64,000 nt of DNA, taken from Actinomycetota bacterium. Its GTDB lineage: Bacteria; Actinomycetota; UBA4738; HRBIN12. Below are positions 1-64,000 of this stretch, piece after piece. Under the pieces are notes generated by a model. That model was not told the origin of the DNA. It did no database searches and worked only from the letters and a program-made list of their open reading frames with translations. The stretch's first letter is position 1. Every line of letters starts with the position of its first letter. The stretch lies in contig JBBECT010000005.1 of the NCBI GenBank assembly GCA_040881665.1, positions 76,138 through 140,137 on the forward strand. Reading direction: 5' to 3'. The translations under genes and the position numbers were made by a program.

Positions 1-849
1 GGGGTTCGCGGCGTCCGCGGATGACACCCCCATGTACGCGGCCGGCGCCAGCGGGTTCCTTGCCGCGCTCTGGATCGTGTCTCGGACCGCGTTGATCTGG
101 ATCGCGAAGCCGATGTTCTCGGCCGCTGCCGCTCCGGCGCCTGCGGTGTTGATGCCGATGACCTGTCCGGCGAGGTCCACGAGCGGTCCGCCCGAGTTAC
201 CGGGATTGATGGCGGCATCCGTTTGCACGATATCGTCGTAGACGCGCTGTGCGTTCTCACACTCTTGGCAGTTGGGATCCTGGGCGGTGACCACGCGGTC
301 GAGTGAGGACACGATGCCGGTCGTGACCGACGGACCTCCTTCGAGACCGAGTGCGTAGCCGATCGCGACGACCTGCTGGCCCAGATCGAGGCTGTCCGAG
401 TCGCCGATCGGCACCGTGGCGAGTTGATCGTCGGTATCGATCTGTAGGACTGCGAGGTCCGCCTCGGCGTCACCTCCGATCACCCGCGCGTCGTAGGTCA
501 CCGGGTCGTCCACGTGGGAGGTGCGGACCGTGAGCTCCTGGGCGCCCTCGACGACGTGGTAGTTGGTGACCGCGATACCGTCCGAGCGCACCACGAACCC
601 GGTGCCGGTCCCCTGCCCCTGGATCCCACGGACGGAGACGTTGACGACGGCCGGGAGCACCTTGCGGACGACGCCGACGATCCGTCCTTCGGTCCCGCGA
701 GTGTCCGGTGCGGGAACGGGGTCGGGGAACTCGAGGCCCTGCCCCTGGCCCTGGTTGGTTGCGGCCGGTTGTTCGACCGTGCACGCGGCGAGCCCCATCA
801 GTAACGCGAGTGGGACGGCCAGCAGCGAACGCCTCAAGGTCGTGTGCAT
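1..849 (-). CDS. Trypsin-like serine protease (S1C/HtrA-like), secreted or lipoprotein; C-terminus lies beyond the window start
   Basis: Minus-strand ORF running off the window edge, so it is absent from the ORF track. Translation begins MHTTLRRSLLAVPLALLMGLAAC (signal/lipobox-like) and contains TNYHVV (His), DLAVLQID (Asp) and GNSGGPL (Ser) catalytic-triad motifs. RBS-like GAGGA upstream. Confidence 0.6.
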   Translation of the reverse strand, partial: MHTTLRRSLLAVPLALLMGLAACTVEQPAATNQGQGQGLEFPDPVPAPDTRGTEGRIVGVVRKVLPAVVNVSVRGIQGQGTGTGFVVRSDGIAVTNYHVVEGAQELTVRTSHVDDPVTYDARVIGGDAEADLAVLQIDTDDQLATVPIGDSDSLDLGQQVVAIGYALGLEGGPSVTTGIVSSLDRVVTAQDPNCQECENAQRVYDDIVQTDAAINPGNSGGPLVDLAGQVIGINTAGAGAAAAENIGFAIQINAVRDTIQSAARNPLAPAAYMGVSSADAANP

Positions 850-1006
850 CGTGCGGATTCCTCTCGTCCGTGAGTCGGGGAGCGACGGACGTTCCCCTCA
901 GGGTACCGTCAACCCCCTATCCGACACCGTGCCGGCCTGGGTTCGCCTCGGATCGGCGAAAGCCTCTCCGACGCGGGAACAGCCCGGTGTGGGAGTCCAG
1001 ATCGAC

Positions 1007-2002
1007 TCAGCCGGTCGATGCGCGGTCCGACGCGGCGCCGGTCTCGTCGACGGACGCGGGACGCGGGAGCAGGCCGAGGCGCTCGATCGCCTCGGTGATC
1101 AGGTGATCGCCCTTGATCGACATCAGGTGCAGACCGGCGATCCCCTCCATCGCACGCAGCTCCTCGCAGAGCTCGAGGGTCATCTCCAAGGCCTCGGCCT
1201 CTTGCCGTTGTTTCGGAACGCCTTCGAGGCGCCGGACGACGTCCTCGGGAACATCGATCCCCGGCACGATGTCCCGCATGTAGGCGGCCGCGCGAGCAGA
1301 GCGAGGGATGTAGACGCCCGCGAGGATCCACGCACGCTCCGTGCAGCCGAGGTCGACGGCCGCACGCATGAACGAACGCATCCGCTGGAGGTTGAAGATG
1401 CACTGCGTCTGGATGAACTCCGCCCCCGCTTCGATCTTCTTCTCCAGCCGCGCGGGGCGGAACTCCACCGGTGGAGCGAACGGATTCTCGACCGCGCCGA
1501 CAAGGAACGTGGGAGCGGAGCTCAGCGGACGCCCGCTGAGGTAGGTGCCTTCGTCTCGCAGGATCCTCGCGATCCTGATCAGGTGCATCGCGTCCAGGTC
1601 GAAGAGGGGTTTGGCCTCGGGGTGGTCGCCGGCGGTGACGTCGTCGCCGGTCATGAGGACGACGTTGCGGATCCCGAGCGCGTGCGCACCGAGCAGGTCG
1701 GCCTGCAGCCCGAGGCGGTTGCGGTCGCGGCAGCCGAACTGAGCGACGGGCTCGATCCCGCGTTCGAGAAGCAAGCGCCCCGCAGCGACCTGCGAGATGT
1801 GCGGGTGCGCGGCGCTGTTGTCGGTGCAGTTGACGGCGTCGACCTTCCCGGCAAGCGGCACAGCCGCCTCGAAGACCGACTCCGGATCGCCGCCGTCGGT
1901 CGTCTGCAACTCGGAGGTGACGGCGAACGCGCCGGACAGGAACACCTCGTGGAGGCGACTCCGGGGCCCTGCCGTCTCGGCGACCTGCGATCCGAGGGTC
2001 AT
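1007..2002 (-). CDS. metF: 5,10-methylenetetrahydrofolate reductase (MetF)
   Basis: Internal ATG (MTLGSQV...) of ORF 1007..2356. About 331 aa with MTHFR-family hallmarks (VNCTDN, FGCRDRNR, LMTGDD, TQCIFN). The upstream 118 aa of the ORF are Arg-rich junk overlapping the neighbouring gene in another frame. Start overlaps the upstream gene's stop (ATGA). Confidence 0.8.
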   Translation of the reverse strand: MTLGSQVAETAGPRSRLHEVFLSGAFAVTSELQTTDGGDPESVFEAAVPLAGKVDAVNCTDNSAAHPHISQVAAGRLLLERGIEPVAQFGCRDRNRLGLQADLLGAHALGIRNVVLMTGDDVTAGDHPEAKPLFDLDAMHLIRIARILRDEGTYLSGRPLSSAPTFLVGAVENPFAPPVEFRPARLEKKIEAGAEFIQTQCIFNLQRMRSFMRAAVDLGCTERAWILAGVYIPRSARAAAYMRDIVPGIDVPEDVVRRLEGVPKQRQEAEALEMTLELCEELRAMEGIAGLHLMSIKGDHLITEAIERLGLLPRPASVDETGAASDRASTG

Positions 2003-2472
2003 GCGGGCCCCTCGGCGTCGGGGTGAGGATGCGCCCACGCAGGCGCCGCTGCGGGGGTCTCCGGCCGCACACGCCATGCTGCCGGGACGAGCTTGTCTCG
2101 CCCGGTCAGGCCGTTCTCCCACGAGGCGGTTTCCTGCAGCCGCCAGTCGACGGGAGGGTTCACGCGATCGAGATGGTCGCGCCAGATCGGGAGCGCGCGA
2201 GCGCCCTCCAAGGCCTGCACCCAGACGCAGGGCCGGTCCGGGAGGACCTCGCACGTCCCGTCTTGGAGGACGCCCCCGCAGGGACCGTTCCGCAGGTTCT
2301 TCGGGCACCGCATCGGGCAGCTCATCCCCGTGGAATGGAGGATGCACTGCCCGCACATGCGGCAGTCGAATGCCTTCTCCTTCGCGACCTTCTCGACGAG
2401 CAGCAACGCCTTGCGGAAGCCCTTCGGCTCCGGCGCGCTCGCCGGGGGTCGTCTGTCGAGTCGCTGGCCCAC
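1999..2472 (-). CDS. Stand-alone MTHFR C-terminal-domain protein (Cys-rich, zinc-ribbon-like; MetV-like MetF partner)
   Basis: 157-aa ORF with a Cys-rich core (CRMCGQCILHSTGMSCPMRCPKNLRNGPCGG) typical of the MTHFR_C family. GTG start. Its stop overlaps the metF start codon by 4 nt. 31-nt gap to the upstream aminomethyltransferase. Confidence 0.6.
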   Translation of the reverse strand: MGQRLDRRPPASAPEPKGFRKALLLVEKVAKEKAFDCRMCGQCILHSTGMSCPMRCPKNLRNGPCGGVLQDGTCEVLPDRPCVWVQALEGARALPIWRDHLDRVNPPVDWRLQETASWENGLTGRDKLVPAAWRVRPETPAAAPAWAHPHPDAEGPA

Positions 2473-2503
2473 CTGCGGGGGCGCCTCCTGCGCCCGTGGC
2501 CGC

Positions 2504-3682
2504 CTAGGACTTCAGGTCGGCGGCCGGAACCTCCTTCTTCTGATCGACGAACGGGATCGCCGCGGTGCTTCCCACGAGCGAGCCGCTCTCGGATTCGATG
2601 TCGATCTTGGTCCCCGGGGTCGAGAGCTCGATCGGCACCCACACGTAGCCGATGTTCTTCTCCAGCTTCGGCGACCAGACGGCATCGGTCATGTACCCGA
2701 CCTCTTTGCCCCCGTTGTGCACCGGCCAGTACTCGCTCATCTCGGCACGGAGCTCGTCACCCTCGATCTCGATCCCGACCAGCTTGCGCTTGACCCCATT
2801 CGTGCGGATCGACTCCAGGGCGCCTTTGCCGATGTAATCCTGCGACTGCTCCTGGACGAGACGCTCCAGGCCCATGACCTCGAACGGGTTGTGCTCCAGG
2901 CGGATGTCCGAGCCGTAGTTGAAGATCCCGGCCTCGATCCGTCGCGCCTCACACGGAGCGATCGGCCGGATGTTGAACTCCTCCCCGGCCTCCATGATCG
3001 TGTTCCACAGGTTCACGCCCTCGTCGTAACCGAGCAGGTTCACCTCGAAGCCCTGCACGGCCGTCCAGCCGGTGCGGCTGATCACGACGGGGATGCCCTT
3101 GATCTCGAATTTCCCGGTCCAGTAGTACTTCAGGTCGTAGATCCCCGGACCCACGAGCTTCTCGAGGGTCTTGGCGGCCTTCGCTCCCTGGACCTGGCAG
3201 GGATAGACGTCCGGCAACGTGACCTCGACATCGAGTCCGGACGTCGCGGCCACGCCCAGCGCGTACAGGCCGGCATCGGAGTCGGCGAGCTGCATCCACC
3301 ACACGTTCTCCTCGGGGTGCAGCAGGACGGGGTCGTTCACGATGCCGCCGTCCGGTGCGGTCACGAGCATGTACTTGCCCTGGTTCACCTGAACGTTGCT
3401 CAGGTCGCGGCACGTGATCATGTCGATCAGCTTGTCGGCGTCCGGTCCACTCACCTGCACGGTTCGCTCCACGGCGACGTCCCACAGGGTCACGTCGTTC
3501 AGCAGGGCCCAGTACTCGGTCACCGGGTCGTCGTAGTAGCCGGGCAGGTACATGTGGTTGTAGATGTCATACGAGGTGCAGCCCGCGGCGCGGGTCGCCT
3601 CGAAGTACGGGGACTTGCGATACCACGGCCCGAAATACAGGGTCGCGCTCTTCTCGAGCATCTCTTGGCGCTCGTTGACCAT
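2504..3682 (-). CDS. GcvT-family aminomethyltransferase, DmdA/LigM-like THF-dependent demethylase (paralog 1)
   Basis: 392-aa ORF with an ATG start and a strong SD (GGGAGGA). Glycine-cleavage T-protein fold motifs (LWDVAVER, NDPVLL, QVQGAKA, GYVWVP). Lies next to metF. Confidence 0.75.
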   Translation of the reverse strand: MVNERQEMLEKSATLYFGPWYRKSPYFEATRAAGCTSYDIYNHMYLPGYYDDPVTEYWALLNDVTLWDVAVERTVQVSGPDADKLIDMITCRDLSNVQVNQGKYMLVTAPDGGIVNDPVLLHPEENVWWMQLADSDAGLYALGVAATSGLDVEVTLPDVYPCQVQGAKAAKTLEKLVGPGIYDLKYYWTGKFEIKGIPVVISRTGWTAVQGFEVNLLGYDEGVNLWNTIMEAGEEFNIRPIAPCEARRIEAGIFNYGSDIRLEHNPFEVMGLERLVQEQSQDYIGKGALESIRTNGVKRKLVGIEIEGDELRAEMSEYWPVHNGGKEVGYMTDAVWSPKLEKNIGYVWVPIELSTPGTKIDIESESGSLVGSTAAIPFVDQKKEVPAADLKS

Positions 3683-3726
3683 CCGGGTCCTCCCTGTTCA
3701 GCTCCGCCGGGCCCGGTGCCCGACCA

Positions 3727-3770
3727 GAACTGAATGATGGTTCAAACAACCGCTCGAACGCAAGTTCAGG
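3727..3770. promoter_or_regulatory. Cluster of GAAC/GTTC inverted half-sites (GAACTGAATGATGGTTC...TCGAAC...AGTTCAG), 45-90 nt upstream of paralog 1
   Basis: Read directly: GAAC-N9-GTTC palindrome at 3727-3743 plus further TGAAC/GTTCA half-sites. The same half-site recurs upstream of the Rieske gene (7058-7243). Confidence 0.3.
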
Positions 3771-3896
3771 TGCCCGATCCCCTGCCCGGCCTAGGGCGCG
3801 GGTTTCCCGTGGGCGCACCCCTCAGCGACGACGGCCCCGGAGATCCGGCGGTTGCCGGTCCCGGGGCCGCGCGACGGCGCCGTCTCCGAGGTGGAA

Positions 3897-5057
3897 CTAG
3901 GAGACGGGGATCTGCTTGCTCGGGTCGACGAACGGCATCTCGACGACCGTGCCGGTGCGGGGGCCCCACTCGGTCTCGACCGAGATCGTGGAGCCGAGCA
4001 CGGACTTGTCGGCGGGCAGCCATCCGTACCCGATGTTCTTCTTCAGTCGCGGCGAGTAGATCGCCGAGGTGATCTTGCCGATCTTCGCCGAGCCCTCGCG
4101 GATGTCCCACTTCACATTGTTCAGCGAAGGGAACGGGTCGCCGTCGAACTCGACGCCGTTGATCTTCTTGCTCACGCCCTTGGCCTTGATGTCCTTGTAG
4201 GCCTTGATCGAGATGCAGGCGTCCTCGGACACGGTGTCGAGGTCGACGAGCCGCTCGAGGCCGAGCTCGAAGGCGTTCTCCTGGTAGGTCATGTCCGCGC
4301 CCCAGTTGAAGATCGCACCTTCGATCCGACGGATGTCGCTGGGTCCGGTCGGCTTGATGTTGTACTTCTCGCCGGCCTTCATGAGCGCTTCGTAGACCTC
4401 GGTGCCCTTGGAACCGTCGGTGAGGTACACCTCGTAGCCCACCTCGGAGGTCCAACCGGTCCGGGTGATCACGACCGGAGCTCCGGCGATCTCGGCGTTC
4501 GTGAACCAGTAGTACTTGATGTCCAGGATCGACTCCCCGACGAGGTCGACCATGAGGTCCTTCGACTTCGGTCCCTGGACCTGCAGGGGCGCGACATCCG
4601 CCTCCTTGATCGTCACATCCAGTTCCGGGTAGGCGTTCTTGAGGCCGCGAGCCCATAGCAGTGTGTCGCTCGAGGCGAGAGCGAACCAGAACGTGTTCTC
4701 GTCCATCCGCGTCAGCACCGGGTCGTTGATGATGCCACCGTCGCTGTCGCACACGAGCACGTACTTCGCCTGTCCGACCTGACACTTCCTGAGATCGCGC
4801 GGGGTCATCAGCTGGGCGAAGGTGAACCCGTCGGGGCCGCTGATCTCCAGGCACCGTTCCACCGAGACGTCCCACAGCGTGACGTCGTTCAGGAGGGTGT
4901 CGAACTCCTTCTCGAAGTCGTCGAAGCGGATCGGGAAGTACATGTGGTTGTAGACGGTGAAGCCCTTCGGTCCGTACTTCTGTGTCGCTTCGTAGTAGGG
5001 GGTGCGTCGGTTGCGTGCGCCCCGCTGGACCAGGCTCATGTCGAACGGCTCGGCCAT
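3897..5057 (-). CDS. GcvT-family aminomethyltransferase, DmdA/LigM-like THF-dependent demethylase (paralog 2)
   Basis: Internal ATG (MAEPFDMSLVQ...) of ORF 3897..5204, with a perfect SD (GGAGGAACAG) 6 nt upstream. Alignable to paralog 1 along its whole length (VYNHMY, LWDV.VER, NDPVL, QVQGPK, RTGWT, NIGYGW). Confidence 0.75.
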   Translation of the reverse strand: MAEPFDMSLVQRGARNRRTPYYEATQKYGPKGFTVYNHMYFPIRFDDFEKEFDTLLNDVTLWDVSVERCLEISGPDGFTFAQLMTPRDLRKCQVGQAKYVLVCDSDGGIINDPVLTRMDENTFWFALASSDTLLWARGLKNAYPELDVTIKEADVAPLQVQGPKSKDLMVDLVGESILDIKYYWFTNAEIAGAPVVITRTGWTSEVGYEVYLTDGSKGTEVYEALMKAGEKYNIKPTGPSDIRRIEGAIFNWGADMTYQENAFELGLERLVDLDTVSEDACISIKAYKDIKAKGVSKKINGVEFDGDPFPSLNNVKWDIREGSAKIGKITSAIYSPRLKKNIGYGWLPADKSVLGSTISVETEWGPRTGTVVEMPFVDPSKQIPVS

Positions 5058-5066
5058 CTGTTCCTC

Positions 5067-5100
5067 CTGAGGTGATCGGCGGTCTGAGGTGATCGGCGGT
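5067..5100 (-). repeat. Tandem 17-nt direct repeat (2 x CTGAGGTGATCGGCGGT) in the 5' leader of paralog 2, abutting its SD
   Basis: Read directly. On the mRNA strand it reads ACCGCCGAUCACCUCAG twice, then GGAGGAACAG AUG. GAUCACCUC matches the anti-SD 3' tail of 16S rRNA. Confidence 0.5.
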
Positions 5101-5222
5101 CGGATCCGCCGCGAGGCGCTCCCTGAGAGCCGTTCCCCCGGTTCGGAGGGCATCTTCGCCCCGGTGCGCGGTCCGGACAAGGCCCGCCCTTGACCTGGGG
5201 TCAACGGGCCGAGAGCCGGGCT

Positions 5223-5259
5223 GACGAACGCCGGCGCCCGTGCGACGCCGGCGTTCGTC
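5223..5259 (-). terminator. Perfect 14-bp-stem hairpin (GACGAACGCCGGCG-N9-CGCCGGCGTTCGTC), 34 nt downstream of the membrane-protein gene
   Basis: Read directly. GC-rich stem with no U-tract, as is common in high-GC genomes. It may separate the Rieske/membrane transcript from the downstream aminomethyltransferase unit. Confidence 0.35.
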
Positions 5260-5292
5260 GTGCGCGGCAGCCGGTCTGGGACCGGCGTGGGA

Positions 5293-5733
5293 CTACTCGG
5301 TGATGTCGCGGCCGTGGGCGGTCAGTGCCCAGATCACGATCACGTCGATCGCGATGACCACGATCGCCCAGAACGGTTCGGGCGACACAGGGAGGAACAC
5401 GAAGTTCGCGATCGCACTGATCGTCGCCAGGATCACCGCCAGGGTTCGCGCCCAGACGGCGCCGGAGAACAATCCGAAGCCCGCCAGCAGGATGATCACC
5501 CCCGCGAGCAGGTGGATCCATCCCCACGTGGTGGCGTCGAACTCGAAGGTGTAGTTCTGCCCGACCACGAAGAACTCGTCCTCGATGATCCCCGCGAGCC
5601 CGATCACGGCCTGGAAGGCGCCGATCAAGATCAGCATGAATGCGGCGAACATCGTCATACCGACCGCGAAACTGCTCCGCTGCTTAGCCACTCCGACCCC
5701 CTTCGCATAGCGCTGGGTCAGTGGATAGCGCAC
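5293..5733 (-). CDS. Conserved actinobacterial small integral membrane protein (4 predicted TM helices), function unknown
   Basis: 146 aa with a GTG start. Highly hydrophobic, with conserved-looking motifs (WGWIHLLAGVIILLAGFGLFSGAVWAR, IAIDVIVIWALTAHG). Confidence 0.55.
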   Translation of the reverse strand: MRYPLTQRYAKGVGVAKQRSSFAVGMTMFAAFMLILIGAFQAVIGLAGIIEDEFFVVGQNYTFEFDATTWGWIHLLAGVIILLAGFGLFSGAVWARTLAVILATISAIANFVFLPVSPEPFWAIVVIAIDVIVIWALTAHGRDITE

Positions 5734-5798
5734 CTGAGGGGGGAAGTCGAGCCCCCTGCGAGTCCGAGCGGAGGAGGCCGAGATCTAGCGCCTGGGAC

Positions 5799-7004
5799 CT
5801 AGGAGGCTTCGTCGACGGCGTGGCGGTAGTTGAGGTCGGGAGCTCTGGTGATCCGTCCGTCCTTGTACCCCTGGGCGATCATGAACATGAACGCGTGGAC
5901 CTCGTCCTCTTCCTCGGCGAACGGGCCCTGCCGGTACCCCTCCGAGGACAGCCCGCGGAAGACCGACTCGCAGGCGTCGAAGTCCTCCTTGTTGGTCACG
6001 TCCCAGAACTCCGAGGCGTAGGAGGTGTCGAAGTCGGGCCGCTCCTTGGACTCCGGCGCCCACAGCCAGGCGCATTCGATCGCCGTCTTCCCGGGCGAGA
6101 CCGGGTCCAACCGGTGGGTCATGATGTAGTCGGGGTGCAGGCTGATCAACAGGTTCGGGAACACCCCGTAGTAGTAGACCTCGCGCTTCTGCTTGTCCCT
6201 GAGGCCGCGGAAGGCAACGCCCTTCGAGGCCCCGGTCATGCTCATCGTGTCGGCGAAGTCCATCAGCTCCATCGAACCGCCGATCACGGCTCCCGTGTGT
6301 TGGTAGTACTCCCCCGAGTCGACCGGGGTCACCTTGCACAGCGCCGGGTGGATGCTCGGGCAGTGGTAGCACTCCTGGTAGTTCTCGGCGATCGTTTTCC
6401 AGTTCGCGTCGGCCGTGTAGTCGTGCGCGTCCCCTGTGAAGGCCCGCTCGGGCTCCCACGGGGCGACGAGCTCGGTGAGGTTGCCGACGTACTCGGAGAA
6501 CTCGGGAGCCCCTCCGTCGGCGTTGACGAACACCCATCCGAGCCACTCGTGGGTGCGTGCGGGGATCAACGGGTACTCGGTCTTGTCGAAACCGGGGATC
6601 TTGCCGAAACGGGGCGCGCCCTTCAGCTCACCCTCGAGCCCGTAGACCCACGCGTGATAGGGACACTTGATCCCGTTCATGTTGCGCATCTCGCCGCACG
6701 CCATCAGCTCGTGGCCGCGGTGGCGACACGTATTGAAGAACCCGCGGAGACCGCCGTCCTGGCCACGGGCCAGCAGGATGCCCTCCCGCCCGATCCGGAC
6801 CGCCTTCTGGTCGCCCGCCTCTGCGAGGTCGTCGGACCGCCCGACGCAGACCCAGGAGCCCTCGAAGAAGTGCTCTCGTTCCCACTCGAGGACGTCACCG
6901 GAGACGTAGGCCTCCGCCGGGAGGGTCAGCGCTTTGGCCAGATCGGTCGCCAGCACCGGATCCAGGAGGGTTGGGTCGATCGGGGCCGCCGAAGCGTCGG
7001 TCAT
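5799..7004 (-). CDS. Rieske [2Fe-2S] non-heme iron oxygenase, alpha-subunit type (GbcA/CntA/Stc2/KshA-like demethylase or hydroxylase family)
   Basis: Internal ATG (MTDASAAP...) with an AGGAGG SD. Rieske motif CRHRGH...CPYHAW. Mononuclear-iron motif ENYQECYHCPSIHP. No beta subunit or reductase adjacent. Confidence 0.8.
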   Translation of the reverse strand: MTDASAAPIDPTLLDPVLATDLAKALTLPAEAYVSGDVLEWEREHFFEGSWVCVGRSDDLAEAGDQKAVRIGREGILLARGQDGGLRGFFNTCRHRGHELMACGEMRNMNGIKCPYHAWVYGLEGELKGAPRFGKIPGFDKTEYPLIPARTHEWLGWVFVNADGGAPEFSEYVGNLTELVAPWEPERAFTGDAHDYTADANWKTIAENYQECYHCPSIHPALCKVTPVDSGEYYQHTGAVIGGSMELMDFADTMSMTGASKGVAFRGLRDKQKREVYYYGVFPNLLISLHPDYIMTHRLDPVSPGKTAIECAWLWAPESKERPDFDTSYASEFWDVTNKEDFDACESVFRGLSSEGYRQGPFAEEEDEVHAFMFMIAQGYKDGRITRAPDLNYRHAVDEAS

Positions 7005-7057
7005 GTCCGTGCCTCCTGGGATCGTCTCGGGGGCCTGCACGCCCCGTGGTCCTGTTT

Positions 7058-7082
7058 GAACAGTCAGTCAAAGACTGGTTCG
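7058..7082. promoter_or_regulatory. Imperfect palindrome GAACAGTC-N7-GACTGGTTC, 54-78 nt upstream of the Rieske ATG
   Basis: Read directly. Shares TGAAC/GTTCGA half-sites with the 7179-7243 repeats and the 3727-3770 sites. Confidence 0.3.
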
Positions 7083-7178
7083 AATCGAGATGCTAGCACG
7101 GGCGACGAACACCTCCCGACAGGCCTCTTGACCCGAAGTATGACCATCGGTTCCCCGATCTGCATCCGGGACCCCAGC

Positions 7179-7243
7179 CTGAACCGGGTTCAGATGCCGG
7201 TCGACGAGCCCACCCGCACCGAGTGGGGCTGAACCGGGTTCAG
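7179..7243. promoter_or_regulatory. Two identical copies of the 15-bp near-palindrome CTGAACCGGGTTCAG (7179-7193 and 7229-7243), 50 bp centre-to-centre; candidate operator pair
   Basis: Read directly, in the 283-bp gap between the amidohydrolase stop and the Rieske start. The flanking GC context is also repeated (GCCTGAACCGGGTTCAG / GGCTGAACCGGGTTCAG). Confidence 0.35.
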
Positions 7244-7287
7244 CGGATCCGGGCGCTCCGCGGCACCCCCGATCTCCCTGCTCCGTC

Positions 7288-8952
7288 CTACCGGAACGAC
7301 GGTGCCTCGTACACGACGTCGCCTTCGACGAGCGTGAGCTCGACGGAGGCCTCCGAGATGTGCTCGTCCCCCTCCTCGAACAGATCGCGGTCCAGCACGG
7401 CCAGGTCGGCGAGCTTCCCCTCGGTGATCGTGCCGGTCTGCTCGTCGAGATGGTTCACGTACGCGGTGCCGAGCGTGAACGCCTCGACCGCCGCGGCCAG
7501 GGAGATCCGTTCCTCGGGCAGGAACGGCTCGGACTCGAGCGGATCGTCCGAGCCGTACGGGTAGTCGGCCGGCTGCATCCGGTTGACGGCGACGTGGATC
7601 TCCTCGAGCGGATCCGGGCTCGAGACCGACCAGTCGCTGCCGAAGGCCAGTCGAGCGCCCGAACGCAGCAGGCTCCCGAAGGGGTACTGCCACGACGCGC
7701 GGGGTTGGCCGAGGAACGGGATCGTCAGCTGACTCATCTGCGGTTCGTACGCGGCCCACAGCGGCTGGCCGTTCGCGACGGCACCGAGCGCGGCGAACCG
7801 AGGGATGTCGTTTGGGTGCACGACCTGGATGTGGGAGATGTGATGGCGGAGGTCCGCCGAGCCGGCGACATCGGAGGCCGCCTCGATCGCGTCGAGGCAT
7901 TCGCGGACGGCCCGGTCGCCGATCGCGTGGAAGTGTGCCTGGAAGCCGGCCTCCGCCAGCGCCCGGACGTAGCCCTTCAGCCGTTCGGGGTCTACGAAGC
8001 TCTTGCCCCGCTCGCTGGTTGGGGTGCCATCGCTGCCGAGGTAGGGGTCGAGCATCCCGGCCGTGAAGTTCTCGCACACGCCGTCCTGCATGATCTTCAC
8101 GCTCGTGGGCGCGAACCGACCCACCGAGCCCGTCGTTCGACGCTCGATCAGACCGTCGATCTGTTCGATGCCCAACGAGCGCTCCCACCACAGCGCACCG
8201 ACGACCCGCGCGGTCAGCAGGCCCCGCTCGGCTGCGGTGCAGTGAGCGGTGAACGAGTCGTACGGCCCTCCGACGATCGCGTCCTGCCAGGCGGTGATAC
8301 CGAGCGAGTGCAGATGGGCCTGCGCGGTGAGGAGCCCCTGGAGCCACTGCTCGTCGGTGATCGCCGGAAGGAGCTTCCCTACGAGGTCGGTCGCACCTTC
8401 CTGGAGCGTGCCGACCGGCTCGCCGGTGCCATCGCGCTCGATCCGGCCGTCCTCCGGATCGGGGGTGTCGCGCGTCACACCGGCCAGCTCGAGCGCGCGA
8501 GTGTTCACCCACGCCCCGTGTCCGTCCCGGTTCGGGAGATACACGGGGCGGTCCGGCACGATCGCGTCGAGCTCCTCCTTCGTCGGGATCCCGCGGGGGA
8601 ACACGTCCATCGACCATCCGCCCCCCCGGATCCACTCTTCGTCCGGATGCGCGGCGGCATAGCGCGCGATGATCTCCCGGTACTCGGCGATCGAATGCGC
8701 CTCGGACAGATCGCAATTGAGCATCTCCACACCGCTCGGCGCGGGATGGACGTGGGCATCCTGGAAACCCGGCAGCAGGGACCGGCCGCGAAGGTCGTGG
8801 ACCTGGGTCGTGGCGTCGACGTGGGTTCGGATCTCGTCGTCGGTGCCGACCGCGACGATCCGTCCCCCGGAGATCGCGACGGCCTCGGCGCGCGGTCGCC
8901 CCGGGTCGACGGTCCAGATCGCCCCGGACACGAACGCGAGATCTGCAGGCAT
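7288..8952 (-). CDS. Amidohydrolase-3 family metal-dependent hydrolase (YtcJ-like)
   Basis: 554 aa with an ATG start. Amidohydrolase motifs (HVHP, HAIGD, FGSDW). Confidence 0.8.
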   Translation of the reverse strand: MPADLAFVSGAIWTVDPGRPRAEAVAISGGRIVAVGTDDEIRTHVDATTQVHDLRGRSLLPGFQDAHVHPAPSGVEMLNCDLSEAHSIAEYREIIARYAAAHPDEEWIRGGGWSMDVFPRGIPTKEELDAIVPDRPVYLPNRDGHGAWVNTRALELAGVTRDTPDPEDGRIERDGTGEPVGTLQEGATDLVGKLLPAITDEQWLQGLLTAQAHLHSLGITAWQDAIVGGPYDSFTAHCTAAERGLLTARVVGALWWERSLGIEQIDGLIERRTTGSVGRFAPTSVKIMQDGVCENFTAGMLDPYLGSDGTPTSERGKSFVDPERLKGYVRALAEAGFQAHFHAIGDRAVRECLDAIEAASDVAGSADLRHHISHIQVVHPNDIPRFAALGAVANGQPLWAAYEPQMSQLTIPFLGQPRASWQYPFGSLLRSGARLAFGSDWSVSSPDPLEEIHVAVNRMQPADYPYGSDDPLESEPFLPEERISLAAAVEAFTLGTAYVNHLDEQTGTITEGKLADLAVLDRDLFEEGDEHISEASVELTLVEGDVVYEAPSFR

Positions 8953-8994
8953 CGCGAGAGGATACCGCCGCCGCGCTTCCTCCGGCGCGTCTCC

Positions 8995-10590
8995 TCACGC
9001 GAGGGCGACGAGATCGAGGAGATCGTCGCTCCAGTGATCGATCGTTCCGTCGGGCATGAGCAGCACACGTGACGGAGCAAGCTCTCGGACGAACTCGACA
9101 TCGTGGCTCACCAGGAGCATCGCTCCCGGCCAGGTCGACAGGGCGGCCCCCACGGCTGCGCGGGAGGGCGGATCGAGGTTGTTCGTCGGCTCGTCGAGCA
9201 GCACGAGGTTCGCGCGACCGGCGACCAGTTGGGCGAGCGCGAGCTTCGTCTTCTCGCCACCAGAGAGGGTGCCGGCGTCCTGGAAGGCAACCGCGCCCGT
9301 CAGTCCGAACATCCCCAAAAGCGCGCGCAGGTCCTGATCGCTCGCCTCCGCTCCCCTCCTGAGATGTGCGAAGACCGACTCGCCCTCGTGGATCCCCTCG
9401 TGTTCCTGGGCGTAGTAGCCGAACGTTACGCCGGGCCCGAGCGAGAAAGAACCGGCGTCGGGATCGCTCTCCCCGGCCAGGATCCGCAGCAGGGTGGTCT
9501 TGCCCGCTCCGTTGAGCCCGAGCACGAGCAGGCGCTCCCCGCGTCCGAGGTCGAACGAGACGTCCCTGAACACCGGGGGCCCTCCGTAGCCCTTCGTTAG
9601 CTCGCGGACGTCGAGGACCCGCTTGCCGCTGTGCGGAGGTGGTGGGAACCGGTACGCGACCGACCGCTCACGGCGCGGACCCTGGACCTGTCGCTCCCGG
9701 AGCTTGGCGACGCGGGTGTCGAGGGTCTTGGCCTTGCGCGCGCGCTTCGCGGTCTGGCCGCGCATCGAGTCGGCGAGCCGCGAGAGTCGCTCCACCTCGG
9801 CGGCCTGGCGCGAGGCCAGCTTCTCGAGTCGCAGCTCGTCGGCCGCGCGGGCGGTCCGGTACTGCGAGTAGGTCCCCTTGTAGGTCACGACCCCGTCGTG
9901 GTCCAGGTGCAGCACGCGCGTGATCGATCGGTCGAGCACCGCGATGTCGTGACTCACGACCAGCAGGCCGCCGCCGTAGGTCGCCAGGAATCCCATGAGC
10001 CACTGCTTCGCGTCCACGTCGAGGTGGTTCGTCGGCTCGTCGAGCAGCAGCAGGTCGCTGCCGCCGTAGAGGATCTTCGCGAGCTCGAGGCGCCGGCGTT
10101 CTCCACCGGAGAGCGCGTCGACCGGCAATCCGAGGCGATCCTGCGGCAACCCGAGTCCCGTCGCGATCCGCGTGGCCTCCGCTTCGGCCGCGTACCCTCC
10201 GAGAGTCGCGAAGCGTTCCTCGAGCTTGGCGAAGCGCGCGACCGCCTCGTCGGTGTGGTCCTCCTCCAAGGCGAGCCGCTGTTTCTCGACGCGGGTCGCG
10301 AGCTCGTCGATCCCCCGAGCCGCCAGGATGTGCGTGAGCCCGGTCGCACGATCGTCGGCGCGATGGTGGCGAGGGTCCTGGCGCAGGTAGCCGAGCGCTC
10401 CGCGGATGCGGACCGTTCCTCGGGCCGGGGGGTCCTTGCCCGCCAGCACACGGAGTGTGCTCGTCTTCCCGGCGCCGTTGCGGCCGACGACACCGACCTT
10501 CTCCCCCGCGGTAACGGTGAGGTCGAGCCCCGACACGACGGGGCGCCCGGCCACCACCACGGTGAGGTCACGGACCTCGAGAGTGCTCAT
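8995..10590 (-). CDS. ABC-F family ATPase (two tandem ABC domains, no TMD; Uup/EttA-like)
   Basis: 531 aa with two Walker A motifs (GRNGAGKTS, GLNGAGKTT), two LSGGE signatures and a charged linker between them. Confidence 0.85.
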   Translation of the reverse strand: MSTLEVRDLTVVVAGRPVVSGLDLTVTAGEKVGVVGRNGAGKTSTLRVLAGKDPPARGTVRIRGALGYLRQDPRHHRADDRATGLTHILAARGIDELATRVEKQRLALEEDHTDEAVARFAKLEERFATLGGYAAEAEATRIATGLGLPQDRLGLPVDALSGGERRRLELAKILYGGSDLLLLDEPTNHLDVDAKQWLMGFLATYGGGLLVVSHDIAVLDRSITRVLHLDHDGVVTYKGTYSQYRTARAADELRLEKLASRQAAEVERLSRLADSMRGQTAKRARKAKTLDTRVAKLRERQVQGPRRERSVAYRFPPPPHSGKRVLDVRELTKGYGGPPVFRDVSFDLGRGERLLVLGLNGAGKTTLLRILAGESDPDAGSFSLGPGVTFGYYAQEHEGIHEGESVFAHLRRGAEASDQDLRALLGMFGLTGAVAFQDAGTLSGGEKTKLALAQLVAGRANLVLLDEPTNNLDPPSRAAVGAALSTWPGAMLLVSHDVEFVRELAPSRVLLMPDGTIDHWSDDLLDLVALA

Positions 10591-10684
10591 ATCTCCACGC
10601 TAACCGGTGCGTCGCCGGGGAACGCGGAAGGGGCGGCCCGGAGGCCGCCCCTTCGCTCGTGCTCAGCTCGAGATGCCGCTCAGA

Positions 10685-11164
10685 TCAAAGGGGGCATCCG
10701 AGGTTGTTCGCGGCGTCCAGCTCCGCGGCGAGCTCCAGGTACGCGGCACGGTTCTCGGTCGCGAGCGTGTCGCGGATCCACGTCTGGAGGTTGCCCGGCT
10801 CGTCGAACCTCCGGTACGGGTACCCCACGCCCTCGTGCGCAGCGTTGAGATACGCGGCCACGACGGCCCGGAACAGGACCTTGGCAGCACCCGAGAGACC
10901 GGTGCCGCCCTTGAAGCTCAGAGCTTGCTCGAACGTCTTGCCGTTCAGGTCGGACAGCGACGCAGGGATGTCCCAGTTCTGGTTCCCCAGCTTGGACCCG
11001 GGCGTGTACTCCTCCCAGTTGTCCGTGTGGTTCTTCCAATAACCGGGCGTGCAGCCCTCTTCGCCGATGTTCACGGCGCCTGCCGACGGCATCAGACCGA
11101 CGAACAGACCGGCCGCGAGCGCCACCGAAACCAGCGCTCCGACGATCCGACGATGCTTGGGCAT
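10685..11164 (-). CDS. Small secreted protein of unknown function (signal peptide, 2 Cys)
   Basis: 159 aa, ATG with an AGGAGG SD. N-terminal signal peptide (MPKHRRIVGALVSVALAAGLFVGLMPSAGA). No recognisable family. Confidence 0.5.
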   Translation of the reverse strand: MPKHRRIVGALVSVALAAGLFVGLMPSAGAVNIGEEGCTPGYWKNHTDNWEEYTPGSKLGNQNWDIPASLSDLNGKTFEQALSFKGGTGLSGAAKVLFRAVVAAYLNAAHEGVGYPYRRFDEPGNLQTWIRDTLATENRAAYLELAAELDAANNLGCPL

Positions 11165-11350
11165 ACGGAACCTCCTGTAGCTCGGGGAACGATCCGACCT
11201 GCGAGATGCTACGTAGCCCCGGGTGATGCCACAACGGGCCCCGTCCCTAGGTCGAAGGACCTAGACACGGAGATGCCGTTCCCTCGCACGCGTATGCGGC
11301 AGGTGGATGTTCCGATATTTCTCGAGCGGAACGCGCTCCGAGTGGAGAGC

Positions 11351-11659
11351 TCAGGCAGGATCACTGCTGAAGAGGTGGAGCAGGTCCATCTCCACCCGGG
11401 TCGGGGGTTCGGCGAGTAGCGGTCCCACGGCGTCGTTGAACGAGGCGAACTCCGGATCGCTGTTGACGGCGTCTGCCGCGGGGCGGTCGGTGAAGACCCC
11501 GATCCCGCGGACGGTGCCGCTCCCCTGGTCCCCGAGGACGAGTACGGACTCGAGTGCCTCGTGCGTGCTGAGGAACTCGGCCGTGAAGACCGAGTAGAGG
11601 TCGGCAACTTCTCGGTAGTGGCCCGGCTTGGCGTGCAGCGTGAACTCGGCGCAGTACAT
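11351..11659 (-). CDS. Small cytoplasmic protein, possibly ABM/Dabb-like (weak assignment)
   Basis: About 102 aa from the internal ATG (MYCAEFTLHAKPGHY...). A hairpin (CTAGGTC-GAAG-GACCTAG) lies downstream. Confidence 0.35.
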   Translation of the reverse strand: MYCAEFTLHAKPGHYREVADLYSVFTAEFLSTHEALESVLVLGDQGSGTVRGIGVFTDRPAADAVNSDPEFASFNDAVGPLLAEPPTRVEMDLLHLFSSDPA

Positions 11660-11734
11660 GTGTTCGGCTCCTTCGGGTCGCGGGTCGATCTTCGTTCCCG
11701 CACACATCGACCCGAAGAGCCGGACCCTGAAGTA

Positions 11735-11822
11735 AGTGGTGTCGGAGGGGGGATTTGAACCCCCACCCTCTTGCGAGGACTAGGCCCTCAACCTAGCGCG
11801 TCTACCAAATTCCGCCACTCCG
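11735..11822 (-). tRNA. tRNA-Leu (anticodon GAG), 3' CCA encoded
   Basis: Cloverleaf read by eye: acceptor GUCGGAG/CUCCGAC, anticodon arm CUAGG-UUGAGGG-CCUAG, long variable arm, T-arm GGGGG-UUCAAAU-CCCCC. Confidence 0.85.
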
Positions 11823-11882
11823 ACGTGCAGCGATGGGGAGTCTAGCAGCGGGGTGCGGACGGCCTGGAGGTCGGATGCGGTC

Positions 11883-12113
11883 CTAGCGGGGGGTCCACTG
11901 CCAGGACAGGTAGAAGGTGCAGAGCCCGAACACGATCGCGGAGATCACCGTCAAGCGGTCGAGGCGCTTCTCGAGCGACGTGCCCCCCGACAGGGTCGAG
12001 GTGCCTCCGAACATGTCCGACAGACCGCTCCCCTTCCCGGAGTGCAGCAGGACGAACACGATCAAGAAGAGAGCGGTGATGACGTCGATCACGACGACGA
12101 TGGCGGTCAGCAT
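11883..12113 (-). CDS. secG: Preprotein translocase subunit SecG
   Basis: 76-aa product from an internal ATG (MLTAIVVVIDVITALFLIVFVLLHSGKGSGLSDMFGG...), a typical SecG sequence. The N-terminal ORF extension is Pro/Arg junk. Confidence 0.8.
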   Translation of the reverse strand: MLTAIVVVIDVITALFLIVFVLLHSGKGSGLSDMFGGTSTLSGGTSLEKRLDRLTVISAIVFGLCTFYLSWQWTPR

Positions 12114-12124
12114 CGTCGATGATT

Positions 12125-13183
12125 CTACCCGGGCCCGGCGGGGTCGACGATGATCGGGCCCTGCAGCGGGAAATGGCAGGCGGCGACCTGACCCGGGTTC
12201 CGCGGCTCCAACTCGGGTTCGACCTCCGCGCACGTCGGGAACTGCGCGTTCGGGCACCGGGGGTGGAACCGGCACCCCGAGGGTGGATCGATCGGTGACG
12301 GAACGTCTCCTTCGAGCACGATCCGCTTCTTGACCAGAGCCAGGCGTGGATCCGGGACCGGGACCGCCGAGAGCAGCGCGCCCGTGTACGGGTGCTTCGG
12401 GGTCGCATACAGGGTCGCGCTGTCGGCCAACTCGACGATCTTGCCCAGGTACATCACTCCGACCCGGTCCGACATGTGCCGTACCACGGCGAGGTCGTGC
12501 GCGATGAACAGGTAGGTGAGGGCGAGGTCACGTTGGAGATCTTCGAGGAGGTTGAGTATCTGCGCTTGGATCGAGACGTCGAGTGCCGACACGGGCTCGT
12601 CGCACACGATCAGCTTCGGATTGAGGGCGAGCGCACGCGCGACGCCGATCCGCTGCCGCTGGCCCCCGGAAAAGGCCAAGGGATACCTGTTGTAGTGCTC
12701 GGGGTTGAGACCCACGAGCTCCATCAACTCCTGGACCCGCGGCTTGACCCCGTCGCCGGTGATCGTCTTGTGGATCTTGAGCTGCTCGCCGATGATCGTT
12801 CCCACGGTCTTGCGCGGGTTCAGCGACGCATAGGGGTCCTGGAACACCATCTGCATGTCGCGACGCAGCTCACGAAGCCCTCCACCGGCCAGCTCGGTGA
12901 TGTCACGGCCCTCGAACCAGATCCGCCCCTCCGTCGGGTCGTACAGGCGCATCAGCACCCGAGCGAGCGTCGACTTGCCGCACCCTGTCTCACCGACCAG
13001 TCCGAGGGTCTCGCCCGGGTAGATCTCCAGGTCGACCCCATCCACGGCGTGCACCGCTCCGATCTGCTTCTGCCTGATGATGCCGCGCCTAATCGGGAAG
13101 TGCTTCTTGACGCCCTCGAGCTTGATCAGTGGAGTTCCGGTCTGCGGCGGCGGAACGCGTTGTGCGCCGGTGACGGTGCTCAT
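12125..13183 (-). CDS. oppF: Oligopeptide/dipeptide ABC transporter ATP-binding protein (OppF-like)
   Basis: C-terminal 353 aa of ORF 12125..14266, from [12 protein letters not shown]. Walker [18 protein letters not shown], and the C-terminal oligopeptide-family extension. The ATG overlaps the oppD stop (ATGA). Confidence 0.85.
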
Positions 13184-14196
13184 CGGGGCGTCATGACCTC
13201 CTCGCCGAGGATCCGCTCCTTCTCGGCGAGGGTGAGGTAACACGCGTCCGCGTGGTGCCCGTCCGTCGGTACCAGCGACGGCACCGATCCGGCGCAGGGT
13301 TCGAAGCGATACCGGCATCGAGGATGGAACGCGCACCCGGGCGGCACCTGGATCAGCGAGGGCGGGCGACCGGCGATCGGAACGAGCCGCTCGGCGTCGT
13401 CGGTCAGGCGCGGGATCGAGTTCAGCAACCCCCACGTGTACGGATGATGTGAGCGGTAGTAGATGTCGTCGCGATCGCCGAACTCGACGATCTTGCCCGC
13501 GTACATCACGGCGATCGCGTCGCAATGTTCGGCGACGACGCCGAGGTCGTGGGTCACGATCACGACCGCCGTCCCGAGCTCGTCCTGGATCGCGTCGATC
13601 AACTCGAGGATCTGCGCCTGCACGGTGACGTCGAGGGCCGTCGTCGGCTCGTCGGCGATCAGCAGGGCGGGCCGCAGGGCGAGCGCCATGGCGATCATCG
13701 CCCGCTGCCGCATCCCCCCGGAGAACTCGTGCGGGTAGTGGCGGGCGCGCTCCTCCGGTTTCGGGATGCCGACGAGTTCCAGCATCGATACCGCCTCGCG
13801 CCGCGCCTCGGCCTTCGAGATCGAGCGATGGGCCCGGTAGACCTCCGCGATCTGGTCGCCCACGCGGTGCACGGGATTCAGTGCCGTGAGCGGGTCCTGG
13901 AAGATCATCCCGATCTGGCTGCCGCGCAGCTTGCGGAACTCCTCGGGGGGCAGCTGAAGGAGATCCTCGTCGCGGAACAGGATCTCGCCGTCGACTTCCA
14001 CGTTCGCCTGGTCCCGGTTCACCAGGCCCATGACGGTCTGAAAGGTCACGGTCTTGCCCGATCCCGACTCCCCCACGATGCCCAGCGTCTCGTGGGGACC
14101 CACCGACACCGACACTCCGTCGACGGCACGTACGACCCCGTCGTCGGTGTCGAAACGAACCGCCAGGTTCCGGATGTCCAGCAGCGGAGCGCTCAC
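13180..14196 (-). CDS. oppD: Oligopeptide/dipeptide ABC transporter ATP-binding protein (OppD-like)
   Basis: Walker [17 protein letters not shown], and C-terminal CAFHPRC. Probable GTG start overlapping the oppC stop (GTGA). Confidence 0.85.
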
Positions 14197-15263
14197 GCGT
14201 CCCGCCGCTTCTTCCGCTTCCGGCGCTTGCTCCCGACGGAGGCCGCCCCCTGCGGATCGAAGGCATCCCGCAACCCGTCGCCCAGGAAGTTCACGCAGAT
14301 CACCGTGATCAGGATCGCGAGGCCGGGGAAGATGATGAGCCACGGGGAGGTGACCATCGAGTTCTGCGCGTCATCCAGGAGGTTGCCCCAGGTCGGGGTC
14401 TGGCCCTGGATCCCGTACCCGAGGTAGGACAGCACCGACTCGGTGAGGATCGCGACGGCGACGCTCAGCGTCGTCGCGACGACGATGGGGCCCATCGCGT
14501 TGGGGAGCATCTCGCGGACGATGATCCGGCGATTCGTGGCCCCGGAGGCGTGCGCCGCCTCGACGAACTCCTTCTCCTTCATCGAGAGGAACACCCCCCG
14601 GATGATCCTCGCGTCGACCATCCAGAGGAACAACGCGAGCACCCCCACGATCCCGAGCACCGACCCCCCCACGATCGCCGAGCCGAGGATCAACACGATG
14701 ATGAGCGGGATCGACAGGAACAGGTCGGTCAGCCGCATCAGGAAGTTGTCGGTCCGTCCTCCGTAGTAGCCGGCGACCGCCCCCACCGCGATGCCGATCG
14801 CGGTCGCGAACAAGGCAACGGCGAATCCTACGAACAGCGAGATCCTCCCCCCGTAGAGGACACGTGTGAACTGATCGCGCCCGAGGGTGTCGGTCCCGAA
14901 CGGATGGCTCCAGCTCGGGCCCTGACGTGCCGCCGTGAGGTCCTGGTCGGTGAACGCATAGGGCGAGATCAAGGGCGCGAAGACCGCCGCGAGGATGATC
15001 AGGATGAGCACGATCGCGCTGCCCATCGCGAGCTTGTGCCGGCGGAACCGGCGCCAGGCGAGCTTGCCCTGCGACATCGTCGCGATCTCGCCCGTCTCGA
15101 CCGGCACCTCATCGACGTGCCCCGGGACGCCCGATTCCGGGACCCCGACTTCACCGATGTCCGCGATCTCGCGCTGCAAGGCCTGGCCGTGGAACCCTCC
15201 CTCGGCGCTCGCCTGCTGCTCGAGGGCGCGTTGCCGTTCGAACTCCCCCCTCGCGTCAGGCAT
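14193..15263 (-). CDS. oppC: Oligopeptide ABC transporter permease (OppC-like)
   Basis: Multi-TM BPD_transp_1 permease with a Lys/Arg-rich C-tail. Start ambiguous between 15263 and 15290. Confidence 0.8.
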
Positions 15264-16233
15264 AGCGGATCCTGGGGTCGAGCACTGCATACAAGAGGTC
15301 GGCGATGAGGTTGAAGACGATCACGAAGATGACCGTCACCATCAGCCACGCGAGGATCACCGGGTAGTCCCCGAGATCGAACGCGTCCAGGAACATCTGG
15401 CCCATCCCTGGGTAGGAGAAGATCTGCTCCGTGACGATGAGGCCCCCGGCGATCGCGCCGGCGTCGATCGCGAGCTGGGTCGTGATCGGGATCAGGGCGT
15501 TGCGCATCGCGTGATGCAGGATCACCCGCCGCTCCCGGAGGCCCTTCGAGCGCGCCGTCCGCATGTAGTCGCTCTGGAGCACCTCGAGCATACTCGCGCG
15601 GAAGTACCTGCTGTAGATCGCGACGACCTGGACCGAAAGCACGATGACCGGGAGCACGAGGTGCCGCGTGCGATCCAGCAGGTCGAACCCTTCCGGGTTC
15701 GGGGAGGTGACCCCCGCGATGAAGAAGATCGGTTCGTTGGCTCCCACCCATCGCGTGAGCCAGATCCCGAGGACGAGCTGCACGATCAGGGCGAACCAGA
15801 AGACGGGCATCGAGAGCCCGACGAACGCGCCCGTCGTCGCCACGTAGTCGAACTTGGAATAGGGACGCAGCGACGAGTAGAGCCCGATGGCGATGCCGAG
15901 CACGAGGGACACGACGGTCGCCGTGATGCCGAGGACGGCCGAGTTGATCAGCGCGTCCATCAGGTCGCCGGTGACCTCCTCGTTGGAGATCAGCGAGGTG
16001 CCCCATTTGCCGGTCACGAAGTCGCCGAGCCAGGTGAAGTACTGCTCGGGGAGCGACGCGTCGAGGCCGAGCTCGGCCTGGTACTCGGCGAGTTGCTCGG
16101 CTGTGACGCGGGGGTTGGTCCGGAGGGCGGTCGAGGGATCGGTCGTCGCGCGGGTGACCCAGAAGACCAGGATGCTCGACAGGAACAAGACGGGGATCGA
16201 GAACAGCAGCCGGCGGATCACGTATCGGCCCAT
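15256..16233 (-). CDS. oppB: Oligopeptide ABC transporter permease (OppB-like)
   Basis: 325 aa with an ATG start. Typical OppB/DppB N-terminus (MGRYVIRRLLFSIPVLF...). Confidence 0.85.
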   Translation of the reverse strand: MGRYVIRRLLFSIPVLFLSSILVFWVTRATTDPSTALRTNPRVTAEQLAEYQAELGLDASLPEQYFTWLGDFVTGKWGTSLISNEEVTGDLMDALINSAVLGITATVVSLVLGIAIGLYSSLRPYSKFDYVATTGAFVGLSMPVFWFALIVQLVLGIWLTRWVGANEPIFFIAGVTSPNPEGFDLLDRTRHLVLPVIVLSVQVVAIYSRYFRASMLEVLQSDYMRTARSKGLRERRVILHHAMRNALIPITTQLAIDAGAIAGGLIVTEQIFSYPGMGQMFLDAFDLGDYPVILAWLMVTVIFVIVFNLIADLLYAVLDPRIRYA

Positions 16234-16331
16234 CTAGGCTCCCGTTCCCTCCGGCCGGAGGCGGTCCCGTTCCACCTCCGGCCGGTCGCGATGCTGCTCG
16301 ATCGTCGTCTCGCTCCTCGTTCGCGGGCCGG

Positions 16332-18029
16332 TCAACCGCCACCCTCGACCAGATACCACTCGTTCATGTTGAAGAACGAGCCGTAGATCGTGGCGTTCCA
16401 CTCGCCGATCGGACCGGCGATGATGTCGGTCCGCCACGCGGTCAGCTGCGGGAGGATGTACAACGGGACGCCAACGGCCTGCTCGGCGACGATGTCCCCG
16501 ACCTGCTGGGTCAGATCGAGTCGCACGGCCGGATCGGGCTCGCTGTCCGCCTGAAGCATCAACTTGCTGGCTTCCTCGTCGCACCAGAAGTCGGTGTTCT
16601 GCCCGCCCTCGCACGCGAGGATCTCGGTAACGCTCGGCGAGGGAGAGCCACCGAGCGCGTAGTCCGCGATCTGGTACGCGCCGGTGTTCAGCAGGTCACC
16701 GAACAACACCGCGGCGTCGTCGGTCTTGGTCTGCAGGTCGAGTCCCGCTTCCTTCGCCGACTCCTGCAACAGCGCCTGCGTGTCCTCGCGTCGAGCGTTC
16801 CCGGCCGTCGTCGTGTACTCGATCGAGAGCGGTTCGCCGTCCTTCTCGCAGAAGTCACCGTTCGCGACACCGGAGCAGTCGTAGCCCGCGGTCTCGAACT
16901 CGGCCATCGCCTTGGCCGGGTCGAAGGTGAACTCGGCGAAGTCGGTCTGATCGCACCAATCCCCGACACCGGGCACCCAGCCGAAGCAGTTCAACAGCTC
17001 GGTGTCGGGCGCGTTGATCTTGACGAGGGCGTCGACGACGGCCTGCCGGTTGATCGCGTACATGATGCCGCGGCGCACGTTCTCGTCGTCGAGGGGTGGG
17101 GAGTCATGGTTGAAGTGGAGCGCTTCCCAGAACGGCGACCCACCGCCGATCGTCGAGATCGACGGGGTGTCCACGACCTGGTCGGCGATGCTCTCGTTCG
17201 ACGGCTGCGGGAAGATCACCGACACCTCGCCGCTCTTCAGCGAGTTCAGCTCCGTCTCCTGGTTCTGCCTCCGGACGAACGTCACCTCGTCCATCAACGC
17301 AAGGTCTCCCCAGTAGTTGTCGTTGCGCACGAGCGTGAGCTCCTGCTTGTCCCACGACTCGAGCGTCCAGGGGCCGCCCGAGAACGGGATCTCGTCGGTC
17401 ATCTCCTCGGACAGGTCGGGCTTGGGATCGTCGGCGAACGCGGGGAACGCCTCCTTCTGCAAGATGAACTGGAGCCCTCCGCCGAACAGATCGACCCAGT
17501 CGACGTAGACGTCGCTGAACTCGATGGTGAACTCCTTGGGGTCATCGGTCGAGATCGACGTGATCAGGTCGTACCCGCTTCGGCCGATCGCGCCCGACGT
17601 GTTCATGATCGCGCGCCAGGTGAAGTCAACGTCCTCGGAGGTGATCGGGCTCCCGTCGTCCCACACCGCGTCGTCCCGGATCGTGAACGTCACCGAGAAC
17701 GGGTCCTCCGTAACGGTGCCGTCCTCGAGCGTGGGGACCGCCTCGGCCGCGGACGGGACGTAGTTCCCGTTCGTGTCGAGTTCGAGCAGCCGCGGCATCA
17801 CGCCGTACTGGACCGCGTACGCGTACCACGCGGAGAAGGCGCAGGAGGTGATCGGGTTCAGACAGACCATCCACTGCTCTGCCCCGATGACCGCGCTACC
17901 CCCCGTCGTCGGGGTTCCGCCGTCTCCGTCCGCGTCTCCGCCGCCCGAATCACTCGAGCATGCCGCGGCGATGAACGTGACCGTCATCGCGACCGCAACC
18001 AACCGAGCCACGCGCGAATATCGACTCAC
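16332..18029 (-). CDS. oppA: ABC transporter substrate-binding lipoprotein, peptide/nickel family 5 (OppA/DppA-like)
   Basis: 565 aa, GTG start with an AGGAGG SD. Lipobox (FIAAACSSDSG). SBP_bac_5 size. Confidence 0.8.
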   Translation of the reverse strand: MSRYSRVARLVAVAMTVTFIAAACSSDSGGGDADGDGGTPTTGGSAVIGAEQWMVCLNPITSCAFSAWYAYAVQYGVMPRLLELDTNGNYVPSAAEAVPTLEDGTVTEDPFSVTFTIRDDAVWDDGSPITSEDVDFTWRAIMNTSGAIGRSGYDLITSISTDDPKEFTIEFSDVYVDWVDLFGGGLQFILQKEAFPAFADDPKPDLSEEMTDEIPFSGGPWTLESWDKQELTLVRNDNYWGDLALMDEVTFVRRQNQETELNSLKSGEVSVIFPQPSNESIADQVVDTPSISTIGGGSPFWEALHFNHDSPPLDDENVRRGIMYAINRQAVVDALVKINAPDTELLNCFGWVPGVGDWCDQTDFAEFTFDPAKAMAEFETAGYDCSGVANGDFCEKDGEPLSIEYTTTAGNARREDTQALLQESAKEAGLDLQTKTDDAAVLFGDLLNTGAYQIADYALGGSPSPSVTEILACEGGQNTDFWCDEEASKLMLQADSEPDPAVRLDLTQQVGDIVAEQAVGVPLYILPQLTAWRTDIIAGPIGEWNATIYGSFFNMNEWYLVEGGG

Positions 18030-18167
18030 GGGTCCCCTCCTTATGCCCTGGTCGTGCCCCTGGTCTGCACTCAGGTCCCTATCGTCGCAGCGTAACAGCT
18101 ACCCACACGCCGCGCGACGCAACCGCGTCGCTCATTGGTACGCCGGGGCAGAGGGAACGGGATGGTG

Positions 18168-19451
18168 TCAGGAGCGCATCAGCTGGGTCAGCCGGGGCAC
18201 GATCCCGACCCCGCGGACCTCACCCAGGGACCCGTCGCGGCACGAAGTCTCACCGAACGCCGGAGATCCGTCGGGCCGCACGGGACCCCCGCTCACCAGC
18301 AACGGGACCGGCTCGGCCGTGTGTGCCTTCCGAACGCACGAGGTTGAGTGGTCGGCGGTGACGGCGATGATCGTGCGGTCGATGTCGAGCTGCGGCAGGA
18401 GCTCCCCGAAGAAGGCGCGGTCGATCGTCGAGATCACGTCGCGCTTGTCGTCCCATCGCCCGTCGTGGGCGGGAACGTCGGGCCCCTTGATGTGCACGTA
18501 GAGGGCATCGAACCCGTTCAGCGCCTCCACGGCCAGCTCCGCCCACTTCACGTACTCGGCGTCGGCCGCCCGCCCGGGAGCGTCGACCTTCAACCGCGGA
18601 GCGGCGACCGGCACCATCCCGAGCATCTTCGCGATCCCCCGCTCGACCGGCATCTCGACGAAGCAACCCCACGTCGGTCCGAAGCGGTCCTTGATCCGCT
18701 GGAGCTTCGGCAGGTGGTCGCCGGCGTCCCGCGTCAGGATCAGGTTGCCGGGCAGCTCGCCCGCGACCCGTCGCTCCCGATTCACCTCGGACGCGTCGAG
18801 GATCTTCGCGGCTCCCTCGACGAACCGGTTCGTCAGCTCTGCCGCGTGGTGCGCCGCCTCGGTCTCCTCGAGTGGCTCGCACCGAACCACCTCCGGCTCG
18901 AAGGTCTCGAGCGCGACGCCCAGGGAGCCGTCCTTGCGGTAGGCGGGGTCGGTGTTCGTCACCGCGGACGAGAGAGGTCCGTCGTCGGCCCGGATCACCA
19001 GGGCACCCCGATGTTCGACCGTCGCCTGCAGCTCGAACGACGCGTTCGGCAGGCGGAGCTTGCGATGGACCTCGAGGGCGAGCGCCTGAGACTCCTCCGA
19101 GGACAGGTCGCGGCCGACCCGCCGATCGACGATGCGCGGCCAGTCGGCGGTGGCGAAGTTGATCCGATAGGCGAGGTCCCCGTCACGGAACTCCATGTCC
19201 GATCCGACCGCCTCGACGACACCACGCCCGGGGTGCTCCTCGCGTGGGTCGTAGCCGAGGATCGCGAAGACAGCGATGTCGGACTCCGGGGCGATCCCTG
19301 GACCCACCGTCACGCACGAACCCGTGCGGCCTCGTCGCGCGAGGTCGTCCAGGAACGGGGTGTCGGCCTCCTCGAGCGGGGTGCGTCCGCCGAAAGCGGG
19401 CACGGGGTCATCCCCGAGTCCGTCGAGGCAGACATAGAGGAGTCGATACAC
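18168..19451 (-). CDS. apgM: 2,3-bisphosphoglycerate-independent phosphoglycerate mutase, archaeal type (ApgM family)
   Basis: 427 aa. Family motifs (LYVCLDGLGD, ADHST/TADHSTS, alkaline-phosphatase-like metal site). Sits immediately upstream of tpiA-pgk-gap. Confidence 0.75.
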   Translation of the reverse strand: MYRLLYVCLDGLGDDPVPAFGGRTPLEEADTPFLDDLARRGRTGSCVTVGPGIAPESDIAVFAILGYDPREEHPGRGVVEAVGSDMEFRDGDLAYRINFATADWPRIVDRRVGRDLSSEESQALALEVHRKLRLPNASFELQATVEHRGALVIRADDGPLSSAVTNTDPAYRKDGSLGVALETFEPEVVRCEPLEETEAAHHAAELTNRFVEGAAKILDASEVNRERRVAGELPGNLILTRDAGDHLPKLQRIKDRFGPTWGCFVEMPVERGIAKMLGMVPVAAPRLKVDAPGRAADAEYVKWAELAVEALNGFDALYVHIKGPDVPAHDGRWDDKRDVISTIDRAFFGELLPQLDIDRTIIAVTADHSTSCVRKAHTAEPVPLLVSGGPVRPDGSPAFGETSCRDGSLGEVRGVGIVPRLTQLMRS

Positions 19452-19460
19452 GTCGGGCTC

Positions 19461-20237
19461 CTATCGGTACTTCACGATCAGTGCGAACTCCTCGGGGTCG
19501 AGGCTCGCGCCGCCCACGAGGGCGCCGTCGATCTCCGGATGTGCCATGAAGTCCCGGACGTTGCCGGCCTTGACGCTGCCGCCGTACTGCACGCGTACGC
19601 TCGATCCGACCGTACCGCCGTAGAGGTCGGTCAGCACGGTGCGGATGTGGGAAACGACCGCGCCCGCGTCCGCCGGGGCGGCGTTCCGGCCGGTGCCGAT
19701 AGCCCAGATCGGTTCGTAGGCGACGACGAGCGAGGCGGCCTGCTCGGCGTCAACACCCTTCAGGTCGGCGCGGAGCTGTTCCCCCACCTTCTGCTCGGTT
19801 CCGCCCGCCTCGCGCTCGGAGAGCGACTCCCCCACGCACAGGATCGGCGTCATCAGATGCTTGAAGACGGCCCGGACCTTCTGGTTGACGAGCTCGTCGG
19901 TGTCGCCGAACAGGGCACGGCGCTCGGAGTGTCCCACGATCACGTAGGCGACCTTCAGGGCGGTGAGCATCGGCGGCGAGATCTCGCCGGTGAACGCTCC
20001 CTCGTCCTTCGGGTGGACGTTCTGTGCGCCGACCCGGTAGGAGAGCTTGTCGCTCTCGATCAGCGTTCCGACCGCACGCGTCGCGGTGAACGGGGGACAG
20101 ATCACGACCTCGACCTGTTCGGTGTCCTCGGCATCGAGCAGGTAGCTCAGCTTCTGGACGTCCCGGATCGCCTCGAGGTGGGTCTTGTGCATCTTCCAGT
20201 TCGCCGCGATGATCGGGCGCCGGTCGGGCTCAGCCAT
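19461..20237 (-). CDS. tpiA: Triosephosphate isomerase
   Basis: 258 aa. IAANWKMH, GHSERR and AYEPIWAIGTG motifs. Confidence 0.9.
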   Translation of the reverse strand: MAEPDRRPIIAANWKMHKTHLEAIRDVQKLSYLLDAEDTEQVEVVICPPFTATRAVGTLIESDKLSYRVGAQNVHPKDEGAFTGEISPPMLTALKVAYVIVGHSERRALFGDTDELVNQKVRAVFKHLMTPILCVGESLSEREAGGTEQKVGEQLRADLKGVDAEQAASLVVAYEPIWAIGTGRNAAPADAGAVVSHIRTVLTDLYGGTVGSSVRVQYGGSVKAGNVRDFMAHPEIDGALVGGASLDPEEFALIVKYR

Positions 20238-20240
20238 CTG

Positions 20241-22471
<2,231 letters not shown>

Positions 22472-22527
22472 CTATCCACGCCTTCCGGCAATCGTCCCGC
22501 GGCGATAGGAGGCGCCGGTCGGTGCGC

Positions 22528-23454
22528 CTAACCCCGGTCGACGTCTCGGTGGTCGACCGCGGTCGGCAGACCGCGCTCCCGGAAGGATCGGGCGAGTTCC
22601 TCGACCACGACGACGGAGCGGTGGCGGCCGCCGGTGCAGCCGACGGCGATCGTGAGATAGGACTTCCCCTCGGTCAGGTACCCGGGCAGCACGAGCTCGA
22701 CCAGATCCCACAGCCGCACGATGAAGTCCCGATACCGATCCTGGCCGGCCACGAATTCCTGGACCGCCGGCTCCAGGCCGGTCTGCGGACGCAACTCGTC
22801 GACCCAGTACGGGTTCGCCAGGAACCGGGCGTCGATCACGATGTCGGCGTCGCGCGGCGTCCCGTACTTGTAGCCGAAGGACACCAGCGACACCTGCAGG
22901 GACGTCTCGGGGAGATCGTCGGAGAACGCGCCCCGGATCCGATCGCGGAGCCCTTGCGGCTTCAGGCCGCTGGTATCGATGATCAGGTCGGCGTCGCCGC
23001 GCAGGGATTCCATCATCAAGCGTTCCTTGCGGATGCCCTCGACGACCCGGTCGGCGGGAGCCAACGGATGCCGCCGCCGCGTGGCCTCGTATCGGCGAAC
23101 GAGATCCTCGTCGGATGCCTCCAGGTAGCAGATCCGGTAGCCGATCTTGAGGGCCTTCAGCTCGTCCAGCGCTGTGGCGAGCTCCCCGAAGAACACGCCG
23201 CCTCGCGCGTCGACGACGATCGCGACACGGGCCGGGCCTCCCGGCCGGTCGGCGAGCTCCGCCATCTTGGCGAGCAGCTCCGGCGGGAGGTTGTCGACGA
23301 CGAACCAGCCGAGATCCTCGAAGCTGCGCGCCGCCTCGGACCGGCCGGCGCCGGACAGGCCGGTGATGATCGTGAACCCGGGACCCGTGTCCGGGGCTTC
23401 GAACAGCGGAGGTTGATCGGCGGGAGATTCGCCCTTCACAGCACGCTCGGCCAT
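22528..23454 (-). CDS. rapZ: RNase adapter protein RapZ (YvcJ family P-loop NTPase)
   Basis: 308 aa. ITGLSGAGRS Walker A and the C-terminal GCTGGRHRS motif. Start overlaps the uvrC stop. Confidence 0.8.
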   Translation of the reverse strand: MAERAVKGESPADQPPLFEAPDTGPGFTIITGLSGAGRSEAARSFEDLGWFVVDNLPPELLAKMAELADRPGGPARVAIVVDARGGVFFGELATALDELKALKIGYRICYLEASDEDLVRRYEATRRRHPLAPADRVVEGIRKERLMMESLRGDADLIIDTSGLKPQGLRDRIRGAFSDDLPETSLQVSLVSFGYKYGTPRDADIVIDARFLANPYWVDELRPQTGLEPAVQEFVAGQDRYRDFIVRLWDLVELVLPGYLTEGKSYLTIAVGCTGGRHRSVVVVEELARSFRERGLPTAVDHRDVDRG

Positions 23455-25346
23455 CAGGCGCTCTCCCTGCCGGCAGACGCGGGCGCGTGCAATCGCTCGA
23501 CGATCGTGGCGGCCAGCGCGGGGCCTACGCCTGGGGTGCCGGCGATCTCGTCGACGGAGGCCGCGCGGAGCCGCGTGAGCGACCCGAAGGTGCGGAGCAG
23601 AGCCTTTTTCCGTGTAGGACCGACGCCCGGGATCTCGTCCAGGGGTGAGACGAGCGCGCGCTTCGCGCGCTTCTGTCGGTGGTAACTGACGGCGAAGCGG
23701 TGCGCCTCGTCCCGGAGGTGCTGGAGCACGAAGAGCGCCTCGGAGCCCCGCGGGATCATCAACGGCTCAGGATCACCCGGCACGTAGACCTCCTCGAGTC
23801 GCTTCGCGAGGCCGATCACCGGGATCTCGAGGCGGAGGTCGGCGAGCACCTTCACCGCGACGCTGAGCTGCCCCCGGCCGCCGTCGACCACGACGAGCTG
23901 CGGAGGATAGGCGAAGCGCCGGGGTTTCCCATCGGCGTTCGATGGCTCGTCGCGCTGTTCGAGCAGCCGCCCGAACCTGCGGCGCAGCACCTCATCCATG
24001 CTCGCGAAGTCGTCTTGTCCCTCGACCTGCTTAATCGAGAATCGGCGGTAGTCCGAACGCTTCGGAAGACCGTCCTCGAACACCACCATCGACGCGACCG
24101 TGTCGGTCGGACCGAGGTTCGATATGTCGTAGCACTCGAGCCGGAGCGGCGCCTGCGGCAGGCCGAGCTCCTCCGCGAGCTGGGACAGGGCCCGGGAACG
24201 CGCACCGAAGTCCGAGGCGCGCTTCAGCTTGTGACGTTGGAACGCCTCGCCGGCGTTCCGCGTGACCGTCTCCATCAGTTTCCGTTTCGCACCGCGTTCG
24301 GGCACCCCGATCGTCACCGAGCTCCCACGCCGGTCGGCGAGCCACTGTTCGAGGACCTCTCGGTCCGCGGGGATCTCCGGCGCGAGCACGCGGGGCGGGA
24401 TGTCGTCCCGATCGCGGTACAGCTCTCCGAAGAACGAGGCGATCAATCCGGGGCGGTCGAGTTCCTCGACGCGATCGACGATCCAGCCCTTGCGGCCCAT
24501 CACGCGCCCACGCCGAACGAAGAACACCTGGAAGGCCGCTTCGAGGTCGTCCTCGACGAGCCCGATAACGTCGAGGTTCTCGTCCTGGGTGAGCACCATC
24601 TCCTGGTTCTCGATCGCCCGCCGGGCCGCCGTCAGCGCATCGCGCAGCTTCGCGGCGAGCTCGTACTCCTTGCGCTCGGACGCCTCCGCCATCTCGCGCT
24701 CGAGCCGTTGGAGCACCTCGCGATGGTTGCCCGTGAGGAAGTCGATCATCGCGTCGACGTCAGAGCGGTAGCGCTCGTCGGTGACCCCGGTCCGCTCAGG
24801 AACGCACGGACCCGAACAGCGACCGATGTCGTAGTAGAGGCAAGGCCGGCGGGCCCGCTCCCGCTGCTGGAAGAAGGCGTTCGAACACGTCCGAACCGGG
24901 AACACGCGAGTCAGACTGTCGAGGGTCTCGCGGATCGCGTACGCGTGACCGTACGGACCGAAGTACTTCACCTTCTTGCGCTTCGATCCACGCAGCACCT
25001 GCGCCCGGGGCCACCGCTCCCCGACGGTGATCGCGAGGTAGGGATAGGACTTGTCGTCGCGGTAGCGGATGTTGAACCGGGGAACATGCTCCTTGATCAG
25101 GTTGTACTCGAGCATGAGCGCGTCGAGCTCGGATCCCGCCACGATCCATTCCACGGAGGTGGCCGCCTCGGTCATCGCGGCGGTCCGTGGGTGCAAGGGC
25201 TTGCCCCAGTAGGAGGCCAGGCGCTTGCGGAGGGATCGCGCCTTGCCGGCGTAGACGACGCGCCCGTCACCGTCCCGGAAGAGGTAGGCACCCGGTTCGT
25301 CGGGGATCGTCGACGCGGCGGGTTTCGGGACGCTCACACGACCCAT
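23454..25346 (-). CDS. uvrC: Excinuclease ABC subunit C
   Basis: 630 aa. GIY-YIG N-terminus (GAYLFRDGDGRVVYAGKA), UvrBC-interaction region, and C-terminal HhH. Confidence 0.9.
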   Translation of the reverse strand: MGRVSVPKPAASTIPDEPGAYLFRDGDGRVVYAGKARSLRKRLASYWGKPLHPRTAAMTEAATSVEWIVAGSELDALMLEYNLIKEHVPRFNIRYRDDKSYPYLAITVGERWPRAQVLRGSKRKKVKYFGPYGHAYAIRETLDSLTRVFPVRTCSNAFFQQRERARRPCLYYDIGRCSGPCVPERTGVTDERYRSDVDAMIDFLTGNHREVLQRLEREMAEASERKEYELAAKLRDALTAARRAIENQEMVLTQDENLDVIGLVEDDLEAAFQVFFVRRGRVMGRKGWIVDRVEELDRPGLIASFFGELYRDRDDIPPRVLAPEIPADREVLEQWLADRRGSSVTIGVPERGAKRKLMETVTRNAGEAFQRHKLKRASDFGARSRALSQLAEELGLPQAPLRLECYDISNLGPTDTVASMVVFEDGLPKRSDYRRFSIKQVEGQDDFASMDEVLRRRFGRLLEQRDEPSNADGKPRRFAYPPQLVVVDGGRGQLSVAVKVLADLRLEIPVIGLAKRLEEVYVPGDPEPLMIPRGSEALFVLQHLRDEAHRFAVSYHRQKRAKRALVSPLDEIPGVGPTRKKALLRTFGSLTRLRAASVDEIAGTPGVGPALAATIVERLHAPASAGRESA

Positions 25347-25408
25347 CCTACCCAGCGGTTCCGCGATGCCCGGGGAGCGATCCCGGGGAGGGCGTTTCGG
25401 CGCTCGAG

Positions 25409-27079
25409 CTACGCGGCGGTCAGGGTTCCCGTCATCGTCGTCGGGTGGAAGGAACAGAGGTAGAAGTAGTCGCCGGGATCGAGGGGCTCGACGGAGACGT
25501 CCTCGCTGGCCGGGCCCGTGAGGTCGGCGCTGCTCGCGATCTCGGGCGCGGCGTCATCGGCCCCGTCGAACAGCTTCCAGTTGTGCGGAACACCCGGGTC
25601 CTGGTTGTCGAAGGTGACGGTGAGATCCTCTTTCGCCGCCGCAAGCAGGCTCGCCGTGTCGAACCCGGTCCCTATGGCTCCGGGTGGAGCGACGATCGTC
25701 AGCTCGGTCTCGGCCTGACCGGTCGGCTCCCCGGTGGGCTCGGCCGCCGCCGGTGGCCCCGTCGCTGTGGGGCTCGGATTCGCGAGGGCAAGCTCCGTCT
25801 CGTCCGCGTAGGTGCCGAGAACGAAGTTCTGATTCTCGCTGTCGTACCAGGTCGTATACACGACCGAGGCGTCGGGCGCGACCGCGATGTCGGGCATCGC
25901 GCCTCCGGCCGTGTTCGACGTCTGGACCTCCTCCCACGCCTCCCCGTCTGCCGACGATGCGACCTTGATGCCGGGGATCGCAGCGTCGAACCAGGTCACC
26001 CAGCTCGTCGCGTCGTCGTCGATCGCGATCCCGGTGGTGCGGAATCGGTCGACCTGCTCCACGTCGAGAGCCGGGGAGGGATCGGCCGGTGCTGCAACCT
26101 CGACGCGCGCCCAGGATCCGCTCGCCCATCGCGCCTCGTGAACCGCGCCGTCGCCCGTGAAGTACGAGACGCGAGTCTCGTCGCCGTTCACCGCGAGGGA
26201 GAGCCCATGACCTCCTCCCTGCGGCTCGATCGTCTGGAGCTCCCAGCCGCGCTCGCCTTGCACCGCCGACACCGGCTGCTCGGCCGCCGTGTCGGCGAAG
26301 GCGACCATCGGACCATCAAGGGTCCACTCGACCGCGACACGCTGCGGGTCGGGGCAGCCACCGCATGCACCCAGGTCCGCGACGGTCTCGAACCTCCAGC
26401 CGTCTCCGTCCTTGATCGCCGCTTCGATCGTCTGCCCGGCGCCCGTCGCGTCACCCCAGGCGATCCAGGGAACATCGTCGTCCCCGAGCGTGATCGCAGG
26501 CCATCCGATCGGTCCCGCCACCTTCGGCCTCTTCGCCAATCTCACGACGAGCTCGGCCTCCGAGGGCCCGGCGTCGGTCGTGGTGCCGTACCACAGCCCG
26601 CTGTCCGCAACCCACGCGGAGTGGATCGTCCCGTCGCCACCGACGACGACCGCGGTCCCCTGAGAGTTCTCCGGGGTCGCGGTCTGCAACGCCTTCTCGT
26701 AGACGGGTACGAAGGGGACCTTCACCCCGGAGGCGACCGGTGCGCCCTGCGCGATCGCGCCCCGGCTGAACAGACCCTCCTTGTCGCTGACGAGGAACAC
26801 GCCCGGCGGGGTGGGCGACTGGATCGGACGGGTCGCGGGGATGCCCCCCTCTTCGAGGACCTCGGGGAAGCCCCAGTAGGTGGCATACGGGGCGGCGTCG
26901 GCGTTCAGCGTGATCGACGGGTAGCTGCCCACGTCCCCGACGAAATCGACGACCTCGGGGATGAATCGGCGGCCCTCACCGAGGTCGATCGTCGGCTCCG
27001 ACGGTCCGGCGCACGCGCTCGCGACGACGGCGATCGAGGCTGCGAGAAGGAGGAGCTTGCTGGTCACGGCGAGGCGCAT
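25409..27079 (-). CDS. Lipoprotein with an N-terminal beta-rich (propeller-like) region and a C-terminal cupredoxin/type-1-copper-like domain
   Basis: About 556 aa from the internal ATG (MRLAVTSKLLLLAASIAVVASAC lipobox). The C-terminus has blue-copper ligand spacing (H...YLCSFHPTTM). Confidence 0.5.
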   Translation of the reverse strand: MRLAVTSKLLLLAASIAVVASACAGPSEPTIDLGEGRRFIPEVVDFVGDVGSYPSITLNADAAPYATYWGFPEVLEEGGIPATRPIQSPTPPGVFLVSDKEGLFSRGAIAQGAPVASGVKVPFVPVYEKALQTATPENSQGTAVVVGGDGTIHSAWVADSGLWYGTTTDAGPSEAELVVRLAKRPKVAGPIGWPAITLGDDDVPWIAWGDATGAGQTIEAAIKDGDGWRFETVADLGACGGCPDPQRVAVEWTLDGPMVAFADTAAEQPVSAVQGERGWELQTIEPQGGGHGLSLAVNGDETRVSYFTGDGAVHEARWASGSWARVEVAAPADPSPALDVEQVDRFRTTGIAIDDDATSWVTWFDAAIPGIKVASSADGEAWEEVQTSNTAGGAMPDIAVAPDASVVYTTWYDSENQNFVLGTYADETELALANPSPTATGPPAAAEPTGEPTGQAETELTIVAPPGAIGTGFDTASLLAAAKEDLTVTFDNQDPGVPHNWKLFDGADDAAPEIASSADLTGPASEDVSVEPLDPGDYFYLCSFHPTTMTGTLTAA

Positions 27080-27158
27080 CCTAGCAAGGTTCCGCCCGGG
27101 CAACCGCGATCGTAGGCACGTCCTCGGCAGCCGGATCGGCGTCACCGCCGCGCGTCGG

Positions 27159-30080
<2,922 letters not shown>

Positions 30081-30110
30081 GCCGCGATTGTACGGGCGTG
30101 CGCGGATACT
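30081..30110 (-). promoter_or_regulatory. Putative leaderless promoter of uvrA: -10 TACAAT, 6 nt upstream of the GTG
   Basis: Read directly on the minus strand: ...CGCCCG TACAAT CGCGGC GTG GGC AAG.... Same architecture as uvrB. Confidence 0.35.
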
Positions 30111-30138
30111 CCCGTGCGCCGGGGTAGGCTCGGCGTGG

Positions 30139-30462
30139 ATGACCACCCGATCAGAGCTCGAGCAGCTGCCCCCGGACGAGCTTGCCGACCGGGCCCTCTC
30201 CCTGGCACGGCATCGCCTCGACGTCCGGTTCCTCTGGGGCTTGGTTCGCACGATCCCGGAAGCGGAAGTCGCCGCCGGGAACATGGAGGAGAGCAAGGCC
30301 GACGTGATGTGGCTGTCCGCGCTGCTCAACGATCTCGGCCGCGCGGACGAGGGCGACCTGGCCGAGGCGCTCCGCCCCTACTACCTCGACTATCTCGACA
30401 AGCACGAGAAGGTGCCACCCGCTTCGCCCGGGACCGACCCGAACGATCCCGCCGCGGACTGA
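30139..30462 (+). CDS. Hypothetical cytoplasmic protein (107 aa), divergent from uvrA
   Basis: Internal ATG ([14 protein letters not shown]...) of ORF 29887..30462. Acidic and helical. No recognised family. Ends 16 nt from the convergent amidohydrolase stop. Confidence 0.4.
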
Positions 30463-30478
30463 ACCGGCGCACCGAAAG

Positions 30479-31534
30479 CTAGACCCGAGGTCGTTCCCTG
30501 CGCAGGATCACTCGGCCCGCGCGCACGACGAGCGTGAGTTCGGCGAGTGCTTCGAGCCGCTCCCCCGGGTGGGTCGCCATCGCGATCAGGTCCGCCGGAG
30601 CGCCGACCTCGAGCGGACTGCGAACCATCGCCCCGAGGACGTCGTCGTGATCCATCCCCGTTTCCCGCAGCAGCAGTGCCTCCCGGACATCGATCCCCGG
30701 GGGCAGACCCCACTCGGGTGGGCCCATGTCGGTGCCGTAGACGATCGAACCGCCCGCCTCTCGGAACCGTGCGAGATTGTCGAGTGCGATCCGCACAGCG
30801 TCGTTCCCATGGTGGATCCGGATCAGATCGAGTGTCGAGACGATCCGAACACGCCCGGCGAGGGCTCCGACGATCTGTTCGGACAGGCGCTCGGAGAACG
30901 GCGCGTGCGCGAGCTCCTGGACCCCCGCTCCGAGTGCACGCTCCACCTGCCCGGCGCCCTGTGCGTGAACGGTCACGGGGATGTTCGCGTCCGCCGCGAC
31001 GCGGCAGATCTCGGCGAGCTCCGCGTCACCGGGAGTGGGCCCGTCGACGGCGTTGAGCGAGACCTTGATCGCGGCGGCGCCCTGCGACAGCAACACCGAG
31101 ACGGCTCGCCCGGCCTCGTCGGCATCCGCCACGGCGTGCGCGTACCCCGGTGGCGCGTACGACTCACGGGTGGGATAGCCGCCGGGGGCGGTCAGGAACG
31201 GACCCGCCGCACGGATCAACGGTCCGTTGTAGGTCACGAGCTCGGATGCCTCGGTCAGTCCGAAGATCCGGTCGGCGGGCCACCCGAGGTCGCGGACCGC
31301 CGTCACCCCACCGAGCAGGACCGCGGTGGGATCGGCGAGACCGATGTGGACGTGCCGGTCTGCGATCGCCGGCATCAGCACGCCGTCGACGCGGACGACA
31401 TCTCGGGCGTCGGGTGCGGCGGCGGTCGGGCCCACGTATGTGAGCGAGCCCGCCGACGCGGTGATCGCGGCGTGGTGGATCGTCTCTCCCGGCCGGATCC
31501 ATGCCGAGGCAGCTCGAACGAGGAGGTCTTCCAT
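30479..31534 (-). CDS. Amidohydrolase-family metal-dependent hydrolase
   Basis: About 351 aa from the internal ATG (MEDLLVRAASAW...). HVHIG metal-binding motif and an amidohydrolase C-terminal region. Confidence 0.6.
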   Translation of the reverse strand: MEDLLVRAASAWIRPGETIHHAAITASAGSLTYVGPTAAAPDARDVVRVDGVLMPAIADRHVHIGLADPTAVLLGGVTAVRDLGWPADRIFGLTEASELVTYNGPLIRAAGPFLTAPGGYPTRESYAPPGYAHAVADADEAGRAVSVLLSQGAAAIKVSLNAVDGPTPGDAELAEICRVAADANIPVTVHAQGAGQVERALGAGVQELAHAPFSERLSEQIVGALAGRVRIVSTLDLIRIHHGNDAVRIALDNLARFREAGGSIVYGTDMGPPEWGLPPGIDVREALLLRETGMDHDDVLGAMVRSPLEVGAPADLIAMATHPGERLEALAELTLVVRAGRVILRRERPRV

Positions 31535-31586
31535 CCGCCAGACGCTAGTGGGGGGACCGGCGGGACGGGGGATTTGCCCGCGTGGG

Positions 31587-33674
31587 TCAGGCCGAGGCGG
31601 CCGTGGTCGTGCTGGCGGGGCGCCGGTCATCCAGGAGCGCGCACAGGGCCTCGACGACCTCTGGATCGAACTGGCTTCCGGCACAGCGACGCAGCTCGTC
31701 GAGAGCCTCCTTGCGCGTGCGCGGCTTCCCGTACGCGCGATCCGGGGACAGCATCGCGTGGTAGGCGTCGCACACCGCCACGATGCGGGCGCCGAGTGGG
31801 ATCGAGTCGGCGGCGAGCCCGTCCGGGTACCCGCTACCGTCCCACCGCTCGTGGTGGTGACGGATCAGCTCGGCGACCTGATGAAGCGCCGGAGCCGCGT
31901 CCAGGATCCGCTCCCCGATCTCACTGTGCCGAATCATGAATCGCCACTCCTCATCCGTGAGGGGGCCGTTCTTCGACAGGATCTCCTCGGGGATCGCAAC
32001 CTTCCCGATGTCGTGCAGCTCCGCGGCACGACGCACACGAGCGAGCTCGTAGTCCTCGGCGCCGAACCGGCGGGCGATCGCCTCCGCGAGGTCTGCGACC
32101 TCGTCGCGGTGCTCCCCCAGCTGCGGATGACGTTCGAGCAGCGCGCGCACGAGCACGTCGCGACTCTGGGTTTCCGCGGTGAGCCGGCGGCCGTGCTTCT
32201 CCGCATACATCCGCTTGTCCGCCTGGCGCAGCGCATCCTCCGCGTCGGCCGCATCGTCGGGGATCCGGACGATGCCGTGGGAACAGCCGATCTCGAATCC
32301 GTCACCTTGCTCGGAGAGGGCGAGCATGGCCGCGCCCAGCAGATCGTCCAGATCCTCGCCGGTCCGTTCGGTGAGGATGCAGAACTCGTCGCCCCCGAGC
32401 CGGTACGCACAGCCGCGATCGCTCATCACCTCGGTGAGCTTGGCCGAGAGCCTGATCAGCAGGGCATCTCCCGCCGGGTGACCGAACGTGTCGTTGTAGT
32501 GCTTGAAGCCGTCGAGGTCGAACATCCCGAGCGCGAACGGCGCTCCCGTTTCGACCATCTCGTCCAGGTCGGCCATGAGCTTGCGACGGTTCCCGATCCC
32601 CGTGAGGCTGTCGCTGGTGACGGCGTCGGCCAGTTCCCGGTTCACCGCACGGTACGACCGCGCTCCCGCGAACAACAGCACGAGGCCGACCGCGACCAGC
32701 GACGCCGTTCCCGGACCGACGCCGGCGAACAGGCCCAGCGGCTCGGCGGGCTCGGCGGCCACGACCCAGTGGTTCTCGTTCCCAACTCCACCGATCACGG
32801 GTTCGTAGGCGACACGGACACCGGCGGCGTCGCTCAGGCCTCGCGTTCCGGCGGAACGGAGCCAGTCGAAGCGCTCGTCGGTCGGATCACCGAGGGCGAA
32901 CCCCGAGAGGTCGTCGTTGCCGCTGCCCGCGTCCGATCCGTCCACGATCGTCGCTCCCGATCCCTGACGAACAGCCGCGTCGATCACCACCGAGGATGTC
33001 GGCGCCTCCACGACCCGGATCTCTATCCCATCGGGAACGACCGCCCAGGCTTCGATCCGGAACGTCTCGACCGGCATCTCGTATTGCACGATCCCTCGTG
33101 TCACGCCGTCGATGCTCGGCACCGGCGTCGCGAACGAGATCACCCACTGCCCCGTCGACGGGGACACGAAGGGTGCCGATTGATACACGTCGCCGGTCTC
33201 CATCGAGAACGCCGGGATGAAGAAGGGAGCTTCGCGCTGGTCCCGCGAGAGTCCGGTGACCGGCGCGCGCAGCAGCCGATCGGCCCGCGCGTTCTCACCG
33301 CCTTCGCGGTCGACGAAGCTCGCGGTCAGGATGTCCGGATACAACCGCTGCAGGTAGATCAGGGCGCTGTTGATGTCGTCCATCGTGCGTCCACCGCCGG
33401 AGATACGACGCAGACGGGAACCGCCCATCTCGTAGAAGCGTTGGAACGCGGGGTTGTCGGCGCTCAGCAGTGCGATCGCTCGCGCGCGGTCGAACTGGTT
33501 CGCCAACACCTGCGACTCGTGCCGGGCGGCGGAGACGAGCGTGTCGTCGAGCTCGCTCGCGGCTGCGGCACGCTGCTGCATGGCCAAGCCCACCCCCGCC
33601 GCGAGCATCACGGCGGCGAGCAGCATCAGGCCGAGCGCGGTACCGCGACCGCGGCTGAGGTTGGTCCGCCCCAT
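31587..33674 (-). CDS. Membrane sensor protein with a periplasmic (Cache-like) domain, GGDEF diguanylate cyclase and HD-GYP phosphodiesterase domains
   Basis: 695 aa. N-terminal TM, a periplasmic region of about 280 aa, a second TM, a GGDEF motif (RLGGDEFCIL), then an HD-GYP domain (HDIGK ... HHERWDGSGYP). Confidence 0.75.
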   Translation of the reverse strand: MGRTNLSRGRGTALGLMLLAAVMLAAGVGLAMQQRAAAASELDDTLVSAARHESQVLANQFDRARAIALLSADNPAFQRFYEMGGSRLRRISGGGRTMDDINSALIYLQRLYPDILTASFVDREGGENARADRLLRAPVTGLSRDQREAPFFIPAFSMETGDVYQSAPFVSPSTGQWVISFATPVPSIDGVTRGIVQYEMPVETFRIEAWAVVPDGIEIRVVEAPTSSVVIDAAVRQGSGATIVDGSDAGSGNDDLSGFALGDPTDERFDWLRSAGTRGLSDAAGVRVAYEPVIGGVGNENHWVVAAEPAEPLGLFAGVGPGTASLVAVGLVLLFAGARSYRAVNRELADAVTSDSLTGIGNRRKLMADLDEMVETGAPFALGMFDLDGFKHYNDTFGHPAGDALLIRLSAKLTEVMSDRGCAYRLGGDEFCILTERTGEDLDDLLGAAMLALSEQGDGFEIGCSHGIVRIPDDAADAEDALRQADKRMYAEKHGRRLTAETQSRDVLVRALLERHPQLGEHRDEVADLAEAIARRFGAEDYELARVRRAAELHDIGKVAIPEEILSKNGPLTDEEWRFMIRHSEIGERILDAAPALHQVAELIRHHHERWDGSGYPDGLAADSIPLGARIVAVCDAYHAMLSPDRAYGKPRTRKEALDELRRCAGSQFDPEVVEALCALLDDRRPASTTTAASA

Positions 33675-33829
33675 GCAGGCTGAATCGGCTGCTCGGGGGG
33701 GGGCTTGAGGCCTGCCGACGGCCTTGCTCGGAACTGCGTAGCCCGTTGTGACCGGTCGGCCTCACCCCATACCGCGACGATGGATCGCGGGGTGCCTACG
33801 AGCACGACCGAGGGGCGCCCGACCCTCCG

Positions 33830-35857
33830 TCAGCGCACGCCGGCGTCCTGGAGCGCCTTCAGCTCCTTGCGCAGATCGTTGACCTCGTCTCGGAGCCTGG
33901 CTGCGTACTCGAACCGGAGATCCTTCGCGGCCTCGTGCATCTCGTCCTCCAGGCTCTGGATCAGGCGGGTCAGCTCGTCCCGCGGCAGCTCGGACGTTCC
34001 CGCCGTCGCTCGCCGGCCGGTCCGCTCGGGGATCGGGGCACGTTTCCCGCTGCGAACATCCGCCTGCATCCCGAGGAGGATGTCGGAGACCTTCCTGCGG
34101 ATCGTCTGGGGATCGATGTCGTGCTCGCGGTTGTAGGCGAGCTGGATCTGGCGGCGGCGCTGCGTCTCGGAGATCGCGCGCTTCATCGAGTCGGTGACCT
34201 CGTCCGCGTACATGATCACCGTGCCGTCGACGTTGCGCGCCGCGCGCCCGATCGTCTGGATCAACGAGGTCTCGGACCGGAGGAAACCCTCCTTGTCGGC
34301 GTCGAGGATCGCGACGAGCGACACCTCGGGAAGGTCGAGTCCCTCGCGCAACAGGTTGATCCCGACGAGTACGTCGAACTCCCCCAGTCGCAGATCGCGC
34401 AGGATCTCGATCCGCTGCAACGTGTCGATCTCCGAGTGGAGGTACCGAACGCGGATCCCCATCTCGAGCAGGTAGTCGGTCAGATCCTCGGCCATCTTCT
34501 TCGTCAGGGTCGTGACGAGCACCCGCTGATCGCTCTCGGCACGCGCCCGGATCTGTTCGATCAGGTCGTCCACCTGTCCGCGCGTGGGGCGGATCTGGAC
34601 CTCCGGGTCCACCAGGCCGGTCGGCCGGACGATCTGCTCGACCACACGCTTCGATGTGCGCAGCTCGTAGGAACCCGGGGTCGCCGACAGGAACACCACC
34701 TGGTTGACCCGCCCGGTGAACTCGTCGAAGGTCAGTGGTCGATTGTCGCGGGCGCTCGGCAGCCGGAACCCGAAGTCGACCAGGGTGTCCTTCCGACTGC
34801 GATCCCCTTCGTACATCGCACCGATCTGCGGGACGGTGACGTGCGACTCATCGATCACGACGAGGTAGTCGTCCGGGAAGTAGTCGAGGAGCGTGTACGG
34901 GGCCTCGCCCTCGGAGCGTCCGTCGATGTGGCGCGAGTAGTTCTCGATCCCACTGCAGAACCCGACCTCGCGCATCATCTCCAGGTCGTAGTTCGTCCGC
35001 ATCTTCAACCGCTCGGCCTCGAGGAGCTTGCTCTGCGCGTCGAAGGTCCGGAGGCGCTCGCGCAGCTCGTCCTCGATCGAGGTGATCGCGCGGGTCATCC
35101 GCTCCTCGGACGCCACGTAGTGCGACGCGGGATACACGGTGATCTCCGGCAGATCGGCGACCACTTCGCCCGTGAGTGGGTCGAACAGGGTGATCCGTTC
35201 GATGTCGTCACCCCAGAACTCGATCCGCACGGCCCGCTCGTCGTAGGCAGGATGGATCTCCAAGGTGTCCCCCTGCACGCGGAACTTCCCGCGAGCCAGG
35301 CTGACCTGATTGCGCTCGTACTGGATGTCGACGAGCCGCCCGATCGCGAAGTCTCGGTCGATCGGGACGCCCTTGTGGACGCGGAGGAGCTGGCCCTCGT
35401 ACTCCTCCGGGGAACCGAGGCCGTAGATGCACGACACGCTCGCGACGATGATGACGTCGCGGCGCGTCAACAGGGCGTTCGTCGCCGAATGCCGCAGGCG
35501 GTCGATCTCGTCGTTGATCGAGGAGTCCTTCTCGATGTAGGTGTCGGTCTGCGGAACGTAGGCCTCGGGTTGGTAATAGTCGTAATAGCTGACGAAGTAC
35601 TCGACCGCGTTGTCGGGGAACACCTCGCGGAACTCGTTCGCGAGCTGCGCTCCCAGCGACTTGTTCGGCGCGATCACCAGGGTGGGCTTCTGGACCCGCT
35701 CGACGACATGAGCGACCGTGTAGGTCTTGCCTGTCCCCGTGGCTCCGAGCAGTGTCAGCCGGTCCTCGCCCGCCGCAACGCCTTGGACCAGGGCATCGAT
35801 CGCCTCCGGCTGGTCGCCGGAGGGCCGGAACTCGGATGCGATGCGGAAGGGGGGCAC
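33830..35857 (-). CDS. uvrB: Excinuclease ABC subunit B
   Basis: UvrB N-terminus ([17 protein letters not shown]), helicase motifs ([12 protein letters not shown]) and the C-terminal UvrB/UvrC-interaction domain. Probable GTG start at 35857, 6 nt after TACAAT. The upstream 73 aa of the ORF are Arg/Cys junk. Confidence 0.9.
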
Positions 35858-35863
35858 GCGGCG

Positions 35864-35885
35864 ATTGTAGGCCCGCCCGCCGACA
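35864..35885 (-). promoter_or_regulatory. PafBC/RecA-NDp-like promoter: TGTCGGCG-N8-TACAAT, with the -10 element 6 nt upstream of the uvrB GTG (leaderless)
   Basis: Minus-strand read: CGCTGTCGGCG GGCGGGCC TACAAT CGCCGC GTG. Matches the mycobacterial RecA-independent DNA-damage promoter pattern tTGTCRgtg-N8-TAnnnT at 7 of 8 upstream positions. Confidence 0.35.
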
Positions 35886-35984
35886 GCGATGGGGTGACCA
35901 CCACGCACGGACGCGAGTTGCTTGTTGGGACACCACGAGCGGGGGATACTCCCCCAACATCGTCGACACGACAGGAGCCTCACC

Positions 35985-36551
35985 GTGCGCAGAACGATCC
36001 GAACGCTGCGCGCCTGTTCCCTGCTGGCCGGCCTGTCGGCCGTGGACCTCGGCACATCGGCCTCCGCCATCACCACCGAACGGCGCCGCCAAGTGCTCTA
36101 CCTCGGAGAGACGACGCAGTCGGTTCCGATGGCTGCGCTGGTCGATCGACCGGCCACGGGTCGCAAGTCCCTGAAGTTCATCGACTTCGTCGTGGAGATG
36201 GAATGCCCGGACGCCACGACCTACGAATGGTTGGTCGGGGTGTCGTACCCAGGCCGTGGGATGCGGATGGACTTCGACCGCCGATTCTCGGACGACTACT
36301 CGTTCCCCGAGGTGCATTTCGCCTTCGACGGGCGTCTCGGATCGCGGCAGGGAACCGGGTCGGTGCTCTCGGAGATTCCGACGCTCGATGGTCAGGGTGG
36401 CGCGCAGGTGTGCACGACCGGGAACACGACCTGGTCCGCCGAGAAGGTCGCGACCCGATGGGCCCCGGGGACGCGACGCTTCGACGCCGTGGCCCGCATC
36501 AAGGTCGCCGAGGACGGGACCGCGAAGCTCCACATCGATCAACAGTCGTAG
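35985..36551 (+). CDS. Secreted hypothetical protein (188 aa), divergent from uvrB
   Basis: GTG start after an AGGAG SD. Signal peptide ([28 protein letters not shown]). No recognised family. Confidence 0.45.
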
Positions 36552-36574
36552 GCCGACTCTCACAGTCGTCGGCC
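36551..36574. terminator. Hairpin GGCCGAC-N10-GTCGGCC between convergent genes (bidirectional terminator candidate)
   Basis: Read directly. 7-bp GC stem straddling the stop of the secreted-protein gene. Confidence 0.35.
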
Positions 36575-36596
36575 GGCCCTCGGGGAGGGGAACTGG

Positions 36597-37358
36597 TCAG
36601 AGGCGTCCGGCCTCGACGATCCGTTGGAGGAAGCGTTTCGTGCGCTCCTCCCGCGGGGCGTTGAAGATCTGCTCGGGAGGCCCCTCCTCCAGGATCACGC
36701 CCTCGTCGAGGAACACGACCCGGTTCGCGATGTCGCGAGCGAAGCCCATCTCGTGGGTGGCGATCAGCATCGTCATCCCCTGTCCCGCGAGCTCACGGAC
36801 GAGGTTGAGCACCTCCGCGATCAGCTCGGGATCCAGGGCGCTCGTGATCTCGTCGAGCAGCAGCACGTTGGGCTGCATCGCCAACGCGCGGACGATCGCG
36901 ACGCGCTGCTGTTGACCGCCCGAGAGCCGGTCCGGGTACTCGTCCTGCTTGTCGAGCAGACCGATCCGGTCGAGCAGCGAGCGCGCACGGTCCAGTGCCT
37001 CGTCCCTCGACAGTCCGGCCGCCTCGATCGGCCCGAGCGTCACGTTGCGCAGCACGGTCATGTGCGGGAACAGGTTGAACGACTGGAACACGATGCCGAG
37101 GTGGCGCCGGATCCGGTTCACATCGACCCCCGGCGCGGTGATCTCCTCCCCCTCGACGACGATCCGGCCCGCGTCGATCCGCTCGAGCAGGTTCACGCAT
37201 CGCAGCAACGTCGACTTGCCGGATCCGGAGGCACCGATCAGGCACACGACCTCGTGGTCGGCGATCGACAGGTCGATCCCCCGCAGCACCTCGAGCTCTC
37301 CGAACGACTTGCGGAGTCCCTGGATCCGGAGAACCTCTCCGGCGCGGTCGGAGCTCAT
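36597..37358 (-). CDS. Polar amino-acid ABC transporter ATP-binding protein (GlnQ/HisP-like)
   Basis: 253 aa. [18 protein letters not shown], and the C-terminal FL..I motif typical of the PAAT family. Confidence 0.85.
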   Translation of the reverse strand: MSSDRAGEVLRIQGLRKSFGELEVLRGIDLSIADHEVVCLIGASGSGKSTLLRCVNLLERIDAGRIVVEGEEITAPGVDVNRIRRHLGIVFQSFNLFPHMTVLRNVTLGPIEAAGLSRDEALDRARSLLDRIGLLDKQDEYPDRLSGGQQQRVAIVRALAMQPNVLLLDEITSALDPELIAEVLNLVRELAGQGMTMLIATHEMGFARDIANRVVFLDEGVILEEGPPEQIFNAPREERTKRFLQRIVEAGRL

Positions 37359-38239
37359 CCGGAGCTCGCCTGGCGGCGCCGGCGTTCTCGATCGAGGAGG
37401 TAGTCGGTGAAGCGCGCGAGCGGGATCGTGACCAGCAGGAAGAGGAGCGCCGCAACGACGTAGCTCGTGAACGTGAAGGTCGACGTCGAATAGATCTGTG
37501 CCTCACGCACCGCTTCCCGCACGCCCAGGATGGCGACGAGCGCCGTCTCCTTCTGGATCGCGACGAAGTCGTTGAGCAGGGGCGGGATCACCCGGCGTAC
37601 CGCCTGCGGCACGACGACGAACCGCAGGGCCTTCCACTGGCTGAGTCCCAGAGAACGCGCGGCGGCTCGCTGGCTCGGGTGGATCGACTCGATGCCCGCC
37701 CGGTAGACCTCCGCGACGTATGCCGAGTACACGATCACGAGCGCGACGATGCCCCAGAACATCTCCGAGTCGGGGACGCCTTGCAGGTCGAGTGCGGGCA
37801 TGCCGAACCCGAGCAGCAGGATCACGAGCAGGGTCGGGATCCCACGGAAGACGTCCGTGTAGATCGTGGATAACGCGCGCAACGGGAAGAACACCGGTCC
37901 CGGGATCGCGCGGATCACGGCGAGCAGCAACGCGAACGCGAGCACGAGCACTTCAGCGATCATGAACATCTGGACGTTGACCCAGAACCCGCTGAGCACG
38001 TCGGGCAGAGAAGCGGCGAAGTCGGTCCCGTCGAAGAACGCCTGCCGGACGCGGTCCCAGCCGGGTGAATTGAGAACGAGGACCGCCACGACCGCGAGGA
38101 ACACGACGGTCGAGACCGTCGCGATGAGGGCGCCACGGCCACCCTCGGCGCGGAGCCCGTCGCGCAGGCGGGGCCGGCGTGGTGGTGGCAAGCCCGGGTC
38201 GATCGACCCTGCTCCCTCGGGGGGGCCGGCGAGGCTCAC
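37355..38239 (-). CDS. Polar amino-acid ABC transporter permease
   Basis: 294 aa, GTG start. Multi-TM with the EAA-like loop (AARSLGLSQWKALRFVVVPQA). Confidence 0.8.
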   Translation of the reverse strand: MSLAGPPEGAGSIDPGLPPPRRPRLRDGLRAEGGRGALIATVSTVVFLAVVAVLVLNSPGWDRVRQAFFDGTDFAASLPDVLSGFWVNVQMFMIAEVLVLAFALLLAVIRAIPGPVFFPLRALSTIYTDVFRGIPTLLVILLLGFGMPALDLQGVPDSEMFWGIVALVIVYSAYVAEVYRAGIESIHPSQRAAARSLGLSQWKALRFVVVPQAVRRVIPPLLNDFVAIQKETALVAILGVREAVREAQIYSTSTFTFTSYVVAALLFLLVTIPLARFTDYLLDRERRRRQASSG

Positions 38240-38261
38240 GGAGCGTACGCCGTCCCGATCG

Positions 38262-39158
38262 TTACCCCAGGACGGGGACGTCCACCGTCTCCGACAGCCA
38301 CTCGTCCTGGATCGCCTGCAGCTCTCCCGAGTCGCGTAGCGACGTAAGGGCCTGGTTCACGCACTCGACGAGCGGGTTGTCCTTCTCGAAGGTGAGGCCG
38401 AACTGCTCCTCCTCCACGACGTCGGGCGTGCTCTCGAACTGACCGACGACCTCGGCCTTCGGGATCTCGACGGCGGTGATGAAGAACGCGGTCGGCAGGT
38501 CCACGACGATCCCATCGATCTGACCGTTCTCCAATGCCTGCTTCGCGGCGCTCGTGTCGTCGAAGACTGCGGCCTCATCGTCCGGCACGATGACTTCCTC
38601 GATGAACGTCAGGCCGGTCGTCCCGATCTGCGCGCCGAGCTTGGCGCTCTGGAGTTCCTCGAGGGTCTCGGCGTCCTGCAGTGGCCCGTCGTCCAGAGCG
38701 ATCAACGCCTGGTTCGCGTTGTAGTACCCATCGCTGAAGGTCACGGCCTCGGCACGCTTCGGGGTGATCGAGATCTCCTGGATCGAGAAGTCGTAGTCCT
38801 TCGGGCCGGGCGCGTAGGTCTTGTTGAAGCCTTCCTCGACCCAGACGACCTCGTCCTCGGTGAAGCCGAGCTCGTCGGCGAGCGCGTACGCGAGGGCGCT
38901 CTCGAAGCCCTCACCGCTCTCGGGAGAGGGGTCCTTCCAGTCGCTGCCGGCGACGCTGCCCTGGAACCAGGGCGGGAACACGGGGTTCGAGGCCGCGATC
39001 GTGAGCTGGCCGTCCTCGAAGAGGTTGAGGGAGTCCTTCTCGCACGAGGCGGCCGTCGTCGCACCGGCGGTCGGCTGGTCTTCGGCTCCGTCGTCATCCT
39101 CCGCACACGCGGCGAACACCAACGCGCTCACGGCCAGGACGGCCAGCAGCTTCCTCAT
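38262..39158 (-). CDS. Polar amino-acid ABC transporter substrate-binding lipoprotein
   Basis: 298 aa. Lipobox (LVFAACAEDD). SBP_bac_3-like. Confidence 0.8.
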   Translation of the reverse strand: MRKLLAVLAVSALVFAACAEDDDGAEDQPTAGATTAASCEKDSLNLFEDGQLTIAASNPVFPPWFQGSVAGSDWKDPSPESGEGFESALAYALADELGFTEDEVVWVEEGFNKTYAPGPKDYDFSIQEISITPKRAEAVTFSDGYYNANQALIALDDGPLQDAETLEELQSAKLGAQIGTTGLTFIEEVIVPDDEAAVFDDTSAAKQALENGQIDGIVVDLPTAFFITAVEIPKAEVVGQFESTPDVVEEEQFGLTFEKDNPLVECVNQALTSLRDSGELQAIQDEWLSETVDVPVLG

Positions 39159-39313
39159 CGTCTCTCCCCCTCGATCGACGAGCCCTCGACTCTCCGAACC
39201 CCTCGACCCGACGCGTTCTCGGCCGGTTCGAGGCCGGAGCGTAGCACACGCCCTTTCGTACGCAGCCGCAGGTCAGCAGGGATGCAGTGGACGTATCGGT
39301 CCGCCTCGCTCGG

Positions 39314-40078
39314 TCAGCGGTTCGGCTCCCAGCGGAAGAATAGGGAGGCGATCACGACCCCTCCGATCCCCCAGGCCGCGACGACCAGCAGATCGGTCCA
39401 GGAGAAGGGGGTTCCCAGGAACGCCGCCTGCATCGCGGCCGCGAAGGGACGTACCGGGAAGGCCTTACCGACCCAGTCGATCCAGGCGGGAGGATCCTGG
39501 AGCGGGATGAACACGTCGGAGACGAACAGCAATGGAAGGATCGACGCGTTGATGATCGCCGGCGCAGCGTCCGCGTTCGGAACGATGCAGGTGATCGCCA
39601 GCCCCAGGGCGGCGAACGCGGCGGACCCGACCAGCAACGAGGCAGCGAACCGCAGGAGGTCCCCACCGCCCGGGAGCTGCGCGTCGTAGACGAGGCTGCC
39701 GAAGGCCGCGACGATCCCCACCAGGATCAGCGCCACGAGGACCGCGTGCAGGATCCGACCCAGGAGATAGGACCAGCCGGGCATCGGTGTGCCGCGCGTC
39801 CGTTTCAAGATCCCTTCGTCCCGGGCGAACGTGGCGCTGATCGCGATATTCGTGTAGCAGGCCGAGATCACCGAGAACGTCGCCATGCTCGGGATGTAGA
39901 ACGTGGAGGTCGAGATCATCTCCCCGCCCACCCGCACCTCGCTGTTCCCGAACAGCGTCGTGAAGATCACCAGGAACATCAGGGGGAACGCGAAGGTGAA
40001 GAACGCCGATGCCGGGTTCCGCCAGAAGGCCTTGTTCGTGTACACGGCCTGCCGGAGGGCGAAACGCGCTCCGGTCAC
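39314..40078 (-). CDS. ABC-2 type exporter permease
   Basis: About 254 aa from a GTG overlapping the ATPase stop (GTGA). 6 TM; ABC-2 family. Confidence 0.7.
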   Translation of the reverse strand: MTGARFALRQAVYTNKAFWRNPASAFFTFAFPLMFLVIFTTLFGNSEVRVGGEMISTSTFYIPSMATFSVISACYTNIAISATFARDEGILKRTRGTPMPGWSYLLGRILHAVLVALILVGIVAAFGSLVYDAQLPGGGDLLRFAASLLVGSAAFAALGLAITCIVPNADAAPAIINASILPLLFVSDVFIPLQDPPAWIDWVGKAFPVRPFAAAMQAAFLGTPFSWTDLLVVAAWGIGGVVIASLFFRWEPNR

Positions 40079-41013
40079 GACTCCGTCACCTCGTCCCCGC
40101 CGGTGATCGCCAGGTACACGTCCTCGAGACTGGGTCGCGACACCTCGAGCACCTCGAACCGAACCCGATGCTCGCTCGCCCACCCGGTCAGTTGATGGAG
40201 CGGACCGACGGGATCCTCGACCTCGGCGAGGAAGGCACCGTCGGGTGCGGTCCGCTGTCCGATCTGCGGGAGTCCCGCGGCCGCGATCCCCGCCGGGAGC
40301 CGGAACCGGATGTGGGTCTTCGCCGTGTCGCGGCCTCCCAGCGTGTCGGGCGTGCCTTCGGCCACGATCGAGCCTCGGGCGATGATCGCGACACGGTCGG
40401 CGAGGTACTGCGCCTCGTCCATGAAGTGGGTCGTGAGGAACACGGTCTTACCCAGCTCGGCGAGGCTCTTCACGATCTCCCACGCGTTGCGGCGCGCGCT
40501 CGGATCGAAGCCCGTCGTCGGCTCGTCCAGGAACAGCAGCTCTGGATCGCCGGCGAGAGCGATCGCGACGTCGAGCCGTCGCTTCTGCCCGCCGGACAGT
40601 TTCGTCACCTTCACATCGCGCTTCTCGGTGAGACCCACGAGGCGGATCACTTCGTCGCCATCGCGTGGCGCGGGGTACAAGCCACGGTAGAACTCCACCG
40701 TCTCGCGCACGGTGAGGAAGGCGTCGACACCGGTGGATTGCAGCACGATCCCGATCCGAGACTTGAGCTCCGCATCCGCTCGTCCGGGGTCGCGGCCGAG
40801 CACCTCGATCTCACCGGCGGTCCGCGGACGGAACCCCTCGAGGATCTCCGTCGTGGTGGTCTTGCCCGCTCCGTTCGGCCCGAGCAGGGCGAAGACCTCC
40901 CCCCGCGCGACCTCGAACGAGATCCCTCCGACCGCGTCGAGCTCCCCGTAGGTCTTGCGCAGATCTCGGACGACGATCGTCGGACCTGCGGCGGCGTCGG
41001 CGCTTCGGCTCAT
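40075..41013 (-). CDS. ABC transporter ATP-binding protein (ABC-2/DrrA-like)
   Basis: 312 aa. GPNGAGKTT, LSGGQKRR. Start overlaps the upstream stop. Confidence 0.8.
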   Translation of the reverse strand: MSRSADAAAGPTIVVRDLRKTYGELDAVGGISFEVARGEVFALLGPNGAGKTTTTEILEGFRPRTAGEIEVLGRDPGRADAELKSRIGIVLQSTGVDAFLTVRETVEFYRGLYPAPRDGDEVIRLVGLTEKRDVKVTKLSGGQKRRLDVAIALAGDPELLFLDEPTTGFDPSARRNAWEIVKSLAELGKTVFLTTHFMDEAQYLADRVAIIARGSIVAEGTPDTLGGRDTAKTHIRFRLPAGIAAAGLPQIGQRTAPDGAFLAEVEDPVGPLHQLTGWASEHRVRFEVLEVSRPSLEDVYLAITGGDEVTES

Positions 41014-42044
41014 CGCCGCCCGACGCTACCGGCGTCGTCCGGGCGAGGCAACGCGGCGCGTGGGGCGTAGCCGAGGCGCTTGTCGACGACGTTGTGCAGG
41101 GGTTCGTCCGAGAGCCAACGGTCGAGGTTGTCGAGGAAGACGCCGACCACGGCTCGCTCCCAGCCCACGACGTCGCCCGACATGTGCGGCGAGACGATCA
41201 CGTTGCGCATCGCCCACAGCGGGCTGCCGTCGGGAAGCGGCTCATCCGCGAACACGTCGAGCGCGGCCCCCGCGATCCGACCGGCGTCGAGGGCCTCCAC
41301 GAGCGCGTTCTCGTCGACGGTCGTTCCCCTTCCGATGTTGATGAACCGCGCGCTGCGACGCATCGCCGCGAACGCTCGAGCGTCGAACAGCCGATCGGTG
41401 TTCGACGCCCCGGGCAGCACGTCGACGACCCAGTCGGCCTCGCCGAGCCGTTCGAGCAACTCGTCCCGACCCCCGATCCGCTCGAACACCGGGTCGGCCT
41501 CGCGCGGGGTTCGTGCGATGCCCTCGACACGCATCCCACAGGCACGACCGAGTCTCCCCACCGCGGAACCGATCGAACCGGCACCCACGACGAGGAGCCG
41601 CGTACCGGCGAGCAGCTCCGAGTGGCGGTACGCCCAGATCCCCTCGCGCTGATGGTCGATCGTGCCGATCAGGTCCTTGGCGAACGCGAGCAGCAGCCCG
41701 AGCGTGTACTCGGCCATCCCCTCGTCGAAGACCCCTCGCGTGTTCGTCACCTCGACGTCGCTCTCGACCAGTGCGGGGAACAGCAGCGCGTCCACACCGG
41801 TCGATGCCGACTGGATCCACCGCACGCGTCGGGCGTTCGGCCACGCGCCCTCGAGCAAGGCCGCTTCAGCGCGCCAAGCGAACACGGCGTCGGCCTCGGC
41901 GATCAGGGAGGCGACGTCATCCGCCTCGGCAGCGGGTACGAGCCGAACCCGCTCGGCGACCGTCTCGAGACCGGGTGCCGGGTCGTCCTCGGTGACCCCG
42001 GCCACCAGGATCGTCCGGTGGGACCCCTCGCCGGCCTCGCTCAC
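41010..42044 (-). CDS. D-isomer-specific 2-hydroxyacid dehydrogenase family protein (NAD-binding)
   Basis: Rossmann motif GAGSIGSAVG. Catalytic-domain motifs (NIGRG, ALDVF, SPH). Probable GTG start overlapping the upstream stop (GTGA). Confidence 0.75.
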   Translation of the reverse strand: MSEAGEGSHRTILVAGVTEDDPAPGLETVAERVRLVPAAEADDVASLIAEADAVFAWRAEAALLEGAWPNARRVRWIQSASTGVDALLFPALVESDVEVTNTRGVFDEGMAEYTLGLLLAFAKDLIGTIDHQREGIWAYRHSELLAGTRLLVVGAGSIGSAVGRLGRACGMRVEGIARTPREADPVFERIGGRDELLERLGEADWVVDVLPGASNTDRLFDARAFAAMRRSARFINIGRGTTVDENALVEALDAGRIAGAALDVFADEPLPDGSPLWAMRNVIVSPHMSGDVVGWERAVVGVFLDNLDRWLSDEPLHNVVDKRLGYAPRAALPRPDDAGSVGRR

Positions 42045-42409
42045 AGGGGTCGTCGTCCCCGGTACCCGGACTCCGGCGGATGCCAGAAGCCGACGCGCTG
42101 CTCGTCGGAGCGCCAGCACAGGAACCCGGCGCGACCCTGCACCTCGGCCGGGAAGTCAACGAGACCGTTCTCCGGATCCCGGAGCAGCACACCCTCGGCC
42201 GCGAGGTGCTCGACCTCACGTCGCAGCGTCGTGATCGCCTCGTAGAACGCGCTGCCCTCGGTCCCTCCGCCGTCTCCGGCGACGCGTTCGCGCACCAGCT
42301 CTCCGTGTTCGATCACGACCGTTCGCGCCGCCTTGATCCGCTCGAGCCGAGGCCGAAGATCGTCGATCGCGGCGTTCGCCTCGTCGGGGGTGAACAGCCG
42401 CTCGCTCAT
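42041..42409 (-). CDS. Small conserved hypothetical protein (122 aa; DUF2203-like)
   Basis: Real C-terminal portion of the junk-extended ORF 42041..43135, from ATG MSERLFTPDEANAAIDDLRPRLE.... The ATG overlaps the HAD stop (ATGA). Confidence 0.45.
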   Translation of the reverse strand: MSERLFTPDEANAAIDDLRPRLERIKAARTVVIEHGELVRERVAGDGGGTEGSAFYEAITTLRREVEHLAAEGVLLRDPENGLVDFPAEVQGRAGFLCWRSDEQRVGFWHPPESGYRGRRPL

Positions 42410-43107
42410 GCGAGCCCGATCGCGAGCGGCAGATCGGCCATCGACGCGATCCGCGCCGAAGCGGCATCGGGGTAGCGGCCGCGCCGGTCGATCAAGACCG
42501 GGAACATGCCGAGCTCGCGCGCCGGCTCCACGTCGAAGGCCGGGCTGTCTCCGACGTAGACCGTCTCCTCCGGCCGGACCCCGGCTCGCTCGAGCGCGAG
42601 CCGGAAGATCGCGGGGTCCGGCTTCTCCACACCTTCGATCCCGGAGATCACGCGCACGTCGAAGAACCCCGCCACCCCGAGCATCTCCAGCAGCCGCTCG
42701 AGCCACTCCTCGAAGTTCGAGATGACCCCCAACACGATCCCGGTGGGCCGCAACCGTTCGAGGATCGGCACCACGTCGTCGAACAACGCGTAATTCGACA
42801 GGTCGGTGAACTCTCGATACAAGGTGTCGTGGAGGCCGTTCGCGGCCGGGATACCGAGCTGGTCGAGGAACGCCTCGTACACCGAGTGCCAGAACGCACG
42901 GGAGCGGCCGGCCGTGGTGGTCCACAAATCGTTGTCCGCGGCCGCCGCCGCGAAGCGGTCGACGATCACGTGGACGTTGTCGTGCACCTGTCGCTCGGAG
43001 ACCTCGATCCCCTCGCTCCGCAGGACACTCGCGAACAGGTCCGGGAACGACGGATGCGGGTGCACCAGGGTCTCGCCCGCGTCGAAGAACACCGCTCGGT
43101 AGGTCAC
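42406..43107 (-). CDS. HAD-superfamily hydrolase (subfamily IA)
   Basis: 233 aa. DxD motif near the N-terminus (FFDAGETL) and GDS..D near the C-terminus. Confidence 0.7.
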   Translation of the reverse strand: MTYRAVFFDAGETLVHPHPSFPDLFASVLRSEGIEVSERQVHDNVHVIVDRFAAAAADNDLWTTTAGRSRAFWHSVYEAFLDQLGIPAANGLHDTLYREFTDLSNYALFDDVVPILERLRPTGIVLGVISNFEEWLERLLEMLGVAGFFDVRVISGIEGVEKPDPAIFRLALERAGVRPEETVYVGDSPAFDVEPARELGMFPVLIDRRGRYPDAASARIASMADLPLAIGLA

Positions 43108-43131
43108 GAAGCGATGATAGCGGCGGAAGCG

Positions 43132-43740
43132 TCACACCTCGGTCGCGGCTCGTACCTGCAGGTCCCGCCAGAGGCGCTCGACCTGTCGCTCGAGTTCGTG
43201 GAGCGTGCCGCCGTTGTCCAGCACGACGTCGGCCTGTTCGGCCTTGTCCTCGAGCGGGAGCTGCACTGCCAGTCGCCGTCGGACGTCCTCCTCGGCGAAC
43301 CCGCGTGACTCGACCATGCGCCGCACCTGGATCTGGTCAGGTGCCGTCACGACGACGAGCAGATCGACGTCGTCGTGCTGCTCCATCTCGATCAGCAGCG
43401 GCGAGTCGATCACCACGATCGCGTCGGAGTCGCGATGGGCCGCTGCCCCCGAGGCGATCGCCTCCCGAACCACGGGATGCACGATACTCTCCAACTCGCG
43501 CAGCCTGACCGGGTCGGAGAACACCTGCGCGGCGAGTCCGGCACGATCGAGGCTGCCGTCCGCGGTCCGCAGCCCCTCCCCGAAGCGCTCGAGCACCTGG
43601 TCGAACCCCGGGGTTCCCGGCGCGAGTGCCTCGCGGGAGAACGCGTCCGCGTCCAGGACCACCGCGCCCCGCTCGACGAGCATGCGGGCAACGGTCGACT
43701 TCCCGGAACCGATCCCGCCGGTAAGGCCGACGAGCAACAT
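43132..43740 (-). CDS. coaE: Dephospho-CoA kinase
   Basis: 202 aa. GLTGGIGSGKST P-loop at the N-terminus. Conserved position upstream of rpsA. Confidence 0.85.
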   Translation of the reverse strand: MLLVGLTGGIGSGKSTVARMLVERGAVVLDADAFSREALAPGTPGFDQVLERFGEGLRTADGSLDRAGLAAQVFSDPVRLRELESIVHPVVREAIASGAAAHRDSDAIVVIDSPLLIEMEQHDDVDLLVVVTAPDQIQVRRMVESRGFAEEDVRRRLAVQLPLEDKAEQADVVLDNGGTLHELERQVERLWRDLQVRAATEV

Positions 43741-43755
43741 CGTGGTGGCCCGTCG

Positions 43756-45219
43756 TCAGTCGGAGCGGCCTTCGCGCCGCTTCAGATCTTGGAGGATCGA
43801 CTCCAGGGAGACGTCGGCCTCGGTGGGGCTCGGCTCGGGACGCGAGTCGGGGGGTTTGGTGGCCGGCTCCGACGCTGGGGGCGCCTCCGGCTTCGCGGGG
43901 GGTGCGGTGGGTTCCGCGGGGGGTGCGGTGGGTTCCGCGGGTGCTGGAGCCGAGGCGCTTTCCTCCGGCGAACTCTCCTCGGCCGAGGGGCTCTCGTCCG
44001 CCGCCCCGTCGGTCGCGGCTTCCGTGTCGTCGATGGCGGTGTCGGTGTCGGTCTCGGTGGCAGCCGGAGAGGGCTCACCGGCCGGGTCGCCGGTCTCCTC
44101 CTCGATCTCGGTCTCCGCGACCGCGACCGGCTGGCCGCCGACCTGGCGCATCGACAGACTCACGCGCCGGCGCTGTACGTCGACATCGATCACCTTGACC
44201 CGGACCTGGTCGCCGACCGACAGAACCGCCTCTGGAGACTCGACGTGGCCCTCCGCGAGTTCGGAGATGTGCACCAGACCTTCGATCCCGTTCGCGACGC
44301 GGATGAACGCGCCGAAGGGCACGAGCTTGGTGACCTGACCGTCGATGATCTCCCCGGCCTCGTTCGTCCGTTCGAACTCCTTCCAGGGGTCCTCCTGGGT
44401 GGCCTTGAGCGAGAGGGAGACCCGCTCGCGATCGAGATCGACGTCCAGGACCTCGACCTCGACCTCCTCGCCAACCTGGACAACCTCGCTGGGATGGTCC
44501 ACGTGCTTCCAGGACAGCTCGGAGACGTGGACGAGCCCGTCGACGCCGCCGAGATCGACGAACGCACCGAAGTTCACGATCGAGCTCACCGTTCCCTTCC
44601 GACGTTCGTTCTTCTGGAGGGACTCGAGGAACTTCTTGCGCCCCTCGCTCTGCGACTCCTCGAGGAAGGCGCGGCGCGACAGGACGACGTTGTTGCGGTT
44701 GCGATCGAGCTCGATGATCTTGCACTCGAGCTCGGTACCGACGAACGGATGCAGGTCACGCACGCGGCGAAGGTCCACGAGCGACGCGGGAAGGAACCCG
44801 CGCAGACCGATGTCGAGGATCAGGCCGCCCTTGACCACCTCGATCACCGGGCCGGTGATCGTCTCGCCGGACTTCATGACCGCTTCGATCCTGCCCCATG
44901 CGCGTTCGTACTGGGCACGTTTCTTCGAGAGGATCAGGCGGCCCTCTTTGTCCTCCTTCTGGAGCACGAGGGCCTCGATCTCGTCCCCGACCTTGACGAC
45001 CTCGTTCGGGTCGACGTCGTGACGGATCGACAACTCCTTGGAGGGGATGACCCCCTCGGACTTGTAGCCGATGTCGAGCAAGACCTCGTCACGGTCGATC
45101 TTGACGACGACGCCGTCGACGATGTCCCCGTCCTTGAAGTCCCGGAAGCTCGCTTCCATCGCCTGGATGAGCTCTTCGGGTGTGTAGTCGCGATCCTCCG
45201 GTACCGCCGGCGCCTGCAT
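43756..45219 (-). CDS. rpsA: 30S ribosomal protein S1, with an acidic Pro-rich C-terminal tail
   Basis: 487 aa. Four S1 domains, then a roughly 110-aa low-complexity tail (PTAPPAEPTAPPAKPEAPPASEP...). Confidence 0.9.
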   Translation of the reverse strand: MQAPAVPEDRDYTPEELIQAMEASFRDFKDGDIVDGVVVKIDRDEVLLDIGYKSEGVIPSKELSIRHDVDPNEVVKVGDEIEALVLQKEDKEGRLILSKKRAQYERAWGRIEAVMKSGETITGPVIEVVKGGLILDIGLRGFLPASLVDLRRVRDLHPFVGTELECKIIELDRNRNNVVLSRRAFLEESQSEGRKKFLESLQKNERRKGTVSSIVNFGAFVDLGGVDGLVHVSELSWKHVDHPSEVVQVGEEVEVEVLDVDLDRERVSLSLKATQEDPWKEFERTNEAGEIIDGQVTKLVPFGAFIRVANGIEGLVHISELAEGHVESPEAVLSVGDQVRVKVIDVDVQRRRVSLSMRQVGGQPVAVAETEIEEETGDPAGEPSPAATETDTDTAIDDTEAATDGAADESPSAEESSPEESASAPAPAEPTAPPAEPTAPPAKPEAPPASEPATKPPDSRPEPSPTEADVSLESILQDLKRREGRSD

Positions 45220-45482
45220 TGCCGGCGTGCCTGGTTCCTGTCCCTCGATGTCCGATCAGCCCCTTCCTGCACACACGGTCTCGCCCCCTCGGCAGGTGTG
45301 GAGCCGCAACGGAGAGGGCGAGGTGGTCGTGCGGCTCAGAGATGGTAGTCGGGCGCCGGAAGCGCCGTCAACGCGCGTGGGAGCCGAAACCGCAGGTCAA
45401 CGGCGGTCGCTCCCCGATCGGACGCGGGGGCGCGCTCGTGCCCCACCGTTCGCACGAAGTCCCGCGTGCTCCCGGACCGTCT

Positions 45483-48200
45483 TCAGTGCCCCGCGGGAGC
45501 AGCTTCCTCCCAGGTCGGCCCCCATCCGATGTCCGCGCGAAGGGGGACGTTCAGGTCGGTGGCAGCCTCCATCTCCCGCTTCACGAGCGCGGCGGCCTCC
45601 TCGACCTCGTCGGCGCCGACCTCGAAGACGAGCTCGTCGTGCACCGTCAGAAGCATGCGCACATCGAGATCGTCCCTCGACTCGAGGGCGCGGTCGACCC
45701 GGATCATCGCGAGCTTGAACACGTCGCTCGCTCCGCCCTGGATCGGGGCGTTGAGGGCCATCCGCCGACCGAGGTCGCGCAGACGAGGGTTCGCGGCTTG
45801 GAGCTCGGGGATGTAGCGCCTGCGGCCGAGCATCGTCTCGGTGTAGCCGTCGGCCGCTGCCCTGGTCACCTGCTTGTCGAGGTACTCCTTGATCGAGGGG
45901 AAGCTGGCGAAGTACGCGTCCATGATCTCGGTCGCCTCGTCCGGCGTGATCCCGAGCCGGGACGCGAGTCCCCATGCGTTCATCCCGTAGGCGAGGCCGT
46001 AGTTGACCATCTTCGCCCGCGAGCGCAACGACGGGTCCACGGCGTCCTCGGGGAGATCGAAGACGCGCGCCGCGGTCGCGGTATGGATGTCCGCGTCGCT
46101 CTCGAACGCGCTGCGCAGCCCCTCGTCGCCGGTCAGGTGCGCGAGGATCCGCAGCTCGATCTGTGAGTAGTCCGCGACGAGCAGCACCTGCCCCGGCTCG
46201 CCCGGAACGAACGCTCGGCGGATCTGGCGGCCGAGCTCGGATCGAACGGGGATGTTCTGCAGGTTGGGATCCGACGAGGACAGCCGGCCGGTCGCGGCCC
46301 CGGTCTGATTGAAGATCGTGTGCACGCGTCCGTCGCGCGGGTCGACCTCGCGCGGCAGCGCCTCGAGGTAGGTGGAGTTGAGCTTGTCGAGCTCGCGCCA
46401 CTGCAACAGGGCGTCGACGATCGGATGCTCGTCGCGCAGCTTCTCGAGAACGCTGGCGTCGGTCGAGAGTTGCCCCTTCGGGGTCTTCTTCCCCGGCTGC
46501 AGACCGAGCTCGTCGTAGAGCACCTCGCGCAGCTGGGGCGGTGAGTTCAGATTGAACTCTCGTCCCGCGTGTTCGAAGACCTCCGCCCGGAGGGTTGCCA
46601 TGCGGTCGCGTACCCCCTCGGCCATCTCCTCGAGATAGGGCACGTCGAGCTTGACCCCCCGCGCCTGCATCCGCGCCAGGACGGTCGAGAGGGGGAGTTC
46701 GACGTCGACGAGCAAGGGTCGAAGACCGGCACGCTCGACCCGCTGCTCCATCTCCGGTGCGAGCAGCGCGATCGCCGCTGCCTCGGCGGCGGGTCTTCGC
46801 CACCCGTCCTCGGAGAAGAGCTGGCCGCTCGCTCCCGGGCCTCCGTCGTCGTCGATCGGCGAGAGCAGATCGGTCCCGAGGTACCGCTCGGTCATCAACG
46901 CGAGCGGATAGGTCCCCTCGGCCGGATCCAGCAGGTACCCCGCCAACATCGTGTCGAACGCCACGCCGCCGAGGGTTCCCCCGGACGCGAGGATCGTCGT
47001 CTCCGCCTGTTTCGCATCGTGGAGCCATTTCGCCGAGCTCGCGTCACCGAGCGCGGCGCCGGAACGACCGAGGTCGTCCTGCGCGCTGTATGCGGCCTGC
47101 CCACCACCGACCGAGACGGCGATACCGAGCAGGTTCGGCCCCGATCCGTCGATCTTCACCGCCTTCGGCTGCATCGCCTCGAGCAGCGTCGCGACCTCGT
47201 CCGCGCCCGCGTGCCGAAGGTCGAGCTCCGCGACTTCGACCTTGGGCTTCGCGCCGTGTCCGATCTCTTCGAGCCGCTCGAGGAGGGAACGGAACTCCAG
47301 AGAGGTGAAGAGCCTGCGAACCTCGTCGAGGTCCCACTCCCCCATGCGGCAGTCGCCCGGTTCGAGCTCGAGGTCGAGGTCGGTGACGATCCGGGCGAGG
47401 TCCTTGTTGAGCGTGAGCCGATCGAGCGACGCTTCGACGTTCTCCTTCTGCTTCCCCTTGAGCTCGACCGTGCGACCGGCGAGCTCCTCCACCGACCCGA
47501 AGGTCTGGATCAGCTTGGAGGCCGTCTTGTCACCCACGCCGGGCACTCCGATGATGTTGTCGCTCGGGTCCCCCTTCAAGGCGACGAAGTCCAGGTACTT
47601 CGAGGGCGGCAGCCCGTAGCGCTCGTCGACCGCGGCTTCGTCGTACCGCACGATGTCGCTGATCCCCTTCCGATTGAACATCACGTTGAGACCGGGTCGG
47701 ACGAGCTGGAAGAAGTCCCGATCCGCGGTGACGATCGTGACGTCGATCCCTTGCTCGACCGCCCGTAAGGCGAGCGAGCCGATCGTGTCGTCGGCTTCGT
47801 GACCGTCGTCCGACCCGATGACCGGGACCGCCAGCGTTTCGAGCACCTCGTCGATCAAGCCGAGCTGCTCGCGGAACTCGTTCGGCGTCTCCGCGCGTCC
47901 AGCCTTGTAGTCCGCGTACTTCTCGAGGCGAACGGTGGGTGCGCCGCGGTCGAACGCCACCGCGATCAGATCGGGCCGTTCCTCGGTGAGCAGCTTGATC
48001 AGCATCGATGTGAACCCGTACACCGCGTTCGTGATCTGCCCGGTGCTCGTCGCGAGCGTCGTGGGGAGCGCGAAGAACGCGCGGTAGGCCAGGCTGTGGC
48101 CGTCGAGGAGGAAGAGTCGCTGCGGCTCGTCGGCGCCGGCGATCGTGCCGGAGGCGGAGGAGGAGCTCACACGATCGATACTAGCCGTCCGCCGCCACAC
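45483..48200 (-). CDS. polA: DNA polymerase I
   Basis: 905 aa. 5'-3' exonuclease N-terminus (LLDGHSLAYRAFFAL), a 3'-5' exo-like middle, and a polymerase domain (DYSQIELR, HDE). The start (48200, GTG) overlaps the upstream kinase stop by about 20 nt, so the exact start is uncertain. Confidence 0.9.
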   Translation of the reverse strand: MWRRTASIDRVSSSSASGTIAGADEPQRLFLLDGHSLAYRAFFALPTTLATSTGQITNAVYGFTSMLIKLLTEERPDLIAVAFDRGAPTVRLEKYADYKAGRAETPNEFREQLGLIDEVLETLAVPVIGSDDGHEADDTIGSLALRAVEQGIDVTIVTADRDFFQLVRPGLNVMFNRKGISDIVRYDEAAVDERYGLPPSKYLDFVALKGDPSDNIIGVPGVGDKTASKLIQTFGSVEELAGRTVELKGKQKENVEASLDRLTLNKDLARIVTDLDLELEPGDCRMGEWDLDEVRRLFTSLEFRSLLERLEEIGHGAKPKVEVAELDLRHAGADEVATLLEAMQPKAVKIDGSGPNLLGIAVSVGGGQAAYSAQDDLGRSGAALGDASSAKWLHDAKQAETTILASGGTLGGVAFDTMLAGYLLDPAEGTYPLALMTERYLGTDLLSPIDDDGGPGASGQLFSEDGWRRPAAEAAAIALLAPEMEQRVERAGLRPLLVDVELPLSTVLARMQARGVKLDVPYLEEMAEGVRDRMATLRAEVFEHAGREFNLNSPPQLREVLYDELGLQPGKKTPKGQLSTDASVLEKLRDEHPIVDALLQWRELDKLNSTYLEALPREVDPRDGRVHTIFNQTGAATGRLSSSDPNLQNIPVRSELGRQIRRAFVPGEPGQVLLVADYSQIELRILAHLTGDEGLRSAFESDADIHTATAARVFDLPEDAVDPSLRSRAKMVNYGLAYGMNAWGLASRLGITPDEATEIMDAYFASFPSIKEYLDKQVTRAAADGYTETMLGRRRYIPELQAANPRLRDLGRRMALNAPIQGGASDVFKLAMIRVDRALESRDDLDVRMLLTVHDELVFEVGADEVEEAAALVKREMEAATDLNVPLRADIGWGPTWEEAAPAGH

Positions 48201-49692
48201 CGCCGCGGCCCTCGGAGCGCGGCGGGTCGGTAGCGGGGACGGGCAGCCTCGCCCGCACCCTGCATCCGCGACCGGGGGAGGACTCGATCTCCAGCCGTCC
48301 GCCCGCCTGCTCTGCGCGCTCGCGCATCGCGATCAAACCGATGTGTCCCGGGCGAACCGCGACGTCCGATCTCGGGTCGAACCCGCGTCCGTCGTCGCGC
48401 ACCTGGAGTTCGACCTCGCCGTCCCGCCAGCCGATCGCTACCTCCACGTGTCGTGCATCAGCGTGCCGGCGCGCGTTCGTGAGGGCCTCCTGTGCGATCC
48501 GATACGCGACGGCGAGGACATCGGTCGGCGGGGCGGGACTCCCGAGTTCGTCGCGCACCTCGAAGCTCCACCCGTCTTCATCGTCGGTCCGCTCGAGATA
48601 CTCCTGGAGCGCGGACCCGATGCCACCCTGCTCCAACGCGTGGGGCCGCAGCTCGAACAGCAACCGGCGGAGCCGATCGATCGCCTGCTGGACCGACGTC
48701 GCGAGTCGTTCGAGCTCCTCGCGATGCGCCCGATCTTGTGCGTGACCGGCGAAGGTACCGAGGCGGATCCCCACCGCGGTCATCACCTGGAGCGAATCGT
48801 CGTGGATGTCGGCCGCGATCCGCCGACGCTCCTCCTCTTGCACTTCGACGAGGCGTTCGAGGAACTGCTGCCGCTCTTCGCGAAGCAGTACCTGTTCGGT
48901 GACATCCTGCGTGAACCCGACGATACGGCGGATCGTCCCGTCCTCGTCTCGCTCCGGTCGGCCCTCCGCATGGACGTACCGCACCTCGCCCTCGGGACCG
49001 AGGATCCGGTAGTCCAACGAGCCCGACTCCCCCGCGAGGGCTCTGGCGTTCGCCGCCTCGAGCAGCCCCATGTCGTCGGGATGCGTTCGCGCGAACGCGT
49101 CGGCCACGTTCCCGCTGAAGGTTTCCGGGTCGTAGAAGAACAACCGGTACAGCTCGTCGGACCACCACAGTTCGTCGGTAGCGAGGTCCCAGGTCCAGCT
49201 GCCGACGTGGGCGATGCTCTGGGCGCGCGCGATGTCGGCCTCCTGTTGGAGACGGTGTTGCCGATCTGCTTCCAGCTCGGTCGCGTCGTGGAGCACGGCG
49301 AGGATGTGCGGGCCGTCGGGCAGATGCAGCAGCCGCATCGATGCGAGGCCGAGCTTGTCGTTGCCTACCGCGTCGCGCGCCCGCACCGGATAGTTACGGA
49401 CGAACCCTGTCGCACGAAGCTGCTCGATGATCGCGGCCCGGTCCTCGGGATCCGCCCACGCATCGTCGGTGGAGTTCCGCGCGAGCACCTCCTCCCGTGG
49501 GAAGCCGACGAGGGAGCAGAAGGCCTCGTTCACCGCGACGTATCGACCGTCGGAGACCCGGGTGAGGATGACCGGTGTCGGCACGAGCTCGAGCAGCTCG
49601 TCCGCCAGCGCATCCGAGAAACCACGGACCGCCGGCCCGTTCGCACCCGACGGGCGCGGGGCGTCCTCTGGCCGCCGCTCACTCATGTTCAT
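48181..49692 (-). CDS. Cytoplasmic sensor histidine kinase with tandem PAS domains, HisKA_3 and HATPase_c (NarL/LuxR-partner type), orphan
   Basis: 503 aa, no TM. Two PAS-like blocks, the HisKA_3 H-box (ADIHDDSLQ), and N/G-box ATPase motifs. No response regulator adjacent. Confidence 0.75.
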   Translation of the reverse strand: MNMSERRPEDAPRPSGANGPAVRGFSDALADELLELVPTPVILTRVSDGRYVAVNEAFCSLVGFPREEVLARNSTDDAWADPEDRAAIIEQLRATGFVRNYPVRARDAVGNDKLGLASMRLLHLPDGPHILAVLHDATELEADRQHRLQQEADIARAQSIAHVGSWTWDLATDELWWSDELYRLFFYDPETFSGNVADAFARTHPDDMGLLEAANARALAGESGSLDYRILGPEGEVRYVHAEGRPERDEDGTIRRIVGFTQDVTEQVLLREERQQFLERLVEVQEEERRRIAADIHDDSLQVMTAVGIRLGTFAGHAQDRAHREELERLATSVQQAIDRLRRLLFELRPHALEQGGIGSALQEYLERTDDEDGWSFEVRDELGSPAPPTDVLAVAYRIAQEALTNARRHADARHVEVAIGWRDGEVELQVRDDGRGFDPRSDVAVRPGHIGLIAMRERAEQAGGRLEIESSPGRGCRVRARLPVPATDPPRSEGRGGVAADG

Positions 49693-49808
49693 CGGACCTT
49701 CCTCGATCGACCTCCCGGTACCCGAACCCTACCGGCGGGACGGGGAGCCTGCGACGACCTCGAGCACCGGCCGGGGGCGGCGCTGCGCATCCTGGCTACG
49801 ATGTGCGG

Positions 49809-50474
49809 ATGCAGAAGGACTCGCATCCCCACGCCGCCGCGGAATACCTCGAGGCGCTGTACGAGATGGCCGAGGAGAGCATCCCCACCGTGCAGGCCCG
49901 CCTCGCCGACTGGATGGGCGTGTCCCGAGCCTCCGTGTCCGAGGCCGTCAAGCGGTTGACCCGCGACGGACTCGTGGCGACGAACGGGCGCGAACTCACG
50001 TTCACGCCCGAGGGAGAGGCGCTCGCGCGCGTGCTCGTTCGCCGGCACCGTCTCGCCGAGCATTTCCTGATCCGGATCATCGGGCTCCCGTGGCACAAGG
50101 CGCACGAGGAGGCCGAGCGCTGGGAACGGGTCATCTCCGACGACGTCGAAGCGCGGATGGTCGAATTGCTGAACGATCCCGGAGCGTGTCCGCACGGCAA
50201 CCCGATCCCGGGATCGGCCAACGAAGTCGACTACGAGAACCTCGTCGCACTGAAGGACGTTCCGAGCGGCGACACCGCGACCCTCCGCCGCCTGACCGAG
50301 GACCTCGAGCTCGAGCTCGAGGTGATGCGCTTCTTCGAGGAGTCCGGTCTGATGCCCGGCGCCACGATCGAGGTGCGATCGGTGGCGCCCGACGGGACGA
50401 TGTCCCTCCAGGTCGCCGGCGCGCCCGTCGCGCTCGGCTCACACCTGTCCGACAACCTCTGGGTCGAGCGCTAG
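49809..50474 (+). CDS. DtxR/IdeR-family metal-dependent transcriptional regulator with a C-terminal FeoA/SH3-like domain; metal-site residues look MntR-like
   Basis: Internal ATG (MQKDSHPHAAAEYLEALY...). Close to IdeR in the HRLAE...IGLPW...RWE..DVE..GNPIPG region, but the positions equivalent to IdeR Met10, Cys102 and His106 are Glu, Glu and Arg. Confidence 0.8.
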   Translation: MQKDSHPHAAAEYLEALYEMAEESIPTVQARLADWMGVSRASVSEAVKRLTRDGLVATNGRELTFTPEGEALARVLVRRHRLAEHFLIRIIGLPWHKAHEEAERWERVISDDVEARMVELLNDPGACPHGNPIPGSANEVDYENLVALKDVPSGDTATLRRLTEDLELELEVMRFFEESGLMPGATIEVRSVAPDGTMSLQVAGAPVALGSHLSDNLWVER

Positions 50475-50612
50475 CCACACTCCCGATCTGCGGGTCACAC
50501 GTCTGGGGTTGCCACGAATCCGATCTGATCAGTAGGATTTCGGTGCCCTGAACGGTTGGCGTTCGGGTGGCCTGACAAAGCAGGTCTCTCACCCGTACGG
50601 AAGGGGCCGAAC

Positions 50613-51665
50613 ATGTCCGGTACCGCCAAACGCCTGCTCCTCGCAGTCTGCCTGTCGGCGCTCGTCATCGCCGGCTGTTCGGATGGGTCCGACGACCGCC
50701 CCGACGCAGGCGCTGACACACGGGACGAACGTCCGACCCTCACCGTCTACACCGGTCGGGAGGAGGAGTTCGTCGCCGACCTGTTCGACGAGTTCACCGA
50801 GGAGACGGGGATCGAGACGGAGGTCCGGTACGGGGACTCGGCCGAGCTCGCGGCGACGCTGGTCGAAGAAGGAGACGCCTCACCGGCCGATGTCTTCTTC
50901 TCCCAGGACGCCGGCCCGCTCGGAGCCGTCGACGAGGCTGGACTCCTGGATCTGCTTCCCACCGAGATCCTCGACCGGGTCGACCCACGGTTCCGCGCGG
51001 ACGACGGCGATTGGGTGGGAACGTCGGGACGCGGCCGCGTGGCCGTGTACAACACCGAGACGGTCGATCCGAAGGACCTGCCGGATTCGATCTTCGGGTT
51101 CGCCGATCCCGAGTGGAAGGGCCGGCTCGGCATCGCCCCGACCAACTCGTCGTTCCAGGCCTTCGTCTCGGCGATGACCCTCACCGAGGGTGAGGAGACG
51201 ACTCGCAGATGGCTCGAGCAGATCATGGCCAACGACCCGACGTTCTACGAGGACAACGGTGCCACGACCCGTGCCGTCGCGGCCGGGGAGGTCGACGCCG
51301 GCCTCGTGAACCACTACTACAAGTACGAGGTGCAGGCCGAGGACGGCAAGCTGCCGATCGAGAACCACTACTTCGAAGCAGGAGACCCGGGAGCGATGAT
51401 CAACACGGCCGGCGTCGGGGTGCTTGTGTCATCTGATGCGCTCTCGGAGGCCGAGGCGTTCGTGGACTACCTCACCTCCCCCGCCGGGCAGGAGTACTTC
51501 GCGACTCGCACGTGGGAGTACCCGACGGTTCCCGGCAGCGGGGTCGAGCCGGTGGAGGGTCTGATCCCTCTCGAGCGTTTCCGCGGTCCCGACATCGATC
51601 TGTCGGATCTGGGCGCGCAGCTGCAGCCGACGCTCAACCTGCTCGCAGAGGTCGGGATGCTGTGA
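50613..51665 (+). CDS. ABC transporter substrate-binding lipoprotein, Fe(III)/thiamine (FbpA/AfuA/ThiB) family
   Basis: Internal ATG with a GGAAGGGG SD. Lipobox (LVIAGCSDGS). SBP_bac_1/6-like motifs (DVFFSQDAG, YNTE, VNHYY). Confidence 0.75.
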   Translation: MSGTAKRLLLAVCLSALVIAGCSDGSDDRPDAGADTRDERPTLTVYTGREEEFVADLFDEFTEETGIETEVRYGDSAELAATLVEEGDASPADVFFSQDAGPLGAVDEAGLLDLLPTEILDRVDPRFRADDGDWVGTSGRGRVAVYNTETVDPKDLPDSIFGFADPEWKGRLGIAPTNSSFQAFVSAMTLTEGEETTRRWLEQIMANDPTFYEDNGATTRAVAAGEVDAGLVNHYYKYEVQAEDGKLPIENHYFEAGDPGAMINTAGVGVLVSSDALSEAEAFVDYLTSPAGQEYFATRTWEYPTVPGSGVEPVEGLIPLERFRGPDIDLSDLGAQLQPTLNLLAEVGML

Positions 51666-51669
51666 CCGC

Positions 51670-53346
51670 GTGCGCTCGGACCGACCTCCACCCCCCGGGC
51701 AAGCCGGCGCCGAGGTGAGCGAGATCGCCGCGAGCGACGGAACCGGACGCCGGGCCGAAAGGGCCCGGCGTCCCCTCCCTCCGCTGCTCGTCCTGGCGGC
51801 CGGCGCCGTGGCGATCGTTTTGGCCCTTCCCTTGCTCTATCTCGGGTTGCGTGCGACCGAGGCCACTGCGCAGAGCTGGGATCTGATCCTCCGCATGCGA
51901 ACCGTCTGGCTGACCGTCCGCACGCTCGGCCTCGCGGTCGCGGTGACGGCAGCCACCGGTCTGTTGGGTGTGACGGCCGCGTGGCTCGTGGTGCGGACCG
52001 ACCTGCCGCTGCGTCGTGCGTGGGCCGTGCTCTTCGCGCTCCCGCTCGTGTTCCCGAGCTACGTCGGGGCGTTCGCCTTGCTGTCCGCGCTGGGACCCCG
52101 CGGACTCGCCCAGCAGCTCCTCGCGGGGCCGTTCGGAGTCGACCGCCTGCCGGACATCGGGGGGTTCCCGGGAGCGTTCCTCGCGTTGACCCTGTTCACC
52201 TATCCGTACGTGTACCTGACGACCGCGGCTGCGATCCGAGGGCTCGATCCGACCCTCGAGGAATCCGCCAGGATGCTCGGACACGATCGCTGGCGTGTGT
52301 TCCGCCGCGTGACGCTGCCGCTGCTCCGCCCGGCGATCGCCGCCGGGGGGTTGCTCGTGGCCCTGTACACGCTCCATGACTTCGGGGCGGTCTCGCTGAT
52401 GCGCTACCAGACCTTCACGCAGGCGATCTTCCTGCAGTACCGGGCCGCGTTCGATCGCACCCCGGCGGCGATCCTCTCGTTGATGCTGGTGGGACTGGCA
52501 CTGATCGTGCTCGTGATGGAGCAGCGCGCTCGCGGGCGCGCGCGCTACTACCGGTCGGGTCCGGGGGCGCTGCGGCGCTTGCGTCCCGCACCGCTGGGCC
52601 GATGGCGGCTCCCCGCGTTGGCGTTCTCGGGGGTGCTCGTGTCCCTGGCGCTGATCCTGCCGGTCGCCGTGCTCGTCTACTGGCTCGTCCGCGGACTCGA
52701 CGCCGGGACGCCGCTCAACCTCACCCTCGGAGCGGCCGGCAACTCGATCCTGGTGTCGGGGGGTGGGGCACTCGTGGCGTTCGCCATGGCCGTGCCCGTC
52801 GCGATCCTGGCGGGTCGGTTCCCCGGACGGCTCGCTCGGGGGATCGAACGCGTTTCGTATGCTGGCTATGCCTTACCGGGACTCGTCGTTGCCTTGTCTC
52901 TGGTGTTCTTCGCGGCCAACTACACGCCCGCGATCTACCAGAGCCTCCCGTTGGTGATCGGAGCCTACGTGGTCCTGTTCCTCCCACAGGTGAGCGAGCC
53001 GCTCCGCGGAGCGATGCTGCAGATCGATCCGTCCCTGGAGGACGCCGCCCGCACCCTGGGACTGTCCAGGGGCGGCGTGCTGCGCCGTGTGGTCCTTCCC
53101 CTCGCGGCTCGCCCGGCGTTCGCGGGGATCGCCCTGGTGTTCCTGACCGCGATGAAGGAACTCCCCGCGACCCTGCTGCTGCGGCCCACCGGCTTCGAGA
53201 CCCTCGCGACCAGGATCTGGACCGGCGCGTCCGCCGGCCTCTACTCGCGTGCGGCGGCACCGGCCCTGCTGCTCCTTGCCATCTCCGCTGTGCCGCTGTT
53301 CCTGTTGGCGGGACGGATCGAGGTCGAGGAGGTGCGGACGGGATGA
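51670..53346 (+). CDS. ABC transporter permease, duplicated 6+6 TM (FbpB/ThiP-like)
   Basis: 558 aa, GTG start 4 nt after the SBP stop. Two BPD_transp_1 repeats. Confidence 0.75.
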   Translation: MRSDRPPPPGQAGAEVSEIAASDGTGRRAERARRPLPPLLVLAAGAVAIVLALPLLYLGLRATEATAQSWDLILRMRTVWLTVRTLGLAVAVTAATGLLGVTAAWLVVRTDLPLRRAWAVLFALPLVFPSYVGAFALLSALGPRGLAQQLLAGPFGVDRLPDIGGFPGAFLALTLFTYPYVYLTTAAAIRGLDPTLEESARMLGHDRWRVFRRVTLPLLRPAIAAGGLLVALYTLHDFGAVSLMRYQTFTQAIFLQYRAAFDRTPAAILSLMLVGLALIVLVMEQRARGRARYYRSGPGALRRLRPAPLGRWRLPALAFSGVLVSLALILPVAVLVYWLVRGLDAGTPLNLTLGAAGNSILVSGGGALVAFAMAVPVAILAGRFPGRLARGIERVSYAGYALPGLVVALSLVFFAANYTPAIYQSLPLVIGAYVVLFLPQVSEPLRGAMLQIDPSLEDAARTLGLSRGGVLRRVVLPLAARPAFAGIALVFLTAMKELPATLLLRPTGFETLATRIWTGASAGLYSRAAAPALLLLAISAVPLFLLAGRIEVEEVRTG

Positions 53347-54419
53347 GTTCGATCGAGACGCCGGCCGTCGCCTGTCGACTGGTCCGGAAGCGGTTCGGTG
53401 GCACGATCGCCCTCGACGGGTTCGATCTGGAGGTGCGTCTAGGGGAGCTCCTCGTCCTGTTGGGTCCCAGCGGGTGCGGCAAGTCCACCGCGTTGCGCTT
53501 GATCGCCGGACTCGAGCGACCCGACGGCGGTTCGATCGACGTGGGAGGCCGCACGGTCGCGGGTCGCTCCTGGGTCCCGCCCGAACGTCGCCGGATCGGG
53601 ATGGTCTTCCAGGATTGGGCGCTGTTCCCGCACCTGGACGTGCGTCGCAACATCGCTTTCGGGCTCAAGCGGGGCGCCGACGCCGACGCGCGCGTCGATG
53701 AGGTGCTCGCCCTCGTGCGCCTGCAGGGACTCGAGGATCGGATGCCCGACGAGCTCTCGGGCGGCCAGCAGCAGCGTGTGGCCCTGGCCCGAGCTCTCGC
53801 TCCTTCCCCGGAGGTGCTGCTGCTCGACGAGCCCTTCTCGAACCTGGACGCGCAGCTACGGGCCGAGCTCCGGGGAGAGATCCGTGATCTCCACCGCCAG
53901 ACCGGCACCACAGCGATCTACGTCACCCACGACCAAGAGGAGGCGCTCTCCCTCTCGGATCGGATCGCGATCATGGCCGACGGAAGGGTGCTTCAGACCG
54001 GATCCCCCCACCAGATCTACGCGGCCCCGATGGACGAGAGCGTGGCCGCCCTGATCGGTCAGTCGAACGTCTTGGAAGCGACCGTGTCCGGGGGCGTCGC
54101 CGCGACCGTTCTCGGCCCGGTACCCGCACCCGGACAGCCCGACGGTCCGACGCGGGTGCTGCTGCGCCCCGAGACCGTGGTGCTCGAGCCGGATCCACTC
54201 GGGGATGCGCGCGTTGCACGTGTCGAATTCTACGGTCACGATCAGATGGTGCGCGCGCGTCTGGCCAACGGCACGACGATCGAGGCGCGACTGATGGGTT
54301 CACATCCCGAACTCGTGGAGGACGCGACGGTTCAAGTCGCGCTCACCGACGTTCCGACGTTCTTCCCGTTCCGCTCGTCACCCGAGAGCGACCAACACAC
54401 ACTCGATCCAACATCGTGA
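53343..54419 (+). CDS. ABC transporter ATP-binding protein with a C-terminal TOBE-like domain (FbpC-like)
   Basis: Internal ATG (MSSIETPAV) overlapping the permease stop (ATGA). [18 protein letters not shown]. The roughly 120-aa C-terminal extension favours Fe(III) over thiamine. Confidence 0.8.
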   Translation: MSSIETPAVACRLVRKRFGGTIALDGFDLEVRLGELLVLLGPSGCGKSTALRLIAGLERPDGGSIDVGGRTVAGRSWVPPERRRIGMVFQDWALFPHLDVRRNIAFGLKRGADADARVDEVLALVRLQGLEDRMPDELSGGQQQRVALARALAPSPEVLLLDEPFSNLDAQLRAELRGEIRDLHRQTGTTAIYVTHDQEEALSLSDRIAIMADGRVLQTGSPHQIYAAPMDESVAALIGQSNVLEATVSGGVAATVLGPVPAPGQPDGPTRVLLRPETVVLEPDPLGDARVARVEFYGHDQMVRARLANGTTIEARLMGSHPELVEDATVQVALTDVPTFFPFRSSPESDQHTLDPTS

Positions 54420-54538
54420 AGACGTGACGACTGCTCTTCGGACACGTCGTTCATGTCACTCTTTCTCTCGCGACACGGAGACGAGCGCTAGCTGCAGTTT
54501 GGGCTCTTTCACGTTGCAGGACACGGCATGACATCAAG

Positions 54539-54567
54539 TTGACACACCTTGTGCCGCTGGCTAGTGT
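54539..54567 (+). promoter_or_regulatory. Consensus sigma70-like promoter TTGACA-N17-TAGTGT inside the 450-bp convergent intergenic region; candidate sRNA promoter
   Basis: Read directly. There is no plus-strand CDS downstream. The region is lower GC than its flanks. Confidence 0.3.
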
Positions 54568-54870
54568 TCGCTCCGGTCCCGGGCGGAAACGGGAACCCGA
54601 GACGTGAAGTCGGCGTCACGACGACGGTCATCGGCACACGACGGGGTTCGCCTCTGAGGGAGCCGGACGGTCGCTGAGGCGGCGTTCGCGACACGGGAGA
54701 GCGCCGAAGCCCGGGCCCCGCTTGACGGGTCGGAGTGACCGAGTAGACAACGCTCGCGTATGGGGAAGGCGTGAGCGGCTCCAAAGGTCCTCCGGCCCGT
54801 CTTTCTTCTCCCTCGGTGAGAGCACCGCGTCGCGAACCCTCCGAAAGACACCACCCGGGAACGATCGACG

Positions 54871-55641
54871 CTACAAGACGGCGTCGAGGAACCGCTTCGT
54901 CTCCGGCTGCTGGGTGTGATTGATCAACGCGTCGGGTGTTCCCTCTTCGAGGACCATGCCCTCGTGGAAGAACAGCATCCGATTCGCGACCTCGCGAGCG
55001 AATCCCATCTCGTGGGTAACCACCATCATCGTCATGTGCATGTCCGTCGTCAGCGAGCGCATCACCGCGAGGACCTCCCCGATCAGCTCCGGGTCGAGCG
55101 CCGAGGTCGGTTCGTCGAACAGCATGACCTTCGGTTCCATCGCCAGGGCCCGGGCGATCGCCACCCGCTGCTGCTGCCCCCCGGAGAGCCGGATCGGGTG
55201 CTGGTCCGCCTTGTCACCGAGGCCCACCTTGTCGAGCAGCTCCCGCGCGATCGCCTCGGCGTCCGGTTCGGCGATCCCCTTCACGGTGACCGGACCTTCC
55301 ATCACGTTCTGGAGAGCCGTCATGTGGGGGAACAGATTGAACTGCTGGAAGACCATGCCGGTCCGGACCCGGAGTTGGCGGATCCGCTCGCGCTTCTCCC
55401 GGTTGCGGTGCCCGCCCTGCAGCCGGATCCCGTCGACCTCGACCGTCCCCGAAGTGGGGTCCTCGAGGAAGTTGACACATCGCAGCAGCGTCGACTTTCC
55501 CGAGCCCGATCTCCCGAAGATCACGACGACCTCACCCTCGTCCACCTCCATGTCGATCCCCCGGAGGACCTCGAGGTCGCCGAAGCGCTTGTGGAGGTCC
55601 TCCACCCGCACGACCGCCTGCCCGTTGGGCCGGTGGCTCAC
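54871..55641 (-). CDS. Polar amino-acid ABC transporter ATP-binding protein (second system)
   Basis: 256 aa, GTG start. [18 protein letters not shown]. Confidence 0.85.
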
Positions 55642-56630
55642 GTCCGGCCTCCCCCTTCGATCCGAAGCGCGCCCTCGTCGACGGCCGCCGGGCCGGGAAC
55701 GGTGGTCGCGCCGTGACCGGCGGCCTTGACCTTCTCGATCTCCTCACGGACGTAGCCCTTGCTCATCCGTCGCTCCAGCCGAGCCTGGAAGAACGTGAAG
55801 ATGATCGTGAGGATCCAGTACATCCCTGCGACCAATAGGAACGCTTCCATGTTCCGAAAGTCCTGGGTGCCGACGACCTGGGCGCGCTTGAAGATCTCGT
55901 ACCACCCGATCGTCGAGGCGATGAAGCTCACGAGCGCCGTGTCCTTGATCATCGCGATGAACTCGTTCCCGGTCGGCGGGATGATCACGCGGACCGCCTG
56001 GGGCAAAACCACTCGACGCATCCGCTGGCGGTAGGTCATCCCGAGCGCCTCGGCCGCCTCGCCTTGCCCGTGGCTGACCGACTGGATCCCGGCGCGGAAG
56101 ATCTCGGTCATGTACGCGCCGTAGTTCAACCCGAGTGCGAGGATCCCCCCGAGCACCGGGCTGATCACGAGGAGTTGGTACGTATCGCTGGTGATCAGTT
56201 CGCGGTCGAGGAGATTCACTCCGATCTGCGGAAGTGCGTAGTAGATCAGGAAGATCTGCACGATCAACGGCGTGCCACGGAAGAACGATGTATAGAACCC
56301 GCTGATCCCGTAAGCGATCGCGTTCTTCGACAATCGCCCGAGCGCTCCGAGGAGGGCGAGGACGATCGCGAGGATGATCGAGATGATCGTGATGAGGATC
56401 GTGATCCAGATGCCCTTGGCGATGAACTGCCAGTTGTCCGACATCCAGGTTGTGTCGAACCCGGCGAGGAGGAACCCGACACCCAGCAGCACGAAGATCC
56501 CCACCCAGACGACCGCGACCTTGATGCGGAACGGGATCCGCGTCGTCCTGCGGGTGGTGAAGTCGTGCTCGGACGCGGCCGGCGGGGGCGGGCCTCCCGG
56601 CCCGACCCCCGTCGACGCGTCGGTGCTCAT
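55638..56630 (-). CDS. Polar amino-acid ABC transporter permease (second system)
   Basis: 330 aa. Multi-TM with an EAA loop ([21 protein letters not shown]). Confidence 0.8.
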
Positions 56631-56649
56631 CCGGCCGTGTCCGTGGTGA

Positions 56650-57549
56650 TCAGGAATCGACCTTCTTCGTCAGGTCCTCGCCGTACCACTTGTCCGACAG
56701 CTCCGAGAGCGTCCCGTCCGAGTGCATCTCCGCGATGATGCTCGAGACCTCCTCGTCGAAGCTCGTCGTGTCGAGCGAGGAGCCCTTGTCGGTCGCGGCC
56801 GCCAGCGGCTCGTAGAACACGGGCTCGCCCAGGACCTTGATCGGCGCTCCCTGGTCGATCGCTCCCTGGATCGTCGGCAGGGCCGAGCTGGCGGCGTCCA
56901 GCCTCACGCCGTCGCCGAGCTCCAGGTCCTTGATCGCGAGCGAGTCCGTCGAGTACGTCACGATCTGCGGGTTCTCGACCGGGAACGTGATGTCCTCGCC
57001 GGGGATCACGAGCTTCCCCTGGAGCCACACGTCGTAGGTGCACGCCTGGCATACGCCGATCTTCATCCCCGACAGCTCCTCGACGGAGGTGACCGAGGAG
57101 TCCTCGTGCACGGCGACCGCCGCCGGCGTGTAGTAGTAGGGCTCGCTGAAGTTCAGAACCTCCGCCCGCTCCGGGGTCACGGTCATCGACCCGACCGACA
57201 GGTCCCAACGGTCCTGCCAGTTCCCGCTCGTGAGGACGTTCCACGACGGGGTCTTCCACTCGATCTCGACGCCGAGCCGGTTCGCGATCTCGGTGGCCGC
57301 GTCGATGTCGAAGCCCTCCCACTGGCCGGTCGCCTCGTCGTAGGAAGACTGGGGCGGGTACTGCGGGTCGGTGGAGACGCGGAGCACACCGTCGGCCTTG
57401 ACCTTGGCGAGGAGATCGTCCGCTTCGCCGCCGCTGGTCTCGGTGCTATCGGTGGTGCCCGGGTCATCGTCGTCGCCCCCGCACGCCGCCGCGACCAACG
57501 TGAGCGCTGCGAACAGCGCTACGAGCCAGATCCATCGCCCTCTACGCAT
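56650..57549 (-). CDS. Polar amino-acid ABC transporter substrate-binding lipoprotein (second system)
   Basis: About 299 aa from an internal ATG with an AGGGGGA SD. Lipobox (LTLVAAACGGDDD). The upstream 60 aa of the ORF are junk. Confidence 0.75.
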   Translation of the reverse strand: MRRGRWIWLVALFAALTLVAAACGGDDDDPGTTDSTETSGGEADDLLAKVKADGVLRVSTDPQYPPQSSYDEATGQWEGFDIDAATEIANRLGVEIEWKTPSWNVLTSGNWQDRWDLSVGSMTVTPERAEVLNFSEPYYYTPAAVAVHEDSSVTSVEELSGMKIGVCQACTYDVWLQGKLVIPGEDITFPVENPQIVTYSTDSLAIKDLELGDGVRLDAASSALPTIQGAIDQGAPIKVLGEPVFYEPLAAATDKGSSLDTTSFDEEVSSIIAEMHSDGTLSELSDKWYGEDLTKKVDS

Positions 57550-57691
57550 CGTTCCCCCTTCGAAGCCGTCCGCGTCCGACGCAACACCGCGCCTGCCGAG
57601 CACTACGAGCACTATAGGAGTGCCCCCGCCGCTGAGCAACGCAATGGGGTCCGCGAGGTCCGGGCGTCGGCTCCGGGACCTGAACCGCTGG

Positions 57692-58876
57692 TCAACCGCC
57701 GGATCGACCGGCGGGCGCCCACCGACCACCGATCACGCGCGACCGCTGGATCAGGGCCTGTGTGGAGGGAAGACGTCGGCCGTCCGAGGTGAAGGCGTAG
57801 CGACCTCCGAGCCCGACGCGCGGCCCCAGCGCGGCAAGCTCCGCCGCGACGGCTGCCCGGAGCTGCTCGGCCGATCGATCCCCCTCGGCAACCGCCGCGG
57901 CCATCGCATCGACCAGCAGGTTCGTGGCGTCGAAGCCCTCGACGGCGTACGGACCGGGGGCTACACCCGCGTCGAACTGGAAGTCGTTGACGAACCGCTG
58001 CGCGTCGATCGATGTGCTCGTCAGCAGGTCGATGCAGGCGCAGGTGCCCATGCTCCTCTCTGCGGCCCCCCCGGCCGTCTCGATGTAGGCGTCGGTCCTG
58101 GCGGCGTCGGTGGTGGCCACGATCACCCTGCGAAGGCCGCGCTCGGCGAGGAGCGAGCGGAGGGTTCCCCCCACGACGGGTCCCCCGGTCCATACCGCGA
58201 CCCGACACCCGGAGGAGCGAAGCGTCTGCACCACCGGTTCGAGCGCGTCGGGCTCCGGGACCTCGTCGTCGGCAGGCAGGTCCACACCGGTCCGCACTCC
58301 GGCCCCGCGCAGCGACGTGTACAGCTCGGGCATCAAGCGGCCGCCTCCCGACGGACCGGCGACACACACTGGGCCGCCCCGGGCACGCTCCCGGACCCAC
58401 TTCGCGAGCGCACGGGCCTGTGCCCCGGCCGGGGGGACGAGCCGGCGCCATGTGCCGTCATCGGGAAGCGAGACGCCCGGCGCCAGCACCGCCACCGGCA
58501 TATGCGCGGCCGCCATCGCGGTCAACACCGCACCGGACGGGTCGGCGAACGGACCGATCACAGCTCCTACGACGGCCGGATCGGCCACAGCATCCTGAAC
58601 GGCCGCGAGGGCCAGCTCGGGATCCTCGGTGAGATCGATCAGCTCCGTCTCGACCGTCGGAAGCCCGCCACGCCCGCTCCGCTGTTCGGCCGCCAGTTCC
58701 ATACCGTCGAACGCCGGCATGTCGAGCGATCGGGAGATCGACGGGGGCAGATCGGCGAGGAACACGAGTCGGACCGGCTCGTCCGCGACCGCCGTCGGGA
58801 TCGAGGGCCCACCGCCGGGTCCGTTCCCCGCCGAGGTACAGGCGGAGAGGACGGCGACGACGAGGGCGATCACCAC
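57692..58876 (-). CDS. Periplasmic-binding-protein type-1 (LivJ/ANF-receptor-like) ABC substrate-binding lipoprotein; start uncertain
   Basis: The ORF N-terminus as drawn (to 59026) overlaps tRNA-Leu, so the real start must lie downstream. A candidate GTG gives VVIALVVAVLSACTSAG with a lipobox. No cognate permease or ATPase adjacent. Confidence 0.55.
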   Translation of the reverse strand: MVIALVVAVLSACTSAGNGPGGGPSIPTAVADEPVRLVFLADLPPSISRSLDMPAFDGMELAAEQRSGRGGLPTVETELIDLTEDPELALAAVQDAVADPAVVGAVIGPFADPSGAVLTAMAAAHMPVAVLAPGVSLPDDGTWRRLVPPAGAQARALAKWVRERARGGPVCVAGPSGGGRLMPELYTSLRGAGVRTGVDLPADDEVPEPDALEPVVQTLRSSGCRVAVWTGGPVVGGTLRSLLAERGLRRVIVATTDAARTDAYIETAGGAAERSMGTCACIDLLTSTSIDAQRFVNDFQFDAGVAPGPYAVEGFDATNLLVDAMAAAVAEGDRSAEQLRAAVAAELAALGPRVGLGGRYAFTSDGRRLPSTQALIQRSRVIGGRWAPAGRSGG

Positions 58877-58932
58877 CCGCCACGACGGGGCGGTCCGCCG
58901 GACGGCGGCTTGTAGGCTTGGTGCGGCTCCGC

Positions 58933-59016
58933 GCCGGGATGGCGGAACTGGCAGACGCGCGGGACTCAAAATCCCGTGGGCTTCGGCCCGTGAGGGTTCG
59001 ACCCCCTCTCCCGGCA
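58933..59016 (+). tRNA. tRNA-Leu (anticodon CAA), 3' CCA not encoded
   Basis: Cloverleaf read by eye: acceptor GCCGGGA/UCCCGGC, anticodon arm CGGGA-CUCAAAA-UCCCG, long variable arm, T-arm GAGGG-UUCGACC-CCCUC, discriminator A followed by CGA. Confidence 0.8.
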
Positions 59017-59022
59017 CGAGAC

Positions 59023-59805
59023 TCACCCGGTCGGGAGCGCCGCGCGTAACTCGCGGGCGAGGGCGACGGCGCCCTCGCGGTCACCCTCGACGAGCCGCCG
59101 GACGATCGCGCTCCCGACGATGACACCGTCCGAGAAACCGCCTGCCTGCCGCGCATGGCCGGGGGTGGTGATGCCCACACCTACGAGCAACGGCAGATCG
59201 GTCAGTGGACGCAACCCCTCGACGACCTCGCGGGCGGTGTCCGACAGGTCCGATCGCGCACCCGTGACGCCGTAGGAGGACACGCAATACACGAACCCCC
59301 TAGCGAGCTCGACCGTGCGCTTCAAGCGTTCCGCCGGTTCTCCCGGGGCCGCGAGGAACACCGGCTCGGATCCCGCCGCCTCGCTCGCCCGCACCCAGGT
59401 CTCGGCCTCGTCGACGGGTAGGTCGGGCACGATCGTGGCGCGGATGCCGGAGCCAACGGCCTCTCGCAGGAACGCCTCGTACCCGATCCGGAAGACCGGG
59501 TTCACGTAGGTCATCACGGCGATCGGGATGCCGAGCGAGGCCTCGGCGGCGAGCGCGAACGCATCTCGTGGGTGCGTTCCTGCCTCGAGCGCGAGCTGCG
59601 ACGCCTGCTGGATCACCCCGCCGTCCATCACGGGATCCGAGAACGGGATCCCGATCTCGATCGCATCGGCCCCCGCGCCCTCGAGCTCTCGGAGCAGTGC
59701 CGCGTCGACACCGGGAAGGCCTGCGGTCACGTAGGGAACGAGTGCTCGCCCACCACGATCCCGCCGGGCGCGCAGAGCGCTCTCGAGCCCGACGCCCGCC
59801 GTCAT
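59023..59805 (-). CDS. trpA: Tryptophan synthase alpha chain
   Basis: About 260 aa from the internal ATG ([12 protein letters not shown]...) overlapping the trpB stop (ATGA). TrpA motifs ([23 protein letters not shown]). Confidence 0.85.
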
Positions 59806-61013
59806 CGGTCCCCGGTCCCGAGGGCGCGCCGCACGTTGTCGAGATCCTTGTCCCCTCGGCCCGACAGACACAGGGCCACGGTGGAACCTTCCGGCAACGG
59901 CCGCGCGAGCAGCCACCCGATCGCGTGCGCGGGTTCGAGCGCGGGCAGGATCCCCTCGGTGCGCGCGAGGGCTCCGAACCCCGCGAGCGCTTCGGCGTCG
60001 GTCGCGCTCGCGTACCGGGCCAGTCCCTCGTCCTTCAGCCAGGAATGCTCCGGCCCGACGCCCGGGTAGTCGAGCCCGGCCGAGATCGAATGGGTCAGGG
60101 CCACCTGCCCGTCCGCATCCTGCAAGAGGTAGGAGAGCGCACCGTGGAGGATCCCCGGCTCGCCCATCGTGAGCGACCGACAGTTCGCCCCGACCCCCTC
60201 ACCCGTTCCGCCGGCCTCGATCCCCCACAGAGAGGTGTCCGGCAAGCCGACGAACGCGGTGAACATCCCGATCGCGTTCGATCCGCCGCCGACGCATGCC
60301 ACGACGTGATCGGGATCGGTCCCCTCGCGCTCGCGGAACTGTGCCCGCGCCTCGTCGCCGATCACCCGCTGGAGGTCGCGGACCATCCCGGGGAACGGAT
60401 GCGGCCCTGCCGCGGTCCCGAAGACGTAATGGGTGTCCTGCACGGTCGAGGCCCAGTCGCGCATCGCCTCGTTGATCGCTTCCTTCAAGGTACGCTGGCC
60501 GGCGGTAACCGGAACGACCTCCGCGCCGAGCAGTTCCATCCGTTCGACGTTCGGCCGCTGACGGTGGGTGTCTTCCTCTCCCATGTAGACGACGCACGGG
60601 AGACCGAACATGGCCGCCGCCGTCGCCGTCGCCACGCCGTGCTGTCCGGCACCGGTCTCGGCGATCACACGGCTCTTGCCGAGCCGCTTGGCGACCAAGA
60701 CCTGACCGATCGTGTTGTTGATCTTGTGCGCGCCCGTGTGCGCGAGGTCCTCTCGTTTCAGGTACAGACGCACGCCCGTCTCCTCGGAGAGCCTGGGAGC
60801 GAAGGTCAGGGGCGTGGGCCGCCCGACGTAGTCGCGCAGGAGCGCGTCGAGCTCACCCCGGAAGACGGGGTCGGATCGAAGCTGCCGCCACGCGGCGTCG
60901 AGCTCCTCGAGGGCGGGGATCAATACCTCAGGAACGTAGCGCCCGCCGAACGTGCCGAACCGTCCGCGTTCGTCCGGGACCTCCCTGGGGCTCCGCTGCG
61001 CGGTGCTGCTCAT
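59802..61013 (-). CDS. trpB: Tryptophan synthase beta chain
   Basis: 403 aa. PLP-lysine motif (HTGAHKINN), GAGQHG, and the GGGSNA loop. Confidence 0.9.
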
Positions 61014-61828
61014 ATCGACTCGCTCCGTTCGCCGGCGGTCCTCGTGCCCGCCTCATGCAGCTGGCGCAACTTCGCTGCGGGGTCGGGGGCGCGCATCAAC
61101 GCCTCCCCCACCAGGATGGCAGACGCACCCGCCTCGACCGCCGTCCGCACGTGCGACGGGCCGGTGATGCCCGACTCGAGGACCGCGATCCGGTCGCGAG
61201 GGATCGCCCGGAGCGCGTCGATCGCCCGGTCGACGCCCACCTCGAGGGATTCGAGGTCCCGCGCGTTGACGCCGATCACCGCCGTATCCGTCGCGAGCGC
61301 CCGTTCGAGGTCACGCTCCGAATGGGTCTCGAGAAGCACCCCCAGTCCCAGGTCCGCGCAGATCGACAGGGCGGCAGCGAGTTCGGCATCACCGAGCACG
61401 GCCGCGATCAACAGGACCGCGTCTGCGCCCTCGGCCCGCGACTCGATCAACTGGGACGGATGCACCAGGAAGTCCTTGCGCAGCACGGGAAGCTCGACCG
61501 CGATCCGCGCGGCGCGCAGATCGGACAGTGCCCCGTCGAAGTGGCGCGGCTCGGTCAGCACCGAGATCGCGCTCGCTCCCGCCGACTCGTACGCCCGCGC
61601 CAGGCCTCCTGGATCCGCCTCGCCGATGTGGCCGACCGACGGCGACGAACGCTTCACCTCGGCGATCACGGCCGGACGCGCCGCAGCCCGGAGCGCGCCC
61701 ACGAAGTCCCGGGGCGGGGGCGACGCGAGGCAGCGCGCCATCAGGGAGCCATCGTCGAGCGGGGAGCGCTCGAGATCGGCGCGGACGCGCGTCACGAGGT
61801 CGGTGAGGAAACCCATGGGACCCGGCAT
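61010..61828 (-). CDS. trpC: Indole-3-glycerol-phosphate synthase
   Basis: About 272 aa from the internal ATG ([11 protein letters not shown]...) with a [24 protein letters not shown] and GVNARDL motifs. The upstream 230 aa of the ORF are Arg-rich junk. Confidence 0.85.
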
Positions 61829-61917
61829 CGTAGCAGTGCCCTCTCGCGCACCTACGAGACCGAACGCGCTCACGTGTGGGTCCGTGACTACCGTGGCCAC
61901 CGGCCCGGCCGCCCAGG

Positions 61918-62658
61918 TCAGGAGTGCTCGGGGACGTCCGGTGCGCCGGCGGCGAGGGCCTCGGCGACGCTGAGTCCACCCTCGAGCGCGGCACGCCCGA
62001 CGATCGCCCCCTCGACACCGGGAACCTGCGCGACGGCATCGAGATCGTCGCGGGTCGAGATCCCTCCGGCGGCGATCACGGGGCACGTCGTCGCCTGCAC
62101 CACGCGCTGGAGGCCACGCAGGTCTGGTCCTCCCAGCGTCCCCACGCGATCGACGCTTGTGACGACGAAGCGCGCCGCGCCCACTCCCGCCAGGAAGGCC
62201 AACGTCACGTCCAGCGGCAGCTCGCTGTCGGCCGAACGCCCCCGTGGCGTGATCCGTTCGTCGTCCACCTCGACGCCGACGGCGATCCGTTCTCGGTAGG
62301 TGTCCACGACGCGCGCCACGAGGGGCCGGTCCCCGAGCGCGCCGGATCCGAGCACGGCACGCGAGGCGCCCGATCCCAGGAGACGGTCGACGTCGCCTTC
62401 GGTCACGACGCCGCCACTCGCCTGGATCGGAACCTCGAGCTTGGCGATCTCCGCGATGACCCCGATGTTCCGGGCGACGCCCTCGTAGGCGAGATCCATG
62501 TCGACGACATGCAGCCACCGCGCACCCGCTTCGACGAACGAGGCCGCGGCAGCGACGGGATCCCCCCCGTGCTCGAGAACCGTCACGGGGCCGTCGGGTC
62601 CGAACCGCGCGAGACGCCCGCGGGCCACGTCGATCGCGGGGAGCACGTCGAAGGTCAT
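61918..62658 (-). CDS. priA: Phosphoribosyl isomerase A (PriA; bifunctional HisA/TrpF-type (beta/alpha)8 isomerase)
   Basis: About 246 aa from the internal ATG (MTFDVLPAIDVARGRLARF...). HisA/PriA motifs (LHVVDMD, TLGGPDL, VEGAIVGRA). Sits where trpF would be in a canonical trp operon. Confidence 0.8.
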   Translation of the reverse strand: MTFDVLPAIDVARGRLARFGPDGPVTVLEHGGDPVAAAASFVEAGARWLHVVDMDLAYEGVARNIGVIAEIAKLEVPIQASGGVVTEGDVDRLLGSGASRAVLGSGALGDRPLVARVVDTYRERIAVGVEVDDERITPRGRSADSELPLDVTLAFLAGVGAARFVVTSVDRVGTLGGPDLRGLQRVVQATTCPVIAAGGISTRDDLDAVAQVPGVEGAIVGRAALEGGLSVAEALAAGAPDVPEHS

Positions 62659-62719
62659 GCGTTTGAGCCTACCCCGCTGCCGCTCCGTCACGGAGGCACG
62701 GCCGTCCCTCGAGGGATCG

Positions 62720-64000
62720 TCACACGCCGACGGGGTCGCGCTGTTCGACGTGGACCGACTCGGGCCCGAGCAGCCCCCGCAGCTCCGAGAGCAATCCCGC
62801 GTGCGGATCAACGCGGAAGCTGCCGATCTTCAACGGCGTGACCCCCTGTGAGGAGATGAACCGAACCCGGACCGGCGTGCGTCCGGGCGCGTCGTCGAGG
62901 AGATCCTTCACCTTGGAGATCACCGCGTTCGTGCACGCCTGCGCGGGCAGGTCGACCACCAGCTCACCCGCGAGCACCGGGGCCTCGACCCCTTCCAGCT
63001 CGGGCTCGAAGACCTCGACGGCGCGGATCTGCAACTCGCGGCCGCGCAGATCGATCCGACCTTTCACGAGCACGATGCGATCGACGCGGATCAACTCGGG
63101 CACCGCCTCGTAGACGTTCGGGAACGCGATCGCGTCGACGCCACCCGCGAGATCCTCGACCCGGAACTGCGCGTACGGTTCCCCACGCTTCGTGTAGCGG
63201 CGCCGCACGGCTCCGACGATGCCGCCGATCGTGACCATGTCGCCGTCGCCCAGGTTCGACAGCTCGGTGATCTCATGGTTGCACTGCGCCGCGAGCTGAT
63301 CGCGGATCCCCAGCAGTGGGTGATCGGTGACGAACTGACCGAGCATCTCCTTCTCGTGACGCAGCAGCTGCTGCTTCTCGAACTCCTCGCCCTCCAGGAC
63401 CGACTCGTCGATCTCTTGCGCGGCGCCGTCCTCGCCGCCGAACAGGGAGAACTGTCCCGCCGCCTCCGCCTTGCGCTCGGCCGAGATCGGCGCCGAGACC
63501 TTGTCCTGGTTCTCGAGCAATCCACGTCGCGTGTAGCCGAACGAGTCGAACGAACCGGCCTGGATCATGCTCTCGAGCACGCGCTTGGTCAGGACCGAAG
63601 GATCGACCTTGCGGCAGAAATCGGAGAACGACTCGAACGCACCCTTCTCGCGCCGCGCGGCGAGGATCTGCTCGACGACGCCCTGCCCGACGTTGCGCAC
63701 CGCCGACAGCCCGTACCGAACGGCCTCCCGCTCGTCGGGCGCCGGAGCGAAGTCCATCTCCGAGGTGTTGACGTCCGGCGGCAGCACCTCGATCTCCATC
63801 ATCCGGCACGCGTTCAGGTAGAAGGGCTTCTTGTCCTTGTCGTCCTTCACGCTCGTGAGGATCGCCGACATGTACTCCACCGGATAGTGCGCCTTCAGGT
63901 ACGCGGTCTGGTAGGCCACGTACCCGTAGCAGCAGGCATGTGACGCGTTGAACCCGTAGTCGCCGAACGGTTCGATCAGATCCCACAGGGAGGTCAGCAG
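62720..64000 (-). CDS. dnaE: DNA polymerase III alpha subunit (C-terminal part; gene continues beyond the window end)
   Basis: 399-aa ORF ending at 62720 plus continued coding to the edge. DnaE C-terminal OB-fold and tau-binding region motifs (MAYQTAYLKAHYP, LNACRMMEIEVLPPD). Confidence 0.85.
   Translation of the reverse strand: MLTSLWDLIEPFGDYGFNASHACCYGYVAYQTAYLKAHYPVEYMSAILTSVKDDKDKKPFYLNACRMMEIEVLPPDVNTSEMDFAPAPDEREAVRYGLSAVRNVGQGVVEQILAARREKGAFESFSDFCRKVDPSVLTKRVLESMIQAGSFDSFGYTRRGLLENQDKVSAPISAERKAEAAGQFSLFGGEDGAAQEIDESVLEGEEFEKQQLLRHEKEMLGQFVTDHPLLGIRDQLAAQCNHEITELSNLGDGDMVTIGGIVGAVRRRYTKRGEPYAQFRVEDLAGGVDAIAFPNVYEAVPELIRVDRIVLVKGRIDLRGRELQIRAVEVFEPELEGVEAPVLAGELVVDLPAQACTNAVISKVKDLLDDAPGRTPVRVRFISSQGVTPLKIGSFRVDPHAGLLSELRGLLGPESVHVEQRDPVGV

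Follow-up and report, generated by a model that had tools for sequence, protein, structure and literature searches.

Analysis of a 64-kb stretch of DNA (the window) from an uncultured soil actinobacterium showed that a minus-strand locus at positions 1007-7287 is built around a conserved pair of paralogous genes, here called GcvT1 and GcvT2, which encode DmdA-like members of the GcvT family. The pair is a conserved unit; the six genes of the locus taken together are not one conserved operon. The reading we favour, to which we give about an even chance, is that the locus serves to demethylate onium compounds, probably quaternary amines, with folate as the methyl acceptor, a MetV-MetF pair (MetVF) acting in the oxidative direction and a Rieske oxygenase as an optional, probably co-regulated feeder.

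An earlier note on this DNA had listed six genes for the locus, and all of them are present where it placed them, with strong domain matches. The Rieske oxygenase (5799-7004, minus strand, 401 aa) carries PF00355 and PF00848; its open reading frame reaches upstream to a GTG at 7040, but the ATG at 7004 was taken as the start because it is preceded by AGGAGG and agrees with the 401-aa NCBI gene call. It is followed on the same strand by a small DUF7144 membrane protein (5293-5691, 132 aa, PF23636, E = 1.8e-41; open reading frame up to 5733) and by the two core genes, both encoding THF-binding methyltransferases with PF01571 and PF08669: GcvT1 (3897-5057, 386 aa, N-terminus MAEPF, GGAGG ahead of the start) and its paralog GcvT2 (2504-3682, 392 aa). 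Two accessory minus-strand genes complete the locus, for a MetV-like Cys-rich small subunit (1999-2472, 157 aa, PF12225/DUF5981) and a MetF-like methylene-THF reductase of the MetVF type (1007-2002, 331 aa, PF02219, 99 bits). Two NCBI MAGs and three assemblies made independently from read runs have the same gene order, which rules out an assembly artefact. The remainder of the window is housekeeping DNA (gap-pgk-tpi, uvrABC, polA, rpsA, Opp, ABC-F, HtrA), and the earlier observation that the locus encodes neither a reductase for the Rieske enzyme nor a regulator holds for the whole 64 kb.

The locus had been described as one minus-strand unit, a description that the intergenic distances (247, 107, 235, 214 and 31 nt) do not favour. 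A G+C-rich hairpin of 16 bp without a U tract follows DUF7144 (5223..5259, minus strand); the 81-nt region around it folds with -56.5 kcal/mol (z = -6.5), and none of 200 shuffled sequences folded equally well. It is likely the terminator of a Rieske-DUF7144 unit. Promoter-like conserved blocks precede both GcvT1 and GcvT2. In view of the wide gaps, the hairpin and these blocks, at least three transcription units are likely. MetV starts 31 nt past GcvT2, and MetV and MetF overlap by ATGA and are translationally coupled.

Among 53 related species, GcvT1 and GcvT2 are the only constant genes of the locus. In 66 of 74 informative loci GcvT2 is the next gene downstream of GcvT1, the two occur together in at least four other genomic contexts, and GcvT1, with 75-92% identity across 80 species, is more strongly conserved (median 77%) than the ABC-F factor next to it (70%). 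Of the 53 species, 25 have the Rieske gene, leaving 28 with the pair and no Rieske gene, and MetV-MetF is present in 17, almost all within one clade. All four presence-absence combinations of Rieske and MetVF occur: both are found in 6 species, as compared to about 8 expected if they were independent, so there is no positive association, and neither is found in 17. DUF7144 occurs at this position in the window's own species and is absent from all 80 other species loci; it is a recent passenger, a lineage-specific insertion. The neighbourhood survey, which the earlier note had named beforehand as a refuting test, thus shows that the six-gene composite is not conserved as a unit.

These distributions would also suit a view in which no module exists beyond the GcvT pair. 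The genes for Rieske, DUF7144 and MetVF would then be unrelated insertions at a permissive spot of the core genome, and their adjacency would reflect shared ancestry only. The whole region is syntenic among related species (SecG, ABC-F and amidohydrolase, then HtrA and Pup-proteasome genes), and DUF7144 is clearly an insertion of this kind. We nevertheless consider this view improbable, as MetVF is placed in two ways, behind GcvT2 or, in locus L032, between the paralogs, MTHFR genes also adjoin homologs in Alphaproteobacteria and haloarchaea, and a palindrome is found upstream of Rieske and GcvT1 but not of the flanking genes.

In the window, two identical copies of a perfect 15-nt palindrome, CTGAACCGGGTTCAG, lie upstream of the Rieske gene, 50 nt apart (7229..7243, the distal copy, and 7179..7193; no strand assigned), and are candidate operators. 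The palindrome TGACC-N3-GGTCA (5191..5203, no strand assigned), a candidate operator or activator site, sits just ahead of a TTG element of GcvT1 that is -35-like. The degenerate form TGAMC-N3-GKTCA has three matches in the 64 kb, with 0.2 expected, and all are upstream of GcvT1 or Rieske. With at most one mismatch allowed, 73 of 79 loci, other genomic contexts included, have it in the 250 nt upstream of GcvT1. The Rieske gene is preceded by the palindrome in 24 of 32 loci, related species carrying TGACC-N3-GGTC, and four control genes gave counts of 0/57, 1/48, 0/23 and 2/60 (0-3%). The presence of the palindrome in both upstream regions and its near absence at control genes argue that Rieske and GcvT1 may be under one regulator; since the Rieske-upstream copies in the window are of the TGAAC..GTTCA variant and not TGACC..GGTCA, that shared regulator is something we infer. 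Adjacency of Rieske and GcvT1 and the palindrome are both kept in a second genomic frame (L031, L036), and together they support a real link between the two genes.

Sequence comparison placed both GcvT proteins closest to the dimethylsulfoniopropionate (DMSP) demethylase DmdA. The highest NCBIfam scores by a wide margin are those of the DmdA model (340 bits for GcvT1 and 305 for GcvT2, cutoff 410), with Tdm (179/175 bits) and GcvT (167/153 bits) next, and the best full-length PDB match of both is DmdA (3tfh; 246 bits for GcvT1). The motifs YNH..P, WDV.VER and NDPV are common to both paralogs and both verified DmdAs, whereas a bona fide T protein from a gcvP-gcvT-gcvH cluster has FDL.SHMG and DDL at these positions. 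By these scores and motifs the two are DmdA-like and not glycine-cleavage T proteins, in line with the earlier note. The two paralogs are 45% identical to each other, and GcvT2 has a private motif, RTGWTA[VI][QP]GFE[VI]N, in the active-site region. They fall in a clade separate from the two verified DmdAs; by sequence, they are neither T proteins nor true DmdA, but a sister clade without a characterised member.

Demethylation of aryl methyl ethers derived from lignin, in the manner of LigM, DesA or dicamba Dmt, would suit the soil habitat and the combination of a GcvT-family demethylase with MetF, which is the architecture of Sphingobium SYK-6, where ligM is paired with metF. The LigM and DesA models, however, give only 36-60 bits on GcvT1 and GcvT2 as compared to cutoffs of 580-800, which makes the methoxy-aromatic substrates suggested earlier unlikely; those enzymes have about 460 aa, the Rieske protein is of group V and not VanA-type, and no aromatic ring-cleavage genes were found near the locus. 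We regard O-demethylation as most improbable.

A sulfonium substrate, with GcvT1 and GcvT2 as terrestrial DmdA equivalents acting on DMSP, S-methylmethionine or another sulfonium compound such as trimethylsulfonium and the Rieske enzyme only loosely related, is unlikely. DmdA is the closest characterised enzyme, and both paralogs retain the Trp that a study of DmdA evolution called DMSP-specific; the residue is not diagnostic for DMSP, because the P. inhibens DmdA has Tyr at this site. The closest cultured homologs, 50% identical, are encoded on roseobacter plasmids, with genes for an enoyl-CoA hydratase and for an acyl-CoA synthetase next to them. This cassette recalls dmdD and dmdB, and by analogy a sulfonium or thioether acid might be its substrate, but the CoA ligase scores 305 bits against a DmdB cutoff of 822 and is not a DmdB ortholog. 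The window contains no dmdB, dmdC or dmdD, the paralogs fall below the DmdA equivalog cutoff and outside the clade of the verified enzymes, and quaternary amines are indicated both by the probably co-regulated Rieske enzyme and by the relatives of MetVF. None of the contexts examined contains a transporter or binding protein that would name the substrate.

Alternatively, GcvT1 and GcvT2 could trap formaldehyde or an iminium species set free by an oxidative N-demethylase (the Rieske enzyme, or an oxidase encoded elsewhere) as 5,10-methylene-THF. The C-terminal domain of Tdm is the second-best NCBIfam match, the adjacent Rieske gene has the palindrome in common with GcvT1, and FAD oxidoreductases accompany these genes in locus L042 and in the sister clade. 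The sister clade also has a distinct Tdm-like GcvT protein (290 bits to Tdm) alongside the DmdA-like one, which suggests different jobs, and GcvT1 and GcvT2 have NDPV in place of the DD/ED motif of aminomethyl- and formaldehyde-handling members. Together with the many species that have the pair and no Rieske gene, and with a local MetVF that is needed only where the product is 5-methyl-THF, this makes formaldehyde capture improbable.

Among PDB entries the Rieske protein matches Stc2 and CntA best (about 151 bits), its C-terminal half aligning better to Stc2 than to CntA, and its identity to any characterised member is about 30-35%. It has the cluster motif CRHRGH..CPYH and the 2-His iron motif, and the segment YQECYHCPSIH holds the bridging Glu, a Cys-X-X-Cys pair and a Tyr at the position of CntA-Y203 that is invariant in 120 orthologs. 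By these features, it belongs to the group V (quaternary-ammonium) oxygenase alpha subunits, with a Va-type Tyr, in keeping with its earlier grouping with GbcA, Stc2 and CntA. Known enzymes with Tyr at this position hydroxylate their substrate, or cleave its C-N bond, at a carbon that is not a methyl; they are not N-demethylases. Because it carries this Tyr, the enzyme is probably not a simple N-demethylase, and the proposed stepwise demethylation by the Rieske enzyme and two demethylases is doubtful, also in view of the species in which the pair occurs without it.

The MetF-like protein scores below the cutoff for canonical MetF (TIGR00676, 57 vs 294). The nearest cultured relatives of MetVF (44-48% identical) occur in Paracoccus and Azoarcus clusters with MttB-family, corrinoid, MtgA-like, RamA-like, ProVWX and purU genes, which are loci for corrinoid-dependent demethylation of glycine betaine and quaternary amines. 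The MetV-MetF type thus accompanies methyl-THF-forming demethylation systems elsewhere, as the earlier assignment implied. Relatives of GcvT1 and GcvT2 adjoin MTHFR-purU-folD in Lichenihabitans and DHFR and MTHFR in Haloarcula.

In the favoured pathway of onium demethylation, GcvT1 and GcvT2 are predicted to transfer a methyl group from an onium donor, most likely a betaine-type quaternary ammonium compound and less likely a sulfonium, to THF, giving 5-methyl-THF. In the clade that the window belongs to, where MetVF follows GcvT2, it would oxidise this to 5,10-methylene-THF, which could then serve energy or C1 supply. The Rieske enzyme would be an optional accessory, transcribed separately but probably co-regulated with GcvT1. 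Its most likely role would be to broaden or supply the pathway through oxidation of a related trimethylammonium compound at a carbon other than a methyl, in the manner of choline monooxygenase and CntA; it is probably not one step in a linear demethylation series. Known routes for quaternary-amine demethylation use a thiolate, corrinoid or oxygenases, and we know of no precedent for a GcvT-fold enzyme that moves a methyl group from a quaternary amine straight to THF. This reading also has against it the roseobacter cassette described above and the lack of a positive association between Rieske and MetVF. In the sister clade, moreover, the flavoproteins that share a cluster with the DmdA-like gene have CrtI/CrtO-type enzymes, and no proven amine oxidases, as their nearest relatives.

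The overall design follows a known pattern. In Sphingobium sp. SYK-6, where LigM/DesA work with MetF (and LigH), and in marine bacteria that have DmdA with MetF, a GcvT-family demethylase forms 5-methyl-THF, which is oxidised by a linked MTHFR. The relatives of GcvT1 and GcvT2 also show linkage to MTHFR, folD and purU; here, however, the MTHFR is a two-gene MetV-MetF, not a canonical MetF, and is found in about one third of related species, and GcvT1 and GcvT2 have no more than a remote similarity to LigM and DesA. DmdA of Pelagibacter ubique (3tfh) and Ruegeria/Phaeobacter has the same fold, length and domain pair (33-36% identity), the GxE folate motif besides the three motifs given above and presumably the same chemistry, a redox-neutral step that moves a methyl group to N5 of THF. 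GcvT1 and GcvT2 differ in their scores, separate clade and the private motif of GcvT2, and in forming an obligate-looking paralog pair without linked dmdBCD in a soil actinobacterial host.

Tdm (trimethylamine N-oxide demethylase), dimethylglycine oxidase and sarcosine oxidase share the THF-binding GcvT fold and act in the breakdown of methylated amines, but their GcvT domains are joined to an oxidising module, by fusion or as its partner, and trap formaldehyde as 5,10-methylene-THF, whereas GcvT1 and GcvT2 are stand-alone proteins with DmdA-type signatures. Group V Rieske oxygenases comprise CntA, choline monooxygenase and OxyBAC (Va) and GbcA/BmoA and Stc2 (Vb). The window enzyme has their cluster, iron-binding and bridging residues and the Va Tyr; it is distant from all of them (GbcA model 159 vs cutoff 670) and lacks an adjacent reductase. 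To our knowledge, a link to DmdA-like genes has been described for no group V member. The MttB-superfamily (MtgB-type) corrinoid systems also form methyl-THF from betaines, and those of Paracoccus and Azoarcus are clustered with the MetV-MetF relatives mentioned above; the window lacks MttB homologs, corrinoid proteins, MtgA and RamA. Should the substrate class be that of the MttB-type systems, the methyl-transfer catalyst here would be an unrelated, cofactor-free GcvT-fold enzyme.

Filtering by third-position G+C, taken with the list of ORFs, delineated six minus-strand genes between positions 1007 and 7040, and the domains named in the earlier note were all recovered by Pfam. Read along the minus strand, they encode a protein with Rieske and Ring_hydroxyl_A domains (ORF 5799-7040), a DUF7144 protein (ORF 5293-5733), two proteins composed of GCV_T and GCV_T_C domains (GcvT1, ORF 3897-5204, and GcvT2, 2504-3682), a PF12225 'MTHFR C-terminal' protein (MetV, 1999-2472, 90 bits) and a PF02219 MTHFR protein (MetF, 1007-2002, 99 bits). 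The Rieske gene probably starts at the ATG at 7004, which is preceded by AGGAGG and gives a polypeptide of 401 amino acids identical to NCBI MEX0753938.1. The probable start of GcvT1 is the ATG at 5057, preceded by GGAGG. The MetV and MetF genes overlap by 4 nt (ATGA). Two MAGs at NCBI and three assemblies made independently from read runs show the same gene order, and the six-gene locus is confirmed as observed. The window has a G+C content of 65-70% and the neighbouring genes are core housekeeping genes (HtrA-like protease, amidohydrolase, ABC-F, Opp, tpi-pgk-gap, uvrABC, polA, rpsA and coaE). In this otherwise housekeeping region a Cache-GGDEF-HD (HD-GYP-like) signalling protein is encoded between uvrA and uvrB (31587-33761, minus strand). 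Rfam and ARAGORN matches in the window are limited to two tRNA-Leu genes, with anticodons GAG (11737-11824, minus strand) and CAA (58933-59017, plus strand).

GcvT1 and GcvT2 share 45% sequence identity. For both, the best curated family is DmdA (NCBIfam NF009133; 340.2 bits for GcvT1 and 305.5 bits for GcvT2), and both remain below the DmdA equivalog cutoff of 410 bits. The models for the glycine cleavage T protein gave 145 (TIGR00528) and 167.5 bits (NF001567) with GcvT1 and 127 and 153 bits with GcvT2, all below the curated cutoffs of 235.85 and 300 bits, respectively. The match to the Tdm model (179 and 175 bits) is confined to the C-terminal GcvT-like part; Tdm proteins are recognized by a score of at least 1100 bits and an N-terminal DUF1989 catalytic domain, and neither paralog qualifies. 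The LigM and DesA models, for which at least 580 or 800 bits and a length of about 460 amino acids are expected, gave 36-60 bits with the paralogs, which have lengths of 386 and 392 amino acids. Aryl O-demethylation, by which the methyl group would come from an aromatic methoxy substituent, is a hardly credible function for the pair.

The closest solved structure for both paralogs is that of DmdA from Pelagibacter ubique, with an end-to-end alignment. The motifs YNH..P, WDV.VER and NDPV are common to GcvT1, GcvT2 and the DmdA proteins of P. ubique and P. inhibens, the latter reference being taken from a dmdC-dmdD-dmdB-dmdA cluster. A bona fide GcvT, encoded in a gcvP-gcvT-gcvH operon of Paenarthrobacter, has FDL.SHMG and DDL where both paralogs have WDV.VER and NDP. 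The tryptophan 'W171', considered as a DMSP-specific marker, is not diagnostic, because P. inhibens DmdA has a tyrosine at this position. An exhaustive HMMER search yielded 425 cluster representatives at E <= 1e-30 among the 1.84 billion searched. A neighbour-joining tree built from 73 full-length members places GcvT1 and GcvT2 in one 10-member clade (bootstrap 73) and the verified DmdAs from P. ubique and P. inhibens in a separate clade (bootstrap 60), both far from GcvT. GcvT2 additionally carries a private, near-invariant motif, RTGWTA[VI][QP]GFE[VI]N. No gcvH or gcvP gene is present in the window or in any of 80 related loci, and dmdB, dmdC and dmdD are absent from the 64-kb window. A position of the paralogs inside true T-protein clades, which the earlier note had considered, was checked and not found, given the DmdA-best scores, the DmdA motifs and the distance from GcvT in the tree.

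Judged by these comparisons, GcvT1 and GcvT2 are not DmdA orthologs, and they are very likely DmdA-type THF methyltransferases rather than glycine cleavage enzymes. Within its branch of the GcvT superfamily, DmdA is to our knowledge the only protein that has been characterized. The trimethylsulfonium-THF methyltransferase (EC 2.1.1.19) is an orphan activity, and its gene might be contained in the family described here. Sulfonium substrates for the pair would suit its resemblance to DmdA and have to be set beside the separate clade and the absence of dmdBCD; we regard them as unlikely. In the literature searched we found neither a characterized member of the GcvT1/GcvT2 clade, nor a described pathway, nor a THF-dependent betaine methyltransferase of the GcvT fold. 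The 'AMTs of unknown function' near betaine transporters of SAR11 bacteria are an older parallel (PMC3160333).

The closest homologs from cultured organisms are unnamed proteins annotated as 'glycine cleavage T C-terminal barrel'; identity to true DmdA is only 34-36%. Homologs on plasmids of Phaeobacter and Loktanella show 50% identity to GcvT1 and 44% to GcvT2. In these Phaeobacter inhibens and Loktanella plasmids the gene is part of a five-gene cassette (L087 8320-13060, L088 8325-13124 and L090 8320-13072) encoding a Lrp/AsnC regulator, the DmdA-like AMT, OsmC, an enoyl-CoA hydratase and an acyl-CoA synthetase. The cassette is mobile, with flanking recombinases or IS elements; it parallels the dmdC-dmdD-dmdB-dmdA cluster yet is distinct from it, and it appears to be uncharacterized. 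In Lichenihabitans a homolog (43%) has MTHFR on one side and purU-folD on the other, with ABC transporters in the vicinity, and in Haloarcula a homolog lies between DHFR and MTHFR.

MAGs of Gemmatimonadota and Acidobacteriota contain a further lineage of the same clade, represented by homolog P0242, which shares 55% identity with GcvT1. It is always found in a four-gene cluster encoding a Tdm-like GcvT, two FAD proteins of the amine-oxidase/CrtI superfamily and the DmdA-like AMT, and this cluster was seen in five genomic contexts (L095 2849-10167, L097 4498-10143, L098 4451-10152, L102 5488-11200 and L103 4307-11224). The best families of the flavoproteins are CrtO and CrtI, with scores of about 290 bits where the cutoff is 1000, and their best PDB match is a phytoene desaturase. 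These matches weaken their candidacy as LSD1-like amine demethylases, and an amine-oxidase role is unproven since CrtO and CrtI are their nearest relatives. For GcvT1 and GcvT2, capture of formaldehyde released by an oxidase is a quite improbable role. On contig L042 (6971-12403), which binning assigns to Candidatus Polarisedimenticolia (Acidobacteriota), an actinobacterial-type pair (78% and 62% identity) adjoins genes of the Gemmatimonadota-type cluster, for a Tdm-like GcvT and a flavoprotein; this is due either to horizontal transfer or to a binning error.

The MetF-like protein scored 57.1 bits with TIGR00676 (cutoff 293.7), thus below the level of canonical MetF, and its best PDB matches are exclusively eukaryotic MTHFRs (46 bits). 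The PF02219 catalytic subunit adjoins a PF12225 Cys-rich subunit, as in MetVF-type enzymes, and the window MetF is of the two-subunit MetV-MetF type and not a canonical MetF. It is 44-48% identical to the MetF proteins of Paracoccus and Azoarcus, each of which is paired with MetV. Those MetVF proteins are encoded in plasmid clusters of Paracoccus methylovorus (L100 2914-11126) and Azoarcus sp. KH32C (L101 160-12047), together with a MttB-family methyltransferase, a corrinoid protein, DUF1638, a methyl-THF:corrinoid methyltransferase, a RamA-like activase, a GlxA-type regulator, ProVWX glycine-betaine transport proteins and PurU. The two clusters are quaternary-amine demethylation loci feeding methyl-THF. 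The clade of the pair is repeatedly wired to methyl-THF metabolism and quaternary-amine enzymes.

The Rieske protein (5799-7004, minus strand) best matches Stc2 and CntA, at about 151 bits. It contains the cluster motif CRHRGH...CPYH (residues 105-129), which conforms to CXH-X17-CXXH, and an iron site E-C-Y-H-C-P-S-I-H (residues 223-231) with His-X4-His and the bridging Glu. The motif YQECYHCPSIH combines the bridging Glu, the two iron-binding His residues and a Cys-X-X-Cys pair (ECYHC) that matches C206/C209 of CntA and C202/C205 of Stc2. The bridging Glu, the iron His residues and the Cys-X-X-Cys pair mark group V, the quaternary-ammonium Rieske oxygenases (PMC10952381). GbcA, named in the earlier note beside CntA and Stc2, is only weakly matched (NF058607, 158.9 bits, cutoff 670). 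At the position of CntA Y203, the window protein and all 120 orthologs have Tyr, and Stc2 has Asn in the same alignment. The published scheme defines clade Va (CntA, choline monooxygenase and OxyBAC), which oxidizes a non-methyl carbon, by an aromatic residue here, and clade Vb, which comprises the N-demethylases GbcA/BmoA and Stc2, by Asn (PMC7948474). We tentatively place the Rieske protein in a Va-type subgroup; the assignment is tentative because it uses a single-residue criterion and the C-terminal half of the protein aligns better with Stc2. The Va-type Tyr nonetheless argues against taking the protein for an N-demethylase. Neither a GbcB/CntB-type reductase for this enzyme nor a dedicated regulator is encoded in the 64-kb window, and the earlier statement to this effect holds for its whole length. 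In one related locus, L002, a 110-aa Rieske-type ferredoxin (PF00355/PF13806; 4618-4950) is encoded just upstream of ABC-F and is a possible electron-transfer partner of the Rieske oxygenase; it has no counterpart in the window.

The proposal that the genes form one minus-strand unit was not borne out. The Rieske gene is preceded by a gap of 247 nt; Rieske and DUF7144 are about 107 nt apart, DUF7144 and GcvT1 235 nt, GcvT1 and GcvT2 214 nt, and GcvT2 and MetV 31 nt. A 16-bp G+C hairpin directly follows DUF7144 on the 3' side (z = -6.5 relative to shuffles), and an upstream alignment of about 80 species revealed distinct conserved -35/-10-like blocks ahead of GcvT1 and of GcvT2. The likely units are Rieske-DUF7144, GcvT1 and GcvT2-MetV-MetF. 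Scans for sigma-70 and intrinsic-terminator consensus sequences gave no promoter and one terminator at chance level, and are uninformative at 68% G+C. The idea that the long gaps between genes hold a riboswitch or leader RNA was rejected: no Rfam family was found in the leaders, a search of positions 1-12000 at E <= 1 gave only a tRNA, and the upstream alignments contain only promoter-like blocks, a palindrome and ribosome binding sites.

The conserved block ahead of GcvT1 opens with TGACC-N3-GGTCA, which directly precedes the -35-like element. The 64 kb contain three sites of the pattern TGAMC-N3-GKTCA, with 0.2 expected, and only one of 100 shuffled sequences reaches three. One site is located upstream of GcvT1 (5191-5203); the others lie between the amidohydrolase stop and the Rieske start within two identical perfect 15-nt palindromes, CTGAACCGGGTTCAG, 50 nt apart (7179-7193 and 7229-7243). 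When up to one mismatch was allowed within 250 nt upstream of a gene, the palindrome was found ahead of GcvT1 in 73 of 79 loci and ahead of the Rieske gene in 24 of 32. The corresponding counts are 10/80 for GcvT2, 1/48 for ABC-F, 0/57 for the amidohydrolase, 0/23 for MetV and 2/60 for HtrA. The site stays with GcvT1 in other genomic contexts (L031, L036, L052 and L060), and in L031 and L036, where the genomic frame is another one, GcvT1 has a motif-bearing Rieske gene 2-3 kb upstream. The shared palindrome and the linkage in this second frame are the best evidence for one regulon, and the Rieske gene is probably co-regulated with GcvT1. Binding of a single regulator to the window sites of both genes is something we infer, because the Rieske-upstream sites (TGAAC..GTTCA) are a variant of the site at GcvT1. 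In a search for further regulon members, the only other recurrent match falls within the 3'-terminal part of the gene for the ARC/Mpa proteasomal ATPase, immediately ahead of the Pup-ligase gene. Many related genomes have it (L001 18245-18257, L006 18293-18305, L083 15763-15775 and others); it is probably conserved coding sequence or coincidence and not a regulatory site.

The lineage consists of uncultured Actinomycetota, mainly from soil and groundwater. Among the matches listed, all GcvT1 homologs are at least 71% identical and all come from MAGs or metagenomes; at least 403 species-representative genomes encode a relative, and at least 8000 metagenome proteins were matched. The window proteins were mapped onto 80 species loci. 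In 66 of the 74 informative loci GcvT2 comes directly after GcvT1, and the pair is kept together in other contexts, as convergent genes in L038 and beside a SAM-methyltransferase near division genes in L052. In L032 (10001-13800) the order is GcvT1, MetV, MetF, GcvT2, with MetVF between the paralogs instead of after GcvT2. The median identity of GcvT1 over about 80 species is 77%, compared with 70% for the adjacent ABC-F (8995-10590); a higher conservation than that of a translation factor is unusual for a presumed catabolic enzyme.

Conservation of the locus as a unit, expected from the earlier note, was not found. Among 53 loci spanning the whole canonical frame from amidohydrolase to HtrA, six have both Rieske and MetVF, 19 only Rieske, 11 only MetVF and 17 neither. 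In a tree of concatenated constant genes, MetVF is essentially restricted to a single clade, to which the window belongs. The Rieske gene, by comparison, turns up sporadically in all clades of this tree and close sister species differ in it, a pattern that implies numerous independent losses. DUF7144 (5293-5691), described earlier as a conserved 4-TM membrane protein, was found at this position only in the window's own species and in no other species mapped; it was dismissed as a conserved transporter-like component. The amidohydrolase (7288-8952), 42 nt downstream of ABC-F, was also rejected as a module member: it is constant in the syntenic frame and absent from the pair's other contexts, and no palindrome precedes it in any of 57 loci. 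With both Rieske and MetVF in only 6/53 loci and DUF7144 restricted to one species, the six-gene composite is a minority configuration, and only the pair is stable as a unit. That nothing beyond the pair is functionally linked would fit this patchy presence and would leave the palindrome shared by GcvT1 and the Rieske gene unaccounted for; we consider it improbable.

In the mechanism we propose, GcvT1 and GcvT2 would transfer methyl from a donor with a positive charge (an onium compound) to the N5 position of THF. MetVF, where present, would oxidize 5-methyl-THF to 5,10-methylene-THF, and species without it presumably rely on an MTHFR encoded elsewhere. Quaternary ammonium compounds are a plausible substrate class, which we favour with reserve. 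The Rieske enzyme would be a co-regulated, dispensable accessory acting on a related trimethylammonium compound, and in view of its Va-type signature it may feed the pathway, either by conversion of choline to betaine aldehyde or by C-N cleavage releasing trimethylamine. Doubtful, and put forward as conjecture, is the wider claim that the paralogs are the first enzymes of the GcvT/DmdA fold to pass an N-methyl group directly to THF from a quaternary, possibly protonated tertiary, ammonium (glycine betaine, or trimethylamine freed by the Va-type Rieske enzyme) without corrinoid, thiol or O2. Betaines and methylamines would then have a widespread, unrecognized sink in soil, carried by several hundred species of uncultured Actinomycetota, and Gemmatimonadota and Acidobacteriota would hold related systems.

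DmdA is commonly treated as a marker of marine DMSP metabolism. If the substrate is a betaine or methylamine, a cofactor-free, O2-independent demethylation route would be added to the soil C1 and N cycles, and 'dmdA-like' matches in terrestrial metagenomes would not be safe evidence of DMSP demethylation. If it is a sulfonium compound, DMSP-type and S-methylmethionine-type chemistry would be extended to soils. The combination of a GcvT-family demethylase with a linked MTHFR is an architecture that DmdA and LigM systems already have, and Rieske enzymes of group V are likewise known. New are the uncharacterized clade separate from DmdA, which is very abundant in soil, the obligate-looking paralog pair, the conserved operator-like site common to GcvT1 and a group V Rieske gene, and the way in which the Rieske gene and MetVF are gained and lost as modules.
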